This document shows, one piece after another, positions 1 to 64,000 of a DNA stretch of 64,000 bases. Every line of letters begins with the position of its first letter. Positions within the stretch are counted from its first letter, which is position 1. Location of the stretch: contig DAOQAL010000001.1 in assembly GCA_035353995.1 (NCBI GenBank), positions 4,020-68,019 of the forward strand, in the 5' to 3' direction. This DNA is from Minisyncoccota bacterium (GTDB lineage Bacteria; Patescibacteriota; Minisyncoccia; Phycocordibacterales; UBA9973). Under the pieces are notes generated by a model. It did no database searches. It had not been told where the DNA came from and worked only from the letters and a program-made list of their open reading frames with translations. The translations under genes and the position numbers were made by a program.

Positions 1-2
1 CA

Positions 3-995
3 ATGCTTGAGGATACATTGAAAGCCATCCAAACAAAATTCGGTGAAGGTTCCATTATGAAGATGGGAGATGCTCCCAAGGTTAATATAAATGTAATTCC
101 AACTGGCTCCCTAGGCCTTGATATGGCACTTGGCGTTGGTGGTATTCCAAGAGGACGAATAATAGAAATATTTGGACCAGAATCATCAGGAAAAACTACA
201 TTGGCTTCCCATATAGTTGCCGAAGCACAGAAATTGGGAGGAGTATGTGCATATATTGATGCAGAACATGCAATGGATCCAGAATATACAAAGAGACTTG
301 GCGTAAAAATAAATGATTTGTTGATTTCTCAACCAGATACAGGAGAACAAGCTCTTGAAATAGTTGAAAGTTTAGTAAGAACAGGAAAAATTGATGTAAT
401 TGTTGTTGATTCAGTGGCTGCCCTTACACCAAAAGATGAAATTGAAGGAGATATGGGAGCTTACCATGTAGGAAAACAAGCAAGACTAATGTCTCAAGCA
501 TTAAGAAAGCTTACAGCAATAGTTGCAAAGTCAAAAACAGTTGTTATTTTCATAAATCAAATTCGTATGCAAATAGGAGTAATGTTTGGCAATCCTGAAA
601 CTACTCCAGGAGGTAAAGCTCTAAAATTCTATACTTCAATACGATTAGACATTAGAAAAATAGCTCAAATTAAAAAAGGAGAAGAATCAGTAGGATCAAG
701 AACAAGAGTTAAAGTTGTTAAAAACAAAGTTGCTGCTCCTTTCAAACAAACAGAATTTGATATTATTTTCAATGAAGGTATATCAAAAGAAGGTGAAATA
801 ATAGCATTGGGTGAAAAGTTCAATATTCTACAAAAAAGTGGAAATTCATATTCATACACTCCCGCAGGAGATGGTAAAGAGGAAATAAAGCTTGGTAGAG
901 GATATGATTCTACAAGAACATTCTTAAAAGAAAATCCTAAGATAGCAGATCAGATTTTAAAGGAAATTCGCAAAAAATTTGCAGAAGAAAATTAA
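3..995 (+). CDS. recA: Recombinase RecA (N-terminus at or just before window start)
   Basis: The translation carries the RecA Walker A ([11 protein letters not shown]) and the conserved core IDAEHA...[28 protein letters not shown]. The N-terminus begins near the FGEGSIM region, so a few residues may lie upstream of the window. Confidence 0.9.
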
Positions 996-1013
996 ATCTG
1001 GTAGTATTTTCTC

Positions 1014-1598
1014 ATGCTTGTATATAATGAAATTCGTGAGAAAAAAATAATTATTTATAATGATGAGCCGTGTGAAGTAGTAGAAAGTCATGTTGCAAGA
1101 ACGCAACAGAGAAAGCCTCAAAACCAAGTTAAACTAAAAAGCTTGATTTCTGGTAAAACAATAGCAGCCACTTTCCATGTTTCTGATACTGCAGATGAAG
1201 CAGACATTGAAAAAAGAGATGTCATGTTTTTGTACCAGAACAGGGGCGAATTTTGGTTCTGCGATCCAAATAATAAAGGCGACAGATTTAAAATTGATGC
1301 TTCAACTATTGATTCATCAACTGCTAAGTTTTTGAAACCAAATGAAAATGCTTCTGCTTTAGTATGGACAGATGAAGACGAAGAAGAAAAAATAATTGGA
1401 GTAAAATTGCCAATTAAAATGGAATTTAAAGTTAAAGAAGCTCCCCCAGCAGTAAGAGGAGACACATCAAAGAGTGGAAATAAAATAATTACTTTGGAAA
1501 ATGGTTCTACACTAAATGCTCCAATGTTTATAAATGAAGGAGATGTAATAAGAGTAAATACAGAAACTGGAGAATATGTAGAACGTGCAAATAAATAA
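1014..1598 (+). CDS. efp: Translation elongation factor P
   Basis: A 194-aa protein with the three-OB-fold EF-P layout: N-terminal KOW-like segment (IIYNDEPCEVVESHV...VKLKSL), ~185 aa size class, own terminator downstream. The beta3-beta4 loop (ARTQQRKPQNQ) is atypical. Confidence 0.75.
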   Translation: MLVYNEIREKKIIIYNDEPCEVVESHVARTQQRKPQNQVKLKSLISGKTIAATFHVSDTADEADIEKRDVMFLYQNRGEFWFCDPNNKGDRFKIDASTIDSSTAKFLKPNENASALVWTDEDEEEKIIGVKLPIKMEFKVKEAPPAVRGDTSKSGNKIITLENGSTLNAPMFINEGDVIRVNTETGEYVERANK

Positions 1599-1610
1599 AC
1601 ACAATAAAAA

Positions 1611-1635
1611 ATCCCCCATATGGGGGATTTTTTAT
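1611..1635. terminator. Intrinsic terminator hairpin between convergent efp and rpsR
   Basis: ATCCCCCA-TA-TGGGGGAT stem-loop flanked by A-run and T-run; usable on both strands. Confidence 0.5.
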
Positions 1636-1640
1636 TTAAA

Positions 1641-1841
1641 TTATTTTGCTACGAATGGAAGAAGTCCTAGGTATCTTGCGTGTTTTATAGCTTCTGTAAG
1701 CTTACGCTGGTTTTTGGAAGTAATACCAGTTCTCTTATGATTCATAATTTTACCGTTTGGATTTAAGAATTTCTTTAAAATAACGGTATCTTTATAATCT
1801 ATATATTTTATATTGTTTGCTGAAAAATAATCTTGTTTCAT
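1641..1841 (-). CDS. rpsR: 30S ribosomal protein S18
   Basis: A 66-aa protein with IDYKDTVILKKFLNPNGKIMNHKRTGITSKNQRKLTEAIKHARYLGLLPF, matching the S18 signature. Confidence 0.85.
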   Translation of the reverse strand: MKQDYFSANNIKYIDYKDTVILKKFLNPNGKIMNHKRTGITSKNQRKLTEAIKHARYLGLLPFVAK

Positions 1842-1865
1842 TTGCTAAATTAAATTTATTAATAA

Positions 1866-2315
1866 TTAAAATGGAATATCTTCTGGGTTAATATCTTCTT
1901 CAGGATACTCAATTGCATCAAGTTCCTCGGCCTTTCCTCCAACATTTTGAGCTTCTGAATCTTTTGGTGATGAAGGACTTCCTGAATTCTTTGGTCCAAA
2001 TTGTGTACGATCTGCAACTATTTCTGTTCTGTATTTCTTTTCTCCACTATTTTTATCATCCCAACTTCTTGTCTGCATTCTACCTTCTACTAAAATTGAA
2101 TTTCCTTTTTTCATATACTGAGCAACTGTTTCAGCCTGTCTTCCGAAAACTACAACATTGTGATAATCAGCAGATTCTTGTTTGGCACCATTTTTGTCTT
2201 TCCAAACGCGATTTGTTGCTAAAGAAAATGAACATACCTTTATTCCAGAGGGTAAAGATCGTAGTTCTGGATCGCGGGTTAGATTTCCTATTACAATTGC
2301 TTTGTTTAAATACAT
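1866..2315 (-). CDS. ssb: Single-stranded DNA-binding protein
   Basis: OB-fold N-terminus (AIVIGNLTRDPELR...YHNVVVFGRQAE), Gly/Ser-rich linker and acidic C-terminal tail ending EEDINPEDIPF. Sits between rpsF and rpsR as in the S6-SSB-S18 cluster. Confidence 0.85.
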   Translation of the reverse strand: MYLNKAIVIGNLTRDPELRSLPSGIKVCSFSLATNRVWKDKNGAKQESADYHNVVVFGRQAETVAQYMKKGNSILVEGRMQTRSWDDKNSGEKKYRTEIVADRTQFGPKNSGSPSSPKDSEAQNVGGKAEELDAIEYPEEDINPEDIPF

Positions 2316-2352
2316 AATTTTTGTCCGCTTTTGGCGGAAAATTATTTAATAA

Positions 2353-2874
2353 TTAATTTGCTATCATTGCGTCAATTTCCTTGTCGATCTCTTCTTTGTT
2401 TATAGGTGCAGTATTTTCTTTATCTTCCCCTTCTTTCTGTGTTGGTTGTATTTTTCTGCGTGAGGAATCTTTTACAAACCTCTTTGAAGCTATTGTATTT
2501 TCTTTTATTGTTTTCAATGTCAAAAATCTAATTATATTAGGATCAAGGTCTAATTTCTTTTTCAATTCTAATACTTTACTTGGATCCATAAAAAATTTCA
2601 TCCAACCAAAATAAGCTGTGTCATATTTGTGATGAATGTTCTGAATAACTTTCTGCATTTGATATGCCAAATTCATTTGTGTTGGCATTTCGTCAGAAAT
2701 AACCTTTCCACCAAAAGATGAAATAAGTTCTTTTAAATTACCATAAATAGCTGGAACCTCTTCCTCTTTTAATGTAGGAACCAAAAGATAGCCTACTTCA
2801 TAGACTCTTTCTTCTGTCTCAATAACATCACTATCTAGTGATTCATTTTTATCATTATTTTCAATTTCTTGCAT
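2353..2874 (-). CDS. rpsF: 30S ribosomal protein S6 (with N- and C-terminal extensions)
   Basis: S6 core YEVGYLLVPTLKEEEVPAIYGNLKELISSFGGKVISDEMPTQMNLAYQ. It is the first gene of the rpsF-ssb-rpsR arrangement. Confidence 0.75.
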   Translation of the reverse strand: MQEIENNDKNESLDSDVIETEERVYEVGYLLVPTLKEEEVPAIYGNLKELISSFGGKVISDEMPTQMNLAYQMQKVIQNIHHKYDTAYFGWMKFFMDPSKVLELKKKLDLDPNIIRFLTLKTIKENTIASKRFVKDSSRRKIQPTQKEGEDKENTAPINKEEIDKEIDAMIAN

Positions 2875-2966
2875 GGACTATATACTAGCAAAAAACTTTT
2901 AGAAAGTAAACCCCACCACTTTTTATACCAATATGTATTATATGTAGAAAGTTAAATATATTTACA

Positions 2967-4601
2967 TTATATTGCATCAAATTCTAAGAAGAAAGTTGAT
3001 CCTTTACCCTTGCCTTCGGACTCTACCCAAACCTTTCCATTGTGTGCTTGGACTACCAATTTTACAGAATAAAGACCATAACCGGTACTATTTACATTCA
3101 TTTTTACAGAATTTTTACCTCTACCACCTTCTGTGAACAAATTCTTTTTATCTCCAGGCACAATACCTACTCCTGTATCTTTAACAAAGAAAACTATTTT
3201 ATTTGTAGATGTAGTAATTTCTTTTTCTAAGTCAATCTTTATCTTTCCGGATGCTGTATAGTTTATTGCATTGTCTATGAGGTTTGATATTACTTCTTTC
3301 ATCCAAAAAGCGTCGCCTTTAATTAAATATTTTTCATCTTGAAAATTTGTTTCAAGCTCAAGACCTTTATTTTGTATAATATCTTTTTTTTCACTAATAA
3401 CATTTAGCGCTATATCTTTTAGATCAATCATTTTCATTTCAAATTGAACAATACCCTTTTGTAAATTTGAAGCATTTAAAATCAAATCAACTGTCCTGAT
3501 TCCAAGGTTGTCTGATTCAAGACCTTTTTCTGATATTTTTTTAAGTTCTGGAGAAATAGTGCCAAAACTTCCCTGTAATATTTCTGAGAAAATATATTTT
3601 GTATGAGTAAAAGAACCTTTTACTTTATGATTGATAAGATGCATTAAACTTTCTTTTTGTTGAATCAACTTTTCCAAATCTTTATTTAATTTTTCAATTT
3701 GTATTCTTTGATCAGACTCTTTTTTTAAGTTTTTGAATAGAAGAAATGATAAAATAACAGAAAATGATACTGTCAAAATAGTTAAAAATTGATCAGTTGG
3801 ATTTGAGACAAAAATTAATTGAATACCAGTCAAAATCAAAAGTCCAATAACAAAGAAATACGTACTAATAAGTTTTAAATTGAAAATATCCAATGTAAAA
3901 ATTGAATAAGTAGTAGCAATTAAAAATATCGGAATTATAAATAGAGCATACAAATTTGTATCATAATTACCAGAGTAAGAAGCCAAGTATTCTGTTATAC
4001 CAAAAGTTGCCAAAAACAAAAACATTGAACCGATCATAGCTATTGCTGTTTTTTTAGTATAATCTATTTTTTTCTGAATAAATGGACGAACAATATAAAG
4101 AAACATAATTGAAACAATAAAAATTTCTAAAACTAATTTATAAATATCAAGAAAATTATTGTTATAGACTTCGCATAGGGCATGATCAAAACCTAAAACT
4201 GATTTTTGCATCACCGTTATAATTAATGGTGGCAAACTGGCTGCAAAAATAGCTATTTTTTGCCAAAGAAGTAAATCCTTTTTTTTAATAAAAAGAAGAA
4301 TAAAATAAAAACCAAGCAAATAAAATAAAATCTCAAAATATACTAAAAGAGACCAAGTTGTATAAACAATAAAATAATTATTGGAAACCCAAGCAAATAA
4401 ATCACCTATTAACCAAAGCGAAAATACAATTGTAAAAGAAAAGAATGCTCCTGCCAAAGTTCTTCCTTTTGATTTTAAAAATACTAAAAGTCCCAAAAAG
4501 ATACTGAAAAATACTGGAACTAAATGAGAATAATATATTAAATTACTATTTATAAAATCAGCCTGAGATGCAAGTATACATGTGTTAAATATTGTATTCA
4601 T
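2967..4601 (-). CDS. Membrane sensor histidine kinase (orphan, no response regulator nearby)
   Basis: About 290 aa of N-terminal polytopic membrane segments, a coiled-coil/DHp region with a candidate phosphoacceptor His (LMHLINHKVKG), then an HATPase_c domain with N box NLIDNAINYT, G1 VKDTGVGI and G2 GYGLYSVK. Confidence 0.75.
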   Translation of the reverse strand: MNTIFNTCILASQADFINSNLIYYSHLVPVFFSIFLGLLVFLKSKGRTLAGAFFSFTIVFSLWLIGDLFAWVSNNYFIVYTTWSLLVYFEILFYLLGFYFILLFIKKKDLLLWQKIAIFAASLPPLIITVMQKSVLGFDHALCEVYNNNFLDIYKLVLEIFIVSIMFLYIVRPFIQKKIDYTKKTAIAMIGSMFLFLATFGITEYLASYSGNYDTNLYALFIIPIFLIATTYSIFTLDIFNLKLISTYFFVIGLLILTGIQLIFVSNPTDQFLTILTVSFSVILSFLLFKNLKKESDQRIQIEKLNKDLEKLIQQKESLMHLINHKVKGSFTHTKYIFSEILQGSFGTISPELKKISEKGLESDNLGIRTVDLILNASNLQKGIVQFEMKMIDLKDIALNVISEKKDIIQNKGLELETNFQDEKYLIKGDAFWMKEVISNLIDNAINYTASGKIKIDLEKEITTSTNKIVFFVKDTGVGIVPGDKKNLFTEGGRGKNSVKMNVNSTGYGLYSVKLVVQAHNGKVWVESEGKGKGSTFFLEFDAI

Positions 4602-5419
4602 TTTTTTAATTGATTATGGATAATTTCTTCACCAACTTTCTCATCATAAAAATTCCAAATTACTTCTTCTTCTGCATCCATAGGCGGAATAGGAACGATC
4701 AAAGGTTTTAATCCGGTAAGATTATAAACTTCTTCCAAAGAAGGTAATAATATTTCCTTAGCAAAAACTGCGTCCCTGCCAGACAGTAAAAAGTTTTCAA
4801 AAAGAATTCCGTGACAAGTATATAATAACATTTCTTTTTTATAATATTGTTTTGCTTCTCCACCATTTCTTTTTAGCCACTCTGAAGCATCATAAAAAAT
4901 CATATTAGGACTTTTACATTTAGATATATCAAATAGTCTTTTATGAAAAGATGTTAATGATTCACCCCATTTAGTTAAAACATTTTTTAAAGAGTTCCCA
5001 TCATATTTTTTGAAATCTACTACATTTATTTTGCGATACTGGCTTTCTCCATTTTTACTTATACCTTTATCTAAATGAATTACTCCAAGTGAATGCTTGA
5101 ATGAATTGTTAGAAGTAAATTTATCATCTAAGTACTCCGAAAAAATTGGAATTAAACCAAAATCTTCAGTAATTCTTAAAAACCATTTAGTATCAAAATT
5201 TGGTGTTGCAACTTGCTTAGTACTAATACCATATTTGCCAAGTTTTTTTAATGGCTCTGGAATATCTCCATTCAATAAATCTTCAATTTTTTTTACTAAT
5301 TTTTTATCTTTTTGTCTTTCTTCTAAGGTTTTTATTGCAACAGAAAGTTGAGTATATACTGTTCCGTTAAAGAGATCTCGATTGGATATTATTTTATTAT
5401 AATCCCATTTTTCTTCCAT
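4598..5419 (-). CDS. Hypothetical protein, translationally coupled (ATGA overlap) to the histidine kinase
   Basis: A 273-aa ORF that is long for this AT-rich background. Its stop overlaps the kinase start by 4 bp. No family recognised from the sequence. Confidence 0.45.
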   Translation of the reverse strand: MEEKWDYNKIISNRDLFNGTVYTQLSVAIKTLEERQKDKKLVKKIEDLLNGDIPEPLKKLGKYGISTKQVATPNFDTKWFLRITEDFGLIPIFSEYLDDKFTSNNSFKHSLGVIHLDKGISKNGESQYRKINVVDFKKYDGNSLKNVLTKWGESLTSFHKRLFDISKCKSPNMIFYDASEWLKRNGGEAKQYYKKEMLLYTCHGILFENFLLSGRDAVFAKEILLPSLEEVYNLTGLKPLIVPIPPMDAEEEVIWNFYDEKVGEEIIHNQLKK

Positions 5420-5432
5420 ATTTTATAATTTC

Positions 5433-5816
5433 TTAATCTCCAATGGGCAATGGACTAGTACAAACTTCCCCTATTTCTTGATCTGCGACACATTCAATAG
5501 GTTCACAATTTATTTGCCCAGTTTCACACACGACAGAACAGTCCCCATCAGGACATTTATTAAAATCACTTGCTCGTAAATTATATTTTTTAAAAAAAGA
5601 AAAATTATTTGGTGGACAGCTATCTGGTTCTGAGCAATCACGGAAAGAACACACTTCCTTATTTGGATCACAAGGAATTTCTATTATAAAATCGTAAGCT
5701 TTTTTATGAAAAAAGAAATAAAAAGAAACTGCAGTAGCAATTAAACAACATGATAATAAACTTAAAACTAACCAATCAATCTTCATTCGACCGTCTTCAG
5801 TTTTTGTTGTTTCCAT
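5433..5816 (-). CDS. Small membrane-anchored cysteine-rich protein
   Basis: N-terminal TM helix (WLVLSLLSCCLIATAVSFYFFF) followed by about 80 aa carrying ~14 Cys in CxxC/CP/DC spacings, so a probable extracytoplasmic disulfide-rich domain. Confidence 0.45.
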   Translation of the reverse strand: METTKTEDGRMKIDWLVLSLLSCCLIATAVSFYFFFHKKAYDFIIEIPCDPNKEVCSFRDCSEPDSCPPNNFSFFKKYNLRASDFNKCPDGDCSVVCETGQINCEPIECVADQEIGEVCTSPLPIGD

Positions 5817-5828
5817 ATTTTTATTATA

Positions 5829-6749
5829 TCACAAAAATAATATCAAACTTCCAAATATCATAATTAATATTGCTATAAGTTTTGGAATTAAAATACGTTT
5901 TGAAAGATTTTCTTTTGCTATTTTTGGTAAGAATTTAGTACAAAAAATAGTTAAACAAAGAACTATAGCTGGCTGAAAACTCTCAACTAGAAAAACCATT
6001 GTTACAGGAACAAGAAGAAGAGCAAAGTTAGCCAAAAGATTTCCTGAAACTGTAAGAATTTCGCTTCCCACATTAAGGAAAAAAATCTTTATACCACCTT
6101 TACTATTCATATGCATAAATTCTCTGCGATATTTTGGAATAAATATAAAAATAAATAAACCAGTAATACCAAGACCAAAATATTCCCAAAAAGAAGATAC
6201 CCAAAAATTACCATCTATTGTTACAAATTTAAAAATAACACCAGATATTGCTATTATAAGACAACAAAAAATCATATATAAAATGGGCTTTATTTTGACT
6301 TTTTTGCCTATGCCAGAAAAATTTATAGAAAGTATTACCAATCCAAAAATAATAATTATTGAACCCAAAATTTGATTTAATGTTAATGTTTCTCCTAGAC
6401 AAAAATATCCCAATATATAACCAAAAATAGGCACAGCTAAAAACCAAGGAACAACTGAGGATGTTTCTTCTATCTCAAGAGTAAATAAATAAAAAATAAC
6501 CCATACAATTGTCAAAATACCAGTAATAAATAATAAAATTATATCTAAAATTGGTATATCAAAAATATTATTAACAAAAATACTAATAACAGTAGCGATA
6601 AAAAGACCTATCAAACTTGAAAAAAGCACTAGACCACCAGAGCTTCGCTCTTTTTCTTTTTCTGAAAAATTAGATACTAAATAATTATCGACAATATTTA
6701 CTATGGCCCATAAAAATGTAGCAATAAAAGAAATAAGAAACCATTTCAT
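5829..6749 (-). CDS. EamA/DMT-family permease (10-TM, two EamA-like halves)
   Basis: A 306-aa polytopic membrane protein with internal duplication typical of the drug/metabolite transporter superfamily. Confidence 0.55.
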   Translation of the reverse strand: MKWFLISFIATFLWAIVNIVDNYLVSNFSEKEKERSSGGLVLFSSLIGLFIATVISIFVNNIFDIPILDIILLFITGILTIVWVIFYLFTLEIEETSSVVPWFLAVPIFGYILGYFCLGETLTLNQILGSIIIIFGLVILSINFSGIGKKVKIKPILYMIFCCLIIAISGVIFKFVTIDGNFWVSSFWEYFGLGITGLFIFIFIPKYRREFMHMNSKGGIKIFFLNVGSEILTVSGNLLANFALLLVPVTMVFLVESFQPAIVLCLTIFCTKFLPKIAKENLSKRILIPKLIAILIMIFGSLILFL

Positions 6750-6785
6750 AAAAATATTATAACTTAAATAGCATTAAATAAGAAA

Positions 6786-7628
6786 TTATATTCCAAAAAG
6801 TTTTTTTGCATTTTTAACTATGCTTTCTGCAACTTCATCTTCCGGTAAATTTTTTATTTCTGCTATTTTCTTCACAATCTCTCGCACGTAAACTGGTTCG
6901 TTTCGTTTTCCTCTGTATGGCACTGGCGCAACGTATGGAGAATCAGTATCTGTAAGAATAAATTCGAGTGGAGTTTCCCTAATTACGCTTTCATAGTCTG
7001 CAATTTTTAAATTTGGTTTATATGTAACCGGCCCTGCAAAAGATATATACACACCCATTTCTACAAATCTTTTCATATCTTCGACAGTACCTGCAAAAAA
7101 ATGAGACACAGCTCCAACCGTAGCATATTTTTTCAAAAGTTCAGCAACGTCAGCATAAGCATTCTTATCTTCTTCCCCATTTCGGATATGAAGCATAAGA
7201 GGTTTACCAACTTCGTTTGCAAGTTTAATTTGCTCAATAAAAGTTTCTTTCTGTTTTTCTAATAAATCTTTTTTAAGATGAAAATAATCCAGTCCACATT
7301 CTCCTATCGCTACAACTTTTGGATCTTTTGCCATTTCTAAATATTTTTCATAATTAAATTCTTCTTTGCGTGTCATAAAACCACCACCTTCTTCTTCGGC
7401 TTCGTCATGATAAGTTTCTTCTAGCTGAATTGGATGGAGACCTATGCAAGCGTAAACTCCTTCCGTATATTTATGCGCAATATCTATTGCCCGAAGCGAA
7501 GTGCTTTCTTGACTACCTACGTTAAAAAGCCACGTGTCAGCATCAAGTGCTCGTTTTATTACTGCGTCACTATCTTCTGCGAAGGCTTTGAAATTTATAT
7601 GGCAATGTATATCAATGTATTTTGGCAT
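6786..7628 (-). CDS. tatD: TatD-family metal-dependent hydrolase/DNase
   Basis: Carries DIHCHINF (the His pair of the TIM-barrel metal site), IGECGLDY, MLHIRN and DTDSPYVAP motifs characteristic of TatD/YcfH. Confidence 0.85.
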   Translation of the reverse strand: MPKYIDIHCHINFKAFAEDSDAVIKRALDADTWLFNVGSQESTSLRAIDIAHKYTEGVYACIGLHPIQLEETYHDEAEEEGGGFMTRKEEFNYEKYLEMAKDPKVVAIGECGLDYFHLKKDLLEKQKETFIEQIKLANEVGKPLMLHIRNGEEDKNAYADVAELLKKYATVGAVSHFFAGTVEDMKRFVEMGVYISFAGPVTYKPNLKIADYESVIRETPLEFILTDTDSPYVAPVPYRGKRNEPVYVREIVKKIAEIKNLPEDEVAESIVKNAKKLFGI

Positions 7629-7711
7629 AAAAATATAATAACATTTGTTTTGAGAAAATAAAAAAAGCCAGCCCTATATTATTTACACAGGGTAGTCCTG
7701 TGTAAATTTTA

Positions 7712-9157
7712 TTATTTTCGTAAAAATAAAGGTGCTTCGGGTTTTTTGTTTTCGCGGATTAGCTTTTGAATTTTTTGTGAAGTTTCTGGAAGCATTGGCT
7801 CTATGGCAAGAGAAGCTTTATATAAATGCAAAAGTAAATAATGAACATCTTTTTCTGCCCCTTTCTTGTCTACTTTTATTTTTTTGAATGGTTCGTTTTT
7901 TTGTATGTATTGATCAAGAGCACCAAGGCATTCCCAAATCCAATTTATGAATTTATTAATATCATACTTTTCTAAACTTTCTTTTTTTTCAGCAAAATAA
8001 TCAATTTTCATTTCTTCTTCATTTAGTTTTACGCCATAATTTACTGCCATAGTCATAATCCTACTTACTAAATTCCCCAAGCCATTAGCTAAACCTGCAT
8101 TGTAAGCATCTTTAAAACGTTCTATGGTAAATGGACTGTCTTCAAAACTAGAAACTTCCCGCAAAAGGAAATACCGAAGCGCATCCGTGCCATATTCGCT
8201 CACTATATCTCTTGGATCTACAATGTTGCCCAATGTCTTTGACATTCGCACTCCACCATCCCCTGTAATAAAGCCATTTACGATTATTTGATGCGAATTA
8301 GGTAAACCCGCAGAAAAGAGCATTACTTGCCACATAGCACCCTGAAAACGCGTATTATCCTTTCCACAGTACTGTGTAGGAGTGCCATTTTTCCAGTATT
8401 TTTCAAAATTTTCAGAATTTTTTGGCCATCCCAATGTAGAAATATAATTTACTAATGCGTCAAACCAAACATACATTACTTGTGTATCATCCCCTGGTAC
8501 AGGTATACCCCAAGGCATTTTTTCTTTTAATCTTGAAATAGAAAAATCTTGCAAACCATTTTTTACAAAATTTTTAATTTCATTAAAACGAAATTCAGGA
8601 ACAATAAAATTTGGGTTTTCCTCATAAAATTTTAAAAGTTTATCTGTAAAAGCTGAGTATTTGAAAAAATAATTCTCTTCATTTATTATTTTTAATTTCA
8701 TACCTGGATGACAAGGACATTCACCATTCACTAATTCAGAATCTGTCTTTTCACTTTCACAACCTGCACAATATTTTGCTTCATAATTTTTTTTGTAAAT
8801 AAAATTATTATCATATACTAACTTCCAAAAACTCTGTGCTGCATATTGATGATCAGCACTTGTTGTTCTTACAAAATGTATATCTTCACTTACGCCAAAT
8901 ATTTTGAGTTGTTCTTTAAAAGTTTCAAAACCTTGATCAACAAAATCTTGTACAGAAATTTTTTTCTCAGTTGCTTTTTCGTAAATTTTTATTCCATGCT
9001 CATCTGAACCAGTATTAAAATAAACATCAAAACCTTGAAGTTTTTTCAATCTTGCTATTGTGTCAGCACGCACAAATTCCAATGCATGCCCCATATGCAG
9101 AGGAGCATTTACGTAAGGAAGTGTTGTTGTAATATAAAAACTTTTTTTATTATTCAT
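7712..9157 (-). CDS. metG: Methionyl-tRNA synthetase (likely start at MNNKKSF; the ORF track extends 13 codons further)
   Basis: Class I HIGH motif (LHMGHALE), KMSKS variant (RMSKTLGN) and a Zn knuckle (CAGCESE...CPCHPG). Shaped like MetRS, with no C-terminal tRNA-binding extension. Confidence 0.85.
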   Translation of the reverse strand: MNNKKSFYITTTLPYVNAPLHMGHALEFVRADTIARLKKLQGFDVYFNTGSDEHGIKIYEKATEKKISVQDFVDQGFETFKEQLKIFGVSEDIHFVRTTSADHQYAAQSFWKLVYDNNFIYKKNYEAKYCAGCESEKTDSELVNGECPCHPGMKLKIINEENYFFKYSAFTDKLLKFYEENPNFIVPEFRFNEIKNFVKNGLQDFSISRLKEKMPWGIPVPGDDTQVMYVWFDALVNYISTLGWPKNSENFEKYWKNGTPTQYCGKDNTRFQGAMWQVMLFSAGLPNSHQIIVNGFITGDGGVRMSKTLGNIVDPRDIVSEYGTDALRYFLLREVSSFEDSPFTIERFKDAYNAGLANGLGNLVSRIMTMAVNYGVKLNEEEMKIDYFAEKKESLEKYDINKFINWIWECLGALDQYIQKNEPFKKIKVDKKGAEKDVHYLLLHLYKASLAIEPMLPETSQKIQKLIRENKKPEAPLFLRK

Positions 9158-10244
9158 TGTTACTTTTAATGGAGATTTTTTTTCTTTCAATATCATTCAT
9201 TATTTCCATAAATAATAATGCCCCTGGAATTGCTAAGATTAACCCCCAGAACCCAGCCAATTCAAGACCAATCAAAACAGCCAAAATCATTACCAAAGGA
9301 GAAAGACCTGTTACTCTTTTTATTATTAAAGGAGAGAATAGATAAACTTCAAATTGGTGAATAATTAAATATGCTCCAGCTACCATAAGTGCGCTTGAAA
9401 AACCACCTGAAAGATACGAGAATGAAACAGCTGGAATAACAGCAATTACAATTCCATAAGGAATCAATTCCATAATTCCGGCTATTATTGAAAGCATAAG
9501 AGCATACTGTATTCCCATTACTGACAAAACTAAGTAAGTCAAAATTGTTATCAAAAGTGCCAAGAGCAATTGCCCTTTAACCCATAAGCCAATTTTCTTG
9601 CTTGTTCTTTCCCATAACCCTACTATATATTCTTCATGTTTAAGTGGTAATATAACTCGTAAAAATTTTTCAATTCCTTTTTCTTGAATTGAAAGATAAA
9701 AAGAAACTATTACAATCAAAACTACGTTAAAAATACTTCCAAATGCAACAGAAAGAGTTGTAAAAAATCCATTTGATAGGTTTGTAATAAATGCTTTAGA
9801 AGTTTCCAAAAGAGTGCTTATGGATACACTATCTGATGATAAGCCAGCAACAATATCTTTTGCTCCAGAAAATGCTTCACTACTTAAATAATTTAAGAAA
9901 TCCACACCAGGAGCATATTCGGAAATAAATACAGCAAAATTATAAACTTCTGTAATTAGAAGAGGAGCAAAAATATAAAAGATACCTGCTAAAACAACCA
10001 AGGTTAGTACATAAAGAATTACTACACCCAAAACTCTACCAATTTTTATTTTTTTGAAAAAAGGAACTGCAGAATCAACAAAAGATGCTATAACAATGGA
10101 CGTTAATACGACTAAAACTAAATCTCTTAATTGCCATATTAAATAACAGCCAACCAGAATTAGAACTGCTCGGATTATTGTTCCACTAGAAATAGAAATA
10201 GACCCTGTGCCACTTTTTTCATTCATACGAGTATAATAACACAA
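9150..10244 (-). CDS. AI-2E (PerM/UPF0118) family membrane transporter
   Basis: A 364-aa protein with 7-8 TM segments. The C-terminal half shows the characteristic AI-2E pattern IAGIMELIPYGIVIAVIPAV. Confidence 0.55.
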   Translation of the reverse strand: MCYYTRMNEKSGTGSISISSGTIIRAVLILVGCYLIWQLRDLVLVVLTSIVIASFVDSAVPFFKKIKIGRVLGVVILYVLTLVVLAGIFYIFAPLLITEVYNFAVFISEYAPGVDFLNYLSSEAFSGAKDIVAGLSSDSVSISTLLETSKAFITNLSNGFFTTLSVAFGSIFNVVLIVIVSFYLSIQEKGIEKFLRVILPLKHEEYIVGLWERTSKKIGLWVKGQLLLALLITILTYLVLSVMGIQYALMLSIIAGIMELIPYGIVIAVIPAVSFSYLSGGFSSALMVAGAYLIIHQFEVYLFSPLIIKRVTGLSPLVMILAVLIGLELAGFWGLILAIPGALLFMEIMNDIERKKISIKSNNE

Positions 10245-10265
10245 AAATAGCCAACGTAGAACTAC

Positions 10266-11534
10266 TTAAAATTTTAATATTTTTGAGAATTTGTCCTTTT
10301 CTTTAAATGGACCAATGAGAGCTAAATTTAATTTTTCATCTTTAAATATCTCATTTGCCATTTTTTTTATTTCTTTTGAAGTAACTTTTCTTATTTCTTT
10401 TGCTTTTTCTTCTGCGTTTTTAATTTCTTTTTTAAGAAGTTCTTGTCCACCGTAAAAATTTGCTATATCATCGCTTGATTCGAGAGATAGTTTCATATTT
10501 CCTATCAAACATTCTTTTACTTTATTTAATTCTTCTTCTGAAACTAATTCGGTTTTTAATTTTTTACATTCATCAATAACAGCTTGTATAACTTCTTCGA
10601 TTCTTTTATTGTCTACACCAGCAGAAATTTCAAAAAATCCATGATCAGTATAAACATCATCATAAGCACGAACATAGTAGCCTACTCCCATTTCTTCGCG
10701 CAATTTTTGAAAAAGTCTTGAACTCATTCCTCCACCCAAAACTCCACCCAAAACAGATAATGCAATATTTTTTTTATTAAATAAATCATAAGTGCGAACA
10801 CCAAGAACAAAATGTGTTTGATCGGTATCTTTGAATTTTAATAATGTTTCAGGTGCAGATTGTTGTTCTTTTACTTTTTCTTTTTTAGCTTTTTTACCAC
10901 GAGAAATTTTACCAAATATTTTATTTGCTTCTTTTATAACTTCTTTTTGAGAAAGCTTACCTGCAACAACTAAAACAGTAGCTTCTGGTAGATAGTGAGC
11001 TTTTTTATATTTTACAAAATTTTCTCTTTTCATTTTCAAAATATTTTCTTTCTCTCCTGCAATATTCCAGCCAGCTGGTTGATCTCCGTATAAAAGTTTC
11101 ATAAAAAGATCTTGCACGTGTCTATTTGGCAAATCTTCATACATATTTATTTCTTCAATAATTACTCCTTTTTCTTTTTCAATTTCGGCTTCTGGAAAAG
11201 TAGAATTTAAATAAATGTCAGATACTATATCAAAAATTTTCTTAAAATGTTTAGCGTCAGATTTTGCATAATATCCTGTATATTCTTGTGCTGTAAAAGC
11301 ATTATATTGAGAACCAATAGCATCTAATTCTTTTGAAATATCTATTGCTTTTGGTCTTTTTATTGTCCCCTTGAAACACATGTGCTCAAGAAAATGTGAA
11401 ATACCATTATTATTTTTTTCTTCATATTTAGAACCAGCTTCTACTAACATCAAAACAGTAACCGTTGGATTATCTTTCATCGGCACTGTTATAACTTTCA
11501 AACCATTTTTTAAAACTTTTTTTGTATATTTCAT
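10266..11534 (-). CDS. M16-family zinc metallopeptidase (insulinase/pitrilysin-like)
   Basis: Inverted zincin motif HFLEHM (HxxEH) near the N-terminus, 422 aa, two-lobe M16 size. Confidence 0.8.
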   Translation of the reverse strand: MKYTKKVLKNGLKVITVPMKDNPTVTVLMLVEAGSKYEEKNNNGISHFLEHMCFKGTIKRPKAIDISKELDAIGSQYNAFTAQEYTGYYAKSDAKHFKKIFDIVSDIYLNSTFPEAEIEKEKGVIIEEINMYEDLPNRHVQDLFMKLLYGDQPAGWNIAGEKENILKMKRENFVKYKKAHYLPEATVLVVAGKLSQKEVIKEANKIFGKISRGKKAKKEKVKEQQSAPETLLKFKDTDQTHFVLGVRTYDLFNKKNIALSVLGGVLGGGMSSRLFQKLREEMGVGYYVRAYDDVYTDHGFFEISAGVDNKRIEEVIQAVIDECKKLKTELVSEEELNKVKECLIGNMKLSLESSDDIANFYGGQELLKKEIKNAEEKAKEIRKVTSKEIKKMANEIFKDEKLNLALIGPFKEKDKFSKILKF

Positions 11535-11680
11535 TTGTTTATTCTAATACATTTACAATATATCCTTATATTTATCTAAAAAAACTTTTTAAAGTGTTTA
11601 ATAAAATCAAAATCTTTTTGCATATATTTAATATTAGCACAAAACATTATCTAAAATCTAAACTCCCCAATTAAACAAAA

Positions 11681-11705
11681 TTAAGCAAGGACGGTCCTTG
11701 CTTAA
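11681..11705. repeat. Perfect 25-nt palindrome TTAAGCAAGGACGGTCCTTGCTTAA (REP-like), immediately downstream of the transposase gene
   Basis: 12-bp arms around a single central G. A second copy lies on the other side of the gene at 12409-12432. Confidence 0.7.
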
Positions 11706-11711
11706 TTTTGC

Positions 11712-12380
11712 TTAATTTGTAAAATAATCTTCAACAAAATCTTTAAAGGATGAAACGCCTCCGAAATAATCTGGAAAGTTTTGCGGTTCTATTATATTCT
11801 TCTCTGCCCTTTCAACTTCTAAATAATCTTGATAACTGGAATACCTATAAGATTTTAAAAACTTTTTTATCTCAACGGATGGCTTTTTTATTTGCTTCTT
11901 CCATTCTGGAAATTTTATTTCTAAAGGATTTATATGAATGTATCCAAATAATTGTCTCATATAATTATCATCAAATCCAATTAATTTTGATTTAAATAAT
12001 CCTCCAAATAAAGCCCCCGATCTTTGATATTTAATATTAAAAAACATAGCATAACTAGTCCCAAGTTTTTTCATAAACCTAGTTATTCCACCATCAACTT
12101 CTTGTCTAACCAATAGATGAAAGTGATTACTCATCAAACACCATGCACCAATAGAAACTAATGGCTCACCTTTATCCAAAACTAAAACTTCATCAAGGGT
12201 TTTATGTTGCTGATTTATTAAATTATCAAGGCGAAAAGATCCTTTTTGCGTGTTGGAAATATATAAAAGCATAATAAATCGTTCGTAATCTCTATTTGAT
12301 TTAAAAATTACTCTTTTATCTATTCCACGATTGTAAATATGATAATACTCCCCTGTCACGAATGGATCTTTTCTAAGCAT
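11712..12380 (-). CDS. IS200/IS605-type Y1 (HUH) transposase, RAYT-like
   Basis: Y1_Tnp signatures: N-terminal YHIYNRGIDKRVIF, the HUH motif in WCLMSNHFHLLV, and catalytic Tyr candidates downstream (YIHINP...). It is flanked on both sides by the same palindrome. Confidence 0.75.
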   Translation of the reverse strand: MLRKDPFVTGEYYHIYNRGIDKRVIFKSNRDYERFIMLLYISNTQKGSFRLDNLINQQHKTLDEVLVLDKGEPLVSIGAWCLMSNHFHLLVRQEVDGGITRFMKKLGTSYAMFFNIKYQRSGALFGGLFKSKLIGFDDNYMRQLFGYIHINPLEIKFPEWKKQIKKPSVEIKKFLKSYRYSSYQDYLEVERAEKNIIEPQNFPDYFGGVSSFKDFVEDYFTN

Positions 12381-12408
12381 CTATAGATTATAGTAAATGA
12401 ACAACACA

Positions 12409-12446
12409 TTAAGCAAGGACGGTCCTTGCTTACGGTCCTTGCTTAA
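12409..12446. repeat. Second copy of the REP-like palindrome with a tandemly duplicated right arm (TTAAGCAAGGACGGTCCTTGCTTA + CGGTCCTTGCTTAA)
   Basis: Same 24/25 nt as the copy at 11681-11705, followed by an extra CGGTCCTTGCTTAA half-site. Confidence 0.7.
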
Positions 12447-12448
12447 TT

Positions 12449-13774
12449 TTATGAAATTTCTTTTTTTATGAAATCAATAAGATTTGCAACCTTAACTCTC
12501 TCTTGTTTAGCAGTATCCCTATCGCGAACTGTCACTGCATCATCTTTTAGGGTATCAAAATCAACCACTATACAAAATGGTGTGCCTATTTCATCTTGTC
12601 GGCGATAACGTTTTCCAATATTGCCATTATCATCCCAAATTACTCGTCCAAATTCTTCTTTTAGTGGGGCAAAAACTTTTGTATTTGCGTATTCAACAAG
12701 TTCAGTTTTGTTTTTAAGAAGTGGAGAAACTGCACAAATTATTGGAGCTATACTTGGTTTAAATTTTAAATATGCTCTTATTTCTCCATCTTTTTCATCT
12801 TCTGCATAAGAAGAAAGTAAAAGTGCAAGAATTGCTCTATCAACACCAAATGTAGGTTCAATAACATGTGGAGTTATTTTTCCTTCACCTTCTTCATCTA
12901 CAAATTCAAGACCGTGGTTTTTCAAATCAAAATCAGTTCTATAAGCAAGACCGAAAAGTTCTTTTTGTCCAAAAGGATATTCAAATTCAAAATCAACTGT
13001 TCTACTTGAATAATGTGCTCTATCCCCTTCCTCTATTTCTACTTCATGAATTTTATTCATATCAATACCAACTTCTTCAATCCATTCAAGCATTTCTCCT
13101 TTCCAATATTCAAAATATTTTTCCCAATCTTCTTTTCTTGTGAAATATTCTATTTCCATCTGTTCAAATTCTCGAACTCTAAAAATAAAATCACGCGGAG
13201 TTATTTCATTTCTAAATGCTTTACCTATTTGAGCAATACCAAATGGAAGTTTAGGATGAAAAGCATCAACTGTATTTTTAAAATTAACAAAAATACCTTG
13301 TGCTGTTTCTGGACGGAGATATGAAATTGCAGAAGAATCTTCAGAAGCACCAATTTTAGTTTCAAACATCATATTGAATTTTTTTATTTCACCTAATTTA
13401 TTGCCACATTTAGGACATTTTTTAGGATCATCAATTTGATCTGCCCGAAATTTTTTATTGCACTTTTTACACTCAACCATTGGATCAGCAAAATTTTCAA
13501 CATGCCCAGCTTTTTGCCATACTTCTTGTCGCATTAATATAGAAGCATCAATTCCATACATATCTCTACGAGAATCTACAAATTTTTTCCACCAAGAATT
13601 TTTTACATTATTTTTAAGAGCGACGCCAAAATGTCCCCAGTCATATATACCTCCAAGTCCACCATAAATTTCTGAACCAGGAAAAATAAAACCACGTCTC
13701 TTGCAAAGAGATACTATTTTTTCCATCAAATCATTATCAATTTTTTCTTTTTTATCCATAATTATTTTATTCAA
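12449..13774 (-). CDS. glyQS: Glycyl-tRNA synthetase, dimeric alpha2 type
   Basis: N-terminal KRRGFIFPGSEIYGGLGGIYDWGHFG is the GlyRS hallmark. Class II motifs follow, with an inserted Zn-ribbon CKKCNKKF...CPKCGNK. Confidence 0.85.
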   Translation of the reverse strand: MNKIIMDKKEKIDNDLMEKIVSLCKRRGFIFPGSEIYGGLGGIYDWGHFGVALKNNVKNSWWKKFVDSRRDMYGIDASILMRQEVWQKAGHVENFADPMVECKKCNKKFRADQIDDPKKCPKCGNKLGEIKKFNMMFETKIGASEDSSAISYLRPETAQGIFVNFKNTVDAFHPKLPFGIAQIGKAFRNEITPRDFIFRVREFEQMEIEYFTRKEDWEKYFEYWKGEMLEWIEEVGIDMNKIHEVEIEEGDRAHYSSRTVDFEFEYPFGQKELFGLAYRTDFDLKNHGLEFVDEEGEGKITPHVIEPTFGVDRAILALLLSSYAEDEKDGEIRAYLKFKPSIAPIICAVSPLLKNKTELVEYANTKVFAPLKEEFGRVIWDDNGNIGKRYRRQDEIGTPFCIVVDFDTLKDDAVTVRDRDTAKQERVKVANLIDFIKKEIS

Positions 13775-15695
13775 TTACTCTAGCACCTGTTGGCACGAAA
13801 GATGGGTCACTTGTTAGTAAAGTATTTAATGATGATTTATTTACTTTAACATCAACATTAGCAAAATCATCATGTCCGGTCAAAGTCGTATCATTTATAA
13901 TCACTGGCATTGAACCGACTTGAGAAAGAGAAGGGGTAAAACCAATTTGGAAACTTACTTCTCTCTCTGTATCTGTAATGCCAGTACCGCGTGGCACTCC
14001 TCCTATACTCCATAATATTTCTCTCGTAGAAGCATTGTAAGATAAATCTTCTGTTGGAGGAGAAATTGTTCCAATAAACTTTGCCCATTTAGGCAAAGTA
14101 GAACGCACTTGTGTTCCTGAAATATTGTTTGATGTATTAGAAAGTGACCATACTATTGTATAAGTTGTTTCTCCTTCTGCTTTAGGAGGAATGCTTCCTG
14201 TATTTGTGAATGGGCCTGAATAATATAAAGCTTTTGTATTAAGACCAACATTCGAAATAATTTTAATTATCTTTGATTCTGAATTATCTAAACTCTTAAC
14301 TTCATCACCTAACAATGGTTGTTTTGCAGATATTGAAACATCTATTTGTATTGTCGGTTCAGAAAGCATTCCACTTGATGCTGTATAAAGAGGCAATGAT
14401 GACAAAGAAAAGTTTACAGAACCAGAATCTCCTGGATTTACTTCTGCAAATTTATTTTGATTATTTTTATCCCAGATAATAGTATCTATTGAAGAATTAT
14501 AATAACCTTGATTTACTTCTATTGTTTTACGATTTACAGCATTACCAGAAATTTTTGCACGAATTTCCATATCACTAACAGCTGTATCGAAGTTATTAGC
14601 CCAATTTATTTCTCCTGTAATCGTCGTGCTTGAATCTATTGCATATTCTCTCTGATATACGCCATTTACAACTAATTTTGCTTCTATAAATGGTTGTTTT
14701 ATAGCAACCGTATGTCCTAAAGAATTAAATACAATTCCTATCATAGATTTATCTGAGTCGCTTTGTGAACCACTAAAAATATGAAATGTTTTTTCTTCTC
14801 CATCAGAGACATCAATCATTTTTCCAACAATAGAAATATCTCTTTCTGTGCCGGGAGAAAGATCGCCTAAGCTCCATACATTATTACCCAATGATGGAGA
14901 TGGTGTAGCAGATTCAAATTGAAAACCTACAGGATAATCTAATTTAACTAAAATATTTGAAGCCGACTTGGTAGCATTTAATACTGCTTTCACATTTAAA
15001 ACAATATCTTGATTCTGAGTAACTTCTGTAGGAGCTTCTATAGACAGATCAATAGGAGCAGAACTTATTGAAACATCATATAATTTATCTTTTAAGAATA
15101 TAGCATTTGAATTTTGAACTCTATATTCTAAAGAAACTTTAATTTGGCGTGTGCTTCCTTGTTCACCAAAAAGAATAACTTTTACATTGCTTGTTTTTAC
15201 TCCGCCAGAAGGTATTGTTCCAAGTGATTCACGAACACGTTCAACTTCACCAGATAAATCACCTGAAGAACTTTTTGGATATTCTATAAGCAAATCAGCT
15301 AATTCAAGCGGTGAATTATTTTTATTTGTAATCTCTACTTGTAATGGAAGTTCTTCACCTCCTGCAGTAAATGTATTTCCAAGAATAGCAATTTCAATAT
15401 TACTGTTTGAAACAGTATTGCCACCAGCAAAAAACATATACGAAGCGTAACCGATAGCCAAAATAAAAAATGCTATTGAAAAAATAAAAAATTTTTTAAA
15501 CATAGATGTTTTTTTGAAGAATTTTTCTTGTAAATTCGCTGTACCTTTCTTTTCGTTTTCCCAAGAGTCTGGCACGTCTTTTTCTGCAAAATGTAAAAAA
15601 TTACTGCGAAGCTCTCTCTTTGTTTCATAATTTCTACTATTAAGTTTCGTTTTTATCTCTTCTATTCTATTTAACTTTTCATCGTCCTCTTGCAT
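13767..15695 (-). CDS. Large membrane-anchored extracytoplasmic protein, function unknown
   Basis: A 642-aa protein: about 70-aa charged N-terminal region, one TM helix (FFIFSIAFFILAIGYASYMFFA), then about 540 aa of Ser/Thr/Asn-rich, probably beta-rich ectodomain. Confidence 0.45.
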   Translation of the reverse strand: MQEDDEKLNRIEEIKTKLNSRNYETKRELRSNFLHFAEKDVPDSWENEKKGTANLQEKFFKKTSMFKKFFIFSIAFFILAIGYASYMFFAGGNTVSNSNIEIAILGNTFTAGGEELPLQVEITNKNNSPLELADLLIEYPKSSSGDLSGEVERVRESLGTIPSGGVKTSNVKVILFGEQGSTRQIKVSLEYRVQNSNAIFLKDKLYDVSISSAPIDLSIEAPTEVTQNQDIVLNVKAVLNATKSASNILVKLDYPVGFQFESATPSPSLGNNVWSLGDLSPGTERDISIVGKMIDVSDGEEKTFHIFSGSQSDSDKSMIGIVFNSLGHTVAIKQPFIEAKLVVNGVYQREYAIDSSTTITGEINWANNFDTAVSDMEIRAKISGNAVNRKTIEVNQGYYNSSIDTIIWDKNNQNKFAEVNPGDSGSVNFSLSSLPLYTASSGMLSEPTIQIDVSISAKQPLLGDEVKSLDNSESKIIKIISNVGLNTKALYYSGPFTNTGSIPPKAEGETTYTIVWSLSNTSNNISGTQVRSTLPKWAKFIGTISPPTEDLSYNASTREILWSIGGVPRGTGITDTEREVSFQIGFTPSLSQVGSMPVIINDTTLTGHDDFANVDVKVNKSSLNTLLTSDPSFVPTGARVIE

Positions 15696-15744
15696 ATTTC
15701 AATTATACATCGTGAATTCGTTTTTAACAAAACTTGACTTAATA

Positions 15745-16326
15745 TTACAAATGACTTTCACTAATAGCCTTATTTATCTCTGAAAGAATTTTTGTTCTCT
15801 TTTTGTCAGCTTCTAATACAAGTTTTTCATCAAAAGGAGTTTTAATTATCGTATTCAAAGAATTACTTGCACCGATATAACCTAAGTTGCTCAAAATTCT
15901 CAAAACTATTATGGCTTCAATATTTTGCAATTCATTTTTTGATTTTGATTTTTCTAAAAAAGACAAACCATTTAATAAATCATCGAATAAAGAAGAATTT
16001 GGCTCTTCACCAGCAAGTAACCTTTTTAGTAAATTTGATATGTTCGCAAAAATCATAAGTTTTTGTTTTTCTTTTTTTATTTCTTCAAGCTCTGGCGTTT
16101 TCAATGCATTTGTAATTCTCCAGTAATCTTTTCCACGTACAAAATCAATTTTTACATGAGAAAAATCTTGCAAAACGAAACGAAGTTTAGAAGAAATTTT
16201 TCTAATACCTTGAGCACTAGCATAAATCATTCCTAAGTCGCGAGTAAAAATAGCGTAGCTACGATCAGCCTCTTTAGTATTTCTACTGCTAAGTATTATA
16301 CCCTCCGTATGATAAATATGATGCAT
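15745..16326 (-). CDS. recO: DNA repair protein RecO (short form)
   Basis: N-terminal OB-fold signature TEGIILSSRNTKEADRSYAIFTRDLGMIYASAQGIRKISSKL...RGKDYWRIT matches the RecO consensus (EGIVLR..YGE.D.I..L.T...G...A.A.G.R...S). At 193 aa it lacks the Zn module. Confidence 0.6.
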   Translation of the reverse strand: MHHIYHTEGIILSSRNTKEADRSYAIFTRDLGMIYASAQGIRKISSKLRFVLQDFSHVKIDFVRGKDYWRITNALKTPELEEIKKEKQKLMIFANISNLLKRLLAGEEPNSSLFDDLLNGLSFLEKSKSKNELQNIEAIIVLRILSNLGYIGASNSLNTIIKTPFDEKLVLEADKKRTKILSEINKAISESHL

Positions 16327-19300
16327 TATTTCTCAATCTTTATTCGAAAAACAAGATTGTCGATTTTGATTTCCTCGCCTTGGTTTTCAGAAAATTTTAT
16401 TTCGGATGCCAAAACTGTTTTCTTTATATCTTTTTCAAATTTTTTAATTAATTTTTCTCCATCTTCTTGTGTCTTAATAAAGAGAACAATATTATCATTC
16501 GGTGTAAGTCCAGCCTTTTTACGCATATCTTGTACTGCTCGCACAAATTCTCTATAATTTCCTTCTTCTTTTAATTCTAGCGTTATTTCCATATCAAGTA
16601 AAACTTCTGTTTCAATATTTTTATTTTCTAGAACATCTTTTACATTTAATTCATCTTTTATAAGTTCTAAATATTTTTTATCAAGAGATAAATTTTTTAT
16701 TTCCATCTTTGCAAGAGGTTGTCTTACCGGAATTCCTCCTTTTTGTCTTTTTTCAAGTCCAATAGAAACAATTTTTCTTACATCTTCCATATTTTTTATT
16801 ATTTCTTGGTCTACTTTTTTATTTTCTGGCCAGCTTGCAAGATGTATACTTTCTTCATCTTTAAAGTTTTTTAACTTCAACCATATATCTTCGGCAGTAA
16901 ACGGAGCAAATGGAGCTATAATCTTAGATAGATTTTTTAAAACGAAGTACAAAGTCTGTCTAGCTTCACCATAATCCTTAAGAGTAATAGGCCTACTTGC
17001 TTCTTCTTTAATTCGATCACGAGAACGACGTAAATACCAAGTAGAAAGATCATTTATAAAATCACGAATTGCTCTTGTTGGCTCTAGAACTCTATAATTA
17101 TCCATATTTTCTACACAAAGAATATTTAATTCATCTAATTTAGACACAATCCACTGATCTAAAATATTTTCTGATTTTTTATATTCCAATTTTTCCAATT
17201 CAATGTCTCTATATAGTTCATAAAAAGCAAGCACATTATAAAGTAAACCAAAAACTTGTCGATGAAGTTCAACAACAGTTTTTTCATCAAAGTTTTTTGA
17301 TTCACCAGGCTGGTTTACTCCGTACATCCAAAGACGAAGAGTATCTACTCCATATTTATTAATCATTGACCATGGATCTACAACATTTCCAATAGACTTA
17401 GACATTTTTTTACCATTTGCATCCAAAAGTAAACCTAAACAAATAACATTTTTATATGCTTTACCTCGCCCCATTAATGTTCCCACAGCATGCAAAGTGT
17501 AAAACCATCCACGAGTTTGATCTATTGCTTCAGAAATAAAATCAGCCGGATATTTCAAATTTTTATTTTCAAAAAGTCCACCTTTAGCAAAATCGAATGG
17601 ATAATGATCCTGAGAAAACGGCATAGTTCCCGAATCAAGCCAAACATCCATTACTTCTTTTGTCCTTTCTAATTTTCCTCCACAAACTTGCCCTGAGCCT
17701 GTTGAATTAGAACAAATAAGTTCCGCCTCATCAATATAAGGTTTGTGTAAGTCTGGCATATAATCCTCGTCATGTGGCAGAGAAACAAATCCGAATTCTT
17801 TTATTTCTGCATTGTTTATAGAAACCAGAGGATCATGTTTGCTAGATAAATCCGAAAAAGAAAGTCCTTTCACAATAAAACTAATTGCTCGACTGGTTGA
17901 ACCTTGATGTCCTATAATTAAAATATTTTTATTATTATATTTTTTCTCAATTTCGTATAAGAATTCACCAACCCTTTTTACTAACTCCGCAAAACTTTCA
18001 CCACCAGGAAGAGATTCTTTCGGACTATCTAAGTAATCAAGGTCATAATATTTTTTAAATTCAGAGCGATCCTTTTTGTCAAAAACATTACTGGTTTCCA
18101 TCTCTTTTATACGGTCATCAAAAATTACTTTTTCAATTGGAAATCCAGTTTGTTTACAAAAGATCTCGGCTGTTTCTTTTGTACGTTCAAAAGGTGAAGA
18201 TATAATAATATCAATTTTTTCTTTGAAGTTTTTTGCACTTTCTATAACTTGCTCTTTGCCATTTTCTGTTAGTTTTGCACTATGATGTATATCTCTGGAA
18301 TTAACATTATCTTTAGCTATATTATTCATTGCTTCACCATGTCGCATAACAAAATATCTATTGCCTGATTTTTTAGTTTTTTCTTTCAAGTCAGCCACAC
18401 TGCCTATAACTTCTAATTTTCCACATTTACTGCATGTCCAAACAGGAAGTGGTGTTCCCCAATATCTCTCTCTGGAAATTGCCCAATCTTTTATTTCACG
18501 AAGCCATTCACCAAAACGTCCTTCTTTTATATGTGCTGGTTCCCAATTAATACCTTCGTTCTCTTTTACAAGTTTGTCTCTCAAAGATGACATTTTTATA
18601 TACCAAGAATCTCGTGCGTAATAAATAAGCGCAGTTTTACATCTCCAACAATGTGGATATGAGTGTTCGTATTTTTCTTTTTTTAATAAAAGTTCACGAT
18701 GTGCTAAGTCTTTTATAATATCTACAGCTACATCTTCATCACGAACAAATCTTCCTTCAAGAAAACCTGTTCCTGCTAAAAATTTTCCATCAAGACCAAC
18801 TAAATGATGTTTTGGTAAACCAATTTCTGTGCCCAGCATGAAGTCATCTTGTCCATACATTACAGCAGTATGCACAACTCCAGTTCCATCTTCAGTAGTA
18901 ACAAAACTAGCTGGATAAACTTTAAATGATTTTTCTAAATTCTCACCTTTTTTCTCAAGTTGTTCTTTCAAAAATGGATAAAGTGGTTCATATTCTAAAC
19001 CAATTAAATCTTTACCTTTAACCACATTTAATACCCTCTCCTCATGTGCCTCACCCATTAAATAAAGATCCATAAGATTTTGATTTTTAGGACCATTTTT
19101 ATCAACAACGGTATCTGGTGAAAAAATATATGAATTTCTAGTTCCATCATTTTCTGTTTTTGTAATAATCCAATATTTAACATTTTTATTTATAGCAAGC
19201 GCAACATTTCCTGGCAAAGTCCAAGGGGTAGTAGTCCATGCTATTATGTATGTATTTTCTGTTGTAGTGAAATTATCTATTTTCTGTCCAACTTTTAATT

Positions 19301-19934
19301 TAAATTTTACATAGACAGATAAATCTTTTACGTCTTGATAGCCTTGAGCAAGTTCATGGGAAGAAAGAGCTGTTCCACATCGTGGACACCATGGTACAAC
19401 TTTATAATCTTTATAAAGTAATTTTTGTTTATCTACTTCTTTTACTACATTCCAAACAGATTCAATATAATTATTGTGATATGTAACGTATGGATTTTTT
19501 TGATCAACCCAAAAACCAATTCGCTCTGTAAATTTTTCCCAAAGATCTACGTATTGCCAAACACTTTCTTTACATTTTTTATTAAATTTAGCAACTCCGT
19601 ATTCTTCAATTTCTTTTTTTGATTTTAAACCGAGTTCTTTTTCAACTTGCAATTCTACAGGCAAACCATGAGTATCCCAACCTCCTTTTCTGCGAACATA
19701 ATACCCTTTCATTGTTTTGTAACGTGGAATAACATCTTTAAAAGCTCTTGCTTCTAAATGATGAATTCCAGGTTTACCATTTGCAGTAGGTGGACCTTCG
19801 TAAAAAACGAAATCACCACTTGGTGCTTCTTTTTCTAAAGATTTTTCAAAAATTTTATTTTCTTTCCAAAATTTTAAAACTGCTTCTTCTTTTTTTGCTA
19901 TCTCACTTTTGTTTTTGTTTTCTTCTTTGTCCAT
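16326..19934 (-). CDS. ileS: Isoleucyl-tRNA synthetase with an embedded histidine-phosphatase-like domain
   Basis: Carries PPTANGKPGIHH (HIGH region), a CP1 editing region with TTPWTLP, WCPRCGTAL and WTCSKCG zinc knuckles, KMSKS (KKMSKSIGN) and an anticodon-binding C-terminus. It is 1202 aa because of an insertion of about 200 aa at residues ~525-725 (see findings). Confidence 0.9.
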   Translation of the reverse strand: MDKEENKNKSEIAKKEEAVLKFWKENKIFEKSLEKEAPSGDFVFYEGPPTANGKPGIHHLEARAFKDVIPRYKTMKGYYVRRKGGWDTHGLPVELQVEKELGLKSKKEIEEYGVAKFNKKCKESVWQYVDLWEKFTERIGFWVDQKNPYVTYHNNYIESVWNVVKEVDKQKLLYKDYKVVPWCPRCGTALSSHELAQGYQDVKDLSVYVKFKLKVGQKIDNFTTTENTYIIAWTTTPWTLPGNVALAINKNVKYWIITKTENDGTRNSYIFSPDTVVDKNGPKNQNLMDLYLMGEAHEERVLNVVKGKDLIGLEYEPLYPFLKEQLEKKGENLEKSFKVYPASFVTTEDGTGVVHTAVMYGQDDFMLGTEIGLPKHHLVGLDGKFLAGTGFLEGRFVRDEDVAVDIIKDLAHRELLLKKEKYEHSYPHCWRCKTALIYYARDSWYIKMSSLRDKLVKENEGINWEPAHIKEGRFGEWLREIKDWAISRERYWGTPLPVWTCSKCGKLEVIGSVADLKEKTKKSGNRYFVMRHGEAMNNIAKDNVNSRDIHHSAKLTENGKEQVIESAKNFKEKIDIIISSPFERTKETAEIFCKQTGFPIEKVIFDDRIKEMETSNVFDKKDRSEFKKYYDLDYLDSPKESLPGGESFAELVKRVGEFLYEIEKKYNNKNILIIGHQGSTSRAISFIVKGLSFSDLSSKHDPLVSINNAEIKEFGFVSLPHDEDYMPDLHKPYIDEAELICSNSTGSGQVCGGKLERTKEVMDVWLDSGTMPFSQDHYPFDFAKGGLFENKNLKYPADFISEAIDQTRGWFYTLHAVGTLMGRGKAYKNVICLGLLLDANGKKMSKSIGNVVDPWSMINKYGVDTLRLWMYGVNQPGESKNFDEKTVVELHRQVFGLLYNVLAFYELYRDIELEKLEYKKSENILDQWIVSKLDELNILCVENMDNYRVLEPTRAIRDFINDLSTWYLRRSRDRIKEEASRPITLKDYGEARQTLYFVLKNLSKIIAPFAPFTAEDIWLKLKNFKDEESIHLASWPENKKVDQEIIKNMEDVRKIVSIGLEKRQKGGIPVRQPLAKMEIKNLSLDKKYLELIKDELNVKDVLENKNIETEVLLDMEITLELKEEGNYREFVRAVQDMRKKAGLTPNDNIVLFIKTQEDGEKLIKKFEKDIKKTVLASEIKFSENQGEEIKIDNLVFRIKIEK

Positions 19935-19949
19935 AAAAAATATTTATTA

Positions 19950-20160
19950 TCAAATAAAAAAATCGTCCACGTACAACAATAAAAATTGTTATACAAGGAC
20001 GATTTTTTCGCTAGCGGTGAGCATAGTCGAATCGTGGTACCACCTTGTTTCTCTCCTTTACGGAGACTCAATTACAGCTATAACGGGCATACCCGCCGAG
20101 CTCTACTTGCCTTTCGGCTTTCTCCTCGGTGCTCCAGAGTGATAACTCCTTCAATGCTTT
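19950..20160 (-). promoter_or_regulatory. T-box riboswitch-like leader of ileS (Ile specifier)
   Basis: On the minus strand: promoter TTGTAA-17-TATAAT, Stem I region containing AUC-A (rc of + 20141-20143), T-box core AAGGUGGUACCACG (rc of + 20033-20046), and a terminator hairpin (+ 19964-20001) followed by a U-run directly before the ileS ATG. Confidence 0.6.
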
Positions 20161-20239
20161 AGTTTGATTATACTCACAAATTCGAGAAATTACAACAAAC
20201 ATTAACCCCCTTGCATTTTAAAAAAGAAGATGGCATACT

Positions 20240-20803
20240 CCCAAATAGAGTAACTGTTCTTTTTGCCTCAAATTCGCGACTTGAGAGATTCTCGGGAACG
20301 AGAAACCCTGTCTTTGTGCCCCACAAAAGTGGGTGGAAAGTTAGAAGAACAGTCTCCTTAATATTAGATTACCCGCAAAAAGCGGTTCAATGATGGATGC
20401 AAATTTCTGTTTTTACGAAAAATCTCGCCAACCGTACCCGGGAAAAGGGACTTATCTCGAGAAAAGCCCCTGTGTATAAGCGGTAACGGAAATGAATCAC
20501 ACACTGGAAAAACATTGCCATAAACCGAATAGGTGCACACTTTGGAATGCCAGTGTGGTCAGGTGTCAAAGCTGGACAAAATTGTGTCCAGAAAAATACG
20601 TGTCGCAGGCGCTGTCATACGGTATACCTAGTTTAGATTCAGCATTCATCCAAGCTCAATTATCCTTTCCGGTGGGAGGCGCTGAGCACGCATTACAGGC
20701 ATTACCCGGAAATTATTCTTCCCAGCCAGCCATAACCATAATGGTTCATGAAATTTCGCCGGAGAAGAGCAGAGCCGTCCCAAGTTATCGGACGGCTTTT
20801 TTT
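20240..20803 (+). ncRNA. Unassigned GC-rich structured RNA candidate (about 550 nt), with promoter TTGCAT-17-CATACT at 20211-20239 and a plus-strand intrinsic terminator at 20774-20803
   Basis: GC content is clearly above the flanking coding DNA. There are multiple local hairpins, including a GNRA-type UCUCG-GGAA-CGAGA, CCCAC-AAAAG-UGGG and CUGGACA-N6-UGUCCAG, plus a long-range complementarity 20262-20276 / 20346-20360. No credible ORF. The ending GCCGTCC-N9-GGACGGC-TTTTTTT works as a terminator only on the plus strand. Strand and identity are uncertain. Confidence 0.35.
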
Positions 20804-20821
20804 ATTTTATCTACTTCCGGG

Positions 20822-22573
20822 TTACATTTTTTCTGGAGTTTTTATACCAAGAAGCCAGAGACCATTTTTCATAGTCTGATAAAAAGATTTAACAAGTTCT
20901 AAATGATAAATAATATATTTATTATCATTTTCTAAAATTTTTGTATTTCCATAAAAAGTATTAAATGCGCTAGCAAGTTCTACAAGATAAGTAGCTATAT
21001 AATGTGGAGCAAATTCTTTATAAGAACGATTTACTATTTCTACAAATTGATAAAGCATTTTTTCTAAATCTGTAATTTCTTTTGGAATTTCTTTGCCATT
21101 TTTTAAATTAAATTCTTTGGATTTTTGAATAATTGAATTTGCACGAACAGCCGTATATTGTAAATAAGGCCCAGAATCACCCTCAAAAGAAATTGATTTT
21201 TCAAAATCAAAAATAATATCACTTCCGATTGAAGATTTTAATATGGAATATTTTAAAGATGAAACTCCAACAATTTCAGCAATATTTTCTTTTTCTATAT
21301 CAGAAAATTCTCGTTTAGAAATTTTTTCTCTAATCATATTTAACGAATCGTTAAGTAATGATTCACCAGTTACTATATTTCCTTTTCTAGATGACATCTT
21401 TCCATCTGCCAAACGCATCATACCGTGAGTAATATGTTTCATTCTCTTTTCTAAATCAGGATGCATAATAGAAATTGCTTTTTGTACAACTCTCATATAT
21501 TCAGCTTGTTCACTAGCAGTTGTTACAATAGATAAATCTAATTTTTTTCCAAATAAATTTTTCTTAAATTTAGTTAGTGTTAAACCCAATTCTTTGGCTT
21601 CGTACGTTGGTAATTGTTGAGAATTTACAAACACTCTCGTATGCAATTTTGGGTCATATTTCTCACCATGAAAAACGATAGCCCCATCAGATTCTTCAAA
21701 AATATTTCCTATATTTTTTTCCACAATCTTTTTACCGATTTCAGCCATTTCAGATTCAAAATAATATTTATCAAATTTTGTACCAAGCAATTTATATATT
21801 TCTTCAAATGCTTCTAGAGTTATTTTTCTTCCCCAATTATATATTTTATTTATTTCATCATCAGTTTTATCGTAAATTTTTTTATTTATTATATCAATTT
21901 CTTTTTTAGCATTTTCATCATTTTCGTAAGCATCATTTCCTTTTACATAAATTTCTCCTATAAAACGCGCTTTTTCTGCAATCGTTTTTTTTGTATCAGG
22001 TAAACCAAATTTTTTTAATCCATAAATAGCTTTTGCTACATGAGGACCGACATCGCCTTGATAATTTGCGCGAATCACTTCTGCTCCAGAAAATTCAACA
22101 ATTCTAGAAATTGATTCCCCTATTGCATTACTCATTAAGTGCCCAATATGAAATGGTTTAAAAGGATTTGGTTGAGTATATTCAATCATAACTTTTTTAC
22201 CTAACAATGTTTTTTCTTTTCCCCAATTCTCTTTTTGTTTTAAAATTTCTTTTACACTATAGGTAAAAAATTCTCGTGATAAATAAAAATTTATAAAACC
22301 AGGACCAGCAATTTCTATTTTTTCTATTTCTTTAATTTTATTTTTTAGTAACTCTTCAACTATTTTTACAGCAAGATCTCTTGGTGTTTTTTCTAATTGT
22401 TTTGAACAAGCAAGAGCTACATTAGTAGAATAGTCCCCATTATTAAAATTCTCTGGATGCTCAACTACAAATTCACTATCCCATTCTATTTCAAGATTTT
22501 TTAAAGCATCCCTGATTAAATTTTTTATTCGTTCTTTCATCTTATTTATGACCAGTCGTTCCAAAACCTCCAC
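20822..22573 (-). CDS. argS: Arginyl-tRNA synthetase
   Basis: Add-1 N-terminal domain, HIGH motif PFHIGHLMS, and a DALR-type anticodon-binding C-terminus ending in M. 583 aa. Confidence 0.9.
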   Translation of the reverse strand: MEVLERLVINKMKERIKNLIRDALKNLEIEWDSEFVVEHPENFNNGDYSTNVALACSKQLEKTPRDLAVKIVEELLKNKIKEIEKIEIAGPGFINFYLSREFFTYSVKEILKQKENWGKEKTLLGKKVMIEYTQPNPFKPFHIGHLMSNAIGESISRIVEFSGAEVIRANYQGDVGPHVAKAIYGLKKFGLPDTKKTIAEKARFIGEIYVKGNDAYENDENAKKEIDIINKKIYDKTDDEINKIYNWGRKITLEAFEEIYKLLGTKFDKYYFESEMAEIGKKIVEKNIGNIFEESDGAIVFHGEKYDPKLHTRVFVNSQQLPTYEAKELGLTLTKFKKNLFGKKLDLSIVTTASEQAEYMRVVQKAISIMHPDLEKRMKHITHGMMRLADGKMSSRKGNIVTGESLLNDSLNMIREKISKREFSDIEKENIAEIVGVSSLKYSILKSSIGSDIIFDFEKSISFEGDSGPYLQYTAVRANSIIQKSKEFNLKNGKEIPKEITDLEKMLYQFVEIVNRSYKEFAPHYIATYLVELASAFNTFYGNTKILENDNKYIIYHLELVKSFYQTMKNGLWLLGIKTPEKM

Positions 22574-22970
22574 GACTATTATTATTCATAGATTCAACTT
22601 CTTCCCATTCTGCTAAATCAATTTTTATAAAAACGCCCTGCCCTAATCTTTCTCCTTTTTCTATTTCAACACTATTATCATTTAAATTATAAACTTGTAA
22701 TAATATTTCATCTGATTCTCCACAATAATCATTGTCTATATAACCAGTAGTAACTAAAAGTCCTTTCTTTTTTAACGTGCTAGATCTATCTTTAATTTCA
22801 AGCATATATCCTTTTGGTGTAGCGATAATAATATTAGTTGGAAGTCTTTCCAAGGTTTTTGGTTGAATTACAGTATCTACACGAGAATACAAATCAAAAG
22901 CCACAGCTCCCTCTGTATGATATATCGGCAATGGTAAAGTTTTATCTATACGTTTAATTTTGACTTTCAT
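22542..22970 (-). CDS. dut: dUTP diphosphatase
   Basis: dUTPase motifs: AVAFDLY (motif 1), RSSTLKKKG (motif 2), GYIDNDYCGE (motif 3) and C-terminal RGGFGTTG (motif 5). Confidence 0.8.
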   Translation of the reverse strand: MKVKIKRIDKTLPLPIYHTEGAVAFDLYSRVDTVIQPKTLERLPTNIIIATPKGYMLEIKDRSSTLKKKGLLVTTGYIDNDYCGESDEILLQVYNLNDNSVEIEKGERLGQGVFIKIDLAEWEEVESMNNNSRGGFGTTGHK

Positions 22971-22971
22971 A

Positions 22972-23679
22972 TTATTTTTTAATTACTTTTTTAACTTTCT
23001 CATAAATTATTTCGTGAATTTTTTCTCTTGTCATTATCTTTCCTTTTTCTGCACACTCTATTTTTATAAAATTCGGAACTTCTTTTTCTAATTTTAGCGC
23101 ACTCTTTCTTGAATTAATTAAATGTTGTACATCACTTTCTGCTACATCTTTTCCTCTTTTTAGATATTCTCTTTGCATTTTACTACTGCTTCTATGCTCT
23201 AAAAGCTCCAGAACAATTTTTATTGGCAAACTTAAATAAAAAGTAATGTCTGGTCTTGGAATTCCAAAAACTTCGTACTCCATGCGATCAAGCCATTTTA
23301 GAAAATCATCTCTTCTTTTTGCATCTTTTGTTTTTCCTCCTTGGTGAATTTGATTAGCTGAAACATATCTATTAGCAATTACGATATACCCCTTCTTTAA
23401 CCAATTTCGCATTTCATCACTAGATTCCCAACGATCAGCTGCATATAAAACAGAAGCAATTTTCGGATGTACATTTAGAAAATTATAATATTGTTCTGAT
23501 AAACAATGACCGATAAAAGCACCAAAGAAATTTTTATAATATTCTGGAAAATCAACAACCTTTACTTTAAAACCATCTTTTTTTAAACGCTTAGTCAAAT
23601 AAGCGACTTGCGTAGCTTTTCCACTACCATCAGTACCATCAATAACTATTAATTTACCCTTAAATTTTTGTTTCTTCAT
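22972..23679 (-). CDS. tmk: Thymidylate kinase
   Basis: P-loop LIVIDGTDGSGKATQ, a DRW/DRY-type region (ADRWESS) and a lid region. It is adjacent to dut. Confidence 0.85.
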   Translation of the reverse strand: MKKQKFKGKLIVIDGTDGSGKATQVAYLTKRLKKDGFKVKVVDFPEYYKNFFGAFIGHCLSEQYYNFLNVHPKIASVLYAADRWESSDEMRNWLKKGYIVIANRYVSANQIHQGGKTKDAKRRDDFLKWLDRMEYEVFGIPRPDITFYLSLPIKIVLELLEHRSSSKMQREYLKRGKDVAESDVQHLINSRKSALKLEKEVPNFIKIECAEKGKIMTREKIHEIIYEKVKKVIKK

Positions 23680-23681
23680 TT

Positions 23682-24011
23682 TTAAAAATTAAAAATCTTA
23701 ATAAATCTTTTTATAACAATAAAACAATATCCCCACAAAAATGGAAGCCATATTGGCATTAAACTAAAAAGAGAATTCCTTTCAAAGGTTTCAACTTTTA
23801 CATTAGTGAAAATAAATTCGTATAATATTATTATAAAAAATCCTATAAAAAATAACTTAACTTCTTTTCTTTCTCTTTTTATAAAGAGAGAAGTCATTAT
23901 AATAAAAATATATGCAAGAGAAAGAAGATAATCATCATGAATAACAGTGATAAGCCATATCATCAATACGACAGGAATCATATTTGCAAAAAAAATTAAT
24001 ACTTTTTTCAT
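23682..24011 (-). CDS. Small 3-TM membrane protein, unknown
   Basis: 109 aa, hydrophobic, tightly packed between tmk and glyA. Confidence 0.35.
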   Translation of the reverse strand: MKKVLIFFANMIPVVLMIWLITVIHDDYLLSLAYIFIIMTSLFIKRERKEVKLFFIGFFIIILYEFIFTNVKVETFERNSLFSLMPIWLPFLWGYCFIVIKRFIKIFNF

Positions 24012-24057
24012 AAATTATGATATTTTTCCTGTTTTAATTTTTTCTCTATTTCAATCA

Positions 24058-25257
24058 TTATTTTTTTCTTAAAATCTTATTTATTTTTCTAGCAATTACT
24101 ATCATGCTTTTTTCTTTTTTACCTCTAGTGGTTTCAGCATAAGTACCAAGTCTAATTCCTGAAGGATCCATTGCACTTCTTCCTTCGCCAGGAATAGTAT
24201 TCATATTCACAATAATTCCTGCTTTTTCAAGTCTTTCGCTAGCATCTTTTCCTGGAATACCAGCGCCATTCATCCATGTATCTAATAAAATTAAATGCGA
24301 ATCAGTTCCACCAGAAATTACATGCCAACCTAATTTTTGAAGTTCTTCAGCAAGTACTTTTGCATTTTTAACAACTTGCTTTGCATATTTTTTGAATGCC
24401 ATCGTATCTGCTTCTTTCAGTGCAATAGCAACTCCAGCAATATTATTTTCATGAGGTCCTCCAAAAAGACCTGGTATTACCATTTTATCTATTTTTTTAT
24501 CAAAATCTCTTCTAGCACCTGGCAATGTATCTGGGCTGTCTTTTTTTACAAAAAGAATTGCCTGTCGTGGGCCACGAAGAGATTTATGAGTAGTTGTCAT
24601 AACAGAATCTGCGTATGGGAATGGAGATGGATATACACCTCCTGCAACTAGTCCGGCAAAATGCGACATATCTATATGAAGAAGGGCACCACAAGCGTCA
24701 GCAATTTCTCTAAATTTTTTAAAATCAACAATTCTTGGATAAGCAGTAAAACCAGCAACGATGATACTAGGCATTTCAGTCATTGCAATTTGTTTTAATT
24801 TTTCATAATCAATTACTTCTGTTTCCGGGTCAACTTCAAATTGAACAGGTTTCCAAAGTTTTCCTGTCATTGATAAATGATGACCATGAGTCAAATGCCC
24901 ACCAGAAATAAGTTTCATTCCCATAATTTTATTTCCAATTGGTACCAATGCGGAATATAAAGCAAAATTTGCTGGACTTCCAGATAAAAGTTGAACATTT
25001 ACATGCCAATCTTCTTTTTTTAATTTAAAAAGTTTTAAAGCTCGTTCGATACAAAGAAGCTCAACCTTATCAATTACAGAATTGCCACCATAATATCGCC
25101 TGCCAGGATATCCTTCAGCATATTTATTTGTAAGTTCAGAACCTAATGCTTGTAAAACATCTTTTGAAACATAATTCTCTGAAGCGATTAGATTTATAAC
25201 ATTTTTTTGTCTTTTCGCTTCACTTTTAATAAGTTTTTCTATTTGTTTATCTCGCAT
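24058..25257 (-). CDS. glyA: Serine hydroxymethyltransferase
   Basis: N-terminal NLIASENYVS...NKYAEGYPGRRYYGG and the PLP-lysine context TTTHKSLRGPR. Confidence 0.9.
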   Translation of the reverse strand: MRDKQIEKLIKSEAKRQKNVINLIASENYVSKDVLQALGSELTNKYAEGYPGRRYYGGNSVIDKVELLCIERALKLFKLKKEDWHVNVQLLSGSPANFALYSALVPIGNKIMGMKLISGGHLTHGHHLSMTGKLWKPVQFEVDPETEVIDYEKLKQIAMTEMPSIIVAGFTAYPRIVDFKKFREIADACGALLHIDMSHFAGLVAGGVYPSPFPYADSVMTTTHKSLRGPRQAILFVKKDSPDTLPGARRDFDKKIDKMVIPGLFGGPHENNIAGVAIALKEADTMAFKKYAKQVVKNAKVLAEELQKLGWHVISGGTDSHLILLDTWMNGAGIPGKDASERLEKAGIIVNMNTIPGEGRSAMDPSGIRLGTYAETTRGKKEKSMIVIARKINKILRKK

Positions 25258-26105
25258 ACTCCAATTTTATCACATTTTACTATTATTGTACCAAGTTGAT
25301 CTGTGCGAAGAACTTTTACTCCCAAATCAGAGAAAATGCCCAAAATTTCAGGTGCTGGATGATTATATTTATTATTTTTCCCAACAGAAATTAAAGCATA
25401 TTCTGGAGAGACAATTTTTAAAAAGTTTATAGAAGAAGAATACTTTGATCCATGATGTCCTGCTTTTAAAATGTAACTTTGAAGTTTTTCTTTAGAATTT
25501 TCTTTTAAAATTAAATCTTCTGTTTTATTAGTGGCATCTCCAGTAAGCATAATTTTTACATTTCCATAAGAAAGCCTAGCTACGATAGAACCTTCGTTTG
25601 TTGGCCAGCTTGTAACATTACGATCTGGAAATAAAATATCAATCTGTGCACCATCTCCTAAATCAAGTTTCATTCCTTTTTTTGCTAAGATATTTGGGAT
25701 TTTCTTTTTTATTATTTCTTCTTCAAGATTTTTATAAGTTCTAGAATCACTCCATGTACCAGATTCAAAAATTGTTCCAACTTTATAAACTTTCAAAACA
25801 TCCAAAATTCCACCAATATGATCTTGATCTGGATTTGTAATAATTATTGCATCGAGACTTCTATCAAAAGCAGGCATTTCTTTTTTAAGAGCACTTAAAA
25901 TTTTTTCAGATGGTCCACCATCGATAAGAACTTGTACTCCAGAAGGCGACTTTATCAAAAGTGAATCACCTTGCCCAACATCGAACATTGAAAAACTAAA
26001 TTTTTTATTAGAATTTTGCAAGTCTGCTCTTATAACAAGAAATGCAAAAAATAAAAGAATGAAAGTAAAAATTAATAAACTATATTTTTTAAAACTTTCT
26101 GACAT
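25239..26105 (-). CDS. ComEC C-terminal metallo-beta-lactamase domain protein (separate ORF)
   Basis: Signal/TM N-terminus, then MBL motifs: DVGQGDS, ITNPDQDHIGG (HxHxDH variant), and GHHGSK near the C-terminus. It follows the ComEC channel ORF. Confidence 0.65.
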   Translation of the reverse strand: MSESFKKYSLLIFTFILLFFAFLVIRADLQNSNKKFSFSMFDVGQGDSLLIKSPSGVQVLIDGGPSEKILSALKKEMPAFDRSLDAIIITNPDQDHIGGILDVLKVYKVGTIFESGTWSDSRTYKNLEEEIIKKKIPNILAKKGMKLDLGDGAQIDILFPDRNVTSWPTNEGSIVARLSYGNVKIMLTGDATNKTEDLILKENSKEKLQSYILKAGHHGSKYSSSINFLKIVSPEYALISVGKNNKYNHPAPEILGIFSDLGVKVLRTDQLGTIIVKCDKIGVCEINK

Positions 26106-26146
26106 ATTGTAATTTTATCATGTAAATATTTATTGATAGAAATTGT

Positions 26147-27661
26147 TTATGAATTCAAAAACAAAAATTTTTTTATACTTCTACCAAAAAGAATGTAGGT
26201 AAAATAGCCATAAATAGCTATCGTTAATAGAAGCGGAAAATTGCTTATAGATAAAGAAGCAAATGGTAGTCTGGCTAAAGAATCAATAACCCAAAGCTCG
26301 TAAGATAACAATATTTGAGCTATGGCTCCTAAAGGAATTGCAAGCACATACCAAACCATACCAAATACTCCTGTTAAAAAACCAAAAAACATAGTCATAG
26401 GAATAAAAGGTAATACTAAAATATTCGCAGGCAGAGCAACTAAAGACAAATTTCCCATTTTGTATAAAATAAAAGGCAAAACAAAAATGTAAGTAGCACT
26501 TGTTACTGATATGATATCTCGCAAACCAAATCTAGTAGTGATCCAAGTAAAATATTTTTCAAATCTTGGAGAAATAAAAATCACAGCAATCGTTGCCAAG
26601 AAAGATAATTGAAAAGATACATCATAAATCAAAAGAAACGGATTAAAAATAAGCATAACTACACCAGCAAAAATCAATGCACGCACAACATCATAATTTC
26701 GTCCAGTTGCACGTGCTAAAAGTGCCAGCACCGACATAACTCCCGCTCTAATAGCAGTAGAACTTGCTCCAGTCATTAAAATAAAAAGAAAAATTGAAAA
26801 AATTCCGAATCCAATTGCAAAATTTTGTGGTCCGATACTTCCAAAACTTAGTGGTGCTAAAATGAACATAAAAAGTTTCATAATCCATTCGGCAATAATT
26901 GTAATATTGTATCCAGAAAGAGCAACAATATGAATTGTTCCAGTATTAATAAAGTTTTTTCGTAATTCTTCACTAAAAGAGGCACGCTCCCCTAAAATAA
27001 GCCCACCCATTAAAAGATTTTCCGGTTCAACTATTTCTGTATTTATTTTTTCTAAAAATTTTTCTTTTACTTGAAAAAGCGTGGCTTTAATTTTATTTCC
27101 TTCTCCACTTGCCAAGAATTTTATTTTTGGATATTTCATTAAAAAATGAATTCCATCTTTTCTTAAATAATTTACATAGTCAAATACTTTACCTTGATCA
27201 GTGGTAAAATTTTCCGGTTTTTCCAATTTGCCGAACAAACTTACCTTCTCACCATATTGATATATTTCATTTCTTCCAGTCGTAACTAAAATTTTATTAC
27301 CAGTTTTTGTTTTTATTACCAAGCTCTGCGTATTTTCTTTTTGACTTGGTTCGTCAATTACAATTCCAGATAAATTTATTTTTTCTCCTACAATAACAGT
27401 CTGACCGCTTATTTCATCCAATAAAATTGGGTCTATTTTGTCAGAAAAATTAAATCTTAAAATTCCCAAAAAAGTTGCAAGTATAAAAAACCCAAAAACA
27501 ATTCCATATTTATTTTTAGAAATTAAAATAAAAAATAAAAGTATGGCAAAAGATATAATGCCAAAAAGTATTGTCGTATAAAAATTTATAGAAACAAAAG
27601 AACGCAAAAATACTCCAAAAATAAAGCCGAAGCATATTGCAAAAAAAATTTTGTCTCGCAT
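26147..27661 (-). CDS. comEC: ComEC/Rec2 DNA-uptake channel (DUF4131 + Competence domain), without the MBL domain
   Basis: N-terminal TM pair plus OB-like region, then the polytopic Competence domain with GTIHIVALSGYNITII (the ComEC VSG(L/F)H-type motif). Confidence 0.7.
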   Translation of the reverse strand: MRDKIFFAICFGFIFGVFLRSFVSINFYTTILFGIISFAILLFFILISKNKYGIVFGFFILATFLGILRFNFSDKIDPILLDEISGQTVIVGEKINLSGIVIDEPSQKENTQSLVIKTKTGNKILVTTGRNEIYQYGEKVSLFGKLEKPENFTTDQGKVFDYVNYLRKDGIHFLMKYPKIKFLASGEGNKIKATLFQVKEKFLEKINTEIVEPENLLMGGLILGERASFSEELRKNFINTGTIHIVALSGYNITIIAEWIMKLFMFILAPLSFGSIGPQNFAIGFGIFSIFLFILMTGASSTAIRAGVMSVLALLARATGRNYDVVRALIFAGVVMLIFNPFLLIYDVSFQLSFLATIAVIFISPRFEKYFTWITTRFGLRDIISVTSATYIFVLPFILYKMGNLSLVALPANILVLPFIPMTMFFGFLTGVFGMVWYVLAIPLGAIAQILLSYELWVIDSLARLPFASLSISNFPLLLTIAIYGYFTYILFGRSIKKFLFLNS

Positions 27662-27674
27662 TTTAATTTAATCT

Positions 27675-28199
27675 CTAAAGAGAAAAATCAAAAAGTCTTT
27701 CGTATTCTTTTACATTACCCCTAAATAATAAAAAATGTTTTCCTGATGAAAACGAAGTAGCAATTTCATCACATCTTTCATTTAAAGAAACACCATCGTG
27801 CCCTTTTACTTTTACCCATTCTATTTTATATTTCATTTTTAAATTATTTTCTAACTTAAAAAGAATTTCCCATAAGTCCTGATTTAAAACAGGATCTTTT
27901 GAAGCAGTTCTCCAATTATTTTTTATCCAAGAATAAATCCACATAGTAATTCCATTAAGCAAATAAGCGGAATCTGTGTGAATAATTATATTTTTTATTT
28001 TTGGTTTCCTTTTTTCAATTTCTTTCAATGCTTCTATTGCTGCTGTCATTTCCATTCTATTATTTGTAGACTGTGCATCCCTTGCACCAAGCTCTATAAC
28101 TTTTCCTTCGGGCATTACTATAATGCTACCCCATCCTCCAGGACCAGGATTTCCAAGAGAAGATCCATCCGTATAAATTATAATTTCATTTTTTTTCAT
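27675..28199 (-). CDS. rnhA: Ribonuclease HI
   Basis: IYTDGSSLGNPGPGGWG, TNNRMEMTAAIEAL and HTDS are the RNase H DEDD-site motifs. The C-terminus is extended. Confidence 0.85.
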   Translation of the reverse strand: MKKNEIIIYTDGSSLGNPGPGGWGSIIVMPEGKVIELGARDAQSTNNRMEMTAAIEALKEIEKRKPKIKNIIIHTDSAYLLNGITMWIYSWIKNNWRTASKDPVLNQDLWEILFKLENNLKMKYKIEWVKVKGHDGVSLNERCDEIATSFSSGKHFLLFRGNVKEYERLFDFSL

Positions 28200-28223
28200 A
28201 AATATATTATATATTAAAACTTA

Positions 28224-29882
28224 TTATCCTGTTATATCGACTATCCTTAATCTTAATTCTTCTTTCCCTTTAAATCTCGATAAATCAAGCGTTGCAAACA
28301 AATCTACTTTTTTATTTTCTTCCAAAGGAGCACTAAACGAGTCTGTTGATGAAAAAAATGAAATTCCATTTTTTTTATTTCCAGATGAATCCGAAAAAAT
28401 TATTTCTAGATGTTCTCCAGAACCATTTTTCCCAAATTTTTTTATTTTTTCTATATTTAAACTATTAAATCGAAAAACGGGTTTAGGATTTTCTAAACCA
28501 AAAGGTGCAAGTTTTTCAACTTCTTTATAATTTTTCATATTTACAAAAGAAAGATCTTTTCTCAAAATAAATTCTTCTATTTCTGTTTCATTTTTATTTG
28601 TTTTTATTTTTTCATAAAAATTAGAAAGTGTTTCTTCTAGAAGGTGTATTTTCTCATCATAAACAGTAAAACCTCCAGCTAATTCATGCCCACCAAATTC
28701 TATAAAATGGTCTGTAGCTGCTGTCATAAGTTCAACAACAGAAACTGAGCCATCAGATCGGCAAGATCCTTTTATTAAATTATTTTCATCTCTACCCCAA
28801 ACAAAAACAGGCTTTTCGTATTCATCTGCTATTTTTCCAGCTACAAGTCCAAGTACGCCAATACGCCAAGATGGATTTCCAATTACAATCACATCTCTCA
28901 TTTCTCTTTTTTCAAAATTTCTTTTTACTTCACGAACAATACCTGCAACTACAACTTTTCTATTATCATTTATTTTCAACAAATGATTAACTAAATTTCC
29001 AGCTTCAATTTCATCATCTGTAGAAAGAAGTTCATATGCTCTAATAGGATCATCCATGCGAGAGGCTGCATTTAATTTTGGTGTAACCATAAAACCAATA
29101 TCATCTTCTGTAATATATCTTTTATCTATATTCATTTTTGATAATAGTTTTTGTAAACCCAAGCGGTGAGTTTTTTTTAGTACCGTCATGCCAAAATATG
29201 AAATTACACGATTCTCGCCTACAAGAGGAACCATGTCAGAAAGAGTTGCAAGAGCAACCATATCTAATGCCCACTTTTCCCAGCCTTCATTTATTTTATA
29301 AAACTCTCCATACTTTTTTATAAAACCTTGAATCAATTTAAAAACAACACCAGCACCACAAAGCATTTTTTCTGGATAATTATCAATTTTAGGATTTAAA
29401 ATTGCATAAGCTCGAGGAATATTTTTTTGCGATAAATGGTGATCTGTAATAATTACATCTATACCATTACTTTCTGCTTGCGCAACTTCTTCAATTGCAG
29501 TAATACCAAGATCGATTGTAATTAATAATTTTACATTTTTGTTTATAAATTCTTTTATTGCATCAATACTAAGCCCATAACCTTCAGAATTTCTTTGTGG
29601 AATATATACTTCGAAATTTTTAAAGTTAATTTTTTTGAATAGATCTTGTAAAATAACAGCACCAGGAATTCCATCAGCATCATAATCAGAATAAATTATT
29701 ATTTTTTCTTTTGCCTCTATTGCTTCAAAAATTCGGACACAAGAACACTCCATATCTTTCATCAAAAAAGGATCATGCATATCTCTTTCGTAATTTGGAT
29801 TTAAAAAAGCTTCTGCTTTTTCTTTATCAAGAATTCCTATTTTTTTCAAAAGTATCTGTAACAGTTCAGAATATTTTTCCAT
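28224..29882 (-). CDS. recJ: Single-stranded-DNA-specific exonuclease RecJ
   Basis: DHH motifs (DYDADGI, ITDHH) and the DHHA1 region (GGHELAGG). Confidence 0.85.
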   Translation of the reverse strand: MEKYSELLQILLKKIGILDKEKAEAFLNPNYERDMHDPFLMKDMECSCVRIFEAIEAKEKIIIYSDYDADGIPGAVILQDLFKKINFKNFEVYIPQRNSEGYGLSIDAIKEFINKNVKLLITIDLGITAIEEVAQAESNGIDVIITDHHLSQKNIPRAYAILNPKIDNYPEKMLCGAGVVFKLIQGFIKKYGEFYKINEGWEKWALDMVALATLSDMVPLVGENRVISYFGMTVLKKTHRLGLQKLLSKMNIDKRYITEDDIGFMVTPKLNAASRMDDPIRAYELLSTDDEIEAGNLVNHLLKINDNRKVVVAGIVREVKRNFEKREMRDVIVIGNPSWRIGVLGLVAGKIADEYEKPVFVWGRDENNLIKGSCRSDGSVSVVELMTAATDHFIEFGGHELAGGFTVYDEKIHLLEETLSNFYEKIKTNKNETEIEEFILRKDLSFVNMKNYKEVEKLAPFGLENPKPVFRFNSLNIEKIKKFGKNGSGEHLEIIFSDSSGNKKNGISFFSSTDSFSAPLEENKKVDLFATLDLSRFKGKEELRLRIVDITG

Positions 29883-29918
29883 TTGGAAAGTATATCACAC
29901 TGTGTTTTTCAATATTCG

Positions 29919-29946
29919 TTGACATTAATGAGTATTTTGGTATAAT
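29919..29946 (+). promoter_or_regulatory. Perfect-consensus sigma70 promoter TTGACA-N16-TATAAT
   Basis: TTGACA at 29919-29924, a 16-nt spacer, and TATAAT at 29941-29946. It drives the small plus-strand gene below. Confidence 0.55.
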
Positions 29947-29990
29947 AAAAGAGGAAAAAATATAGTATTAACCTCTTAAAAAAAATTCAA

Positions 29991-30314
29991 ATGTGTAATC
30001 CTATTCCTAAAAAGTGGAACCCCAAAAAAGCGGTTCTCGGTACATCGTATTGTTTCGATGAAAACAAAACAGTAGGAAGCATTTACTGGACCCCGGTAAG
30101 AGAAAAATTTACCAGGGGAGAGAAAGTCTCAGACGAGGATTTGAGAAAAGGAGATCCCGGCGACAAACTAAAAAACATAGTTGTCCGAGATGGAATACTT
30201 ATTTCCAAAAAAAATGGTTGCTTCGTATTTACGGGATACAAAATCGTTGCGTGTCCCAATGGTAGATTCAAAAAAAGTACCCGGAGAAAAAGAATCTTTG
30301 AAATACCGAAATAG
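29991..30314 (+). CDS. Small hypothetical protein (107 aa, 5 Cys, basic C-terminus) with its own promoter and terminator
   Basis: A 107-codon ORF that is long for the AT-rich background, framed by a consensus promoter and an intrinsic terminator. GC is slightly above the local average. No family recognised. Confidence 0.45.
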   Translation: MCNPIPKKWNPKKAVLGTSYCFDENKTVGSIYWTPVREKFTRGEKVSDEDLRKGDPGDKLKNIVVRDGILISKKNGCFVFTGYKIVACPNGRFKKSTRRKRIFEIPK

Positions 30315-30335
30315 CAACCTGCTTTTATACAAAAA

Positions 30336-30366
30336 GGCGATCCATGGACGCCTTTTTTATTTTTTT
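30336..30366 (+). terminator. Intrinsic terminator (GGCGA-TCCATGGA-CGCC + T-run)
   Basis: A GC stem built around the TCCATGGA palindrome, followed by TTTTTTATTTTTT. Confidence 0.5.
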
Positions 30367-30387
30367 AAATTTTGTTATATTTAAAGT

Positions 30388-30786
30388 ATGAAAGAAGAAA
30401 ATTGTATTTTTTGTAAAATAATAAAAGGAGAAATTCCAAGTACTAAAATTTATGAAGACGAGAATTTTTTAGCTTTTTTGGATATTAAACCTGTTTCATA
30501 CGGACATACTTTAATTATTCCCAAAAAACATTGTATATGGATGCAAGATGCAGATGATGAAACAGTATCCAATATTTTTGTTTTAGCAAAAAAAATAATG
30601 ATTGCTTTAAAAAAGGGGCTTGCTTGTGACTATGTACAACTTTCAGTTGTAGGAAATGAAGTTCCTCATTTTCATATACACTTAATTCCTCGTTACAATG
30701 GTGATAACTTTAGAAATTTACCTACTATTGAATACAAAGAAGGTTTAATAAAAGAAACTGCAGATAAAATTACTCAAGTGCTTTAA
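30388..30786 (+). CDS. HIT-family (histidine triad) nucleotide hydrolase
   Basis: CIFCKI N-terminus and the histidine triad HFHIHLIP. Confidence 0.8.
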   Translation: MKEENCIFCKIIKGEIPSTKIYEDENFLAFLDIKPVSYGHTLIIPKKHCIWMQDADDETVSNIFVLAKKIMIALKKGLACDYVQLSVVGNEVPHFHIHLIPRYNGDNFRNLPTIEYKEGLIKETADKITQVL

Positions 30787-31840
30787 TGCCAGGCAATGTG
30801 CCGTTGGCAAGATAGTCCAAAGTTGCGCCACCACCAGTTGAAACAAAAGAAAATTTCTTTTCTAATTTTAATTTAGAAATTACAGAAACAATATCTCCGC
30901 CACCTATTATGCTTTCTGCTTTTGAATTAGCAATAGCTTTTAGTATTTTTTTTGTACCAACATCTCCCCCATCTTCATATTTTCCCAAGGGCCCGTTCCA
31001 TAAAATTAATTTTGATTTTTTTATATATTCTTCTACTAATTTTATAGATTCTTTTCCTATATCTAAAATAATTTCATTTTTATCTACTTCTTCTATTTTT
31101 TTATTTACTAAAATATTTCCGCTTTTTACAATAACATCCACTGGCAAAATTAATTTTTTATCTTTCAAGATAGAAGAAATATCATAATCTGAATTATCTA
31201 CTAATGATTTTCCAATTTCATATCCTTTTGCTTTCAAAAAATCATTTAATATTGCACCACCGACAAAAACATAGTCAGCTAATTTAATATATTTTTTTAT
31301 TAAAGGTATTTTAGTAGAAAATTTTGCACCTCCTAAAATAAACAAAAAAGGATGCTTCGAATTTTTAACAACATTGGAAAGATTTTTTACTTCTTCTTCA
31401 AATTGAAAACCGGCATAACTTGGTAAATATTTTGGAATTCCAACAACAGAAGCGTGTTCTCTATGTGAGACAGAAAAAGCTTCATTTACATAGATATCTC
31501 CTGTTTCAGCAAGCTCTTTTGCAAATTTAGGATCATTTTTTTCCTCACCAGGATATTTTCTTATGTTTTCTAATAAAGTTATATTCTTTTTTATATATTT
31601 TTTAAGACAAAGAGCAACTGGTTTCATACTTTCTGTTCCTTCTTTTCCCAAATGAGAAATTAAAATAACTTTTGCTCCTTTTTTTTGCAAAAATTTTATA
31701 GTTGGTAATGCTTTTTTAATTCTAAAATCATCTAAAACTTTCTTATTTTTTATGGGAACATTAAAATCTACTCTAACTAATATTTTTTTGTCTTTTATAT
31801 TTTTTAAATTTTTAATTGATTTCATTTTTTTATTTAACAA
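30770..31840 (-). CDS. pgk: Phosphoglycerate kinase
   Basis: N-terminal RVDFNVP, then ILISHLGKEG, the C-terminal GGGD..S nucleotide loop and STGGGA. Confidence 0.9.
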   Translation of the reverse strand: MLNKKMKSIKNLKNIKDKKILVRVDFNVPIKNKKVLDDFRIKKALPTIKFLQKKGAKVILISHLGKEGTESMKPVALCLKKYIKKNITLLENIRKYPGEEKNDPKFAKELAETGDIYVNEAFSVSHREHASVVGIPKYLPSYAGFQFEEEVKNLSNVVKNSKHPFLFILGGAKFSTKIPLIKKYIKLADYVFVGGAILNDFLKAKGYEIGKSLVDNSDYDISSILKDKKLILPVDVIVKSGNILVNKKIEEVDKNEIILDIGKESIKLVEEYIKKSKLILWNGPLGKYEDGGDVGTKKILKAIANSKAESIIGGGDIVSVISKLKLEKKFSFVSTGGGATLDYLANGTLPGIKALE

Positions 31841-31855
31841 AAATATTTACAAATT

Positions 31856-32614
31856 TTAAAGAGTATTTTCTGCTATATTCAAAATTTCTAAAAACTTTTC
31901 AGAGTTTAAACTTGCTCCACCAACCAATGTTCCATCTACTCCACCATCTTTTAAGAAACTACAACAATTTTTTACGTCAACTGAGCCACCATAAAGAATT
32001 TTAGGCATCTTTATTTTTGTACCAAATTTATCTATAAGAACTTTTTTTATAAAAACAGTCATCTCGCGAGAATCATCAGGGTTTGAGTCCTTACGATTTT
32101 GTGTGGTTGATAAAGCCCAAACTGGTTCATAAGCAATAATTATTTTTTGAATTAAATCTTTATGTATACCATTTAAAGACTCTTCAATTTGATTTTTTAC
32201 AAAATTAAAATATTCATGATTTTCGTCTCTCTCTGTTTCTCCAACACAAAGTATAGGTTTTATACCAAAAAAAAGAGCTGCTTTTATTTTTTTATTTACA
32301 TCTTTATTACTTTCTCCTAATTTACGTCTTTCTGAATGACCAATAATTACAAATTTAACTCCAATGTTTGAAAGCATTTCTGCAGAGATCTCTCCAGTAA
32401 AAGCTCCTCTTTCTTCATAAAAAAGATTTTGTGCACCAAGTACTATTTTTCTAGAAAACTTTTTTAGTTTACACAAATATAAATATGGCGGGCATATTAC
32501 AATTTCGATTTTTTTAAAATTATTTTTTTTAGAAATTTTAGTAAAAAGACTTTCCGCTTCTTTTAAAGAAGAGGGATTCATTTTCCAATTAGCAACAATA
32601 ATTTTTTTAGACAT
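31856..32614 (-). CDS. tpiA: Triosephosphate isomerase
   Basis: ANWKMN, IIGHSERR, catalytic AYEPVWAL and GGS..V motifs. Confidence 0.9.
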   Translation of the reverse strand: MSKKIIVANWKMNPSSLKEAESLFTKISKKNNFKKIEIVICPPYLYLCKLKKFSRKIVLGAQNLFYEERGAFTGEISAEMLSNIGVKFVIIGHSERRKLGESNKDVNKKIKAALFFGIKPILCVGETERDENHEYFNFVKNQIEESLNGIHKDLIQKIIIAYEPVWALSTTQNRKDSNPDDSREMTVFIKKVLIDKFGTKIKMPKILYGGSVDVKNCCSFLKDGGVDGTLVGGASLNSEKFLEILNIAENTL

Positions 32615-32661
32615 AAGTCTATTATATCATAGAGTAATATATACAAAATTTAATATATATT

Positions 32662-34449
32662 TTATTTTATTTCTTCCCAGTTTTCGATATTCCATCCACC
32701 CTTCGGGCCACTAGTAAAGTTTATATTTGCTAAACCAGAATCATAATCTACAACAGTAGAACCTTCTAAAATCATATTATAAGCTGTGGCTTCTTTTGCT
32801 CTAGCACTACCTGAAAATTTCAAAGTTCCCTTTTGTGCATTTAATACTACAGAACCAGCGTTACCAGAAATATCAATAGCATCCTTAGTACAAAATGAAG
32901 CATCACAGTTACTGGTTGTAACAAATAATATATAACTATCTTCTTCACCCGTTCCATTCAATTGACTGCTACCAGCAAGATTTAACCGACCATCAGAAAC
33001 AATAATTCCACTAGTATTCCCATAAGTTGACGTATCAAGAACAATTCTTGAATTACCTAACACTGAAACATTTCCTTCTACCCAAACTGTTCCAGTAATG
33101 TAAAGTATATGACTTCCACCTACATTTAAATCACCAGTAATTTTTTTAGGACCTAATGTAGATGTTCCATAATCAGGTGTTGTATAACTACCAGTATATG
33201 TACCTCCAATAGTTGCATCATCTTTCCATTGCTCTATATTTGCATCAGAAATAGGCATAGCAATATAAACTGGATCAGTTTGTGGAGTACAAGATTTATT
33301 ATTACCCGTTCCTGTCTGACAATATATAAGACCAGTTGCTTCTGTATAATTTACAGTATGAGCTTGCGCACTTCCAGAACCACCTGTTCCTATACTTAAT
33401 TGATTATACTTACTGCCACTAGTACCAACAATTGACCCTGTGAATCCTCCTAAGAAAATTTTAAAAAAATAATCTAAACCAGAAGGAGAAGTATTATTCC
33501 ATGTACTTCCCAAGCGTCCTATTTTTCCAATTCCATTGCCATATCCACCGTCCGAAGCACCAATTACATAATATTTTGAACTAGAAGTATTTGTATCAAT
33601 AATAATCCAATACGTAGTACCTACATCTAGCGTAGGACCAGTTGCAAAAGATATATCAATCCACCCATAAGAACTTGTTACATTAGAAGCAAGTAGAGTA
33701 CCTTTTGTATATACTGTTGACCCTGGAACACCATTTAAATTATTTACAATTTTTACTGTTGCATCACTAGGACTACCAACTTTTTTTATATAAATTTGTG
33801 CTTTATTTAAAGGTGCAGAATTTTCAACTTGAAAACTCTGTGCTACATCTTGTGTGCTATTCGTATTTGCAAATGAAACATTGTAACCTGGAACACCATC
33901 ACCATTTGCTTGATCTGCATTAAGTGAAGGGCTATTTGCAGAAATTGCAGTTCCAGAAATAAAACTTGAAGTTCCTCCTTTTATTGGACCATTGGCATAT
34001 ACACTACCATTAACACCAGAACTTCCTTGCATTTCTATTCCACCTTGTCCAACTTGAACTCCATAACTAAAAGACACTCCTGACCCCGCAGAAAGAGATA
34101 TATCTACTTTTCTTTGATAATCAGAAAAATCTCCAATAGAAATAATTTCTTTTTTATTACTACCAATAGTAGTTATAGCAGTAGTTGCAGAATTAGAATC
34201 TAATGTAATTGTTTCACTTGATTCAAGTGGTTTATTTGTTAATAAACGATACAAAGCATCTTCTACACCTGACTCAGCTAAAAAATAAGCTTTTTTAGAA
34301 TCTAAATTCTCTGATACAGATTTAACTTCTCTAATTGCAGGAGAAACAAGACCAGATACTATAACTAAAGAAATAAAAAGAAAAAAAACAACAACAATAA
34401 GCATTGCTGCACCTTTTTGTCTTTTATATTTTAATAAATCTTTTTTCAT
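32662..34449 (-). CDS. PilX-N-like giant minor pilin / pilus tip protein candidate
   Basis: N-terminus KRQKGAAMLIVVVFFLFISLVIVSGLV resembles the PilX_N domain. It is followed by about 540 aa of Gly/Ser/Thr/Asn-rich (beta-helix-like) sequence. It is the last gene of the pilin block. Confidence 0.5.
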   Translation of the reverse strand: MKKDLLKYKRQKGAAMLIVVVFFLFISLVIVSGLVSPAIREVKSVSENLDSKKAYFLAESGVEDALYRLLTNKPLESSETITLDSNSATTAITTIGSNKKEIISIGDFSDYQRKVDISLSAGSGVSFSYGVQVGQGGIEMQGSSGVNGSVYANGPIKGGTSSFISGTAISANSPSLNADQANGDGVPGYNVSFANTNSTQDVAQSFQVENSAPLNKAQIYIKKVGSPSDATVKIVNNLNGVPGSTVYTKGTLLASNVTSSYGWIDISFATGPTLDVGTTYWIIIDTNTSSSKYYVIGASDGGYGNGIGKIGRLGSTWNNTSPSGLDYFFKIFLGGFTGSIVGTSGSKYNQLSIGTGGSGSAQAHTVNYTEATGLIYCQTGTGNNKSCTPQTDPVYIAMPISDANIEQWKDDATIGGTYTGSYTTPDYGTSTLGPKKITGDLNVGGSHILYITGTVWVEGNVSVLGNSRIVLDTSTYGNTSGIIVSDGRLNLAGSSQLNGTGEEDSYILFVTTSNCDASFCTKDAIDISGNAGSVVLNAQKGTLKFSGSARAKEATAYNMILEGSTVVDYDSGLANINFTSGPKGGWNIENWEEIK

Positions 34450-34459
34450 TTTTAATAAA

Positions 34460-34963
34460 TTAATAATTTCTTCTTAAAACTACTGTATTATAAAAATCAT
34501 AATTACGATTACGATTATCGTTTTTAGACCTAACTGTTAAAACTACTTTGATTGCTTTTCCTTCTGTAGTTGTTATTTGATTAAAGGTTAAATTTTCTAC
34601 AATAATATTTGAATTATTCAAATTGCCAATAAGAGACCCATTTTCAAGCAATGTTATATTTTCACCAGAAAAGGCAAATTCAACTAATTTTTCATTTCCT
34701 GCTTCATCTTTAGTATTAAGTATTAATGTATTTTGATTTTCTAAAGAATTTATTTGATAAGCTTGTTTAATTTCCCTTGAGATTTTTTCCATAATTTCTC
34801 CACTCTGTATAACTTCTCTACCAATTTTTGTTTCTTTAAAAGATTTTGTCATTATTATCATTGCATTTATAACTGTAATTGAAATTACCAACAAAAGAAC
34901 AATATAAAAAACTGTTTCAAGAATAGTGGCTCCTTTTTTTGTTTTTATATTTTTTTTAATCAT
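34460..34963 (-). CDS. Prepilin-type minor pilin (start taken at MIKKNIKTKKG-ATILE)
   Basis: Class III signal: positively charged leader, G|ATILE with Glu at +5, then a hydrophobic helix. Confidence 0.6.
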   Translation of the reverse strand: MIKKNIKTKKGATILETVFYIVLLLVISITVINAMIIMTKSFKETKIGREVIQSGEIMEKISREIKQAYQINSLENQNTLILNTKDEAGNEKLVEFAFSGENITLLENGSLIGNLNNSNIIVENLTFNQITTTEGKAIKVVLTVRSKNDNRNRNYDFYNTVVLRRNY

Positions 34964-35475
34964 AGAAATATATTTGAAATATAGAATGACAAACTTTTCG
35001 ACATGTTTTTTGAACCTTCTTGCCAACTAACATTTACTGTAACTAATTTTGTTCCAGGATCATCTGTTCCAGAATCTGATATATCTCCAGTAGCAGAATC
35101 TCTATTCACAGATGATATGGTTATTGTTCTTGTAAAAATTCCAACTTGAGATGGAATAGCTGAAAGAGACCATGCGCTATCTGCATAAACTGGATAATAA
35201 GTTGTAAGATTATCCAAGCTTGAAATATTGTCCCAACTATTATCTCTAATTATTCTTACTACTTCAGCGCCTTCCTCCAATAAGAAACTCGCTTGGGAAA
35301 TATGCACTGATTGATGAGAAACTAAAATTGCTCTACTTGAAACAGCCATAGCAGAAAAAACAGATGCAACGATTATTGAAATCGCTATTAAAATCTCAAT
35401 CATCAAAAAACCATTGTTTCTTTTTATTTTAGCAATACAATTTTTTTTATTTACTTTTTTAAAAAAACTTTTCAT
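34960..35475 (-). CDS. Prepilin-type minor pilin
   Basis: Leader ...KRNNG|FLMIEILIAISIIVASVF with Glu +5. 171 aa. Confidence 0.65.
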   Translation of the reverse strand: MKSFFKKVNKKNCIAKIKRNNGFLMIEILIAISIIVASVFSAMAVSSRAILVSHQSVHISQASFLLEEGAEVVRIIRDNSWDNISSLDNLTTYYPVYADSAWSLSAIPSQVGIFTRTITISSVNRDSATGDISDSGTDDPGTKLVTVNVSWQEGSKNMSKSLSFYISNIFL

Positions 35476-35481
35476 TTTAAA

Positions 35482-35949
35482 TTAATTTGTGCTTACTGAA
35501 CCAGTAGCAGATATCGTAATTATTTTAACTAAAGTAGGATTTGAGGAAATAGAAACAGTAACTGTTCCAGTATTGCTTGGCGTTCCACTTAGTCTATTAA
35601 AATAAAAATCATTTGCACCACCAGAAAGACTTATATCAGAAATTGTCGCTGGATAAATAACATTTATTACTTCATTATTTGCAGAACTGGAATTAAAAAC
35701 CGTACCTTTAAAAATTATAATTTTATCTGAATCAAAATGCACGCCATATTCTGAAGAATTTAAGGAAGCCAAAGTTTGAGACTTTGCTTTACTGGAAGCA
35801 GACACAATATCTTCAGTAGTGTTTTTTAAAACTTGCAATTGTCTCATTTTTGAAAATTGAGGTATTGCAATAGCAGTTAGTATACCAATAATTGCTATAA
35901 CAATTAAAATTTCTATTAACAAAATTCCTTTTTGATAAAAATGTTTCAT
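35482..35949 (-). CDS. pilA: Type IV major pilin (PilA-like)
   Basis: MKHFYQKG|ILLIEILIVIAIIGILTAIAIPQF is the canonical type IVa pilin N-terminus. 155 aa. Confidence 0.75.
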   Translation of the reverse strand: MKHFYQKGILLIEILIVIAIIGILTAIAIPQFSKMRQLQVLKNTTEDIVSASSKAKSQTLASLNSSEYGVHFDSDKIIIFKGTVFNSSSANNEVINVIYPATISDISLSGGANDFYFNRLSGTPSNTGTVTVSISSNPTLVKIITISATGSVSTN

Positions 35950-35955
35950 GAATTA

Positions 35956-37200
35956 TTAAATATTGCCCATTACAGAATAAAGTGGAGAAAACATTGAAAC
36001 AGCAAAAAAACCAACAGCACAACCAATGATTATCATAAGTACTGGTTCAATAATAGTTGAAAGATTTTTTGTTTTATTTTCTATTTCCCCCTCGTAGAAA
36101 ACAGCAACTTGAAATAACATATCTGATAATTTTCCAGTTTCTTCTCCAACTTGAATCATTTCTGACATCATAACTGGATAAAGTTTTGGATTAGAAACAA
36201 AAATTTGAGAAAAAGGCAAACCTTTTTGAATTGAATCTCTACCATCTTCTAATGCTTTTTTATAATAAACATTTTGAACAACATCTTCAGCAATTTCAAT
36301 TGCTCTTGTTATAGGAACACCTGACATTAATAAAGAAGAGATAGTTCGAGCAGTGCGAGCTGAATTTAATTGTCTAGACATTTCACCGATAGCTGGAAGT
36401 TTAAGTATAGTAAAATCAATATATTTAGCCATAAATTTTGCTTTAACAAGAAGAACTATTGTCACAACAATAGCAATCAATGAAGACAAAGCAAGTATTA
36501 AATGATTTGAGAAAAAATCACCCAAGGCTATTATAAATTTTGTAGAAGATGGCAATTCCGAGCCAACGTCTTCAAATGTTTTTGCAAGAGTAGGAACAAC
36601 AAAAGCTAGCATCAAAATTCCAATTATAAGCATTGCTGTAAAAATTACACTAGGATAAATCATTGCTCCTTTAACTTTTTTAGTTATTGAATGTGATTTT
36701 TCTAAGTTAGCTCCAACTTCAGATAAAGATCCTGCAAGATTACCAGATTCTTCTCCAGCACGAACCATTGAAACAAAAAGTTTTGAAAAAGTATTTGGAT
36801 ATTTTGCTAAACCAGAAGACAATGTTCCACCAGAATTTATTTCATTTTCTAAACCTGTTAAAATATTATTTAATTTTGTATTCTTAGTTTGTTTTTTTAG
36901 AACAGATACTGCACGTGACAAAGAAAGACCAGCGCTAATCATTCCACTTAAATTTTTTGTGAAAAGAATTTTTTCTTGTACTTTTACTTTGCCAAATAAT
37001 TTCTGAGTCAAACCATTTAAATCCATAAGTCCTCCCTTTTTTTGTGAAACTAAAACTGGAACAAGACCACGAGATCTTAGTTCTCTAGAAAGGGAAAACC
37101 TATCGGCAGACTCCATAGTTCCTTCAATAATTTGTCCGTCCTTATTTTTTGCTTTGTAAAAAAAATTCATAAAATTAAAACAAAAACTATTCGGAAACAA
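35956..37200 (-). CDS. pilC: Type IV pilus platform protein PilC (GspF family)
   Basis: Two T2SSF repeats, 3-TM topology, about 400 aa, overlapping pilB. Confidence 0.85.
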   Translation of the reverse strand: MFPNSFCFNFMNFFYKAKNKDGQIIEGTMESADRFSLSRELRSRGLVPVLVSQKKGGLMDLNGLTQKLFGKVKVQEKILFTKNLSGMISAGLSLSRAVSVLKKQTKNTKLNNILTGLENEINSGGTLSSGLAKYPNTFSKLFVSMVRAGEESGNLAGSLSEVGANLEKSHSITKKVKGAMIYPSVIFTAMLIIGILMLAFVVPTLAKTFEDVGSELPSSTKFIIALGDFFSNHLILALSSLIAIVVTIVLLVKAKFMAKYIDFTILKLPAIGEMSRQLNSARTARTISSLLMSGVPITRAIEIAEDVVQNVYYKKALEDGRDSIQKGLPFSQIFVSNPKLYPVMMSEMIQVGEETGKLSDMLFQVAVFYEGEIENKTKNLSTIIEPVLMIIIGCAVGFFAVSMFSPLYSVMGNI

Positions 37201-38935
37201 CTCTTAAAACTTCTTCAAGAGAAGTAAGCCCTTGAACAGCTTTCAAAATTCCATCTTCAAGCATTGTAGACATACCTTCTTTTACTGCTTGAGCTTCTAT
37301 TTGATCTTGAGAACCTCCACTAATAATTAGTTCTTTTATACTTGATGTAACTTTAAGGACTTCATGAATACCAAGTCGTCCTGAATATTCTTCCTCTGAA
37401 CCACTTACCTTACCAGGTTTATAAAATGGAACTTTATCCCAAGAATCTTTTGGGCCAACAATGTTTTCTTTTTTAAGAAACTCTAAAACTCTATCAAGAT
37501 TAATTATTTTTGCTAAATTTTTTAACTCAGGATCAGATAAAAAATATTTTTCTTTATTTCCTGTAAGTCTACGAACCAATCTTTGTGCAATAATAGTTTT
37601 AACAGTAGAAACTAGCAAAAATGGTTCTACTTTCATATCTATCAATCTTGGAATTGCACCTGAAGCAGAATTTGTATGTATTGTTGAAAGAACAAGGTGC
37701 CCAGTAAGTGCCGCGTTTACAGCCAATCCAGCTGTCTCTGTATCACGAATCTCACCAACCATTATTATATCTGGATCTTGTCTAAGCAAGGTTCTAAGAC
37801 CATTAGCAAATGTCATACCAATCTCTGGTCTAACTTGTGTTTGATTTACTCTTTGCATTTGATATTCTATAGGATCTTCAATTGTAGAAATATTTACTTC
37901 TGGTTTATTCAAAATATCAAGCATAGTATAAAGTGTTGTAGTTTTTCCGGATCCAGTTGGACCAGTTGCAAGAACCATTCCAATTTTTTGTTTTAAAGAA
38001 TCGTGAATTTTTTCCAATCCATCACCATGAAAGCCTATTCCCTCTAAAGAAAGTCCGTGTGAATTTTCTTTCAAAATTCTTATAACTGTTTTTTCACCAA
38101 AATAAGTTGGTAATGTAGAAACACGAAAAGAAATTTTTTCTCCATTCTGATCTATTTTAAATCTTCCATCTTGAGGCAATCTTTTTTCATCAAGTTTTAA
38201 ATTTGATAAAACTTTTATACGAGCTGTTATGCCTGGAGCTGCTGTTTTATCCAATGCCATTGCATCATGCAAAATACCATCAATTCTATATCTTACATTT
38301 AGCTCAGTTTCACCAGGTTCAATGTGTATATCCGAAGCATTTTGTAAAATTGCATGAAAAATTAAAGAATCAACAATTTTAATTATTGGCAAATCCTCTG
38401 CCATTTCTTTTAATTCTTCTTCTGACTTTTCTCCTTCATCTTTTGAAATTGTTTTTATTGAAGCAGTTTCTTTCTGTATAATATTTCCAAACTCAGCCTG
38501 TAAACTTTTCCTATACTGAACAAGAGCAGATTTTATTGAAGCCGTATCTGTAAGTCTTGGTAAGATTTTTAATCCTGATCTTTTTTTAACAAAGTCTGTC
38601 ACAGGTATATCATCAACATCAAGCATTGCAACTTCAAGGCTTGTTTCACTTTTTTTATAAGCAATAATATTATGATTTCTAGCAATAGGTTCTGGTATAA
38701 GAGACAATACAGCAATATCAATTTTTTGATCCACTAAACTAACAAATGGTATACCGAGAACAAAAGCTTCTAGTCGTCTGAGATCAGCTTCAGAAATTTT
38801 TCCATCAGAGAGTAAAATGTCACTAAGTTTTTGTTTTTTTTCTTTAGCTTTTTTAACAGCTTCATCAATATCAGAACGAGAAATAAGTTTTGACTCTAAA
38901 ATAAATTTTATTAATTGCCCTTCGTCAATTTGCAT
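37187..38935 (-). CDS. pilB: Type IV pilus assembly ATPase PilB (GspE family; start taken at MQIDEGQLIKF)
   Basis: N-terminal GSPII_E_N domain, Walker A ATGPTGSGKTTTLY, Asp box, Walker B and His box. Confidence 0.85.
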   Translation of the reverse strand: MQIDEGQLIKFILESKLISRSDIDEAVKKAKEKKQKLSDILLSDGKISEADLRRLEAFVLGIPFVSLVDQKIDIAVLSLIPEPIARNHNIIAYKKSETSLEVAMLDVDDIPVTDFVKKRSGLKILPRLTDTASIKSALVQYRKSLQAEFGNIIQKETASIKTISKDEGEKSEEELKEMAEDLPIIKIVDSLIFHAILQNASDIHIEPGETELNVRYRIDGILHDAMALDKTAAPGITARIKVLSNLKLDEKRLPQDGRFKIDQNGEKISFRVSTLPTYFGEKTVIRILKENSHGLSLEGIGFHGDGLEKIHDSLKQKIGMVLATGPTGSGKTTTLYTMLDILNKPEVNISTIEDPIEYQMQRVNQTQVRPEIGMTFANGLRTLLRQDPDIIMVGEIRDTETAGLAVNAALTGHLVLSTIHTNSASGAIPRLIDMKVEPFLLVSTVKTIIAQRLVRRLTGNKEKYFLSDPELKNLAKIINLDRVLEFLKKENIVGPKDSWDKVPFYKPGKVSGSEEEYSGRLGIHEVLKVTSSIKELIISGGSQDQIEAQAVKEGMSTMLEDGILKAVQGLTSLEEVLRVVSE

Positions 38936-38953
38936 ATTCTTATTATAACAAAA

Positions 38954-38978
38954 AATTCCCCTTCTGGGGAATTTTTTG
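38954..38978 (-). terminator. Terminator hairpin between the CARDB-protein gene and pilB
   Basis: AATTCCCC-TTCT-GGGGAATT palindrome with T/A runs on both sides. Confidence 0.45.
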
Positions 38979-38996
38979 TTATCTATAAAATAAATT

Positions 38997-41900
38997 TTAT
39001 CTTTCAATATATTTTTGAATCTTTTTACAAGCTTTACAATCAGGTCCTCCACAATCTATTCCTGTTTCTTCACCATCTTGTATACCATTGGAACAAGAAG
39101 AAGATCCTGAACTTGAACAAGAAACTGTAGCACCACCATTTATACCTTCACAGTCCCATGTTAATTTAGTTTCATCTTGATTAGTACTATAACCAGCCAA
39201 ACAACTGAACAATTCTGTTCCACAAACACCGTCAACTTTTTCTCCTTCCTTTACAACATTAACAGAGATAGAAGAAGTTGAATTTGCAAAATTTGTTTTT
39301 TCACAAGTAATTTTAAAAGTATGAGTTCCAAGAGTTAAACCTGAAATACTTTCAGTGTGAGTACCATCGCTAGCTGATTTTGATCCAGACCATTCACCTG
39401 AAGCTGTACATCTATCAGGAGAACCAGAAACAACCCAAATTAGTTTAGTTGTATTTGTAGGAAGAACCATTGTCATAGGTTCAGCAGAAAGATTTACACT
39501 CATTGATGTTTGAGATCCGTCTCCAACAGTTATCGTAGCAAGATGTCCACAGTTATTATTTTCATTTGATTCAACAATGTCACCATTTGTATCACTGCTA
39601 TTGCTCTTATCAGCACAAATACGAGCATAGTATTTACCAGCTGTAGTAAATGTATGAGATTTTGTCATTACATTACTCTGTCCAGAACCAAGTGCATTCA
39701 TCCACGTTGCAGGAGTTACATCAGTAAATGTTGTTCCATCTGTTGAAAATTGAATAAAATTATAAAAACCTTGACCTGTAGAGACAGAACCTATATTAGA
39801 TATTGTTGATGAAAAACTTGTATTTACGCCAACGTCAACAGAAGTTGGTGTAACGCTACTTGCAGTTAAATCAGGCAGTTGCGAATTATTACTTATTACT
39901 ATTGTTGTCCAATGTCCACAGTTATTATTTTCATTTGATTCGTCTATTGTACCTGTATTTGCTGGTCCTGTTTTATCAGCACATGCTCGGAAATAATATG
40001 TTCCCGTTGAACCAAAAGTATAATTTGCATTAGTTATATTACTTGCCTGAGAATCTAGTTCAGGCATAAGTGTTGCTGGTAAATTTTCTATAGGTGTATT
40101 GTCTGCATAAGCTTTTGGTAATAAATTAGTTAATATGTTATTTTTTTGTATTGAAGCAGAAGCATTTGTTGAAATTTGGAAGAAATTATAGAAACTTGCT
40201 CCAGTAGAAGCAGATCCAATATTTTTTACAGTTGAAGAAAGTTTTACTGATACATTTGGCTGAGCTGAAGTAGGTGTGCCATAAGTATTTATAGTAAGAT
40301 CTGGTTTTGAAACTGATGATGTCGCTGTAATCGTTGTCCAAGGTCCACAGTTATTATTTTCATTTGATTCACTAACTACACCTGCATTTGCTGGCTCTGT
40401 TTTATCGGCACATGCTCTGAAATAATATGTACCTTCTGGAGAGAAAGTATATTTCGCAATTGTATTACTACTCTGACCAGCTAATAAGGCATTCATTTTA
40501 GTTGATGGTAAGTTTATATATTCTCCAACAGTACCACCACCTTCTTCAGCAAAAACTTTAGTAAAGATAGAACCAATTAAACTTTTTTTATGATTAAATG
40601 TTGATTGTTTTTGTTCAGGATCTGTTAAAGATATTTGAAAGAAATTAGAAAATTGTGAGCCAGTAGGTCCTGTTTCTTTATTTCCTATATTTTTTACTTT
40701 ACAAACTAATGTTGTCTCTTGACCTGCTTCTGCAGAGACAGGAGTACAAGAAGTATTTATAGTAAGATCTGGTTTTGAAATAATATCTATATAAGTACTA
40801 TCGTCTGCTGTACTTTGAGCACTATGACATAAAACACTATAAGTAGTTGCTGATGTTATTTGATCTGTAAAAGTACAATTTTGTCTTGGATATGTACATG
40901 AGGTAGTGTAGTTTACTGGTAAAGGACTAGAAGGACTTACTAAATCACAATAAGTTGCATTAGTAGAAGACCAGTGCACAGTAAATTGTTGATTTGGTGG
41001 AATACTACTAATAGCAACACCATTTGTATCATAAGTTCCAATATCAACTGTTGGACCTGATATTGTTACAAGAGCACTTCCTGTGGCTGTTGCACTTGGT
41101 ACATTTGTACCAGAATCGTAAGAACAACCAGAATGATTAGAACATTCTGTAAAATTAAATCCTGAGCAAGAATTTGTCACTGCATCAACCCAAGAACAAT
41201 GGTGATATCCACCATAAGTTCCATAACATTGTTCTTCTGTATTTGTTGAAGAATTACACTGTCCGTAGTCTGCCTCTTGTGGAACACGATATCGATTACA
41301 ATAACCAGGAGTTGCTACATAAGATCCAGAACAACCAGGCGAAGTTACTTGTTGATTACGTGTACAAGAAACACTATAAGAAGTTGAAGTTGCTGGAGTA
41401 ACAACAAAAGAACCTGTCTTGCCAGTTCCATGACCACCAGAATCACAAACATCTGCACCAGTAGATGTCCAGCTAATAGTTGATGATTCTTTAGGATCAA
41501 TTGTTGATGGAGTTGCTATAACAGTAACTGTTGGTGAAGCAATAACATTAACAATAACTGCACTTGATACGGACCCTCCTTCATTTAAACATGACAAAGT
41601 ATAAGTATAAGCTCCAGCAGTATTAATCACACCAGTAGAAACACCAGAATTTGAAGTACCACTGCCACTTATGCCATTACCAGATAAATTACAAGAAGTT
41701 GCACCAGTAGATGTCCAGCTAATAGTTGATGAGTTACCAGCACCGATTGTTGATGGAGTTGCAGCTATATTAATAGTTGGCGCATTAACAACTATATATG
41801 AAATAGTATCAGATCCATATAAACCAAATGCCATTAAATTAAAAATAGCATCATAAACTCCAGCTATGCTTGGAGTTGCTCCTACATATACACCATCAAG

Positions 41901-42206
41901 ATAATCTACAGTTGGGCTAAAAGCACCAGAAAATATTGTATGTTCTGTTTCTGTTGTAACCTTTGAAGAAGCAGAAGAAGAAGCTGGTGTACCAGTAGAA
42001 GACATATCACTAAAAAATGTTATTGGTACGCCTGGGAAGAAAATTGTTTGGAAAAGCTCTACAGTACCAGATGCACAAGCACCACTTTTGGGATTACATC
42101 CTAAATCAACGGTATCTGCATTGGTAAAATTAACCAAACAAAAACTACTAAATAAAAATATAAAAACAAAAACTAATAAAAAATTAAAAACTTTATGTAA
42201 TTTCAT
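38997..42206 (-). CDS. Large secreted surface protein with at least three CARDB-like repeats and a Cys-rich C-terminal module
   Basis: Signal peptide (MKLHKVFNFLLVFVFIFLFSSFC). Repeats of about 130 aa share PDLT(I/A)..., KNIGS.STG, FYNFFQIS and YYFRACADKT...ESNENNNCG(H/P)W motifs (CARDB consensus ...ESNE.NN). The C-terminus has ~12 Cys (CGTELFSC...CEGINGG...CSSSGSSSCSNG...CGGPDCKAC). Confidence 0.6.
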   Translation of the reverse strand: MKLHKVFNFLLVFVFIFLFSSFCLVNFTNADTVDLGCNPKSGACASGTVELFQTIFFPGVPITFFSDMSSTGTPASSSASSKVTTETEHTIFSGAFSPTVDYLDGVYVGATPSIAGVYDAIFNLMAFGLYGSDTISYIVVNAPTINIAATPSTIGAGNSSTISWTSTGATSCNLSGNGISGSGTSNSGVSTGVINTAGAYTYTLSCLNEGGSVSSAVIVNVIASPTVTVIATPSTIDPKESSTISWTSTGADVCDSGGHGTGKTGSFVVTPATSTSYSVSCTRNQQVTSPGCSGSYVATPGYCNRYRVPQEADYGQCNSSTNTEEQCYGTYGGYHHCSWVDAVTNSCSGFNFTECSNHSGCSYDSGTNVPSATATGSALVTISGPTVDIGTYDTNGVAISSIPPNQQFTVHWSSTNATYCDLVSPSSPLPVNYTTSCTYPRQNCTFTDQITSATTYSVLCHSAQSTADDSTYIDIISKPDLTINTSCTPVSAEAGQETTLVCKVKNIGNKETGPTGSQFSNFFQISLTDPEQKQSTFNHKKSLIGSIFTKVFAEEGGGTVGEYINLPSTKMNALLAGQSSNTIAKYTFSPEGTYYFRACADKTEPANAGVVSESNENNNCGPWTTITATSSVSKPDLTINTYGTPTSAQPNVSVKLSSTVKNIGSASTGASFYNFFQISTNASASIQKNNILTNLLPKAYADNTPIENLPATLMPELDSQASNITNANYTFGSTGTYYFRACADKTGPANTGTIDESNENNNCGHWTTIVISNNSQLPDLTASSVTPTSVDVGVNTSFSSTISNIGSVSTGQGFYNFIQFSTDGTTFTDVTPATWMNALGSGQSNVMTKSHTFTTAGKYYARICADKSNSSDTNGDIVESNENNNCGHLATITVGDGSQTSMSVNLSAEPMTMVLPTNTTKLIWVVSGSPDRCTASGEWSGSKSASDGTHTESISGLTLGTHTFKITCEKTNFANSTSSISVNVVKEGEKVDGVCGTELFSCLAGYSTNQDETKLTWDCEGINGGATVSCSSSGSSSCSNGIQDGEETGIDCGGPDCKACKKIQKYIER

Positions 42207-42372
42207 ATAAAAATTGTTAATAATATTAAAATAAACTTTGCATTTTAATAATAACATATTTTAAACAACCTATTATATAAATGTTAATAACTAAACAAAA
42301 AAAAGGGGCATGGACAAAATCCAACCCCGATTTTTTATATAGTCTCCATATCTCAAAACAACGAGAATAGAG

Positions 42373-43368
42373 TCAGTTCAAATTTTCAAAAGTCCACCTT
42401 GATATGGGAGGGTTACCACCTCCTTCAGCAGATAAAACCATACCTTCTGCTGAAATTGAGACCAATTTAGTAAACCAGCCACCCCAATTTAGGTATGTTT
42501 CACATAAAATTTCTTCCCAATGCCAACGTCCATTTCCGGCAAGCGTCCCATCGGAAATGTGGAAAGCTACATATGATCCATCAGAATAAAAGTATGTTAC
42601 TTCATCAGCTAAATTTGATGGTAATGCAATTGTATCAAGAGAATTCCAATCATAACCACACTCCCACACGACTGCGTGTTTTCCACCATGTGTAAGATGA
42701 TAGTCCTTATCAATAACAATTACATTAATCGTTAAAACTGGCGGAGTGTAAGAGCCAATTTCGTTGGTAAATGTGATCTCGTAGGTTGTTGTCTCTGATA
42801 GTACAACAGTCATTGAATCGTTAGTTTGGACTGTAGTGTCTTTACCATTGATTTTCAAAATAGCTGAAGTAGCATTCTCCGATGACCAACAAATTGTTGT
42901 ACTGTCGCCAGGATTCCGTTCTGTTGAAGGTTTTGCAATGATAGAGCCTATTGGTTCTTCTATAACGTATACTACTTTAACGGTAGCATTTCTTACCTCA
43001 ACTTTACCCCCTTTTATTAATGTAATAGAAAAAATAGTATCGGAGGTGATAGGGCCAGAGTAAAAAAGTTCGTTTTCATCAATAGATGTGGTATCAGATC
43101 CTGCAGATACTAAAATTTGTTCTGCATTGGATATGACTTTAATAGTTATAGGGTTACCTTCAAAGACGGAAACTGTTATTGTTGTTTCCCCTTTGGGAAA
43201 AAGGACATTGTTAACGGAAATTGCCGTCACGGAAAGAGTTTCCTCCACAATCGGAGGATCAATTGAATCTTTCTCGCATCCTGAAAAAAACAGGATGCAA
43301 AGGGCAAGAAACGGACTCAGGTAACGCCTGAGCGTTTCTTTCCTAAGTTCATTCTTTCTTGCTTTCAT
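42373..43368 (-). CDS. Lipoprotein (lipobox LFFSGC) with Ig-like beta-rich domains; GC-atypical
   Basis: Signal peptide plus a Cys lipobox; 331 aa. Local GC is about 40%, against about 28% in the flanks. Confidence 0.5.
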   Translation of the reverse strand: MKARKNELRKETLRRYLSPFLALCILFFSGCEKDSIDPPIVEETLSVTAISVNNVLFPKGETTITVSVFEGNPITIKVISNAEQILVSAGSDTTSIDENELFYSGPITSDTIFSITLIKGGKVEVRNATVKVVYVIEEPIGSIIAKPSTERNPGDSTTICWSSENATSAILKINGKDTTVQTNDSMTVVLSETTTYEITFTNEIGSYTPPVLTINVIVIDKDYHLTHGGKHAVVWECGYDWNSLDTIALPSNLADEVTYFYSDGSYVAFHISDGTLAGNGRWHWEEILCETYLNWGGWFTKLVSISAEGMVLSAEGGGNPPISRWTFENLN

Positions 43369-43519
43369 GTGAGACTTTATTTTGTTTTGTGATTTTCAAG
43401 GGTTTAAAAGTATTCTATATATTTTAAATATTGCTTTAAAATAGCGAAATAAAACACTTTTTAACTTGACAATTCATTCAAGATATATTCTACCATTATT
43501 ATTGAACCTGTCAAATTGG

Positions 43520-43537
43520 TTATCCACTTTATCCACA
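43520..43537 (+). promoter_or_regulatory. Two tandem DnaA-box-like 9-mers (TTATCCACT, TTATCCACA) in the nusA upstream region
   Basis: One perfect and one 8/9 match to the TTATCCACA consensus, as a direct repeat with 0-1 nt spacing. Their function is uncertain. Confidence 0.3.
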
Positions 43538-43661
43538 GGTGCAAAAATATTAAAAAATTGATATTTTTTGCTATTGCTTTTTAAAAAATTAAATGGTACA
43601 TTAAAGTCATATGAGTCCTGTCGCAACAGGGCTTTTTTACAAAAAATTTAATAAAAATACA

Positions 43662-44885
43662 ATGTTGGACATAAAAACATTTAAGTCGGCCCTAGAACAA
43701 CTAGAAGAAGAAAGAAAAATTCCAAAAGAGAAAATTTTGGATGCTATTGAACAAGCTATGGCTGCTGCTTATAAAAAAGATTATGGTAAAAAGGGACAAA
43801 TTATTCGTGCTAAGTTTGATCTAGAAACTGGGAAAACAGATTTTTTCCAGATAAAAATCGTTGTTGATGAATCTATAGTAAAGATAGAGGAAGAAGGAGA
43901 TGAAGAAAAAGAGTATTCTATAAAAGATGAAAATGACGAACGTGTGCATTTCAATCCAGAGCATCACATCATGATAGAAGATGCAAAAAAAATAAAAAAA
44001 GATGTACAGCTTAATGATGAAGTGGTATTTCCACTTGAATCAAAAGACGATTATGGTCGTATTGCAGCACAAACAGCAAAACAAGTAATTGTACAAAGAA
44101 TACGAGAAGCAGAACGCACTTCTATTATTGATGAATATGGTACAAAAGAAGGAGAAATAATCGGTGGTATTGTACAAAAGATAGAAAGAGGAAATGTATA
44201 TATCGATTTCAATCGTGCTACAGGAGTTTTACCAGCAGAAGAACAAATCCCTGGAGAATATTTACAAAGAGGACAAAGAATACGAGCTTATTTATATTCT
44301 GTAGAAGATACACCAAGAGGAATCAACTTAAGACTTTCACGTACTCATCCAAAATTTATAGAAAAACTTTTCTCTGTTGAAGCTCCAGAAATTCAAACTG
44401 GAGTTGTAGAAATAAAATCAATAGCTAGAGAAGCTGGAGCAAGATCAAAAATCGCTGTTCATTCAAACGATGAACATATTGATCCTGTAGGATCTTGTGT
44501 TGGACAAAAAGGAACAAGAGTAAACACAATTACTGGAGAATTAGGTGGAGAAAAAATTGATATTATTCCATGGTCAGAAGATCCAAAAGTTTTTGTTTCT
44601 AATTCCCTATCACCTGCAAAAGTTTTGTCTATAGAAGTTGATGAAAAAGAACACAAAGCAGTAGTAGAAGTTTCTGATGATCAATTGTCTCTTGCAATAG
44701 GAAAAGGAGGACAAAATGTTCGTCTTGCAGCAAAACTTACAGGTTGGAGAATAGACATAAAAGGTAATGGAGGAGTTGAAGTTGCTTCAACAGATGGAGA
44801 TAAAGTTGAATTAAATGAAAATGAAGGAGGAGAAGAAGTAAAAGAAGAAAAAGAAAAAAAATCAAAAACAAAAAAGTCAAAATAG
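43662..44885 (+). CDS. nusA: Transcription termination/antitermination factor NusA (start taken at MLDIKTF)
   Basis: NusA N-terminal domain, S1 domain (GEIIGGIVQKIERGNVYIDF), two KH domains (GSCVGQKGTRVNTI; IGKGGQNVRLAAKLTGWRIDI) and an acidic/K-rich tail. Confidence 0.85.
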   Translation: MLDIKTFKSALEQLEEERKIPKEKILDAIEQAMAAAYKKDYGKKGQIIRAKFDLETGKTDFFQIKIVVDESIVKIEEEGDEEKEYSIKDENDERVHFNPEHHIMIEDAKKIKKDVQLNDEVVFPLESKDDYGRIAAQTAKQVIVQRIREAERTSIIDEYGTKEGEIIGGIVQKIERGNVYIDFNRATGVLPAEEQIPGEYLQRGQRIRAYLYSVEDTPRGINLRLSRTHPKFIEKLFSVEAPEIQTGVVEIKSIAREAGARSKIAVHSNDEHIDPVGSCVGQKGTRVNTITGELGGEKIDIIPWSEDPKVFVSNSLSPAKVLSIEVDEKEHKAVVEVSDDQLSLAIGKGGQNVRLAAKLTGWRIDIKGNGGVEVASTDGDKVELNENEGGEEVKEEKEKKSKTKKSK

Positions 44886-44987
44886 TCCACTTAAGTTGGT
44901 AAATACAACTAAGCGGGATAAATTATTATTAGTAATTATTAATTTGCTTCGTCGTATATAAATAAAGACGTAGCCTAATAAAAAAAT

Positions 44988-46988
44988 ATGAATTCATATT
45001 TATTGTTTGCGATTATTAGTGCAGTTATTGCAATAGTCTATGGATTATTCCTTGCAAAAACAATCATAAAAAAAAGCGCGGGAAATGAGAAAATGCAATC
45101 AATAGCAAATGCTATTTCTGAAGGTGCAAAAGCTTATTTAAATAGGCAATACAAAACTATTGGTATTATTGCTGTTATTCTTTTCTTTGTTTTGTGGTTT
45201 GCTTTAGGAATAAATTCTGCTATCGGTTTTATTTTTGGAGCAATTCTTTCAGCTCTTGCTGGATATATAGGAATGAATGTTTCTGTTAGAGCAAATGTAA
45301 GAACAACAGAAGCTGCAAGGGGTGGTTTGAAAAATGCTCTTAGTCTTGCTTTTAAAGGAGGAACAGTAACAGGACTTTTAGTTGTCGGACTTGCACTTCT
45401 TGGAGTATCTGTACTTTATGGAGTACTTGGCGATGTAAAAGCATTAATTGGTCTTGGTTTTGGAGCATCTTTAATTTCAGTATTCGCAAGATTGGGTGGA
45501 GGAATTTTTACAAAAGCAGCAGATGTTGGTGCTGACCTTGTAGGAAAAATCGAAGCTGGAATTCCAGAAGATGATCCAAGAAATCCAGCAGTTATAGCAG
45601 ACAATGTTGGAGATAATGTTGGAGATTGTGCAGGAATGGCTGCTGATCTTTTTGAGACTTATGCAGTTACTTCTGTTGCAACTATGCTTTTAGGTTCATT
45701 ATTGTTTGCTGGTTTTGATAACGCAATTTTCTATCCTCTTGCATTGGGAGGAGTTGCAATTATATGTTCAATTATCGGAACTTGGTTTGTAAAACTTGGA
45801 AAGAAAAATAATATTATGGGTGCTCTTTATAAAGGACTAATTGCTGCTGGACTTTTAGCAGCTGCAGCTTTTTATCCTATAACAAAACTTTTAATGGCTG
45901 ATAATCCTGGAGGATATTCTGTTTCTGATTTATTTATTTGTTCAATTACAGGTTTATTAGTAACTGGAGCTATCGTAATAATTACAGAATATTACACATC
46001 TACAAAATACTCACCTGTAAAATCTATCGCCAAGGCTTCAGTTTCCGGACATGGAACAAATGTAATTCAAGGATTGGCAATTTCAATGAAAGCTACAGCA
46101 CTACCACTTATTACTATTGTTCTAGGAATCTTAGTTACTTATTATTTTGGAGGATTATACGGTATAGCAGTAGCTGCAATGGCAATGCTTTCTATGACAG
46201 GTATTATAGTTGCTATTGATGCTTATGGACCAATCACAGACAATGCTGGTGGTATTGCAGAAATGGCAGAACTTCCAAAAGAAGTTAGAGATGTTACAGA
46301 TCCATTAGATGCTGTTGGAAATACAACAAAAGCAGTTACAAAAGGTTATGCAATAGGTTCTGCTGGACTTGCAGCGCTTGTTCTTTTTTCTACTTATACA
46401 GAAGAGATACAAGCAATAACAGGCGAAGCACTTAAATTTGATTTGAGTAATCCAAAAGTAATTATTGGATTATTTATTGGAGGACTTTTGCCATATTATT
46501 TCGGAGCACTTTGTATGGAAGCAGTAGGAAAGACAGCTGGAAAAGTTGTTGAAGAAGTTCGAAGACAATTTAAGGAAATAAAAGGAATAATGGATGGATC
46601 TGGAAAACCAGAGTATGGAAAGTGTGTTGACATAGTCACAGGAAGTGCAATCAAACAAATGATTATACCTGCTCTTATACCAGTATTGGCTCCTATATTG
46701 GTTGGATTTTTACTTGGACCAGTAGCATTGGGTGGTTTACTTGTAGGATCAATAATAACAGGACTCTTTGTCGCTATTTCCATGACATCAGGAGGAGGCG
46801 CTTGGGATAATGCAAAAAAATATATTGAATCTGGAAATTATGGAGGCAAAGGTGGAGATGCTCATAAAGCAGCAGTAACAGGAGATACAGTCGGTGATCC
46901 TTACAAAGACACAGCTGGTCCAGCTATTAACCCTATGATTAAGATTCTAAACATTGTTGCTTTGCTGATAGTTGCATTCTTAATCTAA
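44988..46988 (+). CDS. hppA: Membrane-integral proton-translocating pyrophosphatase, K+-independent type
   Basis: [30 protein letters not shown] and the GNTTKA motif (Lys, not Ala, at the K+-dependence determinant). 16 predicted TM helices. Confidence 0.9.
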
Positions 46989-47009
46989 TAATTAATTAGA
47001 CCAAATAAA

Positions 47010-47036
47010 AACCCCGCAAAACGGGGTTTTTATTTT
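47010..47036 (+). terminator. Intrinsic terminator after hppA
   Basis: AAAACCCCG-CAAAA-CGGGGTTTTTATTTTT. Confidence 0.6.
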
Positions 47037-47140
47037 TATATTTTTATGTAATAAAATATATGTCACAAACGTCATAAAAGATGTATAATAAAATATTGCA
47101 AAAGGTCAATTATCAATTTAATAATTATTATTAGTAATTT

Positions 47141-47863
47141 ATGAAAAAATATTTAAGTACACTTTTCGTTATTGCTCTAACATTTTCTATTTCAACATCA
47201 TTTGCTCAAGCAGAAAATGGTAATTCTTCTAATTCAGAAGAAAAAGGAGGAATAAAAAGTGAAATAAAAGATATAAAAGCTAGTTTGCAACAAGAAAAAG
47301 AAAATGTAAAAGATACGATACAGGCACAAAAGGAAGAAATGAAAACAGAAATCGAGAGAATAAGAACTGAAGCAAAACAAAAAATGGATGCCTTAAAAGC
47401 AAAAGTCCAAATAGAAACAGACAAAGTAAAAGTGAAGTTAGCAGAAACAAGAATTACAGGCAGAGAGCAAGCATTGGAACGATTTGATCAAGCAATTGAA
47501 AGAATAAATAGCTTAAAAGACAGAACTAACGAAAAAATTATAAAGCTTGAAGTAGCTGGCTTTGATGTACAGACTGCAAAAGATAGTGTATCGATAGCTG
47601 AAGAAAAAGTATTAGAAGCTAAATCAAAAGTTGCAGAAGCAAGTACAATACTTTCAGGTTCAACTAATCAATTAACAAAAGAACAAAAAACTAAATTAGT
47701 TGAGTTAACACAAGAAACACAAAATCTTATAAAAGAGGCTCATTCTGCATTAAATGACGCTGTAAAATACATGAAAACATTAGTGGAAGAAAAAATAAAA
47801 TCTGAAGCTAATACAAATAACGAAAACGAAGAAGAAACTGGGAATAATCAAGAAGTTCAATAA
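47141..47863 (+). CDS. Secreted coiled-coil protein (K/E-rich), unknown function
   Basis: Signal peptide ending ...SFAQAENG, then about 200 aa of heptad-like KE-rich sequence. Confidence 0.45.
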   Translation: MKKYLSTLFVIALTFSISTSFAQAENGNSSNSEEKGGIKSEIKDIKASLQQEKENVKDTIQAQKEEMKTEIERIRTEAKQKMDALKAKVQIETDKVKVKLAETRITGREQALERFDQAIERINSLKDRTNEKIIKLEVAGFDVQTAKDSVSIAEEKVLEAKSKVAEASTILSGSTNQLTKEQKTKLVELTQETQNLIKEAHSALNDAVKYMKTLVEEKIKSEANTNNENEEETGNNQEVQ

Positions 47864-47881
47864 TTATTATTAACCCGACAA

Positions 47882-48145
47882 ATGTCGGAAAACAAAAAAA
47901 TTATGGAACCAGAAAAAAAATCACATGGAGCACTTATTGGCTCAATAATAATAATAGTCATTCTTATCATTGGTGGCATATATATATGGCAAAGTAAGGT
48001 AAAAGAAATACAGCTTGAAAAAGAAAAAGTAGAATTGCAATCAAAAGAGGCTGAACAAGCATATTTGAAAGAACTACAAGAGCTAGAAGAAGATGTAAAT
48101 TCAGCAAATACAAATGTAGATGTAGATGCTAATAAACTTGAATAA
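47882..48145 (+). CDS. Small single-TM protein with a coiled-coil tail
   Basis: 87 aa with a TM helix (LIGSIIIIVILIIGGIYIW), followed by a terminator. Confidence 0.4.
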   Translation: MSENKKIMEPEKKSHGALIGSIIIIVILIIGGIYIWQSKVKEIQLEKEKVELQSKEAEQAYLKELQELEEDVNSANTNVDVDANKLE

Positions 48146-48157
48146 TAGTTCAAACAA

Positions 48158-48186
48158 AAAACCCCGATTGCTCGGGGTTTTTTGTT
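48158..48186 (+). terminator. Intrinsic terminator
   Basis: AAAAAACCCCG-ATTGCT-CGGGGTTTTTTGTTTTT. Confidence 0.6.
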
Positions 48187-48243
48187 TTTATGTAAAAAAA
48201 AATTATATTTGAAAATAAACTATTTTTAGTATAAGATTTAAAA

Positions 48244-49356
48244 ATGACAAAAATAAACATAAAAAAACTACCAAAAAGCGAAATAGAGATTGAAGGAGAA
48301 ATAGAAGCTAATGTTTTTGAGTCTTATTTTGAAAAGGCATTAAAGAAACTTGGCGAAACAGTAGAAATAGATGGTTTTAGAAAAGGAAAAGTTCCTGAGA
48401 ATGTTTTGCTTTCCAAAATTCCTGAAATTCAAGTTTTAGAAGAAATGGCGGAAATGGCCCTTTTTGAATATTATCCTAAGATGGTTGAAGAAGAAAAAAT
48501 AGAACCTATATCAAGACCAGAAATTTCAATAACAAAAATTGCACGTAAAAGTCCTTTAGGTTTTAAAATAAAAACTGCAGTGATGCCAGAGTTAAAACTT
48601 CCAGATTACAAAAAAACATCAAAAGATATTTTGTCTAAATTAACAGATAAAGAAAAAAGCACAGAGGTTACAGATAAGGAAGTTGAAGATACTATTTTGG
48701 ATATTAGAAAATCCAGAGCACCAAAAGTGCATATGGCAGATTTAAATAAAGATAAAGAGGAACATGTGCATGATGAAAACTGTAAACATGATGAAAAAGA
48801 AGAAGGAAAAGATGGAGAAAAAGAAAAAGAAATAGAATTACCAGAATTTAATAATGAATTTGTACAGGCACTTGGACCCTTCAAGGATACAGAAGATTTT
48901 AAAGCAAAGTTGAAAGAAAATATAAAACTTGAAAAGATAAATCAAATCAAAGAAAAAACAAGATTAAAAATCGTAGAAAAAATAATAGAAGAAACAGAAG
49001 TAGAAATGCCTGAAATTTTAATTGATGTTGAACTAGATAAAATTATATACAGAATGGAATCTGATATTACAAATATGGGTCTTAAATTTGAAGAATATTT
49101 GAAACATATAAATAAAACCATTGAAGATATAAGAAAAGAATTTAGAAAAGATGCAGAAAAAAAAGCAAAACTAGGCCTTGTATTAAATGAAATATCAAAA
49201 ATAGAAAAAATAACAGCTGATCCTGAACAAGTAGCAAATGAAGTTGCCATGATATTAGAGCATTACAAAGAGGCTGATCCAGAAAGAGCTCAAATGCATG
49301 CCGAAAATGTACTAACAAATGAAGCTGTATTTAAATTCCTAGAAGAACAAAAATAA
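48244..49356 (+). CDS. tig: Trigger factor lacking a recognisable FKBP/PPIase domain
   Basis: N-terminal ribosome-binding domain with the GFRKGKVP signature, and a C-terminal arm region (LPEFNNEFVQALG...). The middle is a K/E/H/D-rich low-complexity segment instead of an FKBP fold. It lies upstream of clpP. Confidence 0.7.
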   Translation: MTKINIKKLPKSEIEIEGEIEANVFESYFEKALKKLGETVEIDGFRKGKVPENVLLSKIPEIQVLEEMAEMALFEYYPKMVEEEKIEPISRPEISITKIARKSPLGFKIKTAVMPELKLPDYKKTSKDILSKLTDKEKSTEVTDKEVEDTILDIRKSRAPKVHMADLNKDKEEHVHDENCKHDEKEEGKDGEKEKEIELPEFNNEFVQALGPFKDTEDFKAKLKENIKLEKINQIKEKTRLKIVEKIIEETEVEMPEILIDVELDKIIYRMESDITNMGLKFEEYLKHINKTIEDIRKEFRKDAEKKAKLGLVLNEISKIEKITADPEQVANEVAMILEHYKEADPERAQMHAENVLTNEAVFKFLEEQK

Positions 49357-49392
49357 TTGTTTTTATTCAAAAACAAGTAGCAAAAAAGCCGT

Positions 49393-49968
49393 TCATAAGA
49401 GAACGGCTTGTCTTTTTAATTTCCTCATCGTTACCTGAGCGCACATGAATTCGTCAGCATTGTAAGGGCTTAGCATACCATTTGATGAAATGGTAATGAA
49501 GTTGTCGGTTTCGGCAGCTCCAATCTCCGCCAGAGAATTGGTATTCCAAAACTCCATATCCTTATCCAACTCCAATAGAGCTGGCTTAAAGGCAAAGACT
49601 TCATAGCCTCCTTCATAGTTACTCCTAAACAGGATAGAAATTACAATAACATCAAAAACGGAACTGTCTCCTCTATTGTTCCGTTGTACATCCAATGAAA
49701 CAACAGCTTCAAAGACGCTGTCCGTGTGGAATTCATTTGTCAGAACGTTTACTTTCGAGATGTGCGAAGTGAAAACGTTGCCCATGCCATAACTGGTACT
49801 CCAAACTACTTCAACCGGAGCATTCACCAATTCAATAGTTGAAACTTTTTTTGTTTCGGGGACATTAAAACATTTCTGATACTGATCCGGAGTATATTTC
49901 TCGCAAGAGATCATAGTTATCCCAATTCCTAAAATCAGGATAATTGATAAGAGTTTTACCTGTTTCAT
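49393..49968 (-). CDS. Lipoprotein (lipobox ITMISC), GC-atypical
   Basis: Signal plus Cys lipobox; 191 aa. Local GC is about 40%. Confidence 0.45.
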   Translation of the reverse strand: MKQVKLLSIILILGIGITMISCEKYTPDQYQKCFNVPETKKVSTIELVNAPVEVVWSTSYGMGNVFTSHISKVNVLTNEFHTDSVFEAVVSLDVQRNNRGDSSVFDVIVISILFRSNYEGGYEVFAFKPALLELDKDMEFWNTNSLAEIGAAETDNFITISSNGMLSPYNADEFMCAQVTMRKLKRQAVLL

Positions 49969-50132
49969 CTTTGCAATTTTTTGGATTGTTAGAAATATGT
50001 TTTATTGGCTTTATGAAGAACTCTTATTATTATAGCATAATAATAATTAGATTGTCAATATCTTGCATATTTATCTTAAAAAGATAAAATTAATAGGTAA
50101 AATTTTATCAGTTTTAATTTCCTTAAACATAA

Positions 50133-50732
50133 ATGTTAATACCAACAGTTATTGAAAAGTCACAATTTGGAGAAAGAGCTTATGATATTTATTCAAGACT
50201 TTTAAAAGAGAGGATAATTTTTCTTGCAGGACCAATTGATGACAACACTGCAAATATAATTATTGCTCAACTTCTTTTTCTTGAATCAGAAGATCCAAAG
50301 AAGGATATAAGTTTTTATATTAATTCTCCTGGCGGATCTGTTACGAGCACAATGGCAATAGTAGACACAATGAATCATATCAGACCAGATGTTTCTACTT
50401 TTTGTGTTGGACTTGCAGCATCGGGTGCAGCGATTATTTTATCGTCTGGGAAAAAAGGGAAAAGATTTATTTTGCCAAATGCTGAAGTTATGATTCATCA
50501 ACCATTGGGTGGAGTAGAAGGACAAGCTACAGATATTGCAATTACAGCAAAACATATTTTGAAAACTAAAGACATATTAAATAAATTGCTTGCAAAAAAT
50601 ACTGGAAAGCCAGTAGCTCAAGTAGAAAAAGATGTAGAACGAGATTTCTTTATGGATGCTGAGGAAGCTAAAAAATATGGAATAATAGATGAAATCGTTT
50701 TAAAATCAAAAAAAGCAGAAAATAAAAACTAG
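50133..50732 (+). CDS. clpP: ATP-dependent Clp protease proteolytic subunit
   Basis: Ser-His-Asp triad contexts [16 protein letters not shown] and the N-terminal [18 protein letters not shown]. Confidence 0.9.
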
Positions 50733-50993
50733 TTTTCATACAAAATAGGTAAAAACAATGTATAAAAATACATTGTTTTTATTTTATGAACGTAAATTTC
50801 GAAATATGGACAAAAAATATAATATTTGTTATATTAAATACGTTAGATTTTAAAAATTTATTTAAACTTGGTTTATAAGAATATTCCATATATGAGAAGT
50901 TTTTCAAAGGGAAATTTTCAAATCTTTATTTACGAGAAAAAGAAAATAGAACCATAATATAGTGGTTTGTTTTTGTAAGCCAAAAACAGGCTT

Positions 50994-52526
50994 ATGAGTA
51001 TAACATTAACGGCAGTGCTTATTGGAGCTATAGCGCTCCTTTTGGGCGTTCTGATAGGTTACTATTTGAGATTGGTTATTGCTTTAGGAAAAAGAAGATC
51101 AATTGAAATTGATATAAAACAAATGATGGTTGGTGCAAAGGAAGAAGCACAAAGAATAGTCGATGAAGCAAAAAACAAATCAGAGAGTAGGCTTGCAGAA
51201 TTAAAAGAAGAAGAGAAAAAGAAAGAATTAGAATTCAAAGATACTGAAAAAAGACTCATTAAAAAAGACGAGCTTTTAGATGCACGACAGGCTGAAATGA
51301 ATAAAGAAGCAGAGACAATAAAAACTAAGGTTGAAGAAGTAAAAAAAGTTCAAGAAAGAGTCCTAAAAGTTGAAGAAGAAAAGAGAGAAGAACTTGAGAG
51401 AGTTTCAAAATTATCTGAAGATGAAGCAAAAGGAGAACTTTTGAGAGATATAGAAAAAAAATACGAAGAAGATTTTTTGGTAAAAATACAAAAGTTAGAG
51501 AACAATAACGAAGAAAAATTAGAAGAAAGAGCTAAAGAAATTTTAGCTACTTCAATTCAACGCTTAGCAGTAAGTACAGCATCCGATTTGATGACAACAA
51601 CTGTTGCAATACCAAATAATGAAATAAAAGGAAAAATAATCGGAAAAGAAGGACGAAATATAAGAGCTTTCGAAAGAGTAGCTGGTGTAGAACTTATTGT
51701 TGATGATACGCCAGGATCAATTGTTATATCTTCTTTTGACCCTGTTAGGAGACAAGTAGCACGTGTTGCTCTTGAGAATTTAATTCTAGATGGACGTATT
51801 CAACCAGCAAAGATTGAAGAATTAGTAGAAAAAGCTAAAGAAGAAATAAATAAAATAATAAAAGAAAAAGGAGAACAAGCAGTTTATGAATGTGGAATAT
51901 TTAATTTTGATCCAAGAATCGTTGCTATTATAGGAAGATTATATTTCCGTACGAGTTATGGACAGAATGTTTTGCAACATTCAATTGAAATGGCTCATAT
52001 AGCAGGTATGTTAGCAGAAGAACTTGGCGCAGATGTTGCTATAGCAAAAGCCGGAGCTCTTGTACATGATATAGGAAAAGCTTTAGACCATGAAGTTCAA
52101 GGAACACATATTGATATAGGAATGAGAATTTTACAAAAATTCGGAGCAGATGAAAGAATAATAACAGCAATGAAATCTCATCACGAAGATTATCCTTATG
52201 AATCTATAGAATCAATAATAGTTCAAACTGCTGATGCTATATCTGGAGGAAGACCTGGAGCACGTAGAGATTCAGTAGAAAATTATTTAAAACGTTTGCA
52301 AGAATTGGAAGCACTTGTAAATGCATTTCCTGCTGTTGAAAAATCATACGCTCTTCAAGCAGGACGTGAAATTCGAATATTTGTTACACCAGAAAAAATA
52401 TCAGACACTGAAGCAAAATTAATGGCTCGCGATATTGCTACAAAAATAGAACAAGAACTAAAATATCCTGGTGAAATAAAGGTTACTATGATTCGTGAAA
52501 CTAGAATAATAGAATATGCTAGATAA
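50994..52526 (+). CDS. rny: Ribonuclease Y
   Basis: N-terminal TM helix, coiled coil, KH domain (GKIIGKEGRNIRAFERVAGV) and HD domain (HSIEMAHIAGMLAEE...VHDIGK). Confidence 0.85.
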   Translation: MSITLTAVLIGAIALLLGVLIGYYLRLVIALGKRRSIEIDIKQMMVGAKEEAQRIVDEAKNKSESRLAELKEEEKKKELEFKDTEKRLIKKDELLDARQAEMNKEAETIKTKVEEVKKVQERVLKVEEEKREELERVSKLSEDEAKGELLRDIEKKYEEDFLVKIQKLENNNEEKLEERAKEILATSIQRLAVSTASDLMTTTVAIPNNEIKGKIIGKEGRNIRAFERVAGVELIVDDTPGSIVISSFDPVRRQVARVALENLILDGRIQPAKIEELVEKAKEEINKIIKEKGEQAVYECGIFNFDPRIVAIIGRLYFRTSYGQNVLQHSIEMAHIAGMLAEELGADVAIAKAGALVHDIGKALDHEVQGTHIDIGMRILQKFGADERIITAMKSHHEDYPYESIESIIVQTADAISGGRPGARRDSVENYLKRLQELEALVNAFPAVEKSYALQAGREIRIFVTPEKISDTEAKLMARDIATKIEQELKYPGEIKVTMIRETRIIEYAR

Positions 52527-52669
52527 AAAAATACCTCTTGCCCTTAAAAAACCCTTAGTATATAATATATAAGTAGTAATTTTATAAGAAAAGACCCACA
52601 TTCCTCCCGTATAACAATGGGAAAATGGTGTGGCAAGGTCGAAATATTATAAAGAAGACTTTAAATAAT

Positions 52670-52942
52670 ATGAATAAACAAGGATTAATAGAATGGGTAC
52701 ATGGTAAACTTGGTGGTACTAAAGTACAAGCTGAGGAAATCGTTGATGGATTGTTTGATACTATCATCGCAACAATGAAAAAAGGTGGTGAAGTTTCAGT
52801 TGCCGGATTTGGAATTTTCTCAGTAAAAGCTAGAGCTGCAAGAATGGCTCGCAATCCAAAAACTGGAGAGCAAGTTAAAGTAGCTGCTACTAAAGTTCCA
52901 AAATTCAGAGCTGCAAAAGCTTTGAAAGATGCTGTAAAATAA
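52670..52942 (+). CDS. hup: DNA-binding protein HU (start taken at MNKQGLIEW)
   Basis: HU fold signature GFGIFSVKARAARMARNPKTGEQVKVAATKVPKFRAAKALKDAV. Confidence 0.85.
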   Translation: MNKQGLIEWVHGKLGGTKVQAEEIVDGLFDTIIATMKKGGEVSVAGFGIFSVKARAARMARNPKTGEQVKVAATKVPKFRAAKALKDAVK

Positions 52943-52973
52943 TCTTTTATCTCGAGATAAAAGAACGATAATC

Positions 52974-53004
52974 AAAAATCCCCTTTAAAGGGGATTTTTG
53001 TTTT
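52974..53004. terminator. Bidirectional terminator between hup and lexA
   Basis: AAAAATCCCC-TTTAAA-GGGGATTTTT. Confidence 0.55.
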
Positions 53005-53009
53005 AATAT

Positions 53010-53573
53010 TTAGTATTTCCTAATTACTGCTTTCAGTTTTGCTAAAATATTTAAACTCCTAGATGGATAAATTGGTTTAAAATTTTTATTTGCCGGCTCT
53101 AGCCAAACTTTATTTCCACTTCTTCGAAAATATTTCATTGTAAACTCTCCGTCAACTTCAGCAATTACAATTTCTTTATCTTTCGCTTGATTTGTCTTCT
53201 CAACAAGAACCATATCCCCTTTTTCTATATGTGCATCAATCATTGAATCGCCATCTACTTCAAGCATATAAGTAAGAGATTTATTACTAATTAAAAAATT
53301 ATCTAAATTTATTGTATCTGATATTTCTTCAACATCAGAAGGTATACCAGCTTTTACTAATCCAAGTTTTGGAATTTCACCAAATGTTTCTGTTGGAATA
53401 AGTCTACCTAAATGATCTTTTGCAACTAATCCAGCTTCTGTTAGTTTATCAACAATTTTTGCAACTGCATTTTTAGATTTGAAATTAAAAAGTTTAAGCA
53501 TCTCAGAATATGTTGGCATTCTATTATTGCTTTCGTAAAAACTTTCCAATTTTGTTTGGTAAATATTTTTCAT
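53010..53573 (-). CDS. lexA: LexA repressor
   Basis: N-terminal wHTH, then the S24 peptidase domain with the Ser-Lys dyad context (EVDGDSMIDAHI...KYFRR) and an A-G-like cleavage region (LVKAGIP). Confidence 0.85.
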   Translation of the reverse strand: MKNIYQTKLESFYESNNRMPTYSEMLKLFNFKSKNAVAKIVDKLTEAGLVAKDHLGRLIPTETFGEIPKLGLVKAGIPSDVEEISDTINLDNFLISNKSLTYMLEVDGDSMIDAHIEKGDMVLVEKTNQAKDKEIVIAEVDGEFTMKYFRRSGNKVWLEPANKNFKPIYPSRSLNILAKLKAVIRKY

Positions 53574-53587
53574 TCTTTAATAAAAAT

Positions 53588-53794
53588 TTAAAAAGAAGAA
53601 AATATGGGAAAAAATTTCCAAGTTAAACTCTTAAAGAAATTTTGTCTTTTTAGATAACGCATTCTTCTTAACATTAACTTATGATCTCTGGCCTCTTTGT
53701 GATATTCTTCCCCTCTCATTATCTTAAGATCTATTTGTCTGTTAACTTTTTGAATTTCTTTTTCAAGCATTTTTAAATATTGTTTTTGTGACAT
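53588..53794 (-). CDS. Small basic protein (68 aa), unknown
   Basis: ORF between the GIY-YIG gene and lexA on the same strand; K/R-rich. Confidence 0.3.
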   Translation of the reverse strand: MSQKQYLKMLEKEIQKVNRQIDLKIMRGEEYHKEARDHKLMLRRMRYLKRQNFFKSLTWKFFPIFSSF

Positions 53795-53831
53795 AAATGA
53801 TTTTTAATGAACGTAGTGAATATAAAAATCT

Positions 53832-54107
53832 TTACCCAGTTAAATAAGATTTGAGCCTATTCCTCAGAAACATTCGACCTAGATAGGTCTTGAGATATTT
53901 CTCGCGATGCATAGCATCACGCTTATCTCGACAGGCCTCAGAATAAACAAGTTCTAGCGGCCTGCGATCTTTTGTGGAAGGAACAAGCCCTTTCGAATGT
54001 TGCTCAAATCTTGATTTCAAATTGTTCGCATAACCAACATAGAAATTGTTATCTCGTCTAGAAACTAAAACATAGACGTAATAAAATTTTGTAAAATTTG
54101 AAATCAT
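53832..54107 (-). CDS. GIY-YIG nuclease-domain protein (YhbQ/UPF0213-like), GC-atypical
   Basis: YYVYVLVSRRDNNFYVGYANNLKSRFEQH is the GIY...YVG motif, with conserved Arg and Glu. 91 aa, catalytic domain only. Confidence 0.7.
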   Translation of the reverse strand: MISNFTKFYYVYVLVSRRDNNFYVGYANNLKSRFEQHSKGLVPSTKDRRPLELVYSEACRDKRDAMHREKYLKTYLGRMFLRNRLKSYLTG

Positions 54108-54179
54108 TTAACCGGGTACTATTTCTATCTAAATATATACTCGCTTTGCTCGTTATATTAATAATATAAATAGTATAAG

Positions 54180-54193
54180 TGAACGAGCGTTCA
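54180..54193. promoter_or_regulatory. Cheo-type SOS (LexA) box TGAACGAGCGTTCA
   Basis: GAAC-N4-GTTC palindrome about 75 bp upstream of the GIY-YIG gene, which heads the GIY-YIG, small ORF and lexA gene string on the minus strand. Confidence 0.5.
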
Positions 54194-54222
54194 CCTGTCA
54201 ACTATATCCTGTGGATAACTAA

Positions 54223-55773
54223 TTATCCATTTACTTTTGGTCTATATTGTATGGCTTCGAGAATATGTTTTGCTTCTATCTCTGGAGAATTTTCTAAATC
54301 AGCAATAGTGCGAGCAATTTTTATAACTCTATGATAAGCACGAGCAGATAATGCTAATCGTTCAGCGCTGTCATCTAATAAGTCCCTAACCTCTTTTTTT
54401 AATTTTATTATGCTTGATAAATCTTTTACATTCATCTCACTATTTGTGCTTATATTCCTACCAAGTTTTTGAAAACGATTCCTCTGAATTTCTCTTGCTT
54501 GAGCAACTCTCTTTTTAATTGACTCGCTTTTCTCACCACTACCTTCTCCCCCAAGTTTTTTATAATCGATATTTCCAACTGAAACCCATAAATCAATTCT
54601 ATCCATAATAGGTCCTGATAATTTTCTTTTATATCTATCTAAATCTGAAGGTTTGCAAATGCAAGCTTTTTGTTTTGATCCCGCATTGCCACAGGGACAT
54701 GGGTTCATTGCAGCAATTAAAATAAAATTAGAAGGAAAAATTGCAGAACCTTTGGCTCGTGATATTGAAACAATATTATCTTCAAGCGGTTGACGCAAAG
54801 ATTCCAAAACTCTTTTTTCAAATTCTGGAAATTCATCCAAAAACAAAACTCCCCTGTGCGCTAATGTGACCTCGCCAGGTTTAGGAAAAACTCCACCACC
54901 AATTAAAGAAACGTAAGATGAAGTATGATGTGGTGAACGAAATGGTGGAGTAGAAACCAACTCCCCTCTTGTCGTTCCAGCAACAGAATGTATGCCAGTT
55001 ATTTCAAGAACTTCTTCAGAGTTCAAATCTGGCAAAAGACCAGAGAATGCACGAGCCAACATTGTTTTTCCAGTACCTGGAGGTCCATACATTGCAATAT
55101 TATGTCCACCAGCAGCTGCAATTTCGAGTCCACGCTTTGCTCCTTCTTGTCCTCTTACATCAGAAAAATCTGCACCTTTTCTTTCTTGTTGATATTTTAT
55201 TTCTGTTTTTGGTTGAACAACAATTGGTTTATTTTTAATTTCCGAATTATTTTTTGTTTCATTTATATGAGAAACTATTTCAGATAAATTTTCTACACCA
55301 AAAATTTTTATACCATCAACCAATGCTGCTTCAATTGCATTTTCTTTTGGTAAATAAATTTCTTCAAAACCACGAGCCTTTGCTTCTTGCACAAGCGGTA
55401 ATGCCCCACGAATTCTTCTTAATGTTCCATCTAATGCTAATTCTCCAAGAAAAATTCTTTTTTCAGGATTAAATTTTATATCTTCAGAAGCTATCATGTA
55501 AGAAAGTGCAATAGCTAAATCAAAAAATGGCCCTTCTTTTTTAAGATCGGCTGGTGAAAGAGAAACAATTATTTTTTGATTTTTTGCTTTTGGCGATTTG
55601 AATCCTGAATTCTTTATAGCTGAGCTAACTCTATCTTTTGATTCATCAACAGCTTTATCTGGCAAACCAACAACTGAAAAAGCATGAAGTCCTCGTGATA
55701 AATCCACTTCGACTGTTACGATAGTTCCGGTAAGCAGGTTTACTTGTGCTGAATAAACTCTTGCAAATGCCAT
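54223..55773 (-). CDS. comM: Mg-chelatase-like AAA+ ATPase ComM/YifB
   Basis: Lon-like N-terminal domain and AAA+ core (GPPGTGKTML), arginine finger and a C-terminal Mg-chelatase helical domain. 516 aa. Confidence 0.8.
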   Translation of the reverse strand: MAFARVYSAQVNLLTGTIVTVEVDLSRGLHAFSVVGLPDKAVDESKDRVSSAIKNSGFKSPKAKNQKIIVSLSPADLKKEGPFFDLAIALSYMIASEDIKFNPEKRIFLGELALDGTLRRIRGALPLVQEAKARGFEEIYLPKENAIEAALVDGIKIFGVENLSEIVSHINETKNNSEIKNKPIVVQPKTEIKYQQERKGADFSDVRGQEGAKRGLEIAAAGGHNIAMYGPPGTGKTMLARAFSGLLPDLNSEEVLEITGIHSVAGTTRGELVSTPPFRSPHHTSSYVSLIGGGVFPKPGEVTLAHRGVLFLDEFPEFEKRVLESLRQPLEDNIVSISRAKGSAIFPSNFILIAAMNPCPCGNAGSKQKACICKPSDLDRYKRKLSGPIMDRIDLWVSVGNIDYKKLGGEGSGEKSESIKKRVAQAREIQRNRFQKLGRNISTNSEMNVKDLSSIIKLKKEVRDLLDDSAERLALSARAYHRVIKIARTIADLENSPEIEAKHILEAIQYRPKVNG

Positions 55774-55812
55774 AAACTTTAATACACCTCTTTTTTTAAA
55801 AAGGTATTATTA

Positions 55813-56175
55813 TTAATTGCTATTTATATGTTTTTTACAGGTTCTAGCGGAAGGATTTGCCTCTAATCTAGCAAGTTCAATATCTTTTTTGCAAATATCA
55901 CACTTACCAAAAGACTCTTTTCCGATTCCTTTTAGTGCTTTAAGAACGTTAGCAAGCTTTGTTTGTAAAACTTTTGTCATGGAGCTTTTTGCTTCAAAAT
56001 CTTCAAATCTATCAGCCATATCATTCTGATCTGTCTCAACATAGCCAATTTCTTCTGGCGTAGCTTCCCATTCATTTGTTTCTGGATTTAACTTTCCCAT
56101 ATCTTTTAATCCATCGACTAAAGAATCCCTCTCTTTTTCTAATTTTTCTTTTAATTTATTTTTATCTAATTGCAT
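55813..56175 (-). CDS. DksA/TraR-family C4 zinc-finger protein
   Basis: Coiled-coil N-terminus and C-terminal CDICKKDI...ARTCKKH (CxxC-N17-CxxH/C) typical of DksA/TraR/YteA. Confidence 0.65.
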   Translation of the reverse strand: MQLDKNKLKEKLEKERDSLVDGLKDMGKLNPETNEWEATPEEIGYVETDQNDMADRFEDFEAKSSMTKVLQTKLANVLKALKGIGKESFGKCDICKKDIELARLEANPSARTCKKHINSN

Positions 56176-56209
56176 GCCCGTATAATATCATTTTAATTTT
56201 TAAAAGCAA

Positions 56210-57061
56210 CTATTTTTTTACCTTACTTGAAGCAAGACGTAGAATCAATTCTTTAACAGTATTTTCGTTATTTGTTATTACCAATGAATCATTTTCAACA
56301 AATACATACATAAGCACTATATTACCTTCATTATCATATAGGACACGTGCATTTTTATTTTGAACAATACCATCTTCAAATTTTTTTTCTAATAGATATT
56401 TTGTATTTGCATTTAAATTGATACCGAAGAAACTATGTAAATCATAAAACATTTTGTCTTCCCAAGAATGCATAACATCAAAAACATCGGCAATAGAACG
56501 CATTTTAATAAGAAAGAATAAATTTTTTGCTTGATTATTTGATACACCCATTAAAAAATTATCTTTGATAAATTCAATTTTCCCTGAATCAAGATTAAAT
56601 TCAGAAAGTTTAAGAAAATCTCTAAAACCTAAAACTGCATTGTTTTTTGTTAAGTAAATTGCCTCTACTCCACCAGCCTTAAATTCTGACATATTAACTT
56701 CATTTGAAATAGTATTTATTATCTGTTCCCTATTTAACTCTGAAACTTCTTTAAATTCTGTTTTATCTGTAAAGATTATCGGCACATATTGTGGCGTAAC
56801 TTCAACAGTAAAAATTTGTTTCTTAAAAAGAAATACTATAACGATTGCAATTACCGACAAAAATACTAATATTGTACCGACAATCATTAGTATTTTGTTT
56901 TTTTTATTTTCCGGAGAGAGTTCTTCTGCTTCTTCGTCACGATTTTCTTGTTCTTCAATAATTTGTTTTATAGATCCATTCTGGCTATCTCGAAGAGCCT
57001 TCGCCATATCATCAGCGAAGGTTTCTATTTCTATTTTTTTTATTTTATCTTCATTGTCCAT
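56210..57061 (-). CDS. Single-pass membrane protein, unknown
   Basis: Acidic N-terminal region, one TM helix (ILMIVGTILVFLSVIAIVIVFLF), and about 200 aa of extracytoplasmic domain. Confidence 0.4.
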   Translation of the reverse strand: MDNEDKIKKIEIETFADDMAKALRDSQNGSIKQIIEEQENRDEEAEELSPENKKNKILMIVGTILVFLSVIAIVIVFLFKKQIFTVEVTPQYVPIIFTDKTEFKEVSELNREQIINTISNEVNMSEFKAGGVEAIYLTKNNAVLGFRDFLKLSEFNLDSGKIEFIKDNFLMGVSNNQAKNLFFLIKMRSIADVFDVMHSWEDKMFYDLHSFFGINLNANTKYLLEKKFEDGIVQNKNARVLYDNEGNIVLMYVFVENDSLVITNNENTVKELILRLASSKVKK

Positions 57062-57063
57062 TA

Positions 57064-59175
57064 TTAATTTTTCTTAAAAAAGTCCTTGTCTGCGGCTTTT
57101 ATAGAAAGACCAATTTTATCATTCTCAGAATCAACTTTTATTACTTTTACAGGCACGATCATTCCTTCTTTCATTATATCTCTAACTTGCTCAACTCGGA
57201 ATGGTGCAATTTCAGAAATGTGAACTAAGCCATCTGTAAAATCATTTAATCTAACGAATGCTCCAAACTCTGCAATCCTAACAACTTCTCCTTTTAGAAT
57301 TTCTCCAACTTTAAATTCATGAGTCATTTCTTCAACAATTTTTTTGGCTTTTTCTGCTGAATCTCCTTTCCCTGTAAAGTATACTGTTCCATCATCTTCA
57401 ATTGTTATTTCAGCTCCAGATTTTTCTTTAATTTCTTTAATTGTTTTTCCACCTGAACCAATAACTAAACCAATTTTGTCTGGATTAATTTTTGTTGTTA
57501 GAATTTTTGGTGCATTAGGAGAAATTTCTGCACGTGGTTTTGAAATTTCTTTTTCTATTGTATCCAAAATAGATAATCTTGCTTTTTTAGATTGAATCAT
57601 TGCTTCTCCTAATATTTTTACTGGCACTCCTTCAACTTTTACATCAAGCTGAATTGCAGTTATACCTTCCCTAGTTCCAGCAACTTTAAAATCCATATCA
57701 CCATGATGATCTTCTGGTCCTTGTATGTCCGTTAAAACCTTATATTTATTATCATTTTCGTACATCAAGCCCATAGCAATTCCAGCGACAGGAGCTTTTA
57801 TTGGTACTCCTCCATCCATAAGTGCTAATGTTGAAGCACAAATAGAAGCCTGAGAAGTAGAACCATTTGATGCCATAGATTCAGAAACGATTCTAATCGT
57901 ATATGGAAATTCATCCACTTCTGGCAATATCATTGCAATTGCTTTTTCTGCTAATGCGCCATGTCCAATTTCTCTACGATTTGTGCTTCCCATTCTTCCA
58001 ACTTCTCCAGCTGAATATGGTGGAAAATTATAGTGATGCATAAATCTTTTTTCTGTTTTTGTTTCCATGCTATCTATTAAATTTTTATCTTCAGGACCAC
58101 CAAGAGTTAGTACAGAAAGAACGTGCGTTCCACCTCTATAGAAAATTCCTGAACCATGCAAAATACTAGAAATACCTCCAGCTTGTGCATACAATTCACG
58201 AAGTCCATCCATTGCTCTTCCATCTGGACGTTTATTTTCATTAATTGCTTTTTCATGAATCATTCTATTCTCTGTGCTATCAAATAAATCATCTTCTGTA
58301 GAAAAATCTTCTCTGTCTGGATAAGTGTCTTCTACTAATTTATTCCAAATATTATGCAACTCATCAATTTTCTTTTTTCCTGGACCTGAAAAAATAGCTT
58401 CTTCCATTTTTGGCAAAATATTTTCATTAAAAAGCTTTACTGATTCTGGTACGATTTCTGCCTTTTCGATAACTCTTTTTTCTTTTCCAATTTCTTTTGC
58501 AATATTTTTTTGGAAATTTTCTAATTTAGCTATCTCTTCTGTTGCAAATAGTAATGCTTTTTCTATTTCATCTTCTTTTGTCTGATGAGCAGATGCTTCA
58601 ATCATATTTATATTTCCATCTTTTCCACAAACAGTAAGATCAAATTTATATTTATTATCTTCTTCTCGTAAGCTTTGAGGAGGATTAATAACTAAATTAT
58701 CACTATCGTATTTACCAACACGAACACATCCTACAGGACCTGCCCATGGAATATTTGAAACTAAAAGCGCAAGAGATGCTGCATTAACTGCAAGTATTGT
58801 AGGATCATTATCATCAACAGACAAAACTGTTACTATTATTTGTACTGCATGACGCATTGATTGATCAAAAAGAGGTCTTAATGTTCTATCGATTACGCGA
58901 CTTGCTAAAATAGCGTCTTCTGATGGCCTGCCTTCTCTACGAGTAAATCTTGAACCTAAAATTTTTCCTGCTGCGTAAAACTTTTCAGCATAATCAACGG
59001 TTAGGTTGAAAAAACCAAGGCCTTGTTGCTTATCATGAGACATACATGCTGTTGCAAGCACTATTGTCTCGCCATATTTAAGCATCACAGATCCGTGTGC
59101 TTGTTCTGTTAAATTAGAGAAAACAGCAGTTAGCGTTTTCCCTCCAATTTCTACACTATATTCTTTCTTTTCCAT
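57064..59175 (-). CDS. pnp: Polyribonucleotide nucleotidyltransferase (PNPase)
   Basis: Two RNase PH domains, KH (GLVIGSGGKTIKEIKE) and S1 (GEILKGEVVRIAEFGAFV) domains. 703 aa. Confidence 0.9.
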   Translation of the reverse strand: MEKKEYSVEIGGKTLTAVFSNLTEQAHGSVMLKYGETIVLATACMSHDKQQGLGFFNLTVDYAEKFYAAGKILGSRFTRREGRPSEDAILASRVIDRTLRPLFDQSMRHAVQIIVTVLSVDDNDPTILAVNAASLALLVSNIPWAGPVGCVRVGKYDSDNLVINPPQSLREEDNKYKFDLTVCGKDGNINMIEASAHQTKEDEIEKALLFATEEIAKLENFQKNIAKEIGKEKRVIEKAEIVPESVKLFNENILPKMEEAIFSGPGKKKIDELHNIWNKLVEDTYPDREDFSTEDDLFDSTENRMIHEKAINENKRPDGRAMDGLRELYAQAGGISSILHGSGIFYRGGTHVLSVLTLGGPEDKNLIDSMETKTEKRFMHHYNFPPYSAGEVGRMGSTNRREIGHGALAEKAIAMILPEVDEFPYTIRIVSESMASNGSTSQASICASTLALMDGGVPIKAPVAGIAMGLMYENDNKYKVLTDIQGPEDHHGDMDFKVAGTREGITAIQLDVKVEGVPVKILGEAMIQSKKARLSILDTIEKEISKPRAEISPNAPKILTTKINPDKIGLVIGSGGKTIKEIKEKSGAEITIEDDGTVYFTGKGDSAEKAKKIVEEMTHEFKVGEILKGEVVRIAEFGAFVRLNDFTDGLVHISEIAPFRVEQVRDIMKEGMIVPVKVIKVDSENDKIGLSIKAADKDFFKKN

Positions 59176-59374
59176 ATTTTTTTACCCACCCACAAGGCGA
59201 GTTTCAGTTTACCTTCAGACTGTAATATTGTTCTCTACCTTATCTCTTAAAAGAAATCAGGTGAACACTACTATCTGTCTAAAGGCAAACTTATTAACTA
59301 ATAAATACTAGGCTTATAGTAGCATTTTAAAGGTAAAATGCAAAAGAAAAACTATTATATCTTTGATAAATCAA

Positions 59375-59410
59375 AGAGCCCCTATGCAAGCTAGCTTGCA
59401 TAGGGGCTCT
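59375..59410 (-). terminator. Perfect 16-bp-arm palindrome hairpin between the NYN gene and pnp
   Basis: AGAGCCCCTATGCAAGC-TAGC-TTGCATAGGGGCTCT. This could be a terminator or an RNase III-type processing stem in the rpsO-pnp leader. Confidence 0.45.
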
Positions 59411-59423
59411 TGTAAGCTAGGTT

Positions 59424-59930
59424 TTATTTAACTCCCATTAAATATTTCTTTGGATTTTCAGACATATCTATGAAATCATCTGCTGTTTCGCGAAGTTTTG
59501 CGGAAGTAGATTTTCCAAAAGACATGACTTCAACTTGAGTCATTGTTTCTAAGTATTGTACAAGTGGTACAAAGTCACCATCACCTGAAACTATTACGAT
59601 AGTGTCTAGCCTTGGTGCTGTTTTAATAGCATCAACGGCAAGACCAACGTCCCAATCTCCTTTTTTTGTTCCTGTATGAAAAATCTGTAAATCTTTTGTC
59701 TTGGTTTCAATTCCAAGCTTAGTAAGCGCTTCAAAAAAATGTTTTTCATCACCTGCTTCTGTCCTAATGACATAAGCTACTGCATGCACTAATTTTCTTC
59801 CAGCTACTGCTTCTTTCAAAACAGCACCGAAATTAACTCTTGCTTTATATAAATTTCGAGCGGAATGATATAAATTTTGTGTATCTATAAAAACTCCAAC
59901 TCTTTGTTCTTTGTGTTTAATTACTGTCAT
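59424..59930 (-). CDS. NYN-domain (LabA/PIN-like) protein
   Basis: VFIDTQNLYHSAR...DVGLAVDAI...IVIVSGDGDFVPLV is the NYN/LabA acidic-residue pattern. Confidence 0.75.
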   Translation of the reverse strand: MTVIKHKEQRVGVFIDTQNLYHSARNLYKARVNFGAVLKEAVAGRKLVHAVAYVIRTEAGDEKHFFEALTKLGIETKTKDLQIFHTGTKKGDWDVGLAVDAIKTAPRLDTIVIVSGDGDFVPLVQYLETMTQVEVMSFGKSTSAKLRETADDFIDMSENPKKYLMGVK

Positions 59931-60018
59931 ATATAAAAATTAAATTATTAAATTATAAAATCGACCAATAGAAAAAGTATAGCATAAAAGCTACATAAAA
60001 TTTATGTATCAAAAACAC

Positions 60019-60282
60019 TTAGTTTAAATCCATCTTCTTTAGAAGAGCATTGTAACGAGTTTTATCTTTACGTTCCAAATACTTTAAATGAGTACGCCTA
60101 TCAGCTACCATTTTTATAAGACCTCGGCGTGAATGATTATCTTTTTTATGTTTCTTTAAATGTTTTGTAAGTTCAGCGATTTGAGTAGACAAAACAGCCA
60201 CCTGCACCTCAGGAGAACCTGTATCTTTCTCGTGAATCCTGTTTTTCTTTATGATTAATTGCTTTTTCTTTGTTGCTAACAT
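60019..60282 (-). CDS. rpsO: 30S ribosomal protein S15 (start taken at MLATKKK)
   Basis: TGSPEVQVAVLSTQIAELTKHLKKHKKDNHSRRGLIKMVADRRTHLKYL is the S15 signature. Confidence 0.85.
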   Translation of the reverse strand: MLATKKKQLIIKKNRIHEKDTGSPEVQVAVLSTQIAELTKHLKKHKKDNHSRRGLIKMVADRRTHLKYLERKDKTRYNALLKKMDLN

Positions 60283-60360
60283 ACTTATTATACTAGCATA
60301 AACCGTTAAAAATTGCAAGACCCATGGTTACGTCGCACAATGTTGTGTTAAACTATAAGT

Positions 60361-61278
60361 GTGGCAACAGAAATAGACAATTTAAAAAGAGAGTTTTTGG
60401 AATATCTAGAAATTGAAAAAGGTTCTAGTTTAAAAACTGTTGAAAATTACGAAAGGTATTTAAATAGATTTTTAGAATTTGGAAAAATAACAAAACCAAA
60501 AGATATTACAGATTCAGTAGTTCGAGAATTTCGACTTTTTTTAAATCGTCAAGCATCTGGAAACAACAGAGCAACTGGTGAAACTTTAAAAAAGAAAACT
60601 CAAAATTATTATTTGATAGGTTTAAGAATTTTTCTAAAATATTTGGCAAAACATAAAATAGAAAGTTTGCCAGCAGAAAGAATAGAGCTTGCAAAAGTTC
60701 CAGAGCGTTCACTTGATTTAATAGATCCAGACGAACTGAACCGATTACTAGTAGCGCCGGATGGAAACAGTATCAAATCTCTTAGAGACAGAGCAATACT
60801 GTATCTTCTTTTTTCAACTGGACTTCGCGTATCTGAACTTTGCTCTTTGACGAGAGATATAAATTTTTCATCTGGAGAATTTTCAATACGTGGAAAAGGA
60901 GGAAAGGTTAGAGTCGTTTTTATTTCTGATGAAGCAAAAAAAACTATCAGCGATTATTTGAAAGAAAGAAAAGATATGGATGATGCTCTTTTTGTAAAAG
61001 TTGGAGATGAAAAAAGTAAAAATGAAAAAGAAGGATTGTCTCGTAGGTCGATAGAAAGAATTGTAAAACACTACGCTATAAAAGCTGGGATTTCAAAAAA
61101 AGTTACACCGCATGTTATAAGACATTGTTTCGCTACAGACTTACTTTCGAATGGAGCAGACATTCGTTCTGTACAAATAATGCTTGGACATTCAAACATA
61201 GCAACAACACAAATATACACACACGTTACAGATAAGCAATTACGTGAAGTACACAAAAAATTTCACAGTAGCAAATAA
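60361..61278 (+). CDS. xerC: Tyrosine site-specific recombinase XerC/XerD family (GTG start)
   Basis: N-terminal SAM-like domain, catalytic R...HxxR...Y (RHCFATDLL...GHSNIATTQIYTHV), and Arg in GLRVSEL. Confidence 0.85.
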   Translation: MATEIDNLKREFLEYLEIEKGSSLKTVENYERYLNRFLEFGKITKPKDITDSVVREFRLFLNRQASGNNRATGETLKKKTQNYYLIGLRIFLKYLAKHKIESLPAERIELAKVPERSLDLIDPDELNRLLVAPDGNSIKSLRDRAILYLLFSTGLRVSELCSLTRDINFSSGEFSIRGKGGKVRVVFISDEAKKTISDYLKERKDMDDALFVKVGDEKSKNEKEGLSRRSIERIVKHYAIKAGISKKVTPHVIRHCFATDLLSNGADIRSVQIMLGHSNIATTQIYTHVTDKQLREVHKKFHSSK

Positions 61279-61295
61279 ATTAGTATAATAAAGAA

Positions 61296-61943
61296 ATGCA
61301 ATATCACGAACATAAAAAATATTTCGAAGTAGCTTACAAAAATGGTGCTGATATCTGGACTCATTTACCTATAGAAGCACGAGGAGAAAAACTAACGGAA
61401 AGATTAAAAATGGGATCTTATATTTTAGATATTGGTTCAGGAAGAGGACTTTTTGCAAAACAATTAGCTGATAATGGTTACAAAGTTGTTGGTATAGATT
61501 TTGAAAAAAATATAGTTGAAAAAGCAAATTCTCAAATAAAAGATTGGGGACTTTTTGGAAAATTAAAATTTATTGAAGCTGATGTATTAGACATACCACT
61601 AACAGATGAAAGTTTTGATGGCATTTGCGATTTTGGTTTACTAGAAAATTTATATCATGAAGATTGGGAACAATATGCAAATGAAATAACAAGAGTTTTA
61701 AAACCTGGAGGATTTTATTTGAATGTTTCTTTATCTAGAGAGACTCAAAAATTTTTTGAATTTAATCCCAAAAATTCTCTAAGTGGAGAATTCCAAAAAT
61801 ATGGTGTTCATTATCATTTTTTTGACAAAGAAGAAATGGAAAAAATATTTGCTGGAAAATTAAAAATAATTTCTCAAGAAAACAAACATATCTCACAAAA
61901 ACCAGCTGATACTATTTTACTTGAAACACTTTTTCAAAAATAA
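61296..61943 (+). CDS. Class I SAM-dependent methyltransferase
   Basis: Motif I LDIGSGRGLF, motif post-I VVGIDF, and motif II/III region. Confidence 0.7.
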   Translation: MQYHEHKKYFEVAYKNGADIWTHLPIEARGEKLTERLKMGSYILDIGSGRGLFAKQLADNGYKVVGIDFEKNIVEKANSQIKDWGLFGKLKFIEADVLDIPLTDESFDGICDFGLLENLYHEDWEQYANEITRVLKPGGFYLNVSLSRETQKFFEFNPKNSLSGEFQKYGVHYHFFDKEEMEKIFAGKLKIISQENKHISQKPADTILLETLFQK

Positions 61944-62730
61944 AAGCTGTGAAACATATATGAAAATAATTTCTTGGAACACAAATGGATTACGTGCAAC
62001 TGCAAAACAAGGCTTCTTTATTCCATTATTTAAACAACAAAATCCTGATATTGTTTGTTTTCAAGAAACAAAAGTTGAACCAGATCAATTAGAAGAATCA
62101 GTGAGAAACATTCCAATGTTTCACTCTTACTTCTCATATTCAAAGTTAAAAAAAGGATATAGTGGTGTTGCAATTTATACAAAAGAAAAACCAAGAGAAG
62201 TTTTTTATGGAATGGGAATAAAAAAATTTGATGATGAAGGAAGAATGGTTGGAATAAAATGTAAAAATTTTACATTAATAAACTGTTACTTCCCTAATGG
62301 TGGTGCAGGTCCAGATCGACTAAAATATAAATTAGAATTTTATGAAAGTTTTTTAAAATTTATTTTAAAACTTCGTAAGAATGGTGAGAATGTTATTTTT
62401 TGTGGAGATGTAAATACTTCTCACAAAGAAATAGACTTAGCTCGCCCAAAAGAAAATATAGAGAATACTGGATTCTTACCCATCGAACGTGCTTGGATTG
62501 ATAAAGTAATAAAAAATAATTTTGTAGATATTTTTAGAAAATTTTATCCAAATAAAATTGGTGCATATACGTACTGGGATCAAAAAACAAGAGCTCGTGA
62601 TCGTAATGTAGGGTGGCGTTTAGATTATTTTTTTGCTGACAAAAAAATCACAACAAAAATAAAAAACACAGGTATGCTATCAAATTATTATGGATCAGAT
62701 CATTGTCCTATTTGGATTGAAATTAGTTAA
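61921..62730 (+). CDS. xth: Exodeoxyribonuclease III / AP endonuclease
   Basis: ISWNTNGLRA, CFQETK, GDVNTSH and the C-terminal DHCPIWIE are EEP-family Xth motifs. Confidence 0.85.
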   Translation: MKHFFKNKSCETYMKIISWNTNGLRATAKQGFFIPLFKQQNPDIVCFQETKVEPDQLEESVRNIPMFHSYFSYSKLKKGYSGVAIYTKEKPREVFYGMGIKKFDDEGRMVGIKCKNFTLINCYFPNGGAGPDRLKYKLEFYESFLKFILKLRKNGENVIFCGDVNTSHKEIDLARPKENIENTGFLPIERAWIDKVIKNNFVDIFRKFYPNKIGAYTYWDQKTRARDRNVGWRLDYFFADKKITTKIKNTGMLSNYYGSDHCPIWIEIS

Positions 62731-62954
62731 CAATATAGAGGGTTCCCTTTTGGGAAAATTATTAGATTAATAAAAAAAATATGATTGAAGGAAATTGGAA
62801 AAAACTTCCAGAAGAAATAAAAACTATAAAACCTAAAAAGTTAGAAAAACAAAAAACAGACTATGAGATAGAAGAAGAAATTGAACAGGAGAAAAAAGAA
62901 GATTCGGGATGGAAAAAGTTAGATCCAAAAAATTATAAAATTTAAGAGATATTT

Positions 62955-63770
62955 TTATATTTCTACAACCTCCGATTTTGTATTTTTCCCAAACCACTTT
63001 TCTGTTAGATTGGCGACATTTTTTGTCATATCTGTAAATAAAATTTTAGTTGTTCTTTTTTTAGATAATTGTTTTTCGATTTCAGGATGTCGCATAAAAT
63101 AATTTTTTAATTTTTTAGGAATGAGTTCATCTTGAGAAATAACTTTAACTTTCGATCCAGTGATTTTTCTTATTTCATTTTTGAAAAAAGGATAATGAGT
63201 ACAACCAAGAGCTATTGCTTCTGGTTTTTTATTTAACAATGGTTTCAAATATTTTACTAAAAATGGTTTCGCCAAAACCTTCTCCCCTTCTTCAGCAAGT
63301 GGCACTAAAATAGGTGCAGAGTTTTGAAAAACTTTTGTTATACAAATAGGTGAATTAATTTTCAAATTAACTTTTTTTATTTCTTCTGGAAAAGTATTTG
63401 AATCAATTGTGCCATTAGTTCCTAGCACTCCAACACTTTTAAATTTTCCGCACTCTTCAGCAGTTGGAATTAAAACTCCAAGTACTTTTCTATCTGGAAA
63501 ATTTTTTATTAAATATTCTTGTTGTATTCTACGTAATGCTCTTGCTGAAGCTGTATTGCAAGCAACAATAACAATTGCACAATTTTCTTTTCTAAATAAA
63601 AAATCTACAGCTTGTTTTGTAAATTCAAAAACAGTTTCGTAAGAACGATTTCCATACGGAACTCTTTTTGTATCACCTAAATATACATAATCATATTCTG
63701 GCATAGATTTTTTAATTGCTCTTGCCAGGATAAGTCCACCTAAACCAGAATCAAAAATTCCTATCTTCAT
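62955..63770 (-). CDS. murI: Glutamate racemase
   Basis: IGIFDSGLGGL, VIVACNTASA and the GCTHYP catalytic cysteine contexts. Confidence 0.85.
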   Translation of the reverse strand: MKIGIFDSGLGGLILARAIKKSMPEYDYVYLGDTKRVPYGNRSYETVFEFTKQAVDFLFRKENCAIVIVACNTASARALRRIQQEYLIKNFPDRKVLGVLIPTAEECGKFKSVGVLGTNGTIDSNTFPEEIKKVNLKINSPICITKVFQNSAPILVPLAEEGEKVLAKPFLVKYLKPLLNKKPEAIALGCTHYPFFKNEIRKITGSKVKVISQDELIPKKLKNYFMRHPEIEKQLSKKRTTKILFTDMTKNVANLTEKWFGKNTKSEVVEI

Positions 63771-64000
63771 ATTTTTTATCTTAACACATTTTTTTTATTT
63801 CTTGTTTTGCTTTTTTCTAAAATTTGTGTTATTATTATAATGTTTATAAACATAACTTATAAAACATATGCTCAAGAGAATAGAATGTTTAGTCTCAGCA
63901 CAAAGAGTTGGTTATAGTTATCTCCTTTGGATTGGCAAGACTGCTATTAGTTTGGGTTTAAAAGGTCTAGCTTTTATAAAAGACGATGGTAGCATACAGA

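Follow-up and report, generated by a model that had tools for sequence, protein, structure and literature searches.

Does a transposase-like gene framed by two copies of one palindrome, and wedged between housekeeping genes of a Minisyncoccota (Patescibacteria) genome, belong to an insertion sequence, to the host, or to the REP hairpin and transposase partnership? This question is raised by a locus in a 64-kb window, i.e., the whole stretch of DNA analysed (64,000 nt), to which all coordinates below refer. Research on REP/RAYT systems has been confined almost entirely to Proteobacteria, with a few further groups that are in culture, and a literature search on RAYT or REP in Patescibacteria or the Candidate Phyla Radiation found no relevant paper. 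The initial annotation had read the locus as a REPtron-like unit.

Organization of the locus and its insertion site

The Y1 gene (11712..12380, minus strand) has an ATG start and encodes a 222-aa HUH/Y1 putative ssDNA endonuclease/transposase containing YHIYNRG and WCLMSNHFHLLV. The ORF and both flanking palindromes described at the outset were confirmed, albeit with one difference between the copies: the 25-mer TTAAGCAAGGACGGTCCTTGCTTAA occurs with no mismatches at 11681-11705 and with a single one (the final base, C) at 12409-12433. The number of matches expected by chance, as estimated from 100 dinucleotide-preserving shuffles of the window, was 0.00. The palindrome is built as 12+1+12, the central base being unpairable. 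The downstream (gene-3') or left copy (11676..11710, core 11681-11705) has an A-run and a T-run at its sides, which lengthen the perfect stem to 17 bp (CAAAA...TTTTG). The upstream (gene-5') or right copy, TTAAGCAAGGAC-G-GTCCTTGCTTA (12409..12446, core 12409-12433 plus a duplicated arm), starts 2 nt past the glyQS stop codon, and the tandem half-arm duplication already reported for it proved to be an exact 13-nt repeat of CGGTCCTTGCTTA (3' arm plus loop; 12420-12432 and 12433-12445). A partial arm at 11708..11715 (TTGCTTAA, or TTAAGCAA in the minus-strand reading), which had escaped the initial annotation, includes the Y1 stop codon TAA (11714-11712). Folded as single-stranded DNA, both copies clearly surpassed shuffled sequences, with z-scores of -8.8 and -9.6 (left) and of -6.8 and -4.9 (right). 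No third copy was found in the 64-kb window, half-site searches included, and an Rfam search of 11000-13000 in E-value mode returned sub-threshold noise only.

A promoter-like segment (12381..12416, minus strand), as read from the sequence, overlaps the right copy: the -35-like box TTGCTT (12416-12411) lies within the hairpin arm and is followed by an 18-nt spacer, TATAAT (12392-12387), 6 nt and the ATG at 12380. Since the TATAAT box is only 6 nt from the ATG, the Y1 mRNA would be leaderless or near-leaderless. The same geometry (hairpin, about 17-18 nt, a TATAAT-like TAnnnT box, 6-8 nt, ATG) was found in 12 other units and 5 paralogue units, and in five other units the Y1 stop codon is situated inside the full downstream hairpin. 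The left copy is terminator-like on both strands, being listed by the terminator scan on the plus strand and having a T-run after the stem on the minus strand too. The right copy conforms only weakly to a terminator, defined as a GC-containing stem-loop followed by a T-run. A terminator function may coexist with a REP-like role, and it leaves the shared sequence of the copies unexplained.

In a relative with an 86% identical GlyRS (L125/L126), glyQS and the M16 peptidase gene are only 1 nt apart (...TAA-t-ATG...), and the window therefore carries an insertion of 914 nt (11535..12448), absent at the glyQS-M16 junction of this closest relative found. Its terminal part is an AT-rich spacer of 146 nt (11535..11680) between the downstream palindrome and the start codon of the M16 gene; it lacks homology to the flanking DNA of the other units and presumably supplies the start signal of the M16 gene, which is cut off from glyQS. 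Elsewhere, the Y1 homologues have unrelated neighbours, including MurJ/ABC transporter, L10, cupredoxin, KsgA, BipA and PurH genes, and neither glyQS nor M16 was found near any other Y1 locus. Presence of the gene at one and the same position in all relatives had been named beforehand as a sign of domestication; instead, the locus is variable among them. Within populations the units appear stable. Three protein variants (P0001, P0064 and P0047) were each present on 11 to 24+ contigs, always in one context and with identical flanks. A near-identical second Y1 unit was found in none of the loci or MAGs sampled (incomplete genomes), and no flank or arm-array polymorphism was seen as a sign of activity, the flanks of six protein variants being identical across samples.

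The Y1 protein and its cognate palindromes

The protein has the HUH motif N85-H86-F87-H88, a catalytic-type Tyr147 in YIHINP (147-152) and a conserved Y-S-S at 180-182. No variation was seen among 21 close homologues in the HUH motif, Tyr147 (in Y-x-x-x-N-P) or the SS motif; among 62 sequences, down to 33% identity, this is still the case for H86, H88, Y147 and S182, and nearly so for N85, N151 and S181. The Y1_Tnp assignment of the initial annotation was borne out by a Pfam match just over the cutoff (25.3 versus 23 bits). Besides Y1_Tnp, no other Pfam domain was detected in the 222-aa protein, a C-terminal HTH or DnaA_C-like domain included. Its score with the NCBIfam equivalog NF047646 (REP_Tyr_transpos) was 26.2 bits, i.e., below the cutoff of 80. 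A single-sequence PDB search gave no meaningful match and a family profile was needed, with which the best PDB match was 4ER8, the E. coli TnpA-REP (E = 0.02), aligned from HUH to YIxxNP. The same structure (4er8_A) was the best PDB match in a Foldseek search (E = 5.4e-6) with the AF2 model of the protein (pLDDT 92.6), with the ISDra2, IS608 and IS200 transposases at about 1e-3. The protein is thus a class-2 (TnpA-REP-like) HUH/Y1 enzyme, whose predicted fold is nearer to that of E. coli TnpA-REP than to those of the IS200/IS608 transposases.

The Y1 protein is about as conserved as GlyRS (72-86% versus 79-86% identity among the top 120 hits) and more conserved than a ComM-like neighbour (71.6% versus 49.7%). 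The family is large: its close homologues exceed 1800, and some 15,000 relatives can be detected in a 50%-identity representative library, not necessarily all from Patescibacteria. A phage origin was rejected: the palindrome is missing from 2.9 million viral contigs, among which only two distant relatives of the protein were found.

The same hairpin-gene-hairpin pairing was observed at no fewer than 13 other homologous loci and at 5 paralogue loci. Moreover, eight Y1 genes from different subfamilies have eight different palindromes, each gene with its own one on both sides and in the same geometry. Double compensatory changes were recorded at 6 of the 12 stem pairs, with 95% of the cells paired; the sequences had been chosen beforehand to pair at 10 or more of the 12 positions, which biases this count upward. 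The loop bases of the two flanks were identical or complementary in all 11 units compared. These patterns point to a joint derivation of the two flanks and to a separate cognate repeat for every lineage of the protein.

Gene-less copies of the palindrome

Dispersal of the palindrome was searched for in species-representative genomes and metagenomes with the exact 21-nt core, leaving the central base free. Variants of the palindrome, among them GCAAGAAC-N-GTTCTTGC, escape this pattern; the genome scan covered species representatives only, the source genome not being among them, and the metagenome scan missed the palindrome-bearing contig Ga0116171_10000036. Since copies known to exist were missed, all copy counts are lower bounds. 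The core turned up in 24 stretches from species representatives and in 95 from metagenomes, without exception within or near Patescibacteria, corresponding to at least 117 distinct copies, of which 25 were gene-adjacent, 39 certainly lone (without a Y1 gene within 1 kb) and 53 near contig ends. The dispersal on which the initial annotation had made a REP family depend was thus found in other Patescibacteria assemblies, that is, in related genomes, the source genome having been read over 64 kb. There were 1-6 exact cores per MAG (genomes of roughly 1 Mb), and additional lone copies accompanied the unit in the unit-bearing MAGs JBBUBB01 (3-4) and JANNRS01 (4).

Like REPs, the lone copies are located mostly between same-direction or convergent genes, near gene 3' ends. 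Many of them have no T-run. Ten lie inside ORFs, with in-frame copies within the genes for a PIF1-type helicase and TruB encoding KQG[RP]SLL; the PIF1 copy is the site of a 13-aa insertion compared with one homologue. In two related MAGs, some lone copies have been conserved at orthologous positions. Half-arm duplications adjoin about a third of the 117 copies. The hairpin foot is T(T)AAGC, with a perfect stem and without a GT[AG]G tetranucleotide. REPIN-type doublets were rejected, the distance between paired copies ranging from 35 to over 2000 nt without any preference. A role of the lone copies as DNA uptake sequences was likewise rejected, since they amount to about 1-2 copies per 100 kb and the flanking palindrome differs from one Y1 subfamily to the next.

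Origin of the unit and comparison with known systems

Several explanations of the locus have to be weighed against each other. AT-rich genomes are rich in terminators made of an A-run, a stem and a T-run, and the window has several of them; nevertheless, a chance pair of similar terminators around an unrelated gene is practically refuted by the zero expectation from the shuffles, the recurrence of the pairing at 13 or more other homologous loci and the paralogues having pairs of their own. A more serious candidate is a fully domesticated, immobile gene, for which the palindromes would be only regulatory (a promoter-overlapping operator and a terminator) and the lone copies terminators of the usual kind or binding sites that share the motif by coincidence, without the protein having produced them. 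It would suit the conserved geometry, in which the hairpin covers the -35 region and the stop codon, the score of the left copy as a bidirectional terminator, a conservation equal to that of GlyRS and above that of the ComM-like neighbour, and the position of the lone copies near gene 3' ends, some of them at orthologous sites. Yet an identical 23-25-nt sequence at unrelated positions in many genomes is unexpected for independent terminators, and the other terminators in the window all differ in sequence. Many lone copies without a T-run, the ten within ORFs and the coincidence of the PIF1 copy with a 13-aa insertion relative to the homologue also disagree with a purely regulatory role, the invariant catalytic HUH and Tyr argue for retained nuclease chemistry, and the unit is itself an insertion. 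Domestication of this kind is, therefore, rather unlikely.

That the whole unit is inserted relative to an empty site would equally be expected of an autonomous IS200-like insertion sequence, in which only the hairpin-gene-hairpin unit moves and the lone hairpins are excision footprints or unrelated terminators. The contexts that differ among genomes, the Pfam Y1_Tnp match and the limitation of homology between units by the hairpins are consistent with this. We consider it quite improbable, since none of the genomes or contigs yielded a second or near-identical copy, each variant of the protein being confined to one stable locus, and since Y-x-x-x-N-P and NHFH are signatures of class 2, as opposed to Y-x-x-x-Q and DH[VI]H of IS200 (PMC6006769, Table 1). 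The fold is nearer to TnpA-REP than to the IS200-type transposases, both ends are one perfect palindrome instead of distinct subterminal LE/RE hairpins, and lone copies, including the in-frame ones in PIF1 and TruB, outnumber the gene-adjacent ones. The alternative of IS200 ends, which the initial annotation had also entertained, found no support.

The locus is thus quite probably a REPtron/TIRtron-type unit of Patescibacteria, consisting of a single-copy class-2 HUH/Y1 gene between cognate 25-nt palindromes within a 914-nt insertion. The architecture, the empty site in the relative, the lone copies in related genomes, the subfamily palindromes, the conserved residues and the TnpA-REP-like fold carry this reading; against it stand, among other things, the presence of only the two flanking copies in 64 kb of the source genome and the resemblance of the left copy, taken alone, to ordinary bidirectional terminators common in the window. 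Of the RAYT identity proposed at first, the REPtron-like part holds and the term is fitting; calling the protein a RAYT proper would go too far, given the missing GT[AG]G and the NCBIfam score of 26.2 against 80.

In such a REPtron-like unit, the protein would recognise the hairpin formed by the palindrome where DNA is single-stranded, e.g., at a replication fork, and Tyr147 together with an HUH-bound metal would cut and rejoin DNA beside or within the hairpin. Enzymatic hairpin mobilisation of this kind, which we infer, might seed and maintain the lone copies and occasionally move the gene itself. With the upstream copy overlapping the -35 box, protein binding or hairpin extrusion could auto-regulate expression, and the downstream copy would contribute a terminator-like hairpin as well as the region of the stop codon. 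Because flanks are unchanged within populations and lone copies are kept at orthologous sites, the activity, if any, must be slow. A more far-reaching and distinctly speculative proposal is that a phylum-wide, vertically retained partnership of Y1 and 'GGAC-type' palindromes has become part of the host's own equipment where genomes are ultra-small. In that case, the palindrome would be a portable module (-35/operator on one side, stop/terminator on the other), tolerated in frame and bracketing cassettes such as a DNA methylase and a pilin gene, and the 5'-anchored partial-arm arrays and matched loop bases would be footprints of cleavage-and-rejoining or of hairpin-primed copying near the hairpin apex. 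If true, such near-apex repeat growth would be a mode undescribed for RAYTs.

The findings reveal a large protein family of Patescibacteria whose genes are consistently accompanied by cognate perfect palindromes. They offer a biochemically clean system, with a perfect hairpin of 25 nt, an enzyme of 222 aa that is modelled with confidence, compensatory natural variants and an empty-site comparison. They also matter for annotation: in genomes otherwise regarded as almost devoid of mobile DNA, such genes bear the label 'transposase', and a palindrome can lengthen an ORF or insert in frame.

Among the known systems, IS200 (IS200/IS605 family, TnpAY1 subclass 1.1) has a similar unit of about 0.75 kb with one Y1 gene and a hairpin at both ends, an upstream hairpin that can block read-in transcription, and insertion between housekeeping genes. 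In contrast to IS200, with its Y-x-x-x-Q and DH[VI]H signatures and about 150 aa, the protein studied here has other tyrosine and HUH signatures and is some 70 aa longer, and the unit is single-copy, with identical perfect palindromes as ends and dispersed lone hairpins. Rickettsia palindromic elements are in-frame insertions in coding genes. The in-frame insert described here is, by comparison, much shorter (about 21-39 nt), and its insertion is backed by one homologue comparison. Comparable to the copies in the PIF1-type helicase and TruB genes are the intragenic REPs (PMC3733652, PMC6006769), often found in replication and repair genes according to Di Nocera et al.

The REPtrons of E. coli and pseudomonads (4ER8; PMC3479197, PMC3116915, PMC6006769) share with the unit a single-copy Y1 HUH gene between cognate hairpin repeats, gene-less repeat copies dispersed (here in related genomes) mostly downstream of genes, an own repeat per protein subfamily, the Y-x-x-x-N-P motif and the nearest solved fold. 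Unlike them, the unit has no 5' GT[AG]G tag, no bulge in its perfect 12+1+12 repeat and no fixed-spacing doublets (REPINs), and the palindrome sequence is common to many species, not species-specific. Canonical REPs number tens to hundreds, compared with about 1-6 exact cores here in a genome of roughly 1 Mb, and the 222-aa protein with its conserved 70-aa tail is far under the NCBIfam RAYT equivalog cutoff.

By motif comparison (NHFH, YIH[IL]NP, Y-S-S at 180-182, 222 aa), not by phylogeny, the protein resembles TnpAY1 subclass 2.1 (the Group 1 RAYTs of Bertels), characterized by NH[YF]H, Y[IV]HLNP, an SS tail and about 220-240 aa (PMC6006769, Table 1; median length 238 aa). Low-copy repeat families are a further trait in common with Group 1 RAYTs/TIRtrons: the flanking 16-mers of Group 1 have about 12 occurrences according to Bertels, and some TIRs are wholly self-complementary, forming moderately abundant families (PMC3733652, PMC6006769, PMC5581495). 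The TIRtrons/TIRYT differ in their C-terminal HTH or Bac_DnaA_C-like domain, not detected here by Pfam, and in the GGGGWSAS consensus, in place of which the flanks here are TTAAGCAAGGAC-type palindromes. Quentin et al. found no REP-like structures beside subclass 2.1 genes (PMC6006769), whereas every member examined here has flanking palindromes; if the placement holds, REP association would extend to a branch thought to be REP-less. REPtrons, TIRtrons with self-complementary repeats, stop-codon-supplying REPs and intragenic REPs have all been described (PMC6006769, PMC3733652, PMC5581495). Overall, the comparisons support the idea that the unit is a new lineage of the known partnership between a REP hairpin and a transposase and not an unprecedented one.

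The Y1 gene, its palindromes and its insertion site

Both YHIYNRG and WCLMSNHFHLLV fall within the 222-aa product of the open reading frame at 11712..12380 (minus strand), and the palindrome TTAAGCAAGGACGGTCCTTGCTTAA flanks this gene on both sides, as described in the initial annotation: exactly at 11681-11705 and with a different last base at 12409-12433, against 0 matches in window shuffles. The left copy extends to a perfect 17-bp stem (11676-11710), and the stop codon of the gene is located within an additional partial arm, TTGCTTAA (11708-11715). The arm duplication proposed for the right copy proved to be an exact 13-nt tandem (12420-12432 and 12433-12445). Folding as ssDNA was strong for both copies (z from -4.9 to -9.6). 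No further copy or half-site pair was present in the whole 64-kb window (31% G+C). Its remaining hairpins are ordinary bidirectional terminators with an A-run, a C/G-rich stem and a T-run (1603-1636, 38945-38982, 47003-47035, 48152-48187 and 52973-53000), each different in sequence; the repeated palindrome stood out from this background. There was also a single GC-rich perfect palindrome of 38 nt, AAGAGCCCCTATGCAAGCTAGCTTGCATAGGGGCTCTT (59374-59411), with a loop-less 19-bp stem and without a T-run; its neighbors are a 168-aa gene (59424-59930, minus strand) and a 703-aa gene (57064-59175), the latter PNPase-like by reading of the translation alone. Proteins identical to those of the window are encoded by the Candidatus Paceibacterota MAG GCA_964524305.1 (421-kb contig).

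In 13 other loci, with homologues 64-78% identical, the layout is constant: the hairpin is followed after ~17-18 nt by a TATAAT-like box and, 6-8 nt later, by the ATG, and at the far end the second hairpin contains the stop codon or directly follows it. Homology among these units ends at the hairpins. The minus strand of the window reads TTGCTT (12416-12411, inside the arm), 18 nt, TATAAT (12392-12387), 6 nt and ATG; since TTGCTT precedes TATAAT by 18 nt, the hairpin would occupy the -35 position of a probably leaderless transcript, as judged from the consensus only.

The unit is situated between glyQS (12449-13774) and the gene for the M16 peptidase (10266-11534), and all three lie on the minus strand. 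This site is hairpin-free in the nearest relative identified (L125/L126; GlyRS 86% identical), where a single base separates the two genes (...TAA-t-ATG...), so that the window holds 914 extra bases (11535-12448), consisting of both hairpins, the Y1 gene and a 146-nt AT-rich spacer before the M16 start codon (11535-11680). The spacer is entirely absent at the matching place in L125; in the window, the M16 ATG is preceded by a TAGAAT box at a distance of 6 nt. The junction is a variable spot, because it holds a PQ-loop gene in a third relative (L127) and other genes in L123. The latter (GlyRS 86% identical) contains, immediately upstream of glyQS (4953-4990), two mini-palindromes, AAGGACAGTCCTT and AAAGGACTGTCCTTT, which share the apex of the window palindrome and have different outer arms.

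The flanking genes are different in every genome, and each protein variant occurs in one context only, with identical flanks across many samples. The Y1 gene behaves as single-copy and stable over short time scales, relocating over long ones. Two different Y1 paralogues, each with its own palindrome type, lie on either side of ksgA (RrnaAD) in L137 (3001-3675, plus strand, and 4566-5231, minus strand), ksgA also adjoins a member of the window's clade (L087), and members of two different subfamilies (L016 and L140) are both upstream of rplJ.

Dispersed copies and cognate palindromes

The palindrome core, AAGCAAGGAC-N-GTCCTTGCTT with 20 specified bases, matched 24 stretches of species-representative genomes (MAGs carrying the labels Nomurabacteria, Paceibacterota or Patescibacteria, four of Saccharibacteria and a few others) and 95 metagenome stretches, and was absent from the viral contigs scanned. 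Removal of duplicates left 117 distinct copies (25 adjoining a Y1 gene, 39 certainly lone with at least 1 kb on either side free of it, and 53 too close to a contig end to be classified), all collection counts being lower bounds because the metagenome scan missed the source contig Ga0116171_10000036, which carries both palindromes. Two MAGs with the unit have additional lone copies, JBBUBB01 (five cores) and JANNRS01 (six cores). The 39 lone copies lie in gaps between same-direction (23), convergent (4) or divergent (2) genes or inside long ORFs (10), a placement resembling the REP distribution described in PMC3733652. Any base can occupy the center (T 44, C 30, A 22, G 21), and an 11-bp stem with T...A feet is nearly universal.

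In L082, two arrays of full and partial palindromes (6645-7263 and 8977-9115; six exact cores) surround a cassette that may be a restriction-modification module; it consists of a gene for an N6/N4 DNA methylase (7385-8275) and a 174-aa ORF without annotation (8281-8805). At another locus (L070), copies at 381-401 and 970-990 bracket a type IV pilin-like gene (N_methyl motif), with the Y1 gene absent.

In-frame copies encoding KQG[RP]SLL occur in PIF1-type helicase genes at four loci (L004, 4990-5010; L023, 333-353; L113; L049) and in TruB genes at three (L005, 6264-6284; L007, 4732-4752; L060, 6735-6755). The PIF1 copy is part of the linker that leads to the HTH_40 domain, and it falls into a segment of 13 aa missing from a 47%-identical homologue. 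Paralogous Y1 genes hold pieces of their own palindrome in frame, the apex in L132 (3161-3185) and one arm in L140 (about 3165), encoding QKGRSF and REGRSF, respectively, in the region that joins helix A to strand 2; the corresponding segment of the window protein reads KGSF (within TQKGSFRLD, residues 44-52).

The close clade has several forms of the palindrome. Variant P0064 (76% identical) has TCTAGCAAGAAC-N-GTTCTTGCTAGA on its flanks, with the arm duplicated there too, and P0047 has TTTCGCAAGGAC-N-GTCCTTGCGAAA. In P0047-type genes (L149, 3178-3214), the downstream palindrome has no in-frame stop and the ORF runs through it, giving a 237-aa protein ending in ...FARTVLAKRKV; such read-through explains this extension and thereby the length variants among homologues. 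The tail of P0118 is similar. Patescibacteria paralogue subfamilies, 47-60% identical to a search seed that was itself a 46%-identical representative, have quite different palindromes on both sides at unchanged distances (AAAGGACGGTCCTTT, AGGACCGCCCTCCGTATACGGAGGGCGGTCCT, GTCAAGGcgaaaCCTTGAC, CAAGGTTtAACCTTG and TTACAAAGGACCGCCCTTCG...), with lone copies nearby as well. On one contig, two paralogues 0.9 kb apart each have their own palindrome. More than one type can share a genome, since a MAG carrying a TTAAGCAAGGAC-type unit has a GCAAGAAC-N-GTTCTTAC palindrome ~190 nt upstream (L016, 201-225). Alignment of nine 25-mers showed double compensatory changes in 6 of 12 stem pairs, with 95% of cells paired, a level reached by 0 of 500 shuffles, although the count is biased upward by pre-filtering for palindromy. 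Such a pairing of one protein with one repeat is the reported hallmark of TnpA-REP and REPs (PMC6006769).

Partial arms and matched loop bases

About a third of the copies have extra partial arms. In the 52 arrays parsed, these all begin at the foot of the hairpin, in many cases along with an identical outer flank. Each ends at one of a few positions: after 8-10 nt, 1-2 nt past the arm and loop, or after 18 nt. They are compatible with slippage at a stalled hairpin that involves 1-3 nt of microhomology; repeated enzymatic cutting and rejoining is possible as well. The loop bases of the two hairpins around one gene were identical in 5 units, complementary in 6 and unrelated in none; because they match in 11 of 11 units (chance ~5e-4), the two flanks are copies of one another in either orientation.

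The protein and its affiliation

The protein scored 25.3 bits with Pfam Y1_Tnp (cutoff 23) and 26 bits with NCBIfam REP_Tyr_transpos (cutoff 80). H86, H88, Y147 and S182 are invariant in 62 sequences with identity down to 33%. The family profile best matched 4ER8 (E. coli TnpA-REP), aligned from HUH through YIxxNP, and the AF2 model (pLDDT 92.6) matched 4er8_A at E = 5.4e-6 vs ~1e-3 for ISDra2, IS608 and IS200. Clustering at 50% reduced the close clade to one representative (66% identity), followed by representatives at 53% and 46%, and 15,060 relatives reached E <= 1e-3. Conservation among relatives is similar to that of GlyRS and higher than that of a ComM-like neighbor (71.6% vs 49.7%), which could result from strong constraint or, equally, from horizontal spread.

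According to the motifs tabulated by Quentin et al. (PMC6006769), the sequence fits class 2 and, within it, subclass 2.1 (Bertels Group 1), which has a length of about 238 aa, NH[YF]H, Y[IV]HLNP and an SS motif in the tail. For this subclass, no REP-like flanks are reported, and it is equated with TIRYTs (PMC6006769). Of the TIRYT features, the window unit lacks both the HTH tail and the GGGGWSAS repeats. The REPtron-like reading of the initial annotation gained support, as the unit shares with REPtrons a cognate hairpin family together with a single-copy Y1 gene. Mobilization of the hairpins by the Y1 protein would be the most likely mechanism. In contrast, it falls outside strict RAYT/REP membership because it has no GTAG tag, its palindrome is perfect and low-copy, and its score is under the curated cutoff. 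Overall, we would place the unit in the TnpA-REP/TIRYT world as a Patescibacteria lineage, an explanation that we consider likely.

What the first reader, a model, noticed from the sequence alone, without database searches (positions are those of the whole stretch)
17762..18362. Complete histidine-phosphatase (PGM-like) domain embedded inside isoleucyl-tRNA synthetase
IleS is 1202 aa. Between the conserved WTCSKCGKLEVIGSVADLKEK segment and DLHKPYIDE (normally a few residues apart) there are about 200 aa with every hallmark of the histidine-phosphatase superfamily, branch 1. These are the RHG motif (FVMRHGEAMNN, catalytic His plus Asn), the SSPxxR motif (IIISSPFERTKETAEI), the general-acid Glu context (PGGESFAELVKR) and the C-terminal His motif (ILIIGHQGSTSR). 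The reading frame is continuous and the flanking IleRS motifs (HIGH region, CP1, KMSKS) are intact, so this looks like a real in-frame domain acquisition rather than a gene fusion artefact. I do not know of an aaRS carrying a phosphomonoesterase-type domain. Possible roles are hydrolysis of a phosphorylated tRNA end or nucleotide, an alarmone or Ap4A-related activity, or a regulatory phosphatase; all of these are speculation.
Basis: partly seen in the sequence, partly recalled or inferred. Interest (0 to 1): 0.85.

Follow-up and report, generated by a model that had tools for sequence, protein, structure and literature searches.

The report
Phosphatase domain inserted inside isoleucyl-tRNA synthetase
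The isoleucyl-tRNA synthetase of this tiny-genome (Patescibacteria) bacterium really carries a complete, apparently active histidine-phosphatase domain, which is a separate gene next to ileS in related lineages, and nobody seems to have described it or to know what it dephosphorylates.

Summary
Window 16326-19934 (- strand) is one open frame of 1202 aa. It is a type-2 IleRS (TIGR00392, 847 bits) with a ~198-aa His_Phos_1 domain (PF00300, E 4e-26) inserted in a loop that is 4-25 residues long in insert-less IleRS.

It is not an assembly artefact. All 120 best homologues and at least 416 GTDB species (Nomurabacteria, Paceibacteria and relatives) have it. R531, H532, R584, E611 and H676 are essentially invariant, although the insert evolves faster than the IleRS body.

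Main new result: the closest free-standing relatives (188-198 aa) lie directly upstream of an insert-less ileS, in the same argS-X-ileS-recO synteny. None of 80 insert-bearing loci has a separate copy nearby. A neighbouring gene in some lineages is therefore an internal domain in others.

ValRS of Gracilibacteria and Peregrinibacteria carries 1-4 His_Phos domains at the homologous loop. Some IleRS add a second copy or a C-terminal HD domain.

The substrate is unknown. My best guess, at about 0.2, is removal of a blocking phosphate from the tRNA 3' end. Six literature searches and targeted term searches inside four of the retrieved papers found no description. Minor corrections: the general acid is E611, not the GGES Glu, and the HIGH motif is the swapped GxHH form.

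The parts
16326..19934 (-). ileS: type-2 isoleucyl-tRNA synthetase with an internal phosphatase domain, 1202 aa plus stop codon
   Evidence: ORF. TIGR00392 ileS equivalog 847 bits against a cut-off of 621. Best PDB matches are IleRS2 8c8w and 1ile.
18378..19934 (-). IleRS N-terminal part (residues 1-519): first half of the catalytic fold, CP1/editing domain, and the connective peptide up to the first Cys pair
   Evidence: Pfam tRNA-synt_1 at 19-526. Aligns to 8c8w residues 7-475. The editing motif WTTTPWTLP is visible in the translation.
17784..18377 (-). Inserted histidine-phosphatase (branch 1) domain, residues about 520-717
   Evidence: PF00300 at residues 528-716, E 4.2e-26. Absent from five insert-less orthologues, which have a short loop here. 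AF2 pLDDT 85-95 in the full-length model. Foldseek top hits are PspA, GpgP, CobC and PhoE.
18336..18344 (-). RHG motif: R531, H532 (predicted phospho-accepting nucleophile), G533
   Evidence: R, H and G in 120/120 close homologues. R and H in 59/59 diverse IleRS inserts, 27/27 free-standing relatives and 79/79 ValRS inserts.
18183..18185 (-). R584, second phosphate-binding Arg (SSPxxR motif)
   Evidence: 119/120; 59/59 and 27/27.
18102..18104 (-). E611, probable general acid (D-x-R-I-x-E motif)
   Evidence: 113/120 with 5 gaps. E or D in 59/59 inserts and 27/27 free-standing relatives. Invariant in the diverse alignment A2.
17907..17909 (-). H676, second active-site His (IGHQG)
   Evidence: 120/120; 59/59 and 27/27.
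18423..18434 (-). C501-x2-C504, first Cys pair of the zinc knuckle that hosts the insert
   Evidence: Both Cys in 120/120. Present in the insert-less orthologues.
17682..17714 (-). C741...C751, second Cys pair of the same knuckle, after the insert
   Evidence: C741 in 119/120. C746 in the trimmed numbering (= C751) is invariant in 74 sequences.
16326..17783 (-). IleRS C-terminal part (residues 718-1202): DLHKPYID segment, second half of the catalytic fold, KMSKS (17394-17408), anticodon-binding domain and the type-2 C-terminal domain
   Evidence: Aligns to 8c8w residues 480-870 and beyond. Anticodon_1 at 926-1075 and DUF5915 at 1080-1202. KMSKS position.
19758..19769 (-). GIHH (residues 56-59): swapped GxHH version of the class I HxGH signature
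   Evidence: Seen in the alignment to 8c8w (GVHH mutant) and 8c8u (HVGH). At least 90% conserved in 74 homologues. Meaning taken from PMC10485003.
19992..20163 (-). T-box leader of ileS with a very short stem I. The hairpin loop UUAUCA carries the Ile specifier AUC (20141-20143). The UGGU bulge is followed by a terminator hairpin (about 19957-20008).
   Evidence: RF00230 at 55.3 bits, E 4e-11, below the gathering score of 93; 76 model positions of stem I are replaced by 6 nt. Sequence read directly.

Best explanation
SHOWN. The gene is the T-box(Ile)-controlled type-2 isoleucyl-tRNA synthetase of a Paceibacteria/Nomurabacteria-type bacterium. A complete ~198-residue branch-1 histidine-phosphatase domain is inserted in frame at the tip of a Cys4 zinc-knuckle hairpin. 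This hairpin lies in the connective-peptide region between the editing domain and the second half of the catalytic fold. The domain keeps the full catalytic set: R531/H532 (RHG), N538, R584, E611 and H676.

Its nearest free-standing relatives share a subfamily signature, N-x-Y-F-x-[LM]-RHG. They are 188-198-aa genes wedged between argS and an insert-less ileS in other Patescibacteria. Loci with the insert never have the separate gene nearby.

INFERRED. An operon partner of ileS was captured as an internal domain, so the protein is bifunctional. The phosphatase works by the standard phospho-histidine mechanism: H532 attacks a phosphomonoester, R531/R584/H676 hold the phosphate, and E611 protonates the leaving group. 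It is functionally coupled to the synthetase.

COMMITTED GUESS for the substrate: a phosphate on the ribose of the 3'-terminal adenosine of tRNA-Ile. This would be a 2'/3'-phosphate left by nuclease or toxin damage, or by pyrophosphorylation. It blocks charging and would be removed while the tRNA is held by IleRS.

Probabilities:
- Architecture real and domain catalytically competent: about 0.9.
- Functionally coupled to IleRS: about 0.65.
- This particular substrate: about 0.2.
For: Architecture:
- Pfam and NCBIfam hits and a clean insertion relative to 8c8w.
- Five insert-less orthologues, 38-47% identical outside the insert, define the boundaries.
- The insert folds confidently and matches only histidine phosphatases.

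Conservation:
- 120 of 120 best homologues have PF00300.
- At least 416 GTDB species carry it.
- Catalytic residues are invariant, while the insert is only 48% identical on average against 76% for the IleRS body. This points to selection on catalysis.

Link to ileS:
- Of 9 free-standing relatives examined, 5 lie 3-113 bp upstream of an insert-less ileS of 935-962 aa in argS-X-ileS-recO order. These are P0202, P0256, P0233, P0216 and P0395.
- A sixth, P0225, is followed by a gene cut off at the contig end that is probably ileS.
- 8 of the 9 lie downstream of argS, 7 of them directly adjacent (P0234 follows a seven-gene defence-type island).
- This is the window's own synteny.
- 0 of 80 insert-bearing loci have a second His_Phos within 4 kb, and there is none elsewhere in the window.
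- The signature residues N525 and Y527 are shared by inserts and free-standing proteins but not by ValRS inserts.

Recurrence: ValRS of Gracilibacteria and Peregrinibacteria have 1-4 His_Phos domains at the homologous loop after the IPVW motif. Some IleRS carry a second copy about 80 aa after KMSKS.

Nucleotide or RNA-end theme: 9 of 80 related loci also have an HD-domain phosphohydrolase (PF01966, 30 bits) fused to, or directly after, the C-terminus of the same IleRS.

Housekeeping role of the gene: an Ile-specifier T-box lies upstream, KMSKS and the editing motifs are intact, and there is no second ileS in the 64 kb.
Against: - No activity or substrate was tested.
- All characterised close structural relatives (PspA, GpgP, CobC, PhoE, TIGAR) act on small molecules, and I know of no branch-1 histidine phosphatase that acts on an RNA end.
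- The full-length model has pTM 0.45 with a poorly predicted catalytic core. The position of the phosphatase pocket relative to the synthetic site or the tRNA is therefore unknown.
- Inserts occur at three or four different sites and in up to 4 tandem copies. This argues against a precise geometric coupling.
- A 3'-end repair activity would be useful for all tRNAs, not only tRNA-Ile or tRNA-Val.
- Adjacency could itself have caused the capture, without any functional link.
- Two insert-less valS loci had no His_Phos neighbour.
- Genes in these compact operons (recO, an amino-acid-kinase family gene) are not all functionally related.
Confidence: 0.4

Rival explanations
1. Hitch-hiking metabolic phosphatase. 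The domain is an ordinary small-molecule phosphatase (for example a phosphoserine, sugar-phosphate or nucleotide phosphatase) that the cell needs for its own sake. Because its gene lay next to ileS, a local rearrangement dropped it into a permissive surface loop. It is retained because both activities are needed, with no mechanistic link to aminoacylation.
For: - The best sequence and structure matches are metabolite phosphatases: PspA, GpgP, CobC, a riboflavin-pathway phosphatase, and PhoE.
- The domain has the usual cap region of small-molecule enzymes.
- The insertion site tolerates variable loop lengths in orthologues.
- IleRS of these organisms tolerates other in-frame passengers: an IS200-type transposase domain and a GNAT in P0218, and the NCBIfam model ileS_w_GNAT exists.
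- Several insertion sites and tandem copies suggest that tethering geometry is unimportant.
Against: - The argS-X-ileS adjacency is conserved across free-standing proteins that are mostly only about 30-36% identical to P0202 (one is 43%), and across IleRS 38-47% identical to the window's.
- A distinct His_Phos subfamily was inserted independently at the homologous loop of ValRS.
- Scores against every curated metabolite-phosphatase equivalog are far below cut-off. Examples: dPGM_arch 59 against 225, PspA 49 against 350, CobC 62 against 163.
- The cap region, which normally reads the substrate, is the least conserved part.
Confidence: 0.3
2. Self-protecting protein phosphatase. The domain removes a phosphate placed on the synthetase itself, for example on the Ser of the KMSKS loop. 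This is the site that HipA/HipT-type kinase toxins phosphorylate in GluRS and TrpRS (my knowledge of that literature). It would thereby restore aminoacylation.
For: - The two IleRS insertion sites bracket the KMSKS loop in the sequence, about 110 aa before and about 80 aa after.
- Some branch-1 members (SixA, PGAM5, Sts-1) are protein phosphatases (my knowledge).
- The free-standing gene sits between two class I synthetase genes.
- One free-standing copy lies beside a defence-gene island.
Against: - No kinase targeting IleRS or ValRS is known to me, and none was seen in the loci.
- The domain resembles the capped small-molecule type rather than the open SixA type. The window protein has no SixA hit at the E-value limit of 1e-10 used for that NCBIfam scan.
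- Three-dimensional proximity to KMSKS could not be measured.
Confidence: 0.12
3. Product-clearing enzyme. The domain hydrolyses a small product or by-product of the synthetase reaction next to where it is released (pyrophosphate, AMP, or adenosine polyphosphates). This would pull activation and editing cycles forward in organisms with minimal nucleotide metabolism.
For: - IleRS and ValRS are the two synthetases with costly editing cycles, and both acquired the domain.
- Tethering without strict geometry fits a diffusible substrate.
- An HD-type phosphohydrolase is also attached in some relatives.
- Related histidine phosphatases such as PhoE accept nucleotides (my knowledge).
Against: - Every synthetase makes PPi and AMP, so a free enzyme would serve better.
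- Branch-1 enzymes are not known as pyrophosphatases.
- The presence or absence of ppa in these genomes could not be checked with the 64-kb window.
Confidence: 0.12
4. Catalytically silent module. The fold is kept as a structural, tRNA-binding or regulatory (phospho-metabolite-sensing) appendage, without turnover.
For: - Appended aaRS domains are often RNA-binding (general knowledge).
- Some ValRS copies have lost H676 (9 of 71 have Asn) or E611.
- Four of the six free-standing relatives checked are basic, with pI 9.0-9.8.
Against: In IleRS inserts and free-standing relatives the whole catalytic set is invariant at 30-40% overall identity. This is not expected for a purely structural role. The insert in the window is not basic (pI 6.9).
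Confidence: 0.05
5. Artefact. A mis-assembly or frameshift joins a phosphatase gene to two halves of ileS.
For: None, beyond the unusual architecture. Raw reads were not available.
Against: - The same architecture occurs in 120 of 120 homologues from NCBI, JGI, ENA and Logan assemblies, on contigs up to 598 kb.
- At least 416 species genomes carry it.
- Most of the 80 independent loci have one long frame running through the insert (about 50 of at least 1150 aa); by a strict motif test, 43 carry all four landmark motifs.
- An identical protein is found on 4 contigs.
- There is no GC or skew break at the junctions.
Confidence: 0.01

Closest known systems
Type-2 isoleucyl-tRNA synthetase (IleRS2), e.g. 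Priestia megaterium IleRS2 (PDB 8C8U/8C8W) and Thermus thermophilus IleRS (1ILE)
   Same: Same enzyme family over the whole length outside the insert (E 5e-228). It shares the CP1 editing domain, KMSKS, the anticodon-binding domain and the type-2 C-terminal domain (DUF5915). The GxHH signature variant is described for part of IleRS2 (PMC10485003).
   Different: About 198 extra residues forming a phosphatase domain sit where PmIleRS2 has about 4 residues (475-480). A study of 96,219 IleRS sequences with domain annotation (bioRxiv 10.64898/2026.02.03.703510) does not contain the word 'phosphatase' or mention Patescibacteria.
Short branch-1 histidine phosphatases: PspA phosphoserine phosphatase (4IJ5/4IJ6), CobC alpha-ribazole phosphatase (6E4B, 3HJG), GpgP Rv2419c (4PZ9), PhoE (1H2E)
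   Same: Same fold (Foldseek E 5e-11 to 1e-7, TM 0.6-0.7), same size (about 200 aa), and the same catalytic residues.
   Different: Only 17-26% identical. The window protein is below every curated equivalog cut-off. It has its own subfamily signature, N-x-Y-F-x-[LM]-RHG. It is embedded in another enzyme, and its substrate is unknown.
Free-standing 188-198-aa His_Phos_1 genes between argS and ileS in other Patescibacteria (P0202, P0233, P0256, P0216, P0395; e.g. GCA_003555075.1 PWHW01000001.1)
   Same: These are the closest free-standing relatives of the insert among the best 150 hits in 1.84 billion representatives (E about 1e-17 to 1e-20, 33-38% identity over the matched stretches; 29-36% in the tblastn alignments). 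They have the same signature residues and the same chromosomal neighbourhood.
   Different: They are a separate polypeptide, and the adjacent IleRS has only a short loop at the insertion site. They are annotated only as 'histidine phosphatase family protein' and are uncharacterised.
ValRS of Gracilibacteria and Peregrinibacteria with 1-4 internal His_Phos_1 domains (P0157, P0272, P0293 and others)
   Same: A class Ia synthetase with the same kind of domain inserted at the homologous loop, between P-[IL]-P-V-W and D-x-x-D-x-W-[FL]-[DS]-S. The catalytic R/H/R are conserved.
   Different: A different synthetase and a different bacterial class. The inserts form a separate group in a crude NJ tree and lack the N525/Y527 signature. 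They often occur in tandem copies, and some copies have lost H676 or E611. These are also undescribed in the literature searched.
Synthetases or nucleic-acid enzymes carrying an extra enzyme domain: NCBIfam NF040702 'isoleucine--tRNA ligase, N-acetyltransferase domain-containing', and NF005567 'bifunctional RNase H/acid phosphatase' (Rv2228c type)
   Same: These are precedents for (a) an IleRS with an added catalytic domain and (b) a CobC-like histidine phosphatase fused to an enzyme that handles nucleic acids.
   Different: The window protein is far below both cut-offs (330 against 1999, and 62 against 326). Here the phosphatase is inserted inside the catalytic body rather than appended.

Membership tests
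Histidine phosphatase superfamily, branch 1 (Pfam PF00300) | Profile match above the curated threshold over most of the domain | tested here: met
   92.2 bits against a cut-off of 21.7, E 4.2e-26, profile positions 2-186 of 194.
Histidine phosphatase superfamily, branch 1 (Pfam PF00300) | RHG motif with the nucleophilic His, plus a second Arg and a second His forming the phosphate pocket | tested here: met
   R531, H532, G533, R584 and H676 are present and 119-120 of 120 conserved. They are invariant in 59 diverse inserts.
Histidine phosphatase superfamily, branch 1 (Pfam PF00300) | Acidic general acid (Glu in the R-L-x-E motif) | tested here: met
   E611 in DDRIKEME. It is invariant in alignment A2 and is E or D in all inserts and free-standing relatives. 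The assignment rests on motif correspondence, not on a structure.
Histidine phosphatase superfamily, branch 1 (Pfam PF00300) | Alpha/beta phosphoglycerate-mutase-like fold | tested here: met
   The AF2 insert model has pTM 0.77. 273 PDB matches have E <= 0.001, and all 50 listed are histidine phosphatases or dPGMs, TM 0.52-0.71 across the listed matches.
Histidine phosphatase superfamily, branch 1 (Pfam PF00300) | Phosphomonoesterase or mutase activity through a phospho-His intermediate | not testable with these tools
   Needs an enzyme assay.
Isoleucyl-tRNA synthetase, type 2 (TIGR00392 ileS) | Equivalog model above cut-off | tested here: met
   847 bits against a cut-off of 621, matched in two stretches split by the insert.
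Isoleucyl-tRNA synthetase, type 2 (TIGR00392 ileS) | Class I signature motifs (HxGH and KMSKS) | tested here: met
   KMSKS is at 843-847 and invariant. The first signature is the GxHH variant (GIHH 56-59), which PMC10485003 reports as functional in IleRS2.
Isoleucyl-tRNA synthetase, type 2 (TIGR00392 ileS) | CP1 editing domain and type-2 C-terminal domain | tested here: met
   WTTTPWT and GTGVVH are visible in the translation. It aligns to the isolated Tth editing domain 1wk8 at residues 198-428. DUF5915 is at 1080-1202.
Isoleucyl-tRNA synthetase, type 2 (TIGR00392 ileS) | It is the cell's working IleRS (Ile-specific regulation, single copy) | tested here: inconclusive
   The upstream T-box has an AUC specifier and a terminator, and there is no second ileS in the 64 kb. 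The rest of the genome could not be searched.
Cofactor-dependent phosphoglycerate mutase (dPGM) | Curated equivalog score | tested here: not met
   dPGM_arch scores 58.9 against a cut-off of 225. The bacterial GpmA models give no hit for the window protein.
CobC alpha-ribazole phosphatase / PspA phosphoserine phosphatase | Curated equivalog score | tested here: not met
   ribazole_cobC 62.1 against 162.9; PRK15004 44 against 250; PhserinePhPspA 49 against 350.
Intein or other self-splicing insert | HINT fold and nucleophilic junction residues (Cys/Ser at the N-junction; His-Asn followed by Cys/Ser/Thr at the C-junction) | tested here: not met
   The insert is a His_Phos fold. The junction sequences KKSGNRYF and LPHDEDYMPDLH lack the required nucleophiles.
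Rosetta-stone (gene neighbour / fused domain) pair | The same two components occur as separate adjacent genes in some genomes and as one polypeptide in others, and the two states are mutually exclusive | tested here: met
   The two genes are separate and adjacent in 5 of 9 free-standing cases, with one more probable. They are fused in at least 416 species. 0 of 80 fused loci have a second copy within 4 kb.

The most novel reading that the evidence does not exclude
The phosphatase is a built-in repair or immunity activity of class Ia synthetases. Held next to the tRNA acceptor-end path, it would strip an inhibitory phosphate from the 3'-terminal ribose of tRNA. In relatives that also carry the C-terminal HD domain, it would do so after a 2',3'-cyclic phosphate has been opened. 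Alternatively it would strip the phosphate from the synthetase's own KMSKS loop. Either way it would reverse damage by ribonuclease, kinase or pyrophosphokinase toxins. That would be a new kind of quality-control step in aminoacylation, beside hydrolytic editing.
Probability: 0.25. Interest if true: 0.9.

Novelty: new variant of a known kind. Interest (0 to 1): 0.7.

Why it matters
Aminoacyl-tRNA synthetases are among the most studied enzymes, and their added domains usually reveal new biology such as editing, tRNA binding or signalling.

Here a catalytically intact phosphomonoesterase sits inside the catalytic body of the essential IleRS in hundreds of Patescibacteria species. A related domain sits at the same loop of ValRS in another class of the same radiation. 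In sister lineages the same phosphatase is an operon partner of ileS. Together these observations say that some phosphate-removal step is tied to Ile/Val-tRNA synthesis in these minimal, host-dependent bacteria. No such step is part of the textbook aminoacylation cycle.

The finding gives a directly testable system: one recombinant protein, one point mutant (H532A) and a short list of candidate substrates. It also explains why NCBI's pipeline names these proteins only 'class I tRNA ligase family protein'. If the substrate proves to be an ordinary metabolite, the case is still a clean example of a neighbouring gene captured into a permissive loop of an essential enzyme.

Tried and rejected
1. 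Assembly or frameshift artefact: rejected.
2. Intein-like selfish insert: rejected. The fold is wrong and the junctions lack splicing nucleophiles.
3. True dPGM, CobC or PspA orthologue: rejected, because the curated cut-offs are not met.
4. Reading the relative position of the two active sites from a full-length AF2 model: failed. pTM was 0.45, the Rossmann core had pLDDT below 50, and no coordinates are returned.
5. The GC-rich 650-bp spacer between argS and the T-box as a decayed copy of the free-standing phosphatase gene: no tblastn signal. It also has no Rfam family, no conservation in 80 related loci and only a weak folding z-score of -1.74.
6. A free-standing His_Phos gene next to insert-less valS, as a second Rosetta-stone case: not found in two loci.
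It was redone with a closer alignment.
8. Searching with the free-standing protein P0202 in the word-indexed database gave only 8 hits and no names.
9. Literature: six searches, plus term searches inside four of the retrieved papers (three on IleRS, one review on organophosphorus natural products), found no description of the architecture. A seventh search concerned CP2 nomenclature only.
10. Sequence search of the HD extension against the PDB gave nothing informative.
11. The NJ tree of the domains is crude and has no support values. It was used only to note that ValRS inserts group apart while IleRS inserts and free-standing proteins intermix.

Full report
**Observation**

The window holds one uninterrupted ORF on the minus strand, 16326..19934, of 1202 aa. 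Pfam finds tRNA-synt_1 split in two, His_Phos_1 (PF00300) at residues 528-716 (92 bits, E 4.2e-26, profile positions 2-186 of 194), Anticodon_1 and DUF5915. NCBIfam calls the protein ileS (TIGR00392, 847 bits against a cut-off of 621).

The best solved relatives are type-2 IleRS: P. megaterium 8c8w and T. thermophilus 1ile. In the alignment to 8c8w, query residues 8-517 pair with 7-475 and query residues 721-1126 pair with 480-870. About 200 residues therefore sit where the solved enzyme has about four. There is no composition break at the junctions.

**Where the insert sits**

Five insert-less orthologues recovered later are 38-47% identical to the window's IleRS outside the insert. They have only 6-25 residues between '...IGS..EL' and 'DLH(K/R)PYID'. 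The site lies between two Cys pairs (C501/C504 and C741/C751) that are conserved with and without the insert. It is therefore the tip of a zinc-knuckle hairpin.

In PmIleRS2 the catalytic (HUP) core is given as residues 40-168 and 513-632 (PMC10485003). Residue 475-480 thus belongs to the connective-peptide region after the editing domain. That paper calls the region CP2. PMC11685878 divides the same region into CP core, CP2 and CP3.

**Is it real and is it alive?**

- All 120 best database homologues (61-69% identical, from NCBI, JGI, ENA and Logan assemblies, on contigs up to 598 kb) carry PF00300.
They are named Nomurabacteria, Paceibacteria/Paceibacterota, Minisyncoccia, Zambryskibacteria and Parcubacteria RAAC4_OD1_1.
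- In most of the 80 loci fetched, one long frame runs through the insert, and in about 50 of them it is at least 1150 aa. By a strict motif test, 43 of the 80 carry all four landmark motifs.
- R531, H532, G533, N538, R584, E646, R654 and H676 are conserved in 119-120 of 120 sequences. R, H, R, E611 and H stay invariant in inserts only 30-43% identical to this one.
- The insert as a whole evolves faster than the synthetase body: 48% mean pairwise identity against 76%. The invariant catalytic set therefore indicates selection on catalysis.
- The domain is predicted confidently, with pLDDT 85-95 within the full-length model and pTM 0.77 when modelled alone. Its structural neighbours are all branch-1 histidine phosphatases of the short type: PspA, GpgP, CobC, PhoE, TIGAR and a riboflavin-pathway phosphatase.
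- It reaches no curated equivalog cut-off for dPGM, CobC, PspA or GpmB.

The general acid is most likely E611 (D-x-R-I-x-E), not the Glu of GGES. The first class I signature is GIHH, the swapped GxHH form that PMC10485003 associates with mupirocin hyper-resistance in IleRS2.

**Origin: the neighbour became a domain**

I searched 1.84 billion representative proteins with the insert alone. This returned mainly IleRS, complete or fragmentary. It also returned a set of complete proteins of about 190 aa, one of which is named 'histidine phosphatase family protein [Candidatus Paceibacterota]'.

I looked up nine of these free-standing proteins:

- Five (P0202, P0256, P0233, P0216, P0395) lie 3-113 bp upstream of an ileS of 935-962 aa without PF00300.
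- A sixth (P0225) is followed by a gene cut off at the contig end that is probably ileS.
- Eight of the nine lie downstream of argS. Seven are directly adjacent; P0234 follows a seven-gene defence-type island.
- The common order is argS - HisPhos - ileS - recO - CLIPPER/DUF11 protein - class II synthetase - M16 peptidase.

This is exactly the order in the window: argS 20822-22573, ileS, recO 15745-16326, DUF11 protein 13767-15695, class II synthetase 12449-13774, M16 peptidase 10266-11534.

Conversely, none of the 80 insert-bearing loci has a second His_Phos within 4 kb. Among the 53 loci with full flanks, argS is upstream in 33 and recO is downstream in 48. The window has no other His_Phos homologue, and no remnant in the argS-ileS spacer.

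Inserts and free-standing proteins share the signature N-x-Y-F-x-[LM]-RHG (N525 in 53 of 59 inserts and 27 of 27 free-standing proteins). ValRS inserts lack it. In a crude NJ tree the IleRS inserts and the free-standing proteins intermix. The simplest reading is that an operon partner of ileS was captured into the loop, possibly more than once, or was occasionally released again.

**A wider pattern**

- The same representative search also hit P0157. This is a ValRS (PPPNVTG motif; NCBIfam valS) with four His_Phos domains.
- Searching with P0157 showed that many ValRS of Gracilibacteria and Peregrinibacteria (1040-1626 aa) carry PF00300. Their closest insert-less relatives are 880-930 aa.
- The main ValRS site is about 20 residues after the IPVW motif and before D-x-L-D-T-W-F-S-S. 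This is the loop homologous to the IleRS site. A second ValRS site follows QWF.
- Some IleRS have a second His_Phos about 80 residues after KMSKS: P0152, P0247, P0259 and P0143.
- ValRS inserts group apart from the IleRS and free-standing set, so the ValRS acquisition looks independent.
- In 9 of the 80 related IleRS loci an HD-domain phosphohydrolase with an intact H...HD...D pattern is present. It scores PF01966 at 30 bits against a cut-off of 22. It is fused in frame to the C-terminus in 7 loci and lies immediately downstream in 2. The window's protein lacks it.

**The gene is the working IleRS**

A T-box leader lies upstream at 19992-20163. It scores 55 bits (E 4e-11), below Rfam's gathering score, because stem I is reduced to a hairpin. 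The hairpin loop UUAUCA presents AUC (Ile) followed by A. The UGGU bulge and a terminator hairpin follow. KMSKS, the editing motifs and the anticodon-binding domains are intact. No second ileS lies in the 64 kb. The rest of the genome could not be examined.

**Mechanism**

Shown: the architecture, the conservation of the catalytic set, the fold, the gene-neighbour/fusion relationship, and the recurrence in ValRS.

Inferred: the domain is an active phosphomonoesterase using the family's phospho-His chemistry, and it serves the synthetase.

I could not place its pocket relative to the synthetic site or the tRNA.

My committed guess, at about 0.2, is removal of a blocking 2'/3'-phosphate or pyrophosphate from the terminal adenosine of tRNA-Ile while it is held by IleRS. 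The reasons are these:

- The insert lies in the connective-peptide region. Large rotations of the CP core and editing domain in this region govern passage of the CCA end between the editing and synthetic sites (PMC11685878).
- The substrate-reading cap is poorly conserved, as if specificity came from the host enzyme.
- An HD domain accompanies the insert in some relatives. From my knowledge, the HD family supplies the 2',3'-cyclic phosphodiesterase/phosphatase of E. coli CCA-adding enzyme.

The reasons against are these:

- All characterised relatives act on small molecules.
- The varied insertion sites and copy numbers argue against strict geometry.
- Such a repair activity would not be specific to Ile or Val.

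The main rival, at about 0.3, is a metabolite phosphatase that was simply captured from next door into a permissive loop. Other rivals are a self-directed protein phosphatase acting on the KMSKS loop (0.12), product clearing of PPi or AMP (0.12) and a silent structural module (0.05). Artefact is excluded for practical purposes.

**Comparison with what is known, and novelty**

Both parts belong to well-known families, and the membership tests are met for each. The combination was not found in the literature held here. Six searches returned nothing relevant. A 2026 survey of 96,219 IleRS sequences with domain annotation does not contain the word 'phosphatase'.

The proteins are in public databases, mostly named 'class I tRNA ligase family protein'. 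NCBIfam does recognise an IleRS with a GNAT domain and an RNase H/acid phosphatase fusion, so extra catalytic domains on such enzymes have precedents.

I rate this a new variant of a known kind. It is real, widespread, evolutionarily informative and experimentally tractable, but its function is unresolved. Interest 0.7.

Noticed in passing
window 19992-20163 (- strand); specifier 20141-20143; terminator about 19957-20008: There is a T-box leader upstream of ileS with stem I reduced to a 4-bp hairpin whose loop UUAUCA presents the Ile codon AUC. It scores 55 bits, below Rfam's gathering score of 93, so a default scan misses it. It resembles the ultrashort-stem-I ileS T-boxes I recall from Actinobacteria.
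   Followed up: partly
window 20164-20821: A 650-bp spacer between argS and the T-box has GC 0.43-0.45 in a genome of about 0.30 GC. It has no Rfam family, tRNA or tmRNA, no similarity in 80 related loci, no His_Phos remnant, and a folding z-score of only -1.74. The 136-aa ORF at 20492-20902 (+) looks non-coding. The region is unexplained.
   Followed up: partly
window 19758-19769 (- strand), residues 56-59: The class I HxGH signature is the swapped form GIHH, and it is conserved in at least 90% of 74 homologues. PMC10485003 links GxHH in IleRS2 to mupirocin hyper-resistance.
   Followed up: partly
L003, L005, L006, L020, L045, L065, L078 (in-frame C-terminus, about 5900-6600); L009 6053-6673; L035 4278-4895: In 9 of 80 related species the insert-bearing IleRS also has an HD-domain phosphohydrolase of about 200 aa (PF01966, H...HD...D intact). 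It is fused to the C-terminus or encoded immediately downstream. It is absent from the window, and its subfamily is unknown.
   Followed up: partly
proteins P0157, P0273, P0298, P0304 and about 70 others: ValRS of Gracilibacteria and Peregrinibacteria carry one to four His_Phos_1 domains at the loop after IPVW, and sometimes after QWF. A minority of the ValRS copies aligned have lost the second His or the Glu.
   Followed up: partly
proteins P0152, P0247, P0259, P0143: These IleRS variants have a second His_Phos_1 domain about 80 residues after KMSKS, giving proteins of 1380-1420 aa.
   Followed up: no
protein P0218 (1066 aa): This is an IleRS-like protein with an in-frame IS200-type Y1 transposase domain (340-461) inside the connective peptide. 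It also has a His_Phos_1 domain (680-854) and a C-terminal GNAT (935-1063). It may be chimeric or truncated.
   Followed up: no
L081 2204-7354: One free-standing His_Phos gene (P0234, Paceibacterota) lies next to a cluster of defence-type genes (AbiEii, NERD, MazG-like, SLFN-type helicase, DUF3800). The cluster is inserted between argS and the M16 peptidase region, with no ileS nearby.
   Followed up: no
window 16324-16328: The recO start codon overlaps the ileS stop codon (ORFs 15745..16326 and 16326..19934). This suggests translational coupling in an argS-ileS-recO operon.
   Followed up: no
window 37187-42257 (- strand): A 1086-aa CARDB-repeat protein lies next to a T2SSE/MshEN secretion or pilus ATPase. 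A DUF11/CLIPPER-type 642-aa protein lies at 13767-15695. Both are likely cell-surface and pilus components, of the kind I would expect in Patescibacteria.
   Followed up: no

What the first reader, a model, noticed from the sequence alone, without database searches (positions are those of the whole stretch)
19950..20160. T-box riboswitch-like leader with Ile specifier directly upstream of ileS
Read on the minus strand, the 5' region of ileS contains a sigma70-like promoter (TTGTAA-17-TATAAT) and a long Stem-I-like hairpin region containing AUC followed by A (isoleucine codon plus the conserved purine). It also has the sequence AAGGUGGUACCACG, a 12/14 match to the T-box core AGGGUGGNACCGCG, whose UGGU would pair with the NCCA end of a tRNA with discriminator A (tRNA-Ile has A73). 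The final feature is a 17-bp imperfect hairpin plus U-run ending about 20 nt before the ATG. This is the organisation of a transcriptional T-box attenuator. T-boxes are characteristic of Firmicutes and a few other phyla, so one in what looks like a reduced CPR-like genome would be of phylogenetic interest.
Basis: partly seen in the sequence, partly recalled or inferred. Interest (0 to 1): 0.7.

Follow-up and report, generated by a model that had tools for sequence, protein, structure and literature searches.

The report
Ultrashort isoleucine T-box riboswitch in CPR
The leader of the isoleucyl-tRNA synthetase gene in this candidate-phyla-radiation bacterium is a real tRNA-sensing T-box riboswitch, but a stripped-down type that lacks the usual tRNA-elbow docking platform yet still appears to switch transcription off with a terminator, a combination the field regards as atypical.

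Summary
Window 20160-19956 (minus strand) is a T-box leader for ileS. Rfam's T-box model matches end to end (55.3 bits, E=2e-11) but stays below its cutoff of 93, because about 76 Stem I positions are replaced by 6 nt. Stem I is a K-turn, 4 bp and a hexaloop UUAUCA that carries the Ile codon AUC followed by A. Next come a Stem II with an S-turn motif, a 21-nt IIA/B element, Stem III, and an antiterminator with a UGGUACC bulge. A -26.6 kcal/mol terminator with U7 uses the antiterminator's 3' strand.

Eleven related leaders from Patescibacteria (Paceibacteria-type) contigs share this plan, with compensatory changes and a terminator each. None reaches the Rfam cutoff. 23 of 30 relatives lack the element.

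The closest known type is the "ultrashort" ileS T-box of Actinobacteria, which is described as translational. This genome has essentially no Shine-Dalgarno sequences, so termination is the mechanism its sequence supports.

I rate it a new variant of a known kind. tRNA binding and termination were not tested experimentally.

The parts
20167..20195 (-). Sigma-70-type promoter TTGTAA-17-TATAAT. The -10 box ends 9 nt before the base of Stem I.
   Evidence: 10 of 12 matches. The position is conserved in 10 of 12 related leaders. On its own it is not significant in AT-rich DNA.
20131..20157 (-). Ultrashort Stem I: GC / AUU bulge / tandem G.A and A.G (K-turn) / 4 bp / hexaloop UUAUCA / GA / GC. There is no distal platform (IDTM).
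   Evidence: The Rfam alignment replaces 76 Stem I model positions with 6 nt. The 4-bp helix covaries: GGAG/CUCU, GAGG/CCUC, GAGG/CCUU, GGGG/CCCC. The K-turn signature is seen in 9 of 12 leaders (read by eye; the regex registered 6).
20140..20143 (-). Specifier codon AUC (Ile) plus the conserved 3' purine A, at the 3' side of the terminal loop.
   Evidence: AUC is present in 12 of 12 leaders and is followed by A in 11 of 12.
20096..20129 (-). Stem II: a 5-bp base helix, an S-turn-type internal loop (GAGAAA / AAGUAGA), and a 3-bp cap with a GAAA loop.
   Evidence: Anchor-based recount: the base helix covaries (CCGAG/CUCGG, UUGGG/CCCAA, CCAGG/CCUGG, CUGGG/CCCAG). The purines A38, G39, A40, A41 and A57 (leader numbering) are invariant.
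20075..20095 (-). 21-nt Stem IIA/B element CGGGUAUGCCCGUUAUAGCUG (contains the F-box-like CCGUUA).
   Evidence: Matches the IIA hairpin of the Rfam model. Conserved as CGGG-NNN-GCCCG-NNNN-AGC in 7 of 12 leaders. The pseudoknot pairing itself was not tested.
20052..20066 (-). Stem III (5 bp, loop GUAAA), followed by GAAAC with two invariant A residues.
   Evidence: Unconstrained MFE of the nascent RNA. A111 and A112 are invariant. Stem III is absent from several relatives.
19994..20047 (-). Antiterminator: helix A1 (CAAGG/CCUUG), 7-nt T-box bulge UGGUACC (20042-20036), helix A2 (ACGAUU/AAUCGU) with a 26-nt insertion in its loop.
   Evidence: The free MFE of this segment is exactly this structure, at -12.0 kcal/mol. 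A2 pairs covary. UGGU is complementary to the tRNA 3' end ACCA.
19956..20008 (-). Intrinsic terminator: an imperfect hairpin whose 5' arm is the 3' strand of A2 and A1, followed by U7.
   Evidence: -26.6 kcal/mol. Equivalent hairpins followed by runs of 4-8 U occur in all 12 leaders, with different upper-stem sequences.
16326..19934 (-). Regulated gene ileS (1202 aa, type-2-like IleRS). The ATG lies 21 nt after the U-run and has no Shine-Dalgarno sequence.

Best explanation
This is a tRNA-Ile-sensing T-box riboswitch that controls ileS by transcription attenuation. Transcription starts a few nt upstream of Stem I. The AUC codon in the hexaloop of a 27-nt, K-turn-based Stem I pairs with the GAU anticodon of tRNA-Ile. 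That short duplex is presumably clamped by the S-turn purines of the adjacent Stem II, as in the solved actinobacterial ileS T-boxes, because no Stem I platform exists to hold the tRNA elbow. If the tRNA is uncharged, its 3' ACCA pairs with UGGU in the 7-nt bulge and stabilises the weak antiterminator (-12 kcal/mol), and RNA polymerase reads into ileS. If the tRNA is charged or absent, the stronger terminator (-26.6 kcal/mol plus U7) forms from the same strand and transcription stops 21 nt before the start codon.

Shown here: the sequence and structure elements, their conservation and covariation, the mutual exclusivity of the two structures, and the absence of a Shine-Dalgarno sequence.

Inferred: tRNA binding, the Stem II clamp, and actual termination.
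For: - Full-length match to RF00230 at E=2.3e-11, with only the Stem I distal domain missing. It is the only such hit in the window.
- Twelve homologous leaders, all upstream of ileS, in Patescibacteria-type contigs.
- Structure support on the family alignment: 96.7% of cells are paired, against 35-50% when the partners are slid. 15 of 24 pairs change on both sides, and 0 of 500 shuffles reach the observed values. An independent anchor-based recount confirms Stem I, Stem II and A2.
- AUC plus purine is the conserved frame, and UGGU fits a tRNA with A73 (tRNA-Ile, from established knowledge).
- Unconstrained folding of the nascent RNA gives the antiterminator with the bulge open. The terminator overlaps it and is about 15 kcal/mol more stable. 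All 12 leaders have a terminator hairpin followed by a U-run.
- Only 1 of 46 long ORFs in the window has a Shine-Dalgarno-like core, against an 8.6% background, and ileS has none. Sequestering a ribosome-binding site is therefore not an option.
- Hairpin-plus-T-run terminators occur elsewhere in the window (14 found, 7.3 +/- 3.6 in shuffles).
- The invariant Stem II purines, and the 20-nt spacing from the third codon base to the S-turn adenines, equal the C18-to-A38 spacing quoted for the Nocardia farcinica structure.
Against: - The hit is below Rfam's curated cutoff (55.3 against 93 bits).
- The literature holds that transcriptional T-boxes need the elbow-binding platform to capture tRNA in time (PMC7583486), and this leader lacks it.
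- The base pair of helix A2 next to the bulge is A-U, not the G.U wobble described as the main steric sensor of the aminoacyl group.
- No tRNA-Ile gene could be retrieved from this genome to verify GAU and A73.
- Only 12 family members were available. Four of them were found with a pattern that fixes the antiterminator sequence, so its invariance is partly due to how they were found.
- The model-guided alignment misplaces three minimal variants in Stem II and IIA, which inflates those helix counts.
Confidence: 0.85

Rival explanations
1. It is a translational T-box like the actinobacterial ultrashort class. The downstream hairpin acts as a sequestrator of the ribosome-binding region rather than as a transcription terminator.
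For: The ultrashort Stem I class is described as translational (bioRxiv 10.1101/2023.02.28.530422; PMC11297988). The window also has an insertion in helix A2, a trait noted for translational T-boxes. In L033 the U-run abuts the ATG.
Against: There is no Shine-Dalgarno sequence before ileS and essentially none in the genome. The hairpin is followed by a run of 4-8 U in all 12 leaders. Its distance to the ATG ranges from 0 to more than 200 nt, so it has no conserved relation to the start codon.
Confidence: 0.06
2. It is an ileS leader that resembles a T-box by descent but no longer senses tRNA. It would be either a relic or a leader bound by another factor such as IleRS, with a constitutive or otherwise regulated terminator.
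For: The elbow platform is lost, some relatives have lost IIA/B and Stem III, the G.U sensor pair is replaced by A-U, and 23 of 30 related genomes have lost the element altogether.
Against: The parts that contact tRNA are the most conserved: AUC plus A, the S-turn purines, and the UGGUACC bulge are invariant or nearly so. The helices vary by compensatory change, which indicates purifying selection on a working switch. A constitutive terminator of -27 kcal/mol in front of an essential single-copy gene would be lethal without an antitermination mechanism.
Confidence: 0.05
3. The specifier is a different triplet of the hexaloop (UCA for Ser, UAU for Tyr, UUA for Leu), so the switch would respond to another tRNA.
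For: UCA is as conserved as AUC, because the loop is NNAUCA in 11 of 12 leaders.
Against: The regulated gene is ileS in all 12 cases. AUC is followed by the canonical purine and obeys the 'C rule' for the third position. The first two loop positions vary freely. UGGU predicts discriminator A73 as in tRNA-Ile, whereas bacterial tRNA-Ser has G73 (established knowledge).
Confidence: 0.02
4. It is a chance resemblance: an AT-rich intergenic region with a few hairpins and a fortuitous GGUGGUACC.
For: The promoter match and the 13-mer with mismatches allowed are individually within chance expectation.
Against: The covariance-model E-value is 2e-11 over the full model. The leader is 44% GC in a 31% GC genome and folds at z=-5.2. 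Eleven independent homologs lie at the same genomic position and show covariation.
Confidence: 0.01

Closest known systems
Ultrashort (US) Stem I ileS T-box riboswitches of Actinobacteria (Mycobacterium smegmatis and M. tuberculosis, PDB 6UFG; Nocardia farcinica, PDB 6UFM; Sherwood, Grundy and Henkin 2015)
   Same: - Stem I is truncated to a short helix with the AUC specifier in the terminal loop, and there is no elbow-binding double T-loop platform.
- A K-turn lies at the base of Stem I.
- A Stem II with S-turn purines and a 21-nt IIA/B element follow.
- Stem III and a discriminator with a UGGN bulge are present.
- It regulates only ileS.
- An insertion sits on top of helix A2.

   Different: - The expression platform is an intrinsic terminator plus U-run, not a Shine-Dalgarno sequestrator.
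- The host is Patescibacteria/CPR, with essentially no Shine-Dalgarno usage.
- Some family members additionally lack IIA/B and Stem III.
- A-U replaces the G.U pair at the bulge-proximal end of helix A2.
Canonical transcriptional T-box leaders of Firmicutes (Rfam RF00230; for example Bacillus subtilis tyrS, ileS and glyQS)
   Same: - T-box 14-mer in 12 of 14 positions.
- Antiterminator/terminator competition with OFF as the default state.
- Specifier followed by a purine.
- K-turn, Stem II, IIA/B and Stem III present.
- The promoter directly precedes Stem I.

   Different: About 76 model positions of Stem I are missing: the specifier internal loop, the AG bulge and the distal loop that form the tRNA-elbow platform. 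The review describes that platform as essential for transcriptional T-boxes. As a result the window scores 55 bits, while long-Stem-I ileS T-boxes scanned at the same threshold score 103-130 bits.

Membership tests
T-box riboswitch (RF00230) | Conserved 14-nt T-box sequence AGGGUGGNACCGCG on the 5' side of the antiterminator | tested here: met
   AAGGUGGUACCACG at 20046-20033 matches 12 of 14 positions. The consensus is as quoted in PMC11297988. AGGTGGTACC is invariant in all 12 leaders, but this motif was a selection criterion for all 12.
T-box riboswitch (RF00230) | Antiterminator with a 7-nt bulge presenting UGGN, mutually exclusive with a more stable terminator or sequestrator | tested here: met
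   The free MFE of 20047-19994 gives A1, the UGGUACC bulge and A2 at -12.0 kcal/mol. The terminator at -26.6 kcal/mol uses the same 3' strand. The same holds for 11 of 12 antiterminators and 12 of 12 terminators.
T-box riboswitch (RF00230) | Specifier codon that matches the amino acid of the regulated gene, followed by a purine | tested here: met
   AUC plus A lies upstream of ileS in the window. Across the family, AUC occurs in 12 of 12 leaders and the purine in 11 of 12.
T-box riboswitch (RF00230) | K-turn (GA motif) at the base of Stem I | tested here: met
   The signature GC-AUU-GA...GA-GC is present in the window and in 9 of 12 leaders (by eye; the regex registered 6); in three others a three-way junction takes its place. 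This was tested at sequence level only.
T-box riboswitch (RF00230) | Long Stem I with a distal AG bulge and distal loop (interdigitated double T-loop) that stacks on the tRNA elbow | tested here: not met
   The Rfam alignment has 6 nt in place of 76 model positions. Stem I is 27 nt in total.
T-box riboswitch (RF00230) | Score at or above the Rfam gathering threshold | tested here: not met
   55.3 bits against 93. None of the 11 relatives passes either. In the positive control, 5 of 8 long-Stem-I ileS T-boxes pass.
T-box riboswitch (RF00230) | Binds cognate uncharged tRNA and raises expression of the downstream gene | not testable with these tools
   This needs in vitro transcription or binding assays. 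No tRNA-Ile gene was recovered from the window or the related loci.
Ultrashort-Stem-I ileS T-box class (Actinobacteria) | Specifier in the terminal loop of a short Stem I that lacks the elbow platform | tested here: met
   The hexaloop UUAUCA is closed by 4 bp.
Ultrashort-Stem-I ileS T-box class (Actinobacteria) | Stem II with S-turn plus IIA/B pseudoknot, compensating for the missing elbow contact | tested here: met
   Both motifs are present in the window (GAGAAA/AAGUAGA and the 21-nt CGGG..GCCCG..AGC element) and the helices covary. The pseudoknot pairing and the docking to Stem I were not tested. Five of 12 relatives lack IIA/B.
Ultrashort-Stem-I ileS T-box class (Actinobacteria) | Translational control through a Shine-Dalgarno sequestrator and antisequestrator | tested here: not met
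   There is no Shine-Dalgarno sequence before ileS and almost none in the genome. Instead a hairpin with U7 lies 21 nt upstream of the ATG.
Ultrashort-Stem-I ileS T-box class (Actinobacteria) | Sequence-level homology to the actinobacterial leaders (for example a hit with TBDB's translational_ILE covariance model) | not tested
   The actinobacterial sequences and that model were not available. No held paper prints them, and Sherwood 2015 and Vitreschak 2008 are not held.

The most novel reading that the evidence does not exclude
Paceibacteria-type CPR bacteria carry a previously unannotated T-box lineage that performs co-transcriptional attenuation without any tRNA-elbow contact. That would contradict the view that the Stem I platform is essential for transcription-level T-boxes. 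The lineage includes natural minimal forms (for example L075, about 112 nt from K-turn to antiterminator) that also lack the IIA/B pseudoknot and Stem III, both reported as required for tRNA binding. If they work, they are the smallest natural T-boxes. They would also extend the T-box mechanism to the CPR. Intermediate forms (L003, L146) suggest that Stem I was truncated independently of Actinobacteria.
Probability: 0.5. Interest if true: 0.75.

Novelty: new variant of a known kind. Interest (0 to 1): 0.65.

Why it matters
- **A test of the kinetic argument.** T-box reviews explain the long Stem I of transcriptional T-boxes by kinetics: the elbow platform speeds tRNA capture before the polymerase reaches the terminator. 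Short Stem I is therefore tolerated only in translational switches (PMC7583486). A conserved family that pairs an ultrashort Stem I with a terminator is a natural counter-example and can be tested directly in vitro.
- **A rationale from the host genome.** The genome lacks Shine-Dalgarno sequences, so the translational mechanism used in Actinobacteria cannot operate here.
- **An annotation gap.** All 12 family members fall below the Rfam cutoff, and TBDB searched for the ultrashort class only in Actinobacteria. T-boxes in CPR genomes are therefore probably missed systematically.
- **A regulatory handle in an ultrasmall bacterium.** It is a rare example of a sensory regulatory RNA in a reduced genome, and it shows that the cell monitors isoleucine charging of tRNA.
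- **Material for structural and synthetic work.** The minimal variants are attractive as compact tRNA-sensing modules.

Tried and rejected
- **Rfam at gathering threshold.** Nothing was found in the window or in the 11 relatives. Only the E-value mode revealed the hit.
- **tRNA-Ile search.** ARAGORN found no tRNA in the window or in 37 related loci, so GAU and A73 could not be checked.
- **Terminator scan.** The generic scan missed the terminator, apparently because of its internal mismatch. It was established by folding instead.
- **MAFFT alignment of all 12 leaders.** Those with insertions were misaligned.
- **Model-guided alignment.** It forced L075, L006 and L078 into wrong registers in Stem II and IIA. 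I recounted with sequence anchors. My first anchor script also cut five terminators at U-runs inside the loop, which I corrected.
- **Metagenome pattern scan.** Most of the 120 loci returned were ordinary T-boxes from other phyla. Only four belong to this family.
- **Other T-boxes in the window.** None was found, including upstream of argS and the class II synthetase gene.
- **Key papers.** Sherwood 2015 and Vitreschak 2008 are not held, and one search failed on term length. No held paper prints an actinobacterial leader sequence. I therefore could not rule out that a transcriptional ultrashort T-box has already been described there.
- **IIA/B pseudoknot.** I could not derive convincing covarying partners from the seven sequences available, so I left it untested.

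Full report
**1. Observation.**
- Promoter: TTGTAA-17-TATAAT at 20195-20167.
- Specifier: AUC followed by A at 20143-20140.
- T-box core: AAGGUGGUACCACG at 20046-20033.
- Terminator: a long imperfect hairpin plus U7 at 20008-19956, 21 nt before the ATG at 19934.

The downstream ORF (16326-19934, 1202 aa) is IleS. Pfam finds tRNA-synt_1 and Anticodon_1. The NCBIfam ileS equivalog scores 847 bits against a cutoff of 621. The leader is 44% GC in a 31% GC window and folds at z=-5.2 relative to shuffles.

**2. Direct test against Rfam.** At gathering thresholds Rfam reports nothing in the window. With E-value reporting, RF00230 (T-box) matches 20163-19992 over model positions 1-219 at 55.3 bits. 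The E-value is 2.3e-11 on the 601-nt region and 2.5e-09 on the whole window. The deficit against the cutoff of 93 has a clear cause: 76 model positions of Stem I are replaced by 6 nt.

The window holds no other T-box-like match, including upstream of the adjacent argS.

**3. Anatomy** (leader position p corresponds to window coordinate 20161-p).
- **Stem I (20157-20131)** has a 2-bp C-stem, a 3-nt bulge AUU, tandem G.A and A.G (a K-turn signature), 4 bp, and the hexaloop UUAUCA. The Ile codon therefore sits in a terminal loop, directly followed by A and the 3' strand of the helix.
- **Stem II (20129-20096)** has a 5-bp base, the purine-rich internal loop GAGAAA/AAGUAGA (loop-E/S-turn type), and a GAAA-capped tip.
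- **The IIA/B element (20095-20075)** is 21 nt, CGGGUAUGCCCGUUAUAGCUG.
- **Stem III (20066-20052)** follows.
- **The antiterminator (20047-19994)** has helix A1 CAAGG/CCUUG, the 7-nt bulge UGGUACC, and helix A2 with a 26-nt insertion in its loop.

**4. The switch.** The RNA that exists before the terminator's 3' arm is made (leader nt 92-168) folds without constraints into Stem III plus this antiterminator, with the bulge unpaired (-21.1 kcal/mol). The antiterminator alone is -12.0 kcal/mol. The terminator (20008-19956) is -26.6 kcal/mol, and its 5' arm is the strand AUCGUCCUUG that forms the 3' sides of A2 and A1. The two structures are therefore mutually exclusive and the default state is OFF. 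UGGU is complementary to a tRNA 3' end ACCA, that is, discriminator A73 as in bacterial tRNA-Ile (established knowledge).

**5. Source organism.** The exact IleS is encoded on a 421-kb contig of assembly GCA_964524305.1 and in JGI metagenome 3300009694. A scan of one genome per species found 35 relatives at 44-70% identity (best segment). All are Patescibacteria/CPR MAGs labelled Paceibacterota, Nomurabacteria, Vogelbacteria, Taylorbacteria, Parcubacteria and similar.

**6. Comparative evidence.**
- Seven of the 30 relatives with upstream sequence carry AGGTGGTACC(A/G)CG before ileS.
- A covariance model (R1) built from five complete leaders finds exactly the same seven plus the window, even at E<=1. 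The other 23 therefore really lack the element, and its distribution is patchy.
- A metagenome pattern scan anchored on the antiterminator returned 120 loci, mostly ordinary T-boxes. Four of them (L059, L075, L078, L146) lie upstream of CPR-like IleS and match R1.
- None of the 11 relatives reaches the Rfam cutoff.
- On the 12-member alignment, 96.7% of pair cells are standard pairs, against 35-50% when the partners are slid. 15 of 24 pairs change on both sides, and 0 of 500 shuffles reach the observed values.
- That alignment misplaces three minimal variants in Stem II and IIA, so I recounted with sequence anchors. Stem I occurs as GGAG/CUCU, GAGG/CCUC, GAGG/CCUU and GGGG/CCCC. The Stem II base occurs as CCGAG/CUCGG, UUGGG/CCCAA, CCAGG/CCUGG and CUGGG/CCCAG. 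A2 pairs vary as U-A, G-C and A-U.
- AUC is present in 12 of 12 leaders and the following purine in 11 of 12, while the first two loop positions vary freely.
- All 12 have a terminator (-13 to -33 kcal/mol) followed by a run of 4-8 U. The upper-stem sequences differ but stay paired.
- In 10 of 12 leaders the best promoter ends 7-10 nt before Stem I.

**7. Why transcription rather than translation.** Only 1 of 46 ORFs of at least 150 aa in the window has a Shine-Dalgarno-like core at -20 to -4, below the random background of 8.6%. Many genes have a TATAAT-like box 7-10 nt before the ATG, and ileS is preceded by GAUAAUAAAUAUUUUUUAUG. With nothing to sequester, the actinobacterial mechanism cannot apply. 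The hairpin's distance to the ATG ranges from 0 to more than 200 nt across the family, while the U-run is constant. Hairpin-plus-T-run sites occur elsewhere in the window (14 found, 7.3 +/- 3.6 in shuffles).

**8. Comparison with the known.**
- In those RNAs Stem II becomes essential and clamps the codon-anticodon duplex with S-turn purines (PMC7583486).
- The purines A38, G39, A40, A41 and A57 are invariant here. The spacing from the third codon base to the S-turn adenines (C20 to A40, 20 nt) equals the C18-to-A38 spacing quoted for the N. farcinica structure. This is an inference, not a structural test.
[quoted passage not shown] PMC11297988 likewise treats a shorter Stem I as the translational hallmark.
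- The window's element therefore works like an ultrashort ileS T-box in decoding and like a Firmicutes T-box in output.
- TBDB searched for the ultrashort class only in Actinobacteria. Full-text searches combining T-box or riboswitch with Patescibacteria or candidate phyla radiation found no report.
- Sherwood 2015 and Vitreschak 2008 could not be read, so earlier mention of a transcriptional short-Stem-I case cannot be excluded.

**9. Variation within the family** (in related loci, not in the window).
- Stem I comes in three forms. Seven leaders have a K-turn, 4 bp and a hexaloop. L003 and L146 have a small extra hairpin inside the specifier loop. In L008, L022 and L078 a three-way junction replaces the K-turn.
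- Five leaders (L006, L022, L075, L078, L146) lack IIA/B.
- Several lack Stem III and keep only a purine-rich linker, AAAUGAGAAGUAAA in L006/L022/L075. The review reports that both elements are needed for tRNA binding in the systems studied.
- L075 spans only about 112 nt from the K-turn to the end of the antiterminator.

**10. Verdict.**
- The element is a T-box by mechanism-defining features: the T-box sequence, the bulged antiterminator competing with a terminator, and a cognate specifier followed by a purine.
- It fails two membership criteria of the canonical family (the Stem I platform and the Rfam cutoff).
- It fails one criterion of the ultrashort class (the translational expression platform).
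- I classify it as a new variant of a known kind, in a phylum where T-boxes appear to be unreported.
- tRNA binding, the Stem II clamp and termination are inferred, not shown.

Noticed in passing
window 17787-18353 (minus strand; IleS residues 528-716): IleS carries an inserted histidine-phosphatase-superfamily domain (Pfam His_Phos_1, E=4e-26), placed after a CSKCG zinc-knuckle-like motif and before KMSKS (residue 843). The catalytic RHGE and GHQG motifs are intact. The insertion is present in all of the roughly 37 related IleS genes held, with or without a T-box (31-54% identity). The nearest solved structures are phosphoserine phosphatase 1, a phosphoglycerate mutase and CobC, at only E=1e-8 to 1e-5. 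A full-text search found no paper on it.
   Followed up: partly
window 20200-20825 (plus strand), between argS and the ileS promoter: A 626-nt spacer at 44% GC in a 31% GC genome, with no convincing ORF. The plus strand folds at z=-5.3, against -2.2 for the minus strand. It ends in a clean hairpin GAGCCGUCCC-AAGUUAUC-GGACGGCU plus U7 at about 20790-20822, convergent with argS. It has no Rfam match and no similarity in related loci. The public annotation calls a 136-aa ORF (20492-20902) that runs through this terminator and into argS, which looks doubtful. It may be an orphan structured RNA.
   Followed up: partly
whole window (46 ORFs of at least 150 aa): Shine-Dalgarno sequences are essentially absent: 1 of 46 ORFs has one, below the 8.6% background. 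Many genes have a TATAAT-like box 7-10 nt before the ATG, which suggests widespread leaderless or very short-leader mRNAs.
   Followed up: partly
L075:1043-1157, L006:2664-2798, L022:2638-2799, L078:620-810, L146:3569-3710: These are minimal relatives of the window's T-box. They lack the IIA/B pseudoknot. L006, L022 and L075 (and, among the IIA/B-containing leaders, L003 and L033) also lack Stem III, keeping only a purine-rich linker (AAAUGAGAAGUAAA in L006/L022/L075). L075 is about 112 nt from K-turn to antiterminator.
   Followed up: partly
L008:2795-2955, L022:2638-2799, L078:620-810: In these leaders the Stem I K-turn is replaced by a three-way junction: a 6-bp hairpin bearing the NNAUCN hexaloop is followed by a second hairpin. 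L008 has C instead of the conserved purine after AUC.
   Followed up: no
L072:2067-2356: A canonical long-Stem-I T-box with an AUC specifier (Rfam 106 bits, above the cutoff) lies upstream of an IleS N-terminus that is 57% identical to the window's, on a contig of 50% GC. It may be a full-length relative of the CPR leaders and could help date the Stem I truncation.
   Followed up: no
window 20035 and 19999 (leader A126-U162): The A2 base pair next to the T-box bulge is A-U in 11 of 12 family members and G-C in L033. The review describes a G.U wobble at this position as the main steric sensor of the aminoacyl group.
   Followed up: no
window 47002-47070 (minus) and 48127-48210 (plus): Two sub-threshold Rfam matches: ohsC_RNA at 42.3 bits (cutoff 50) and rimP leader at 40 bits (cutoff 47), both at E of about 0.005. 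They are probably chance matches in AT-rich sequence.
   Followed up: no
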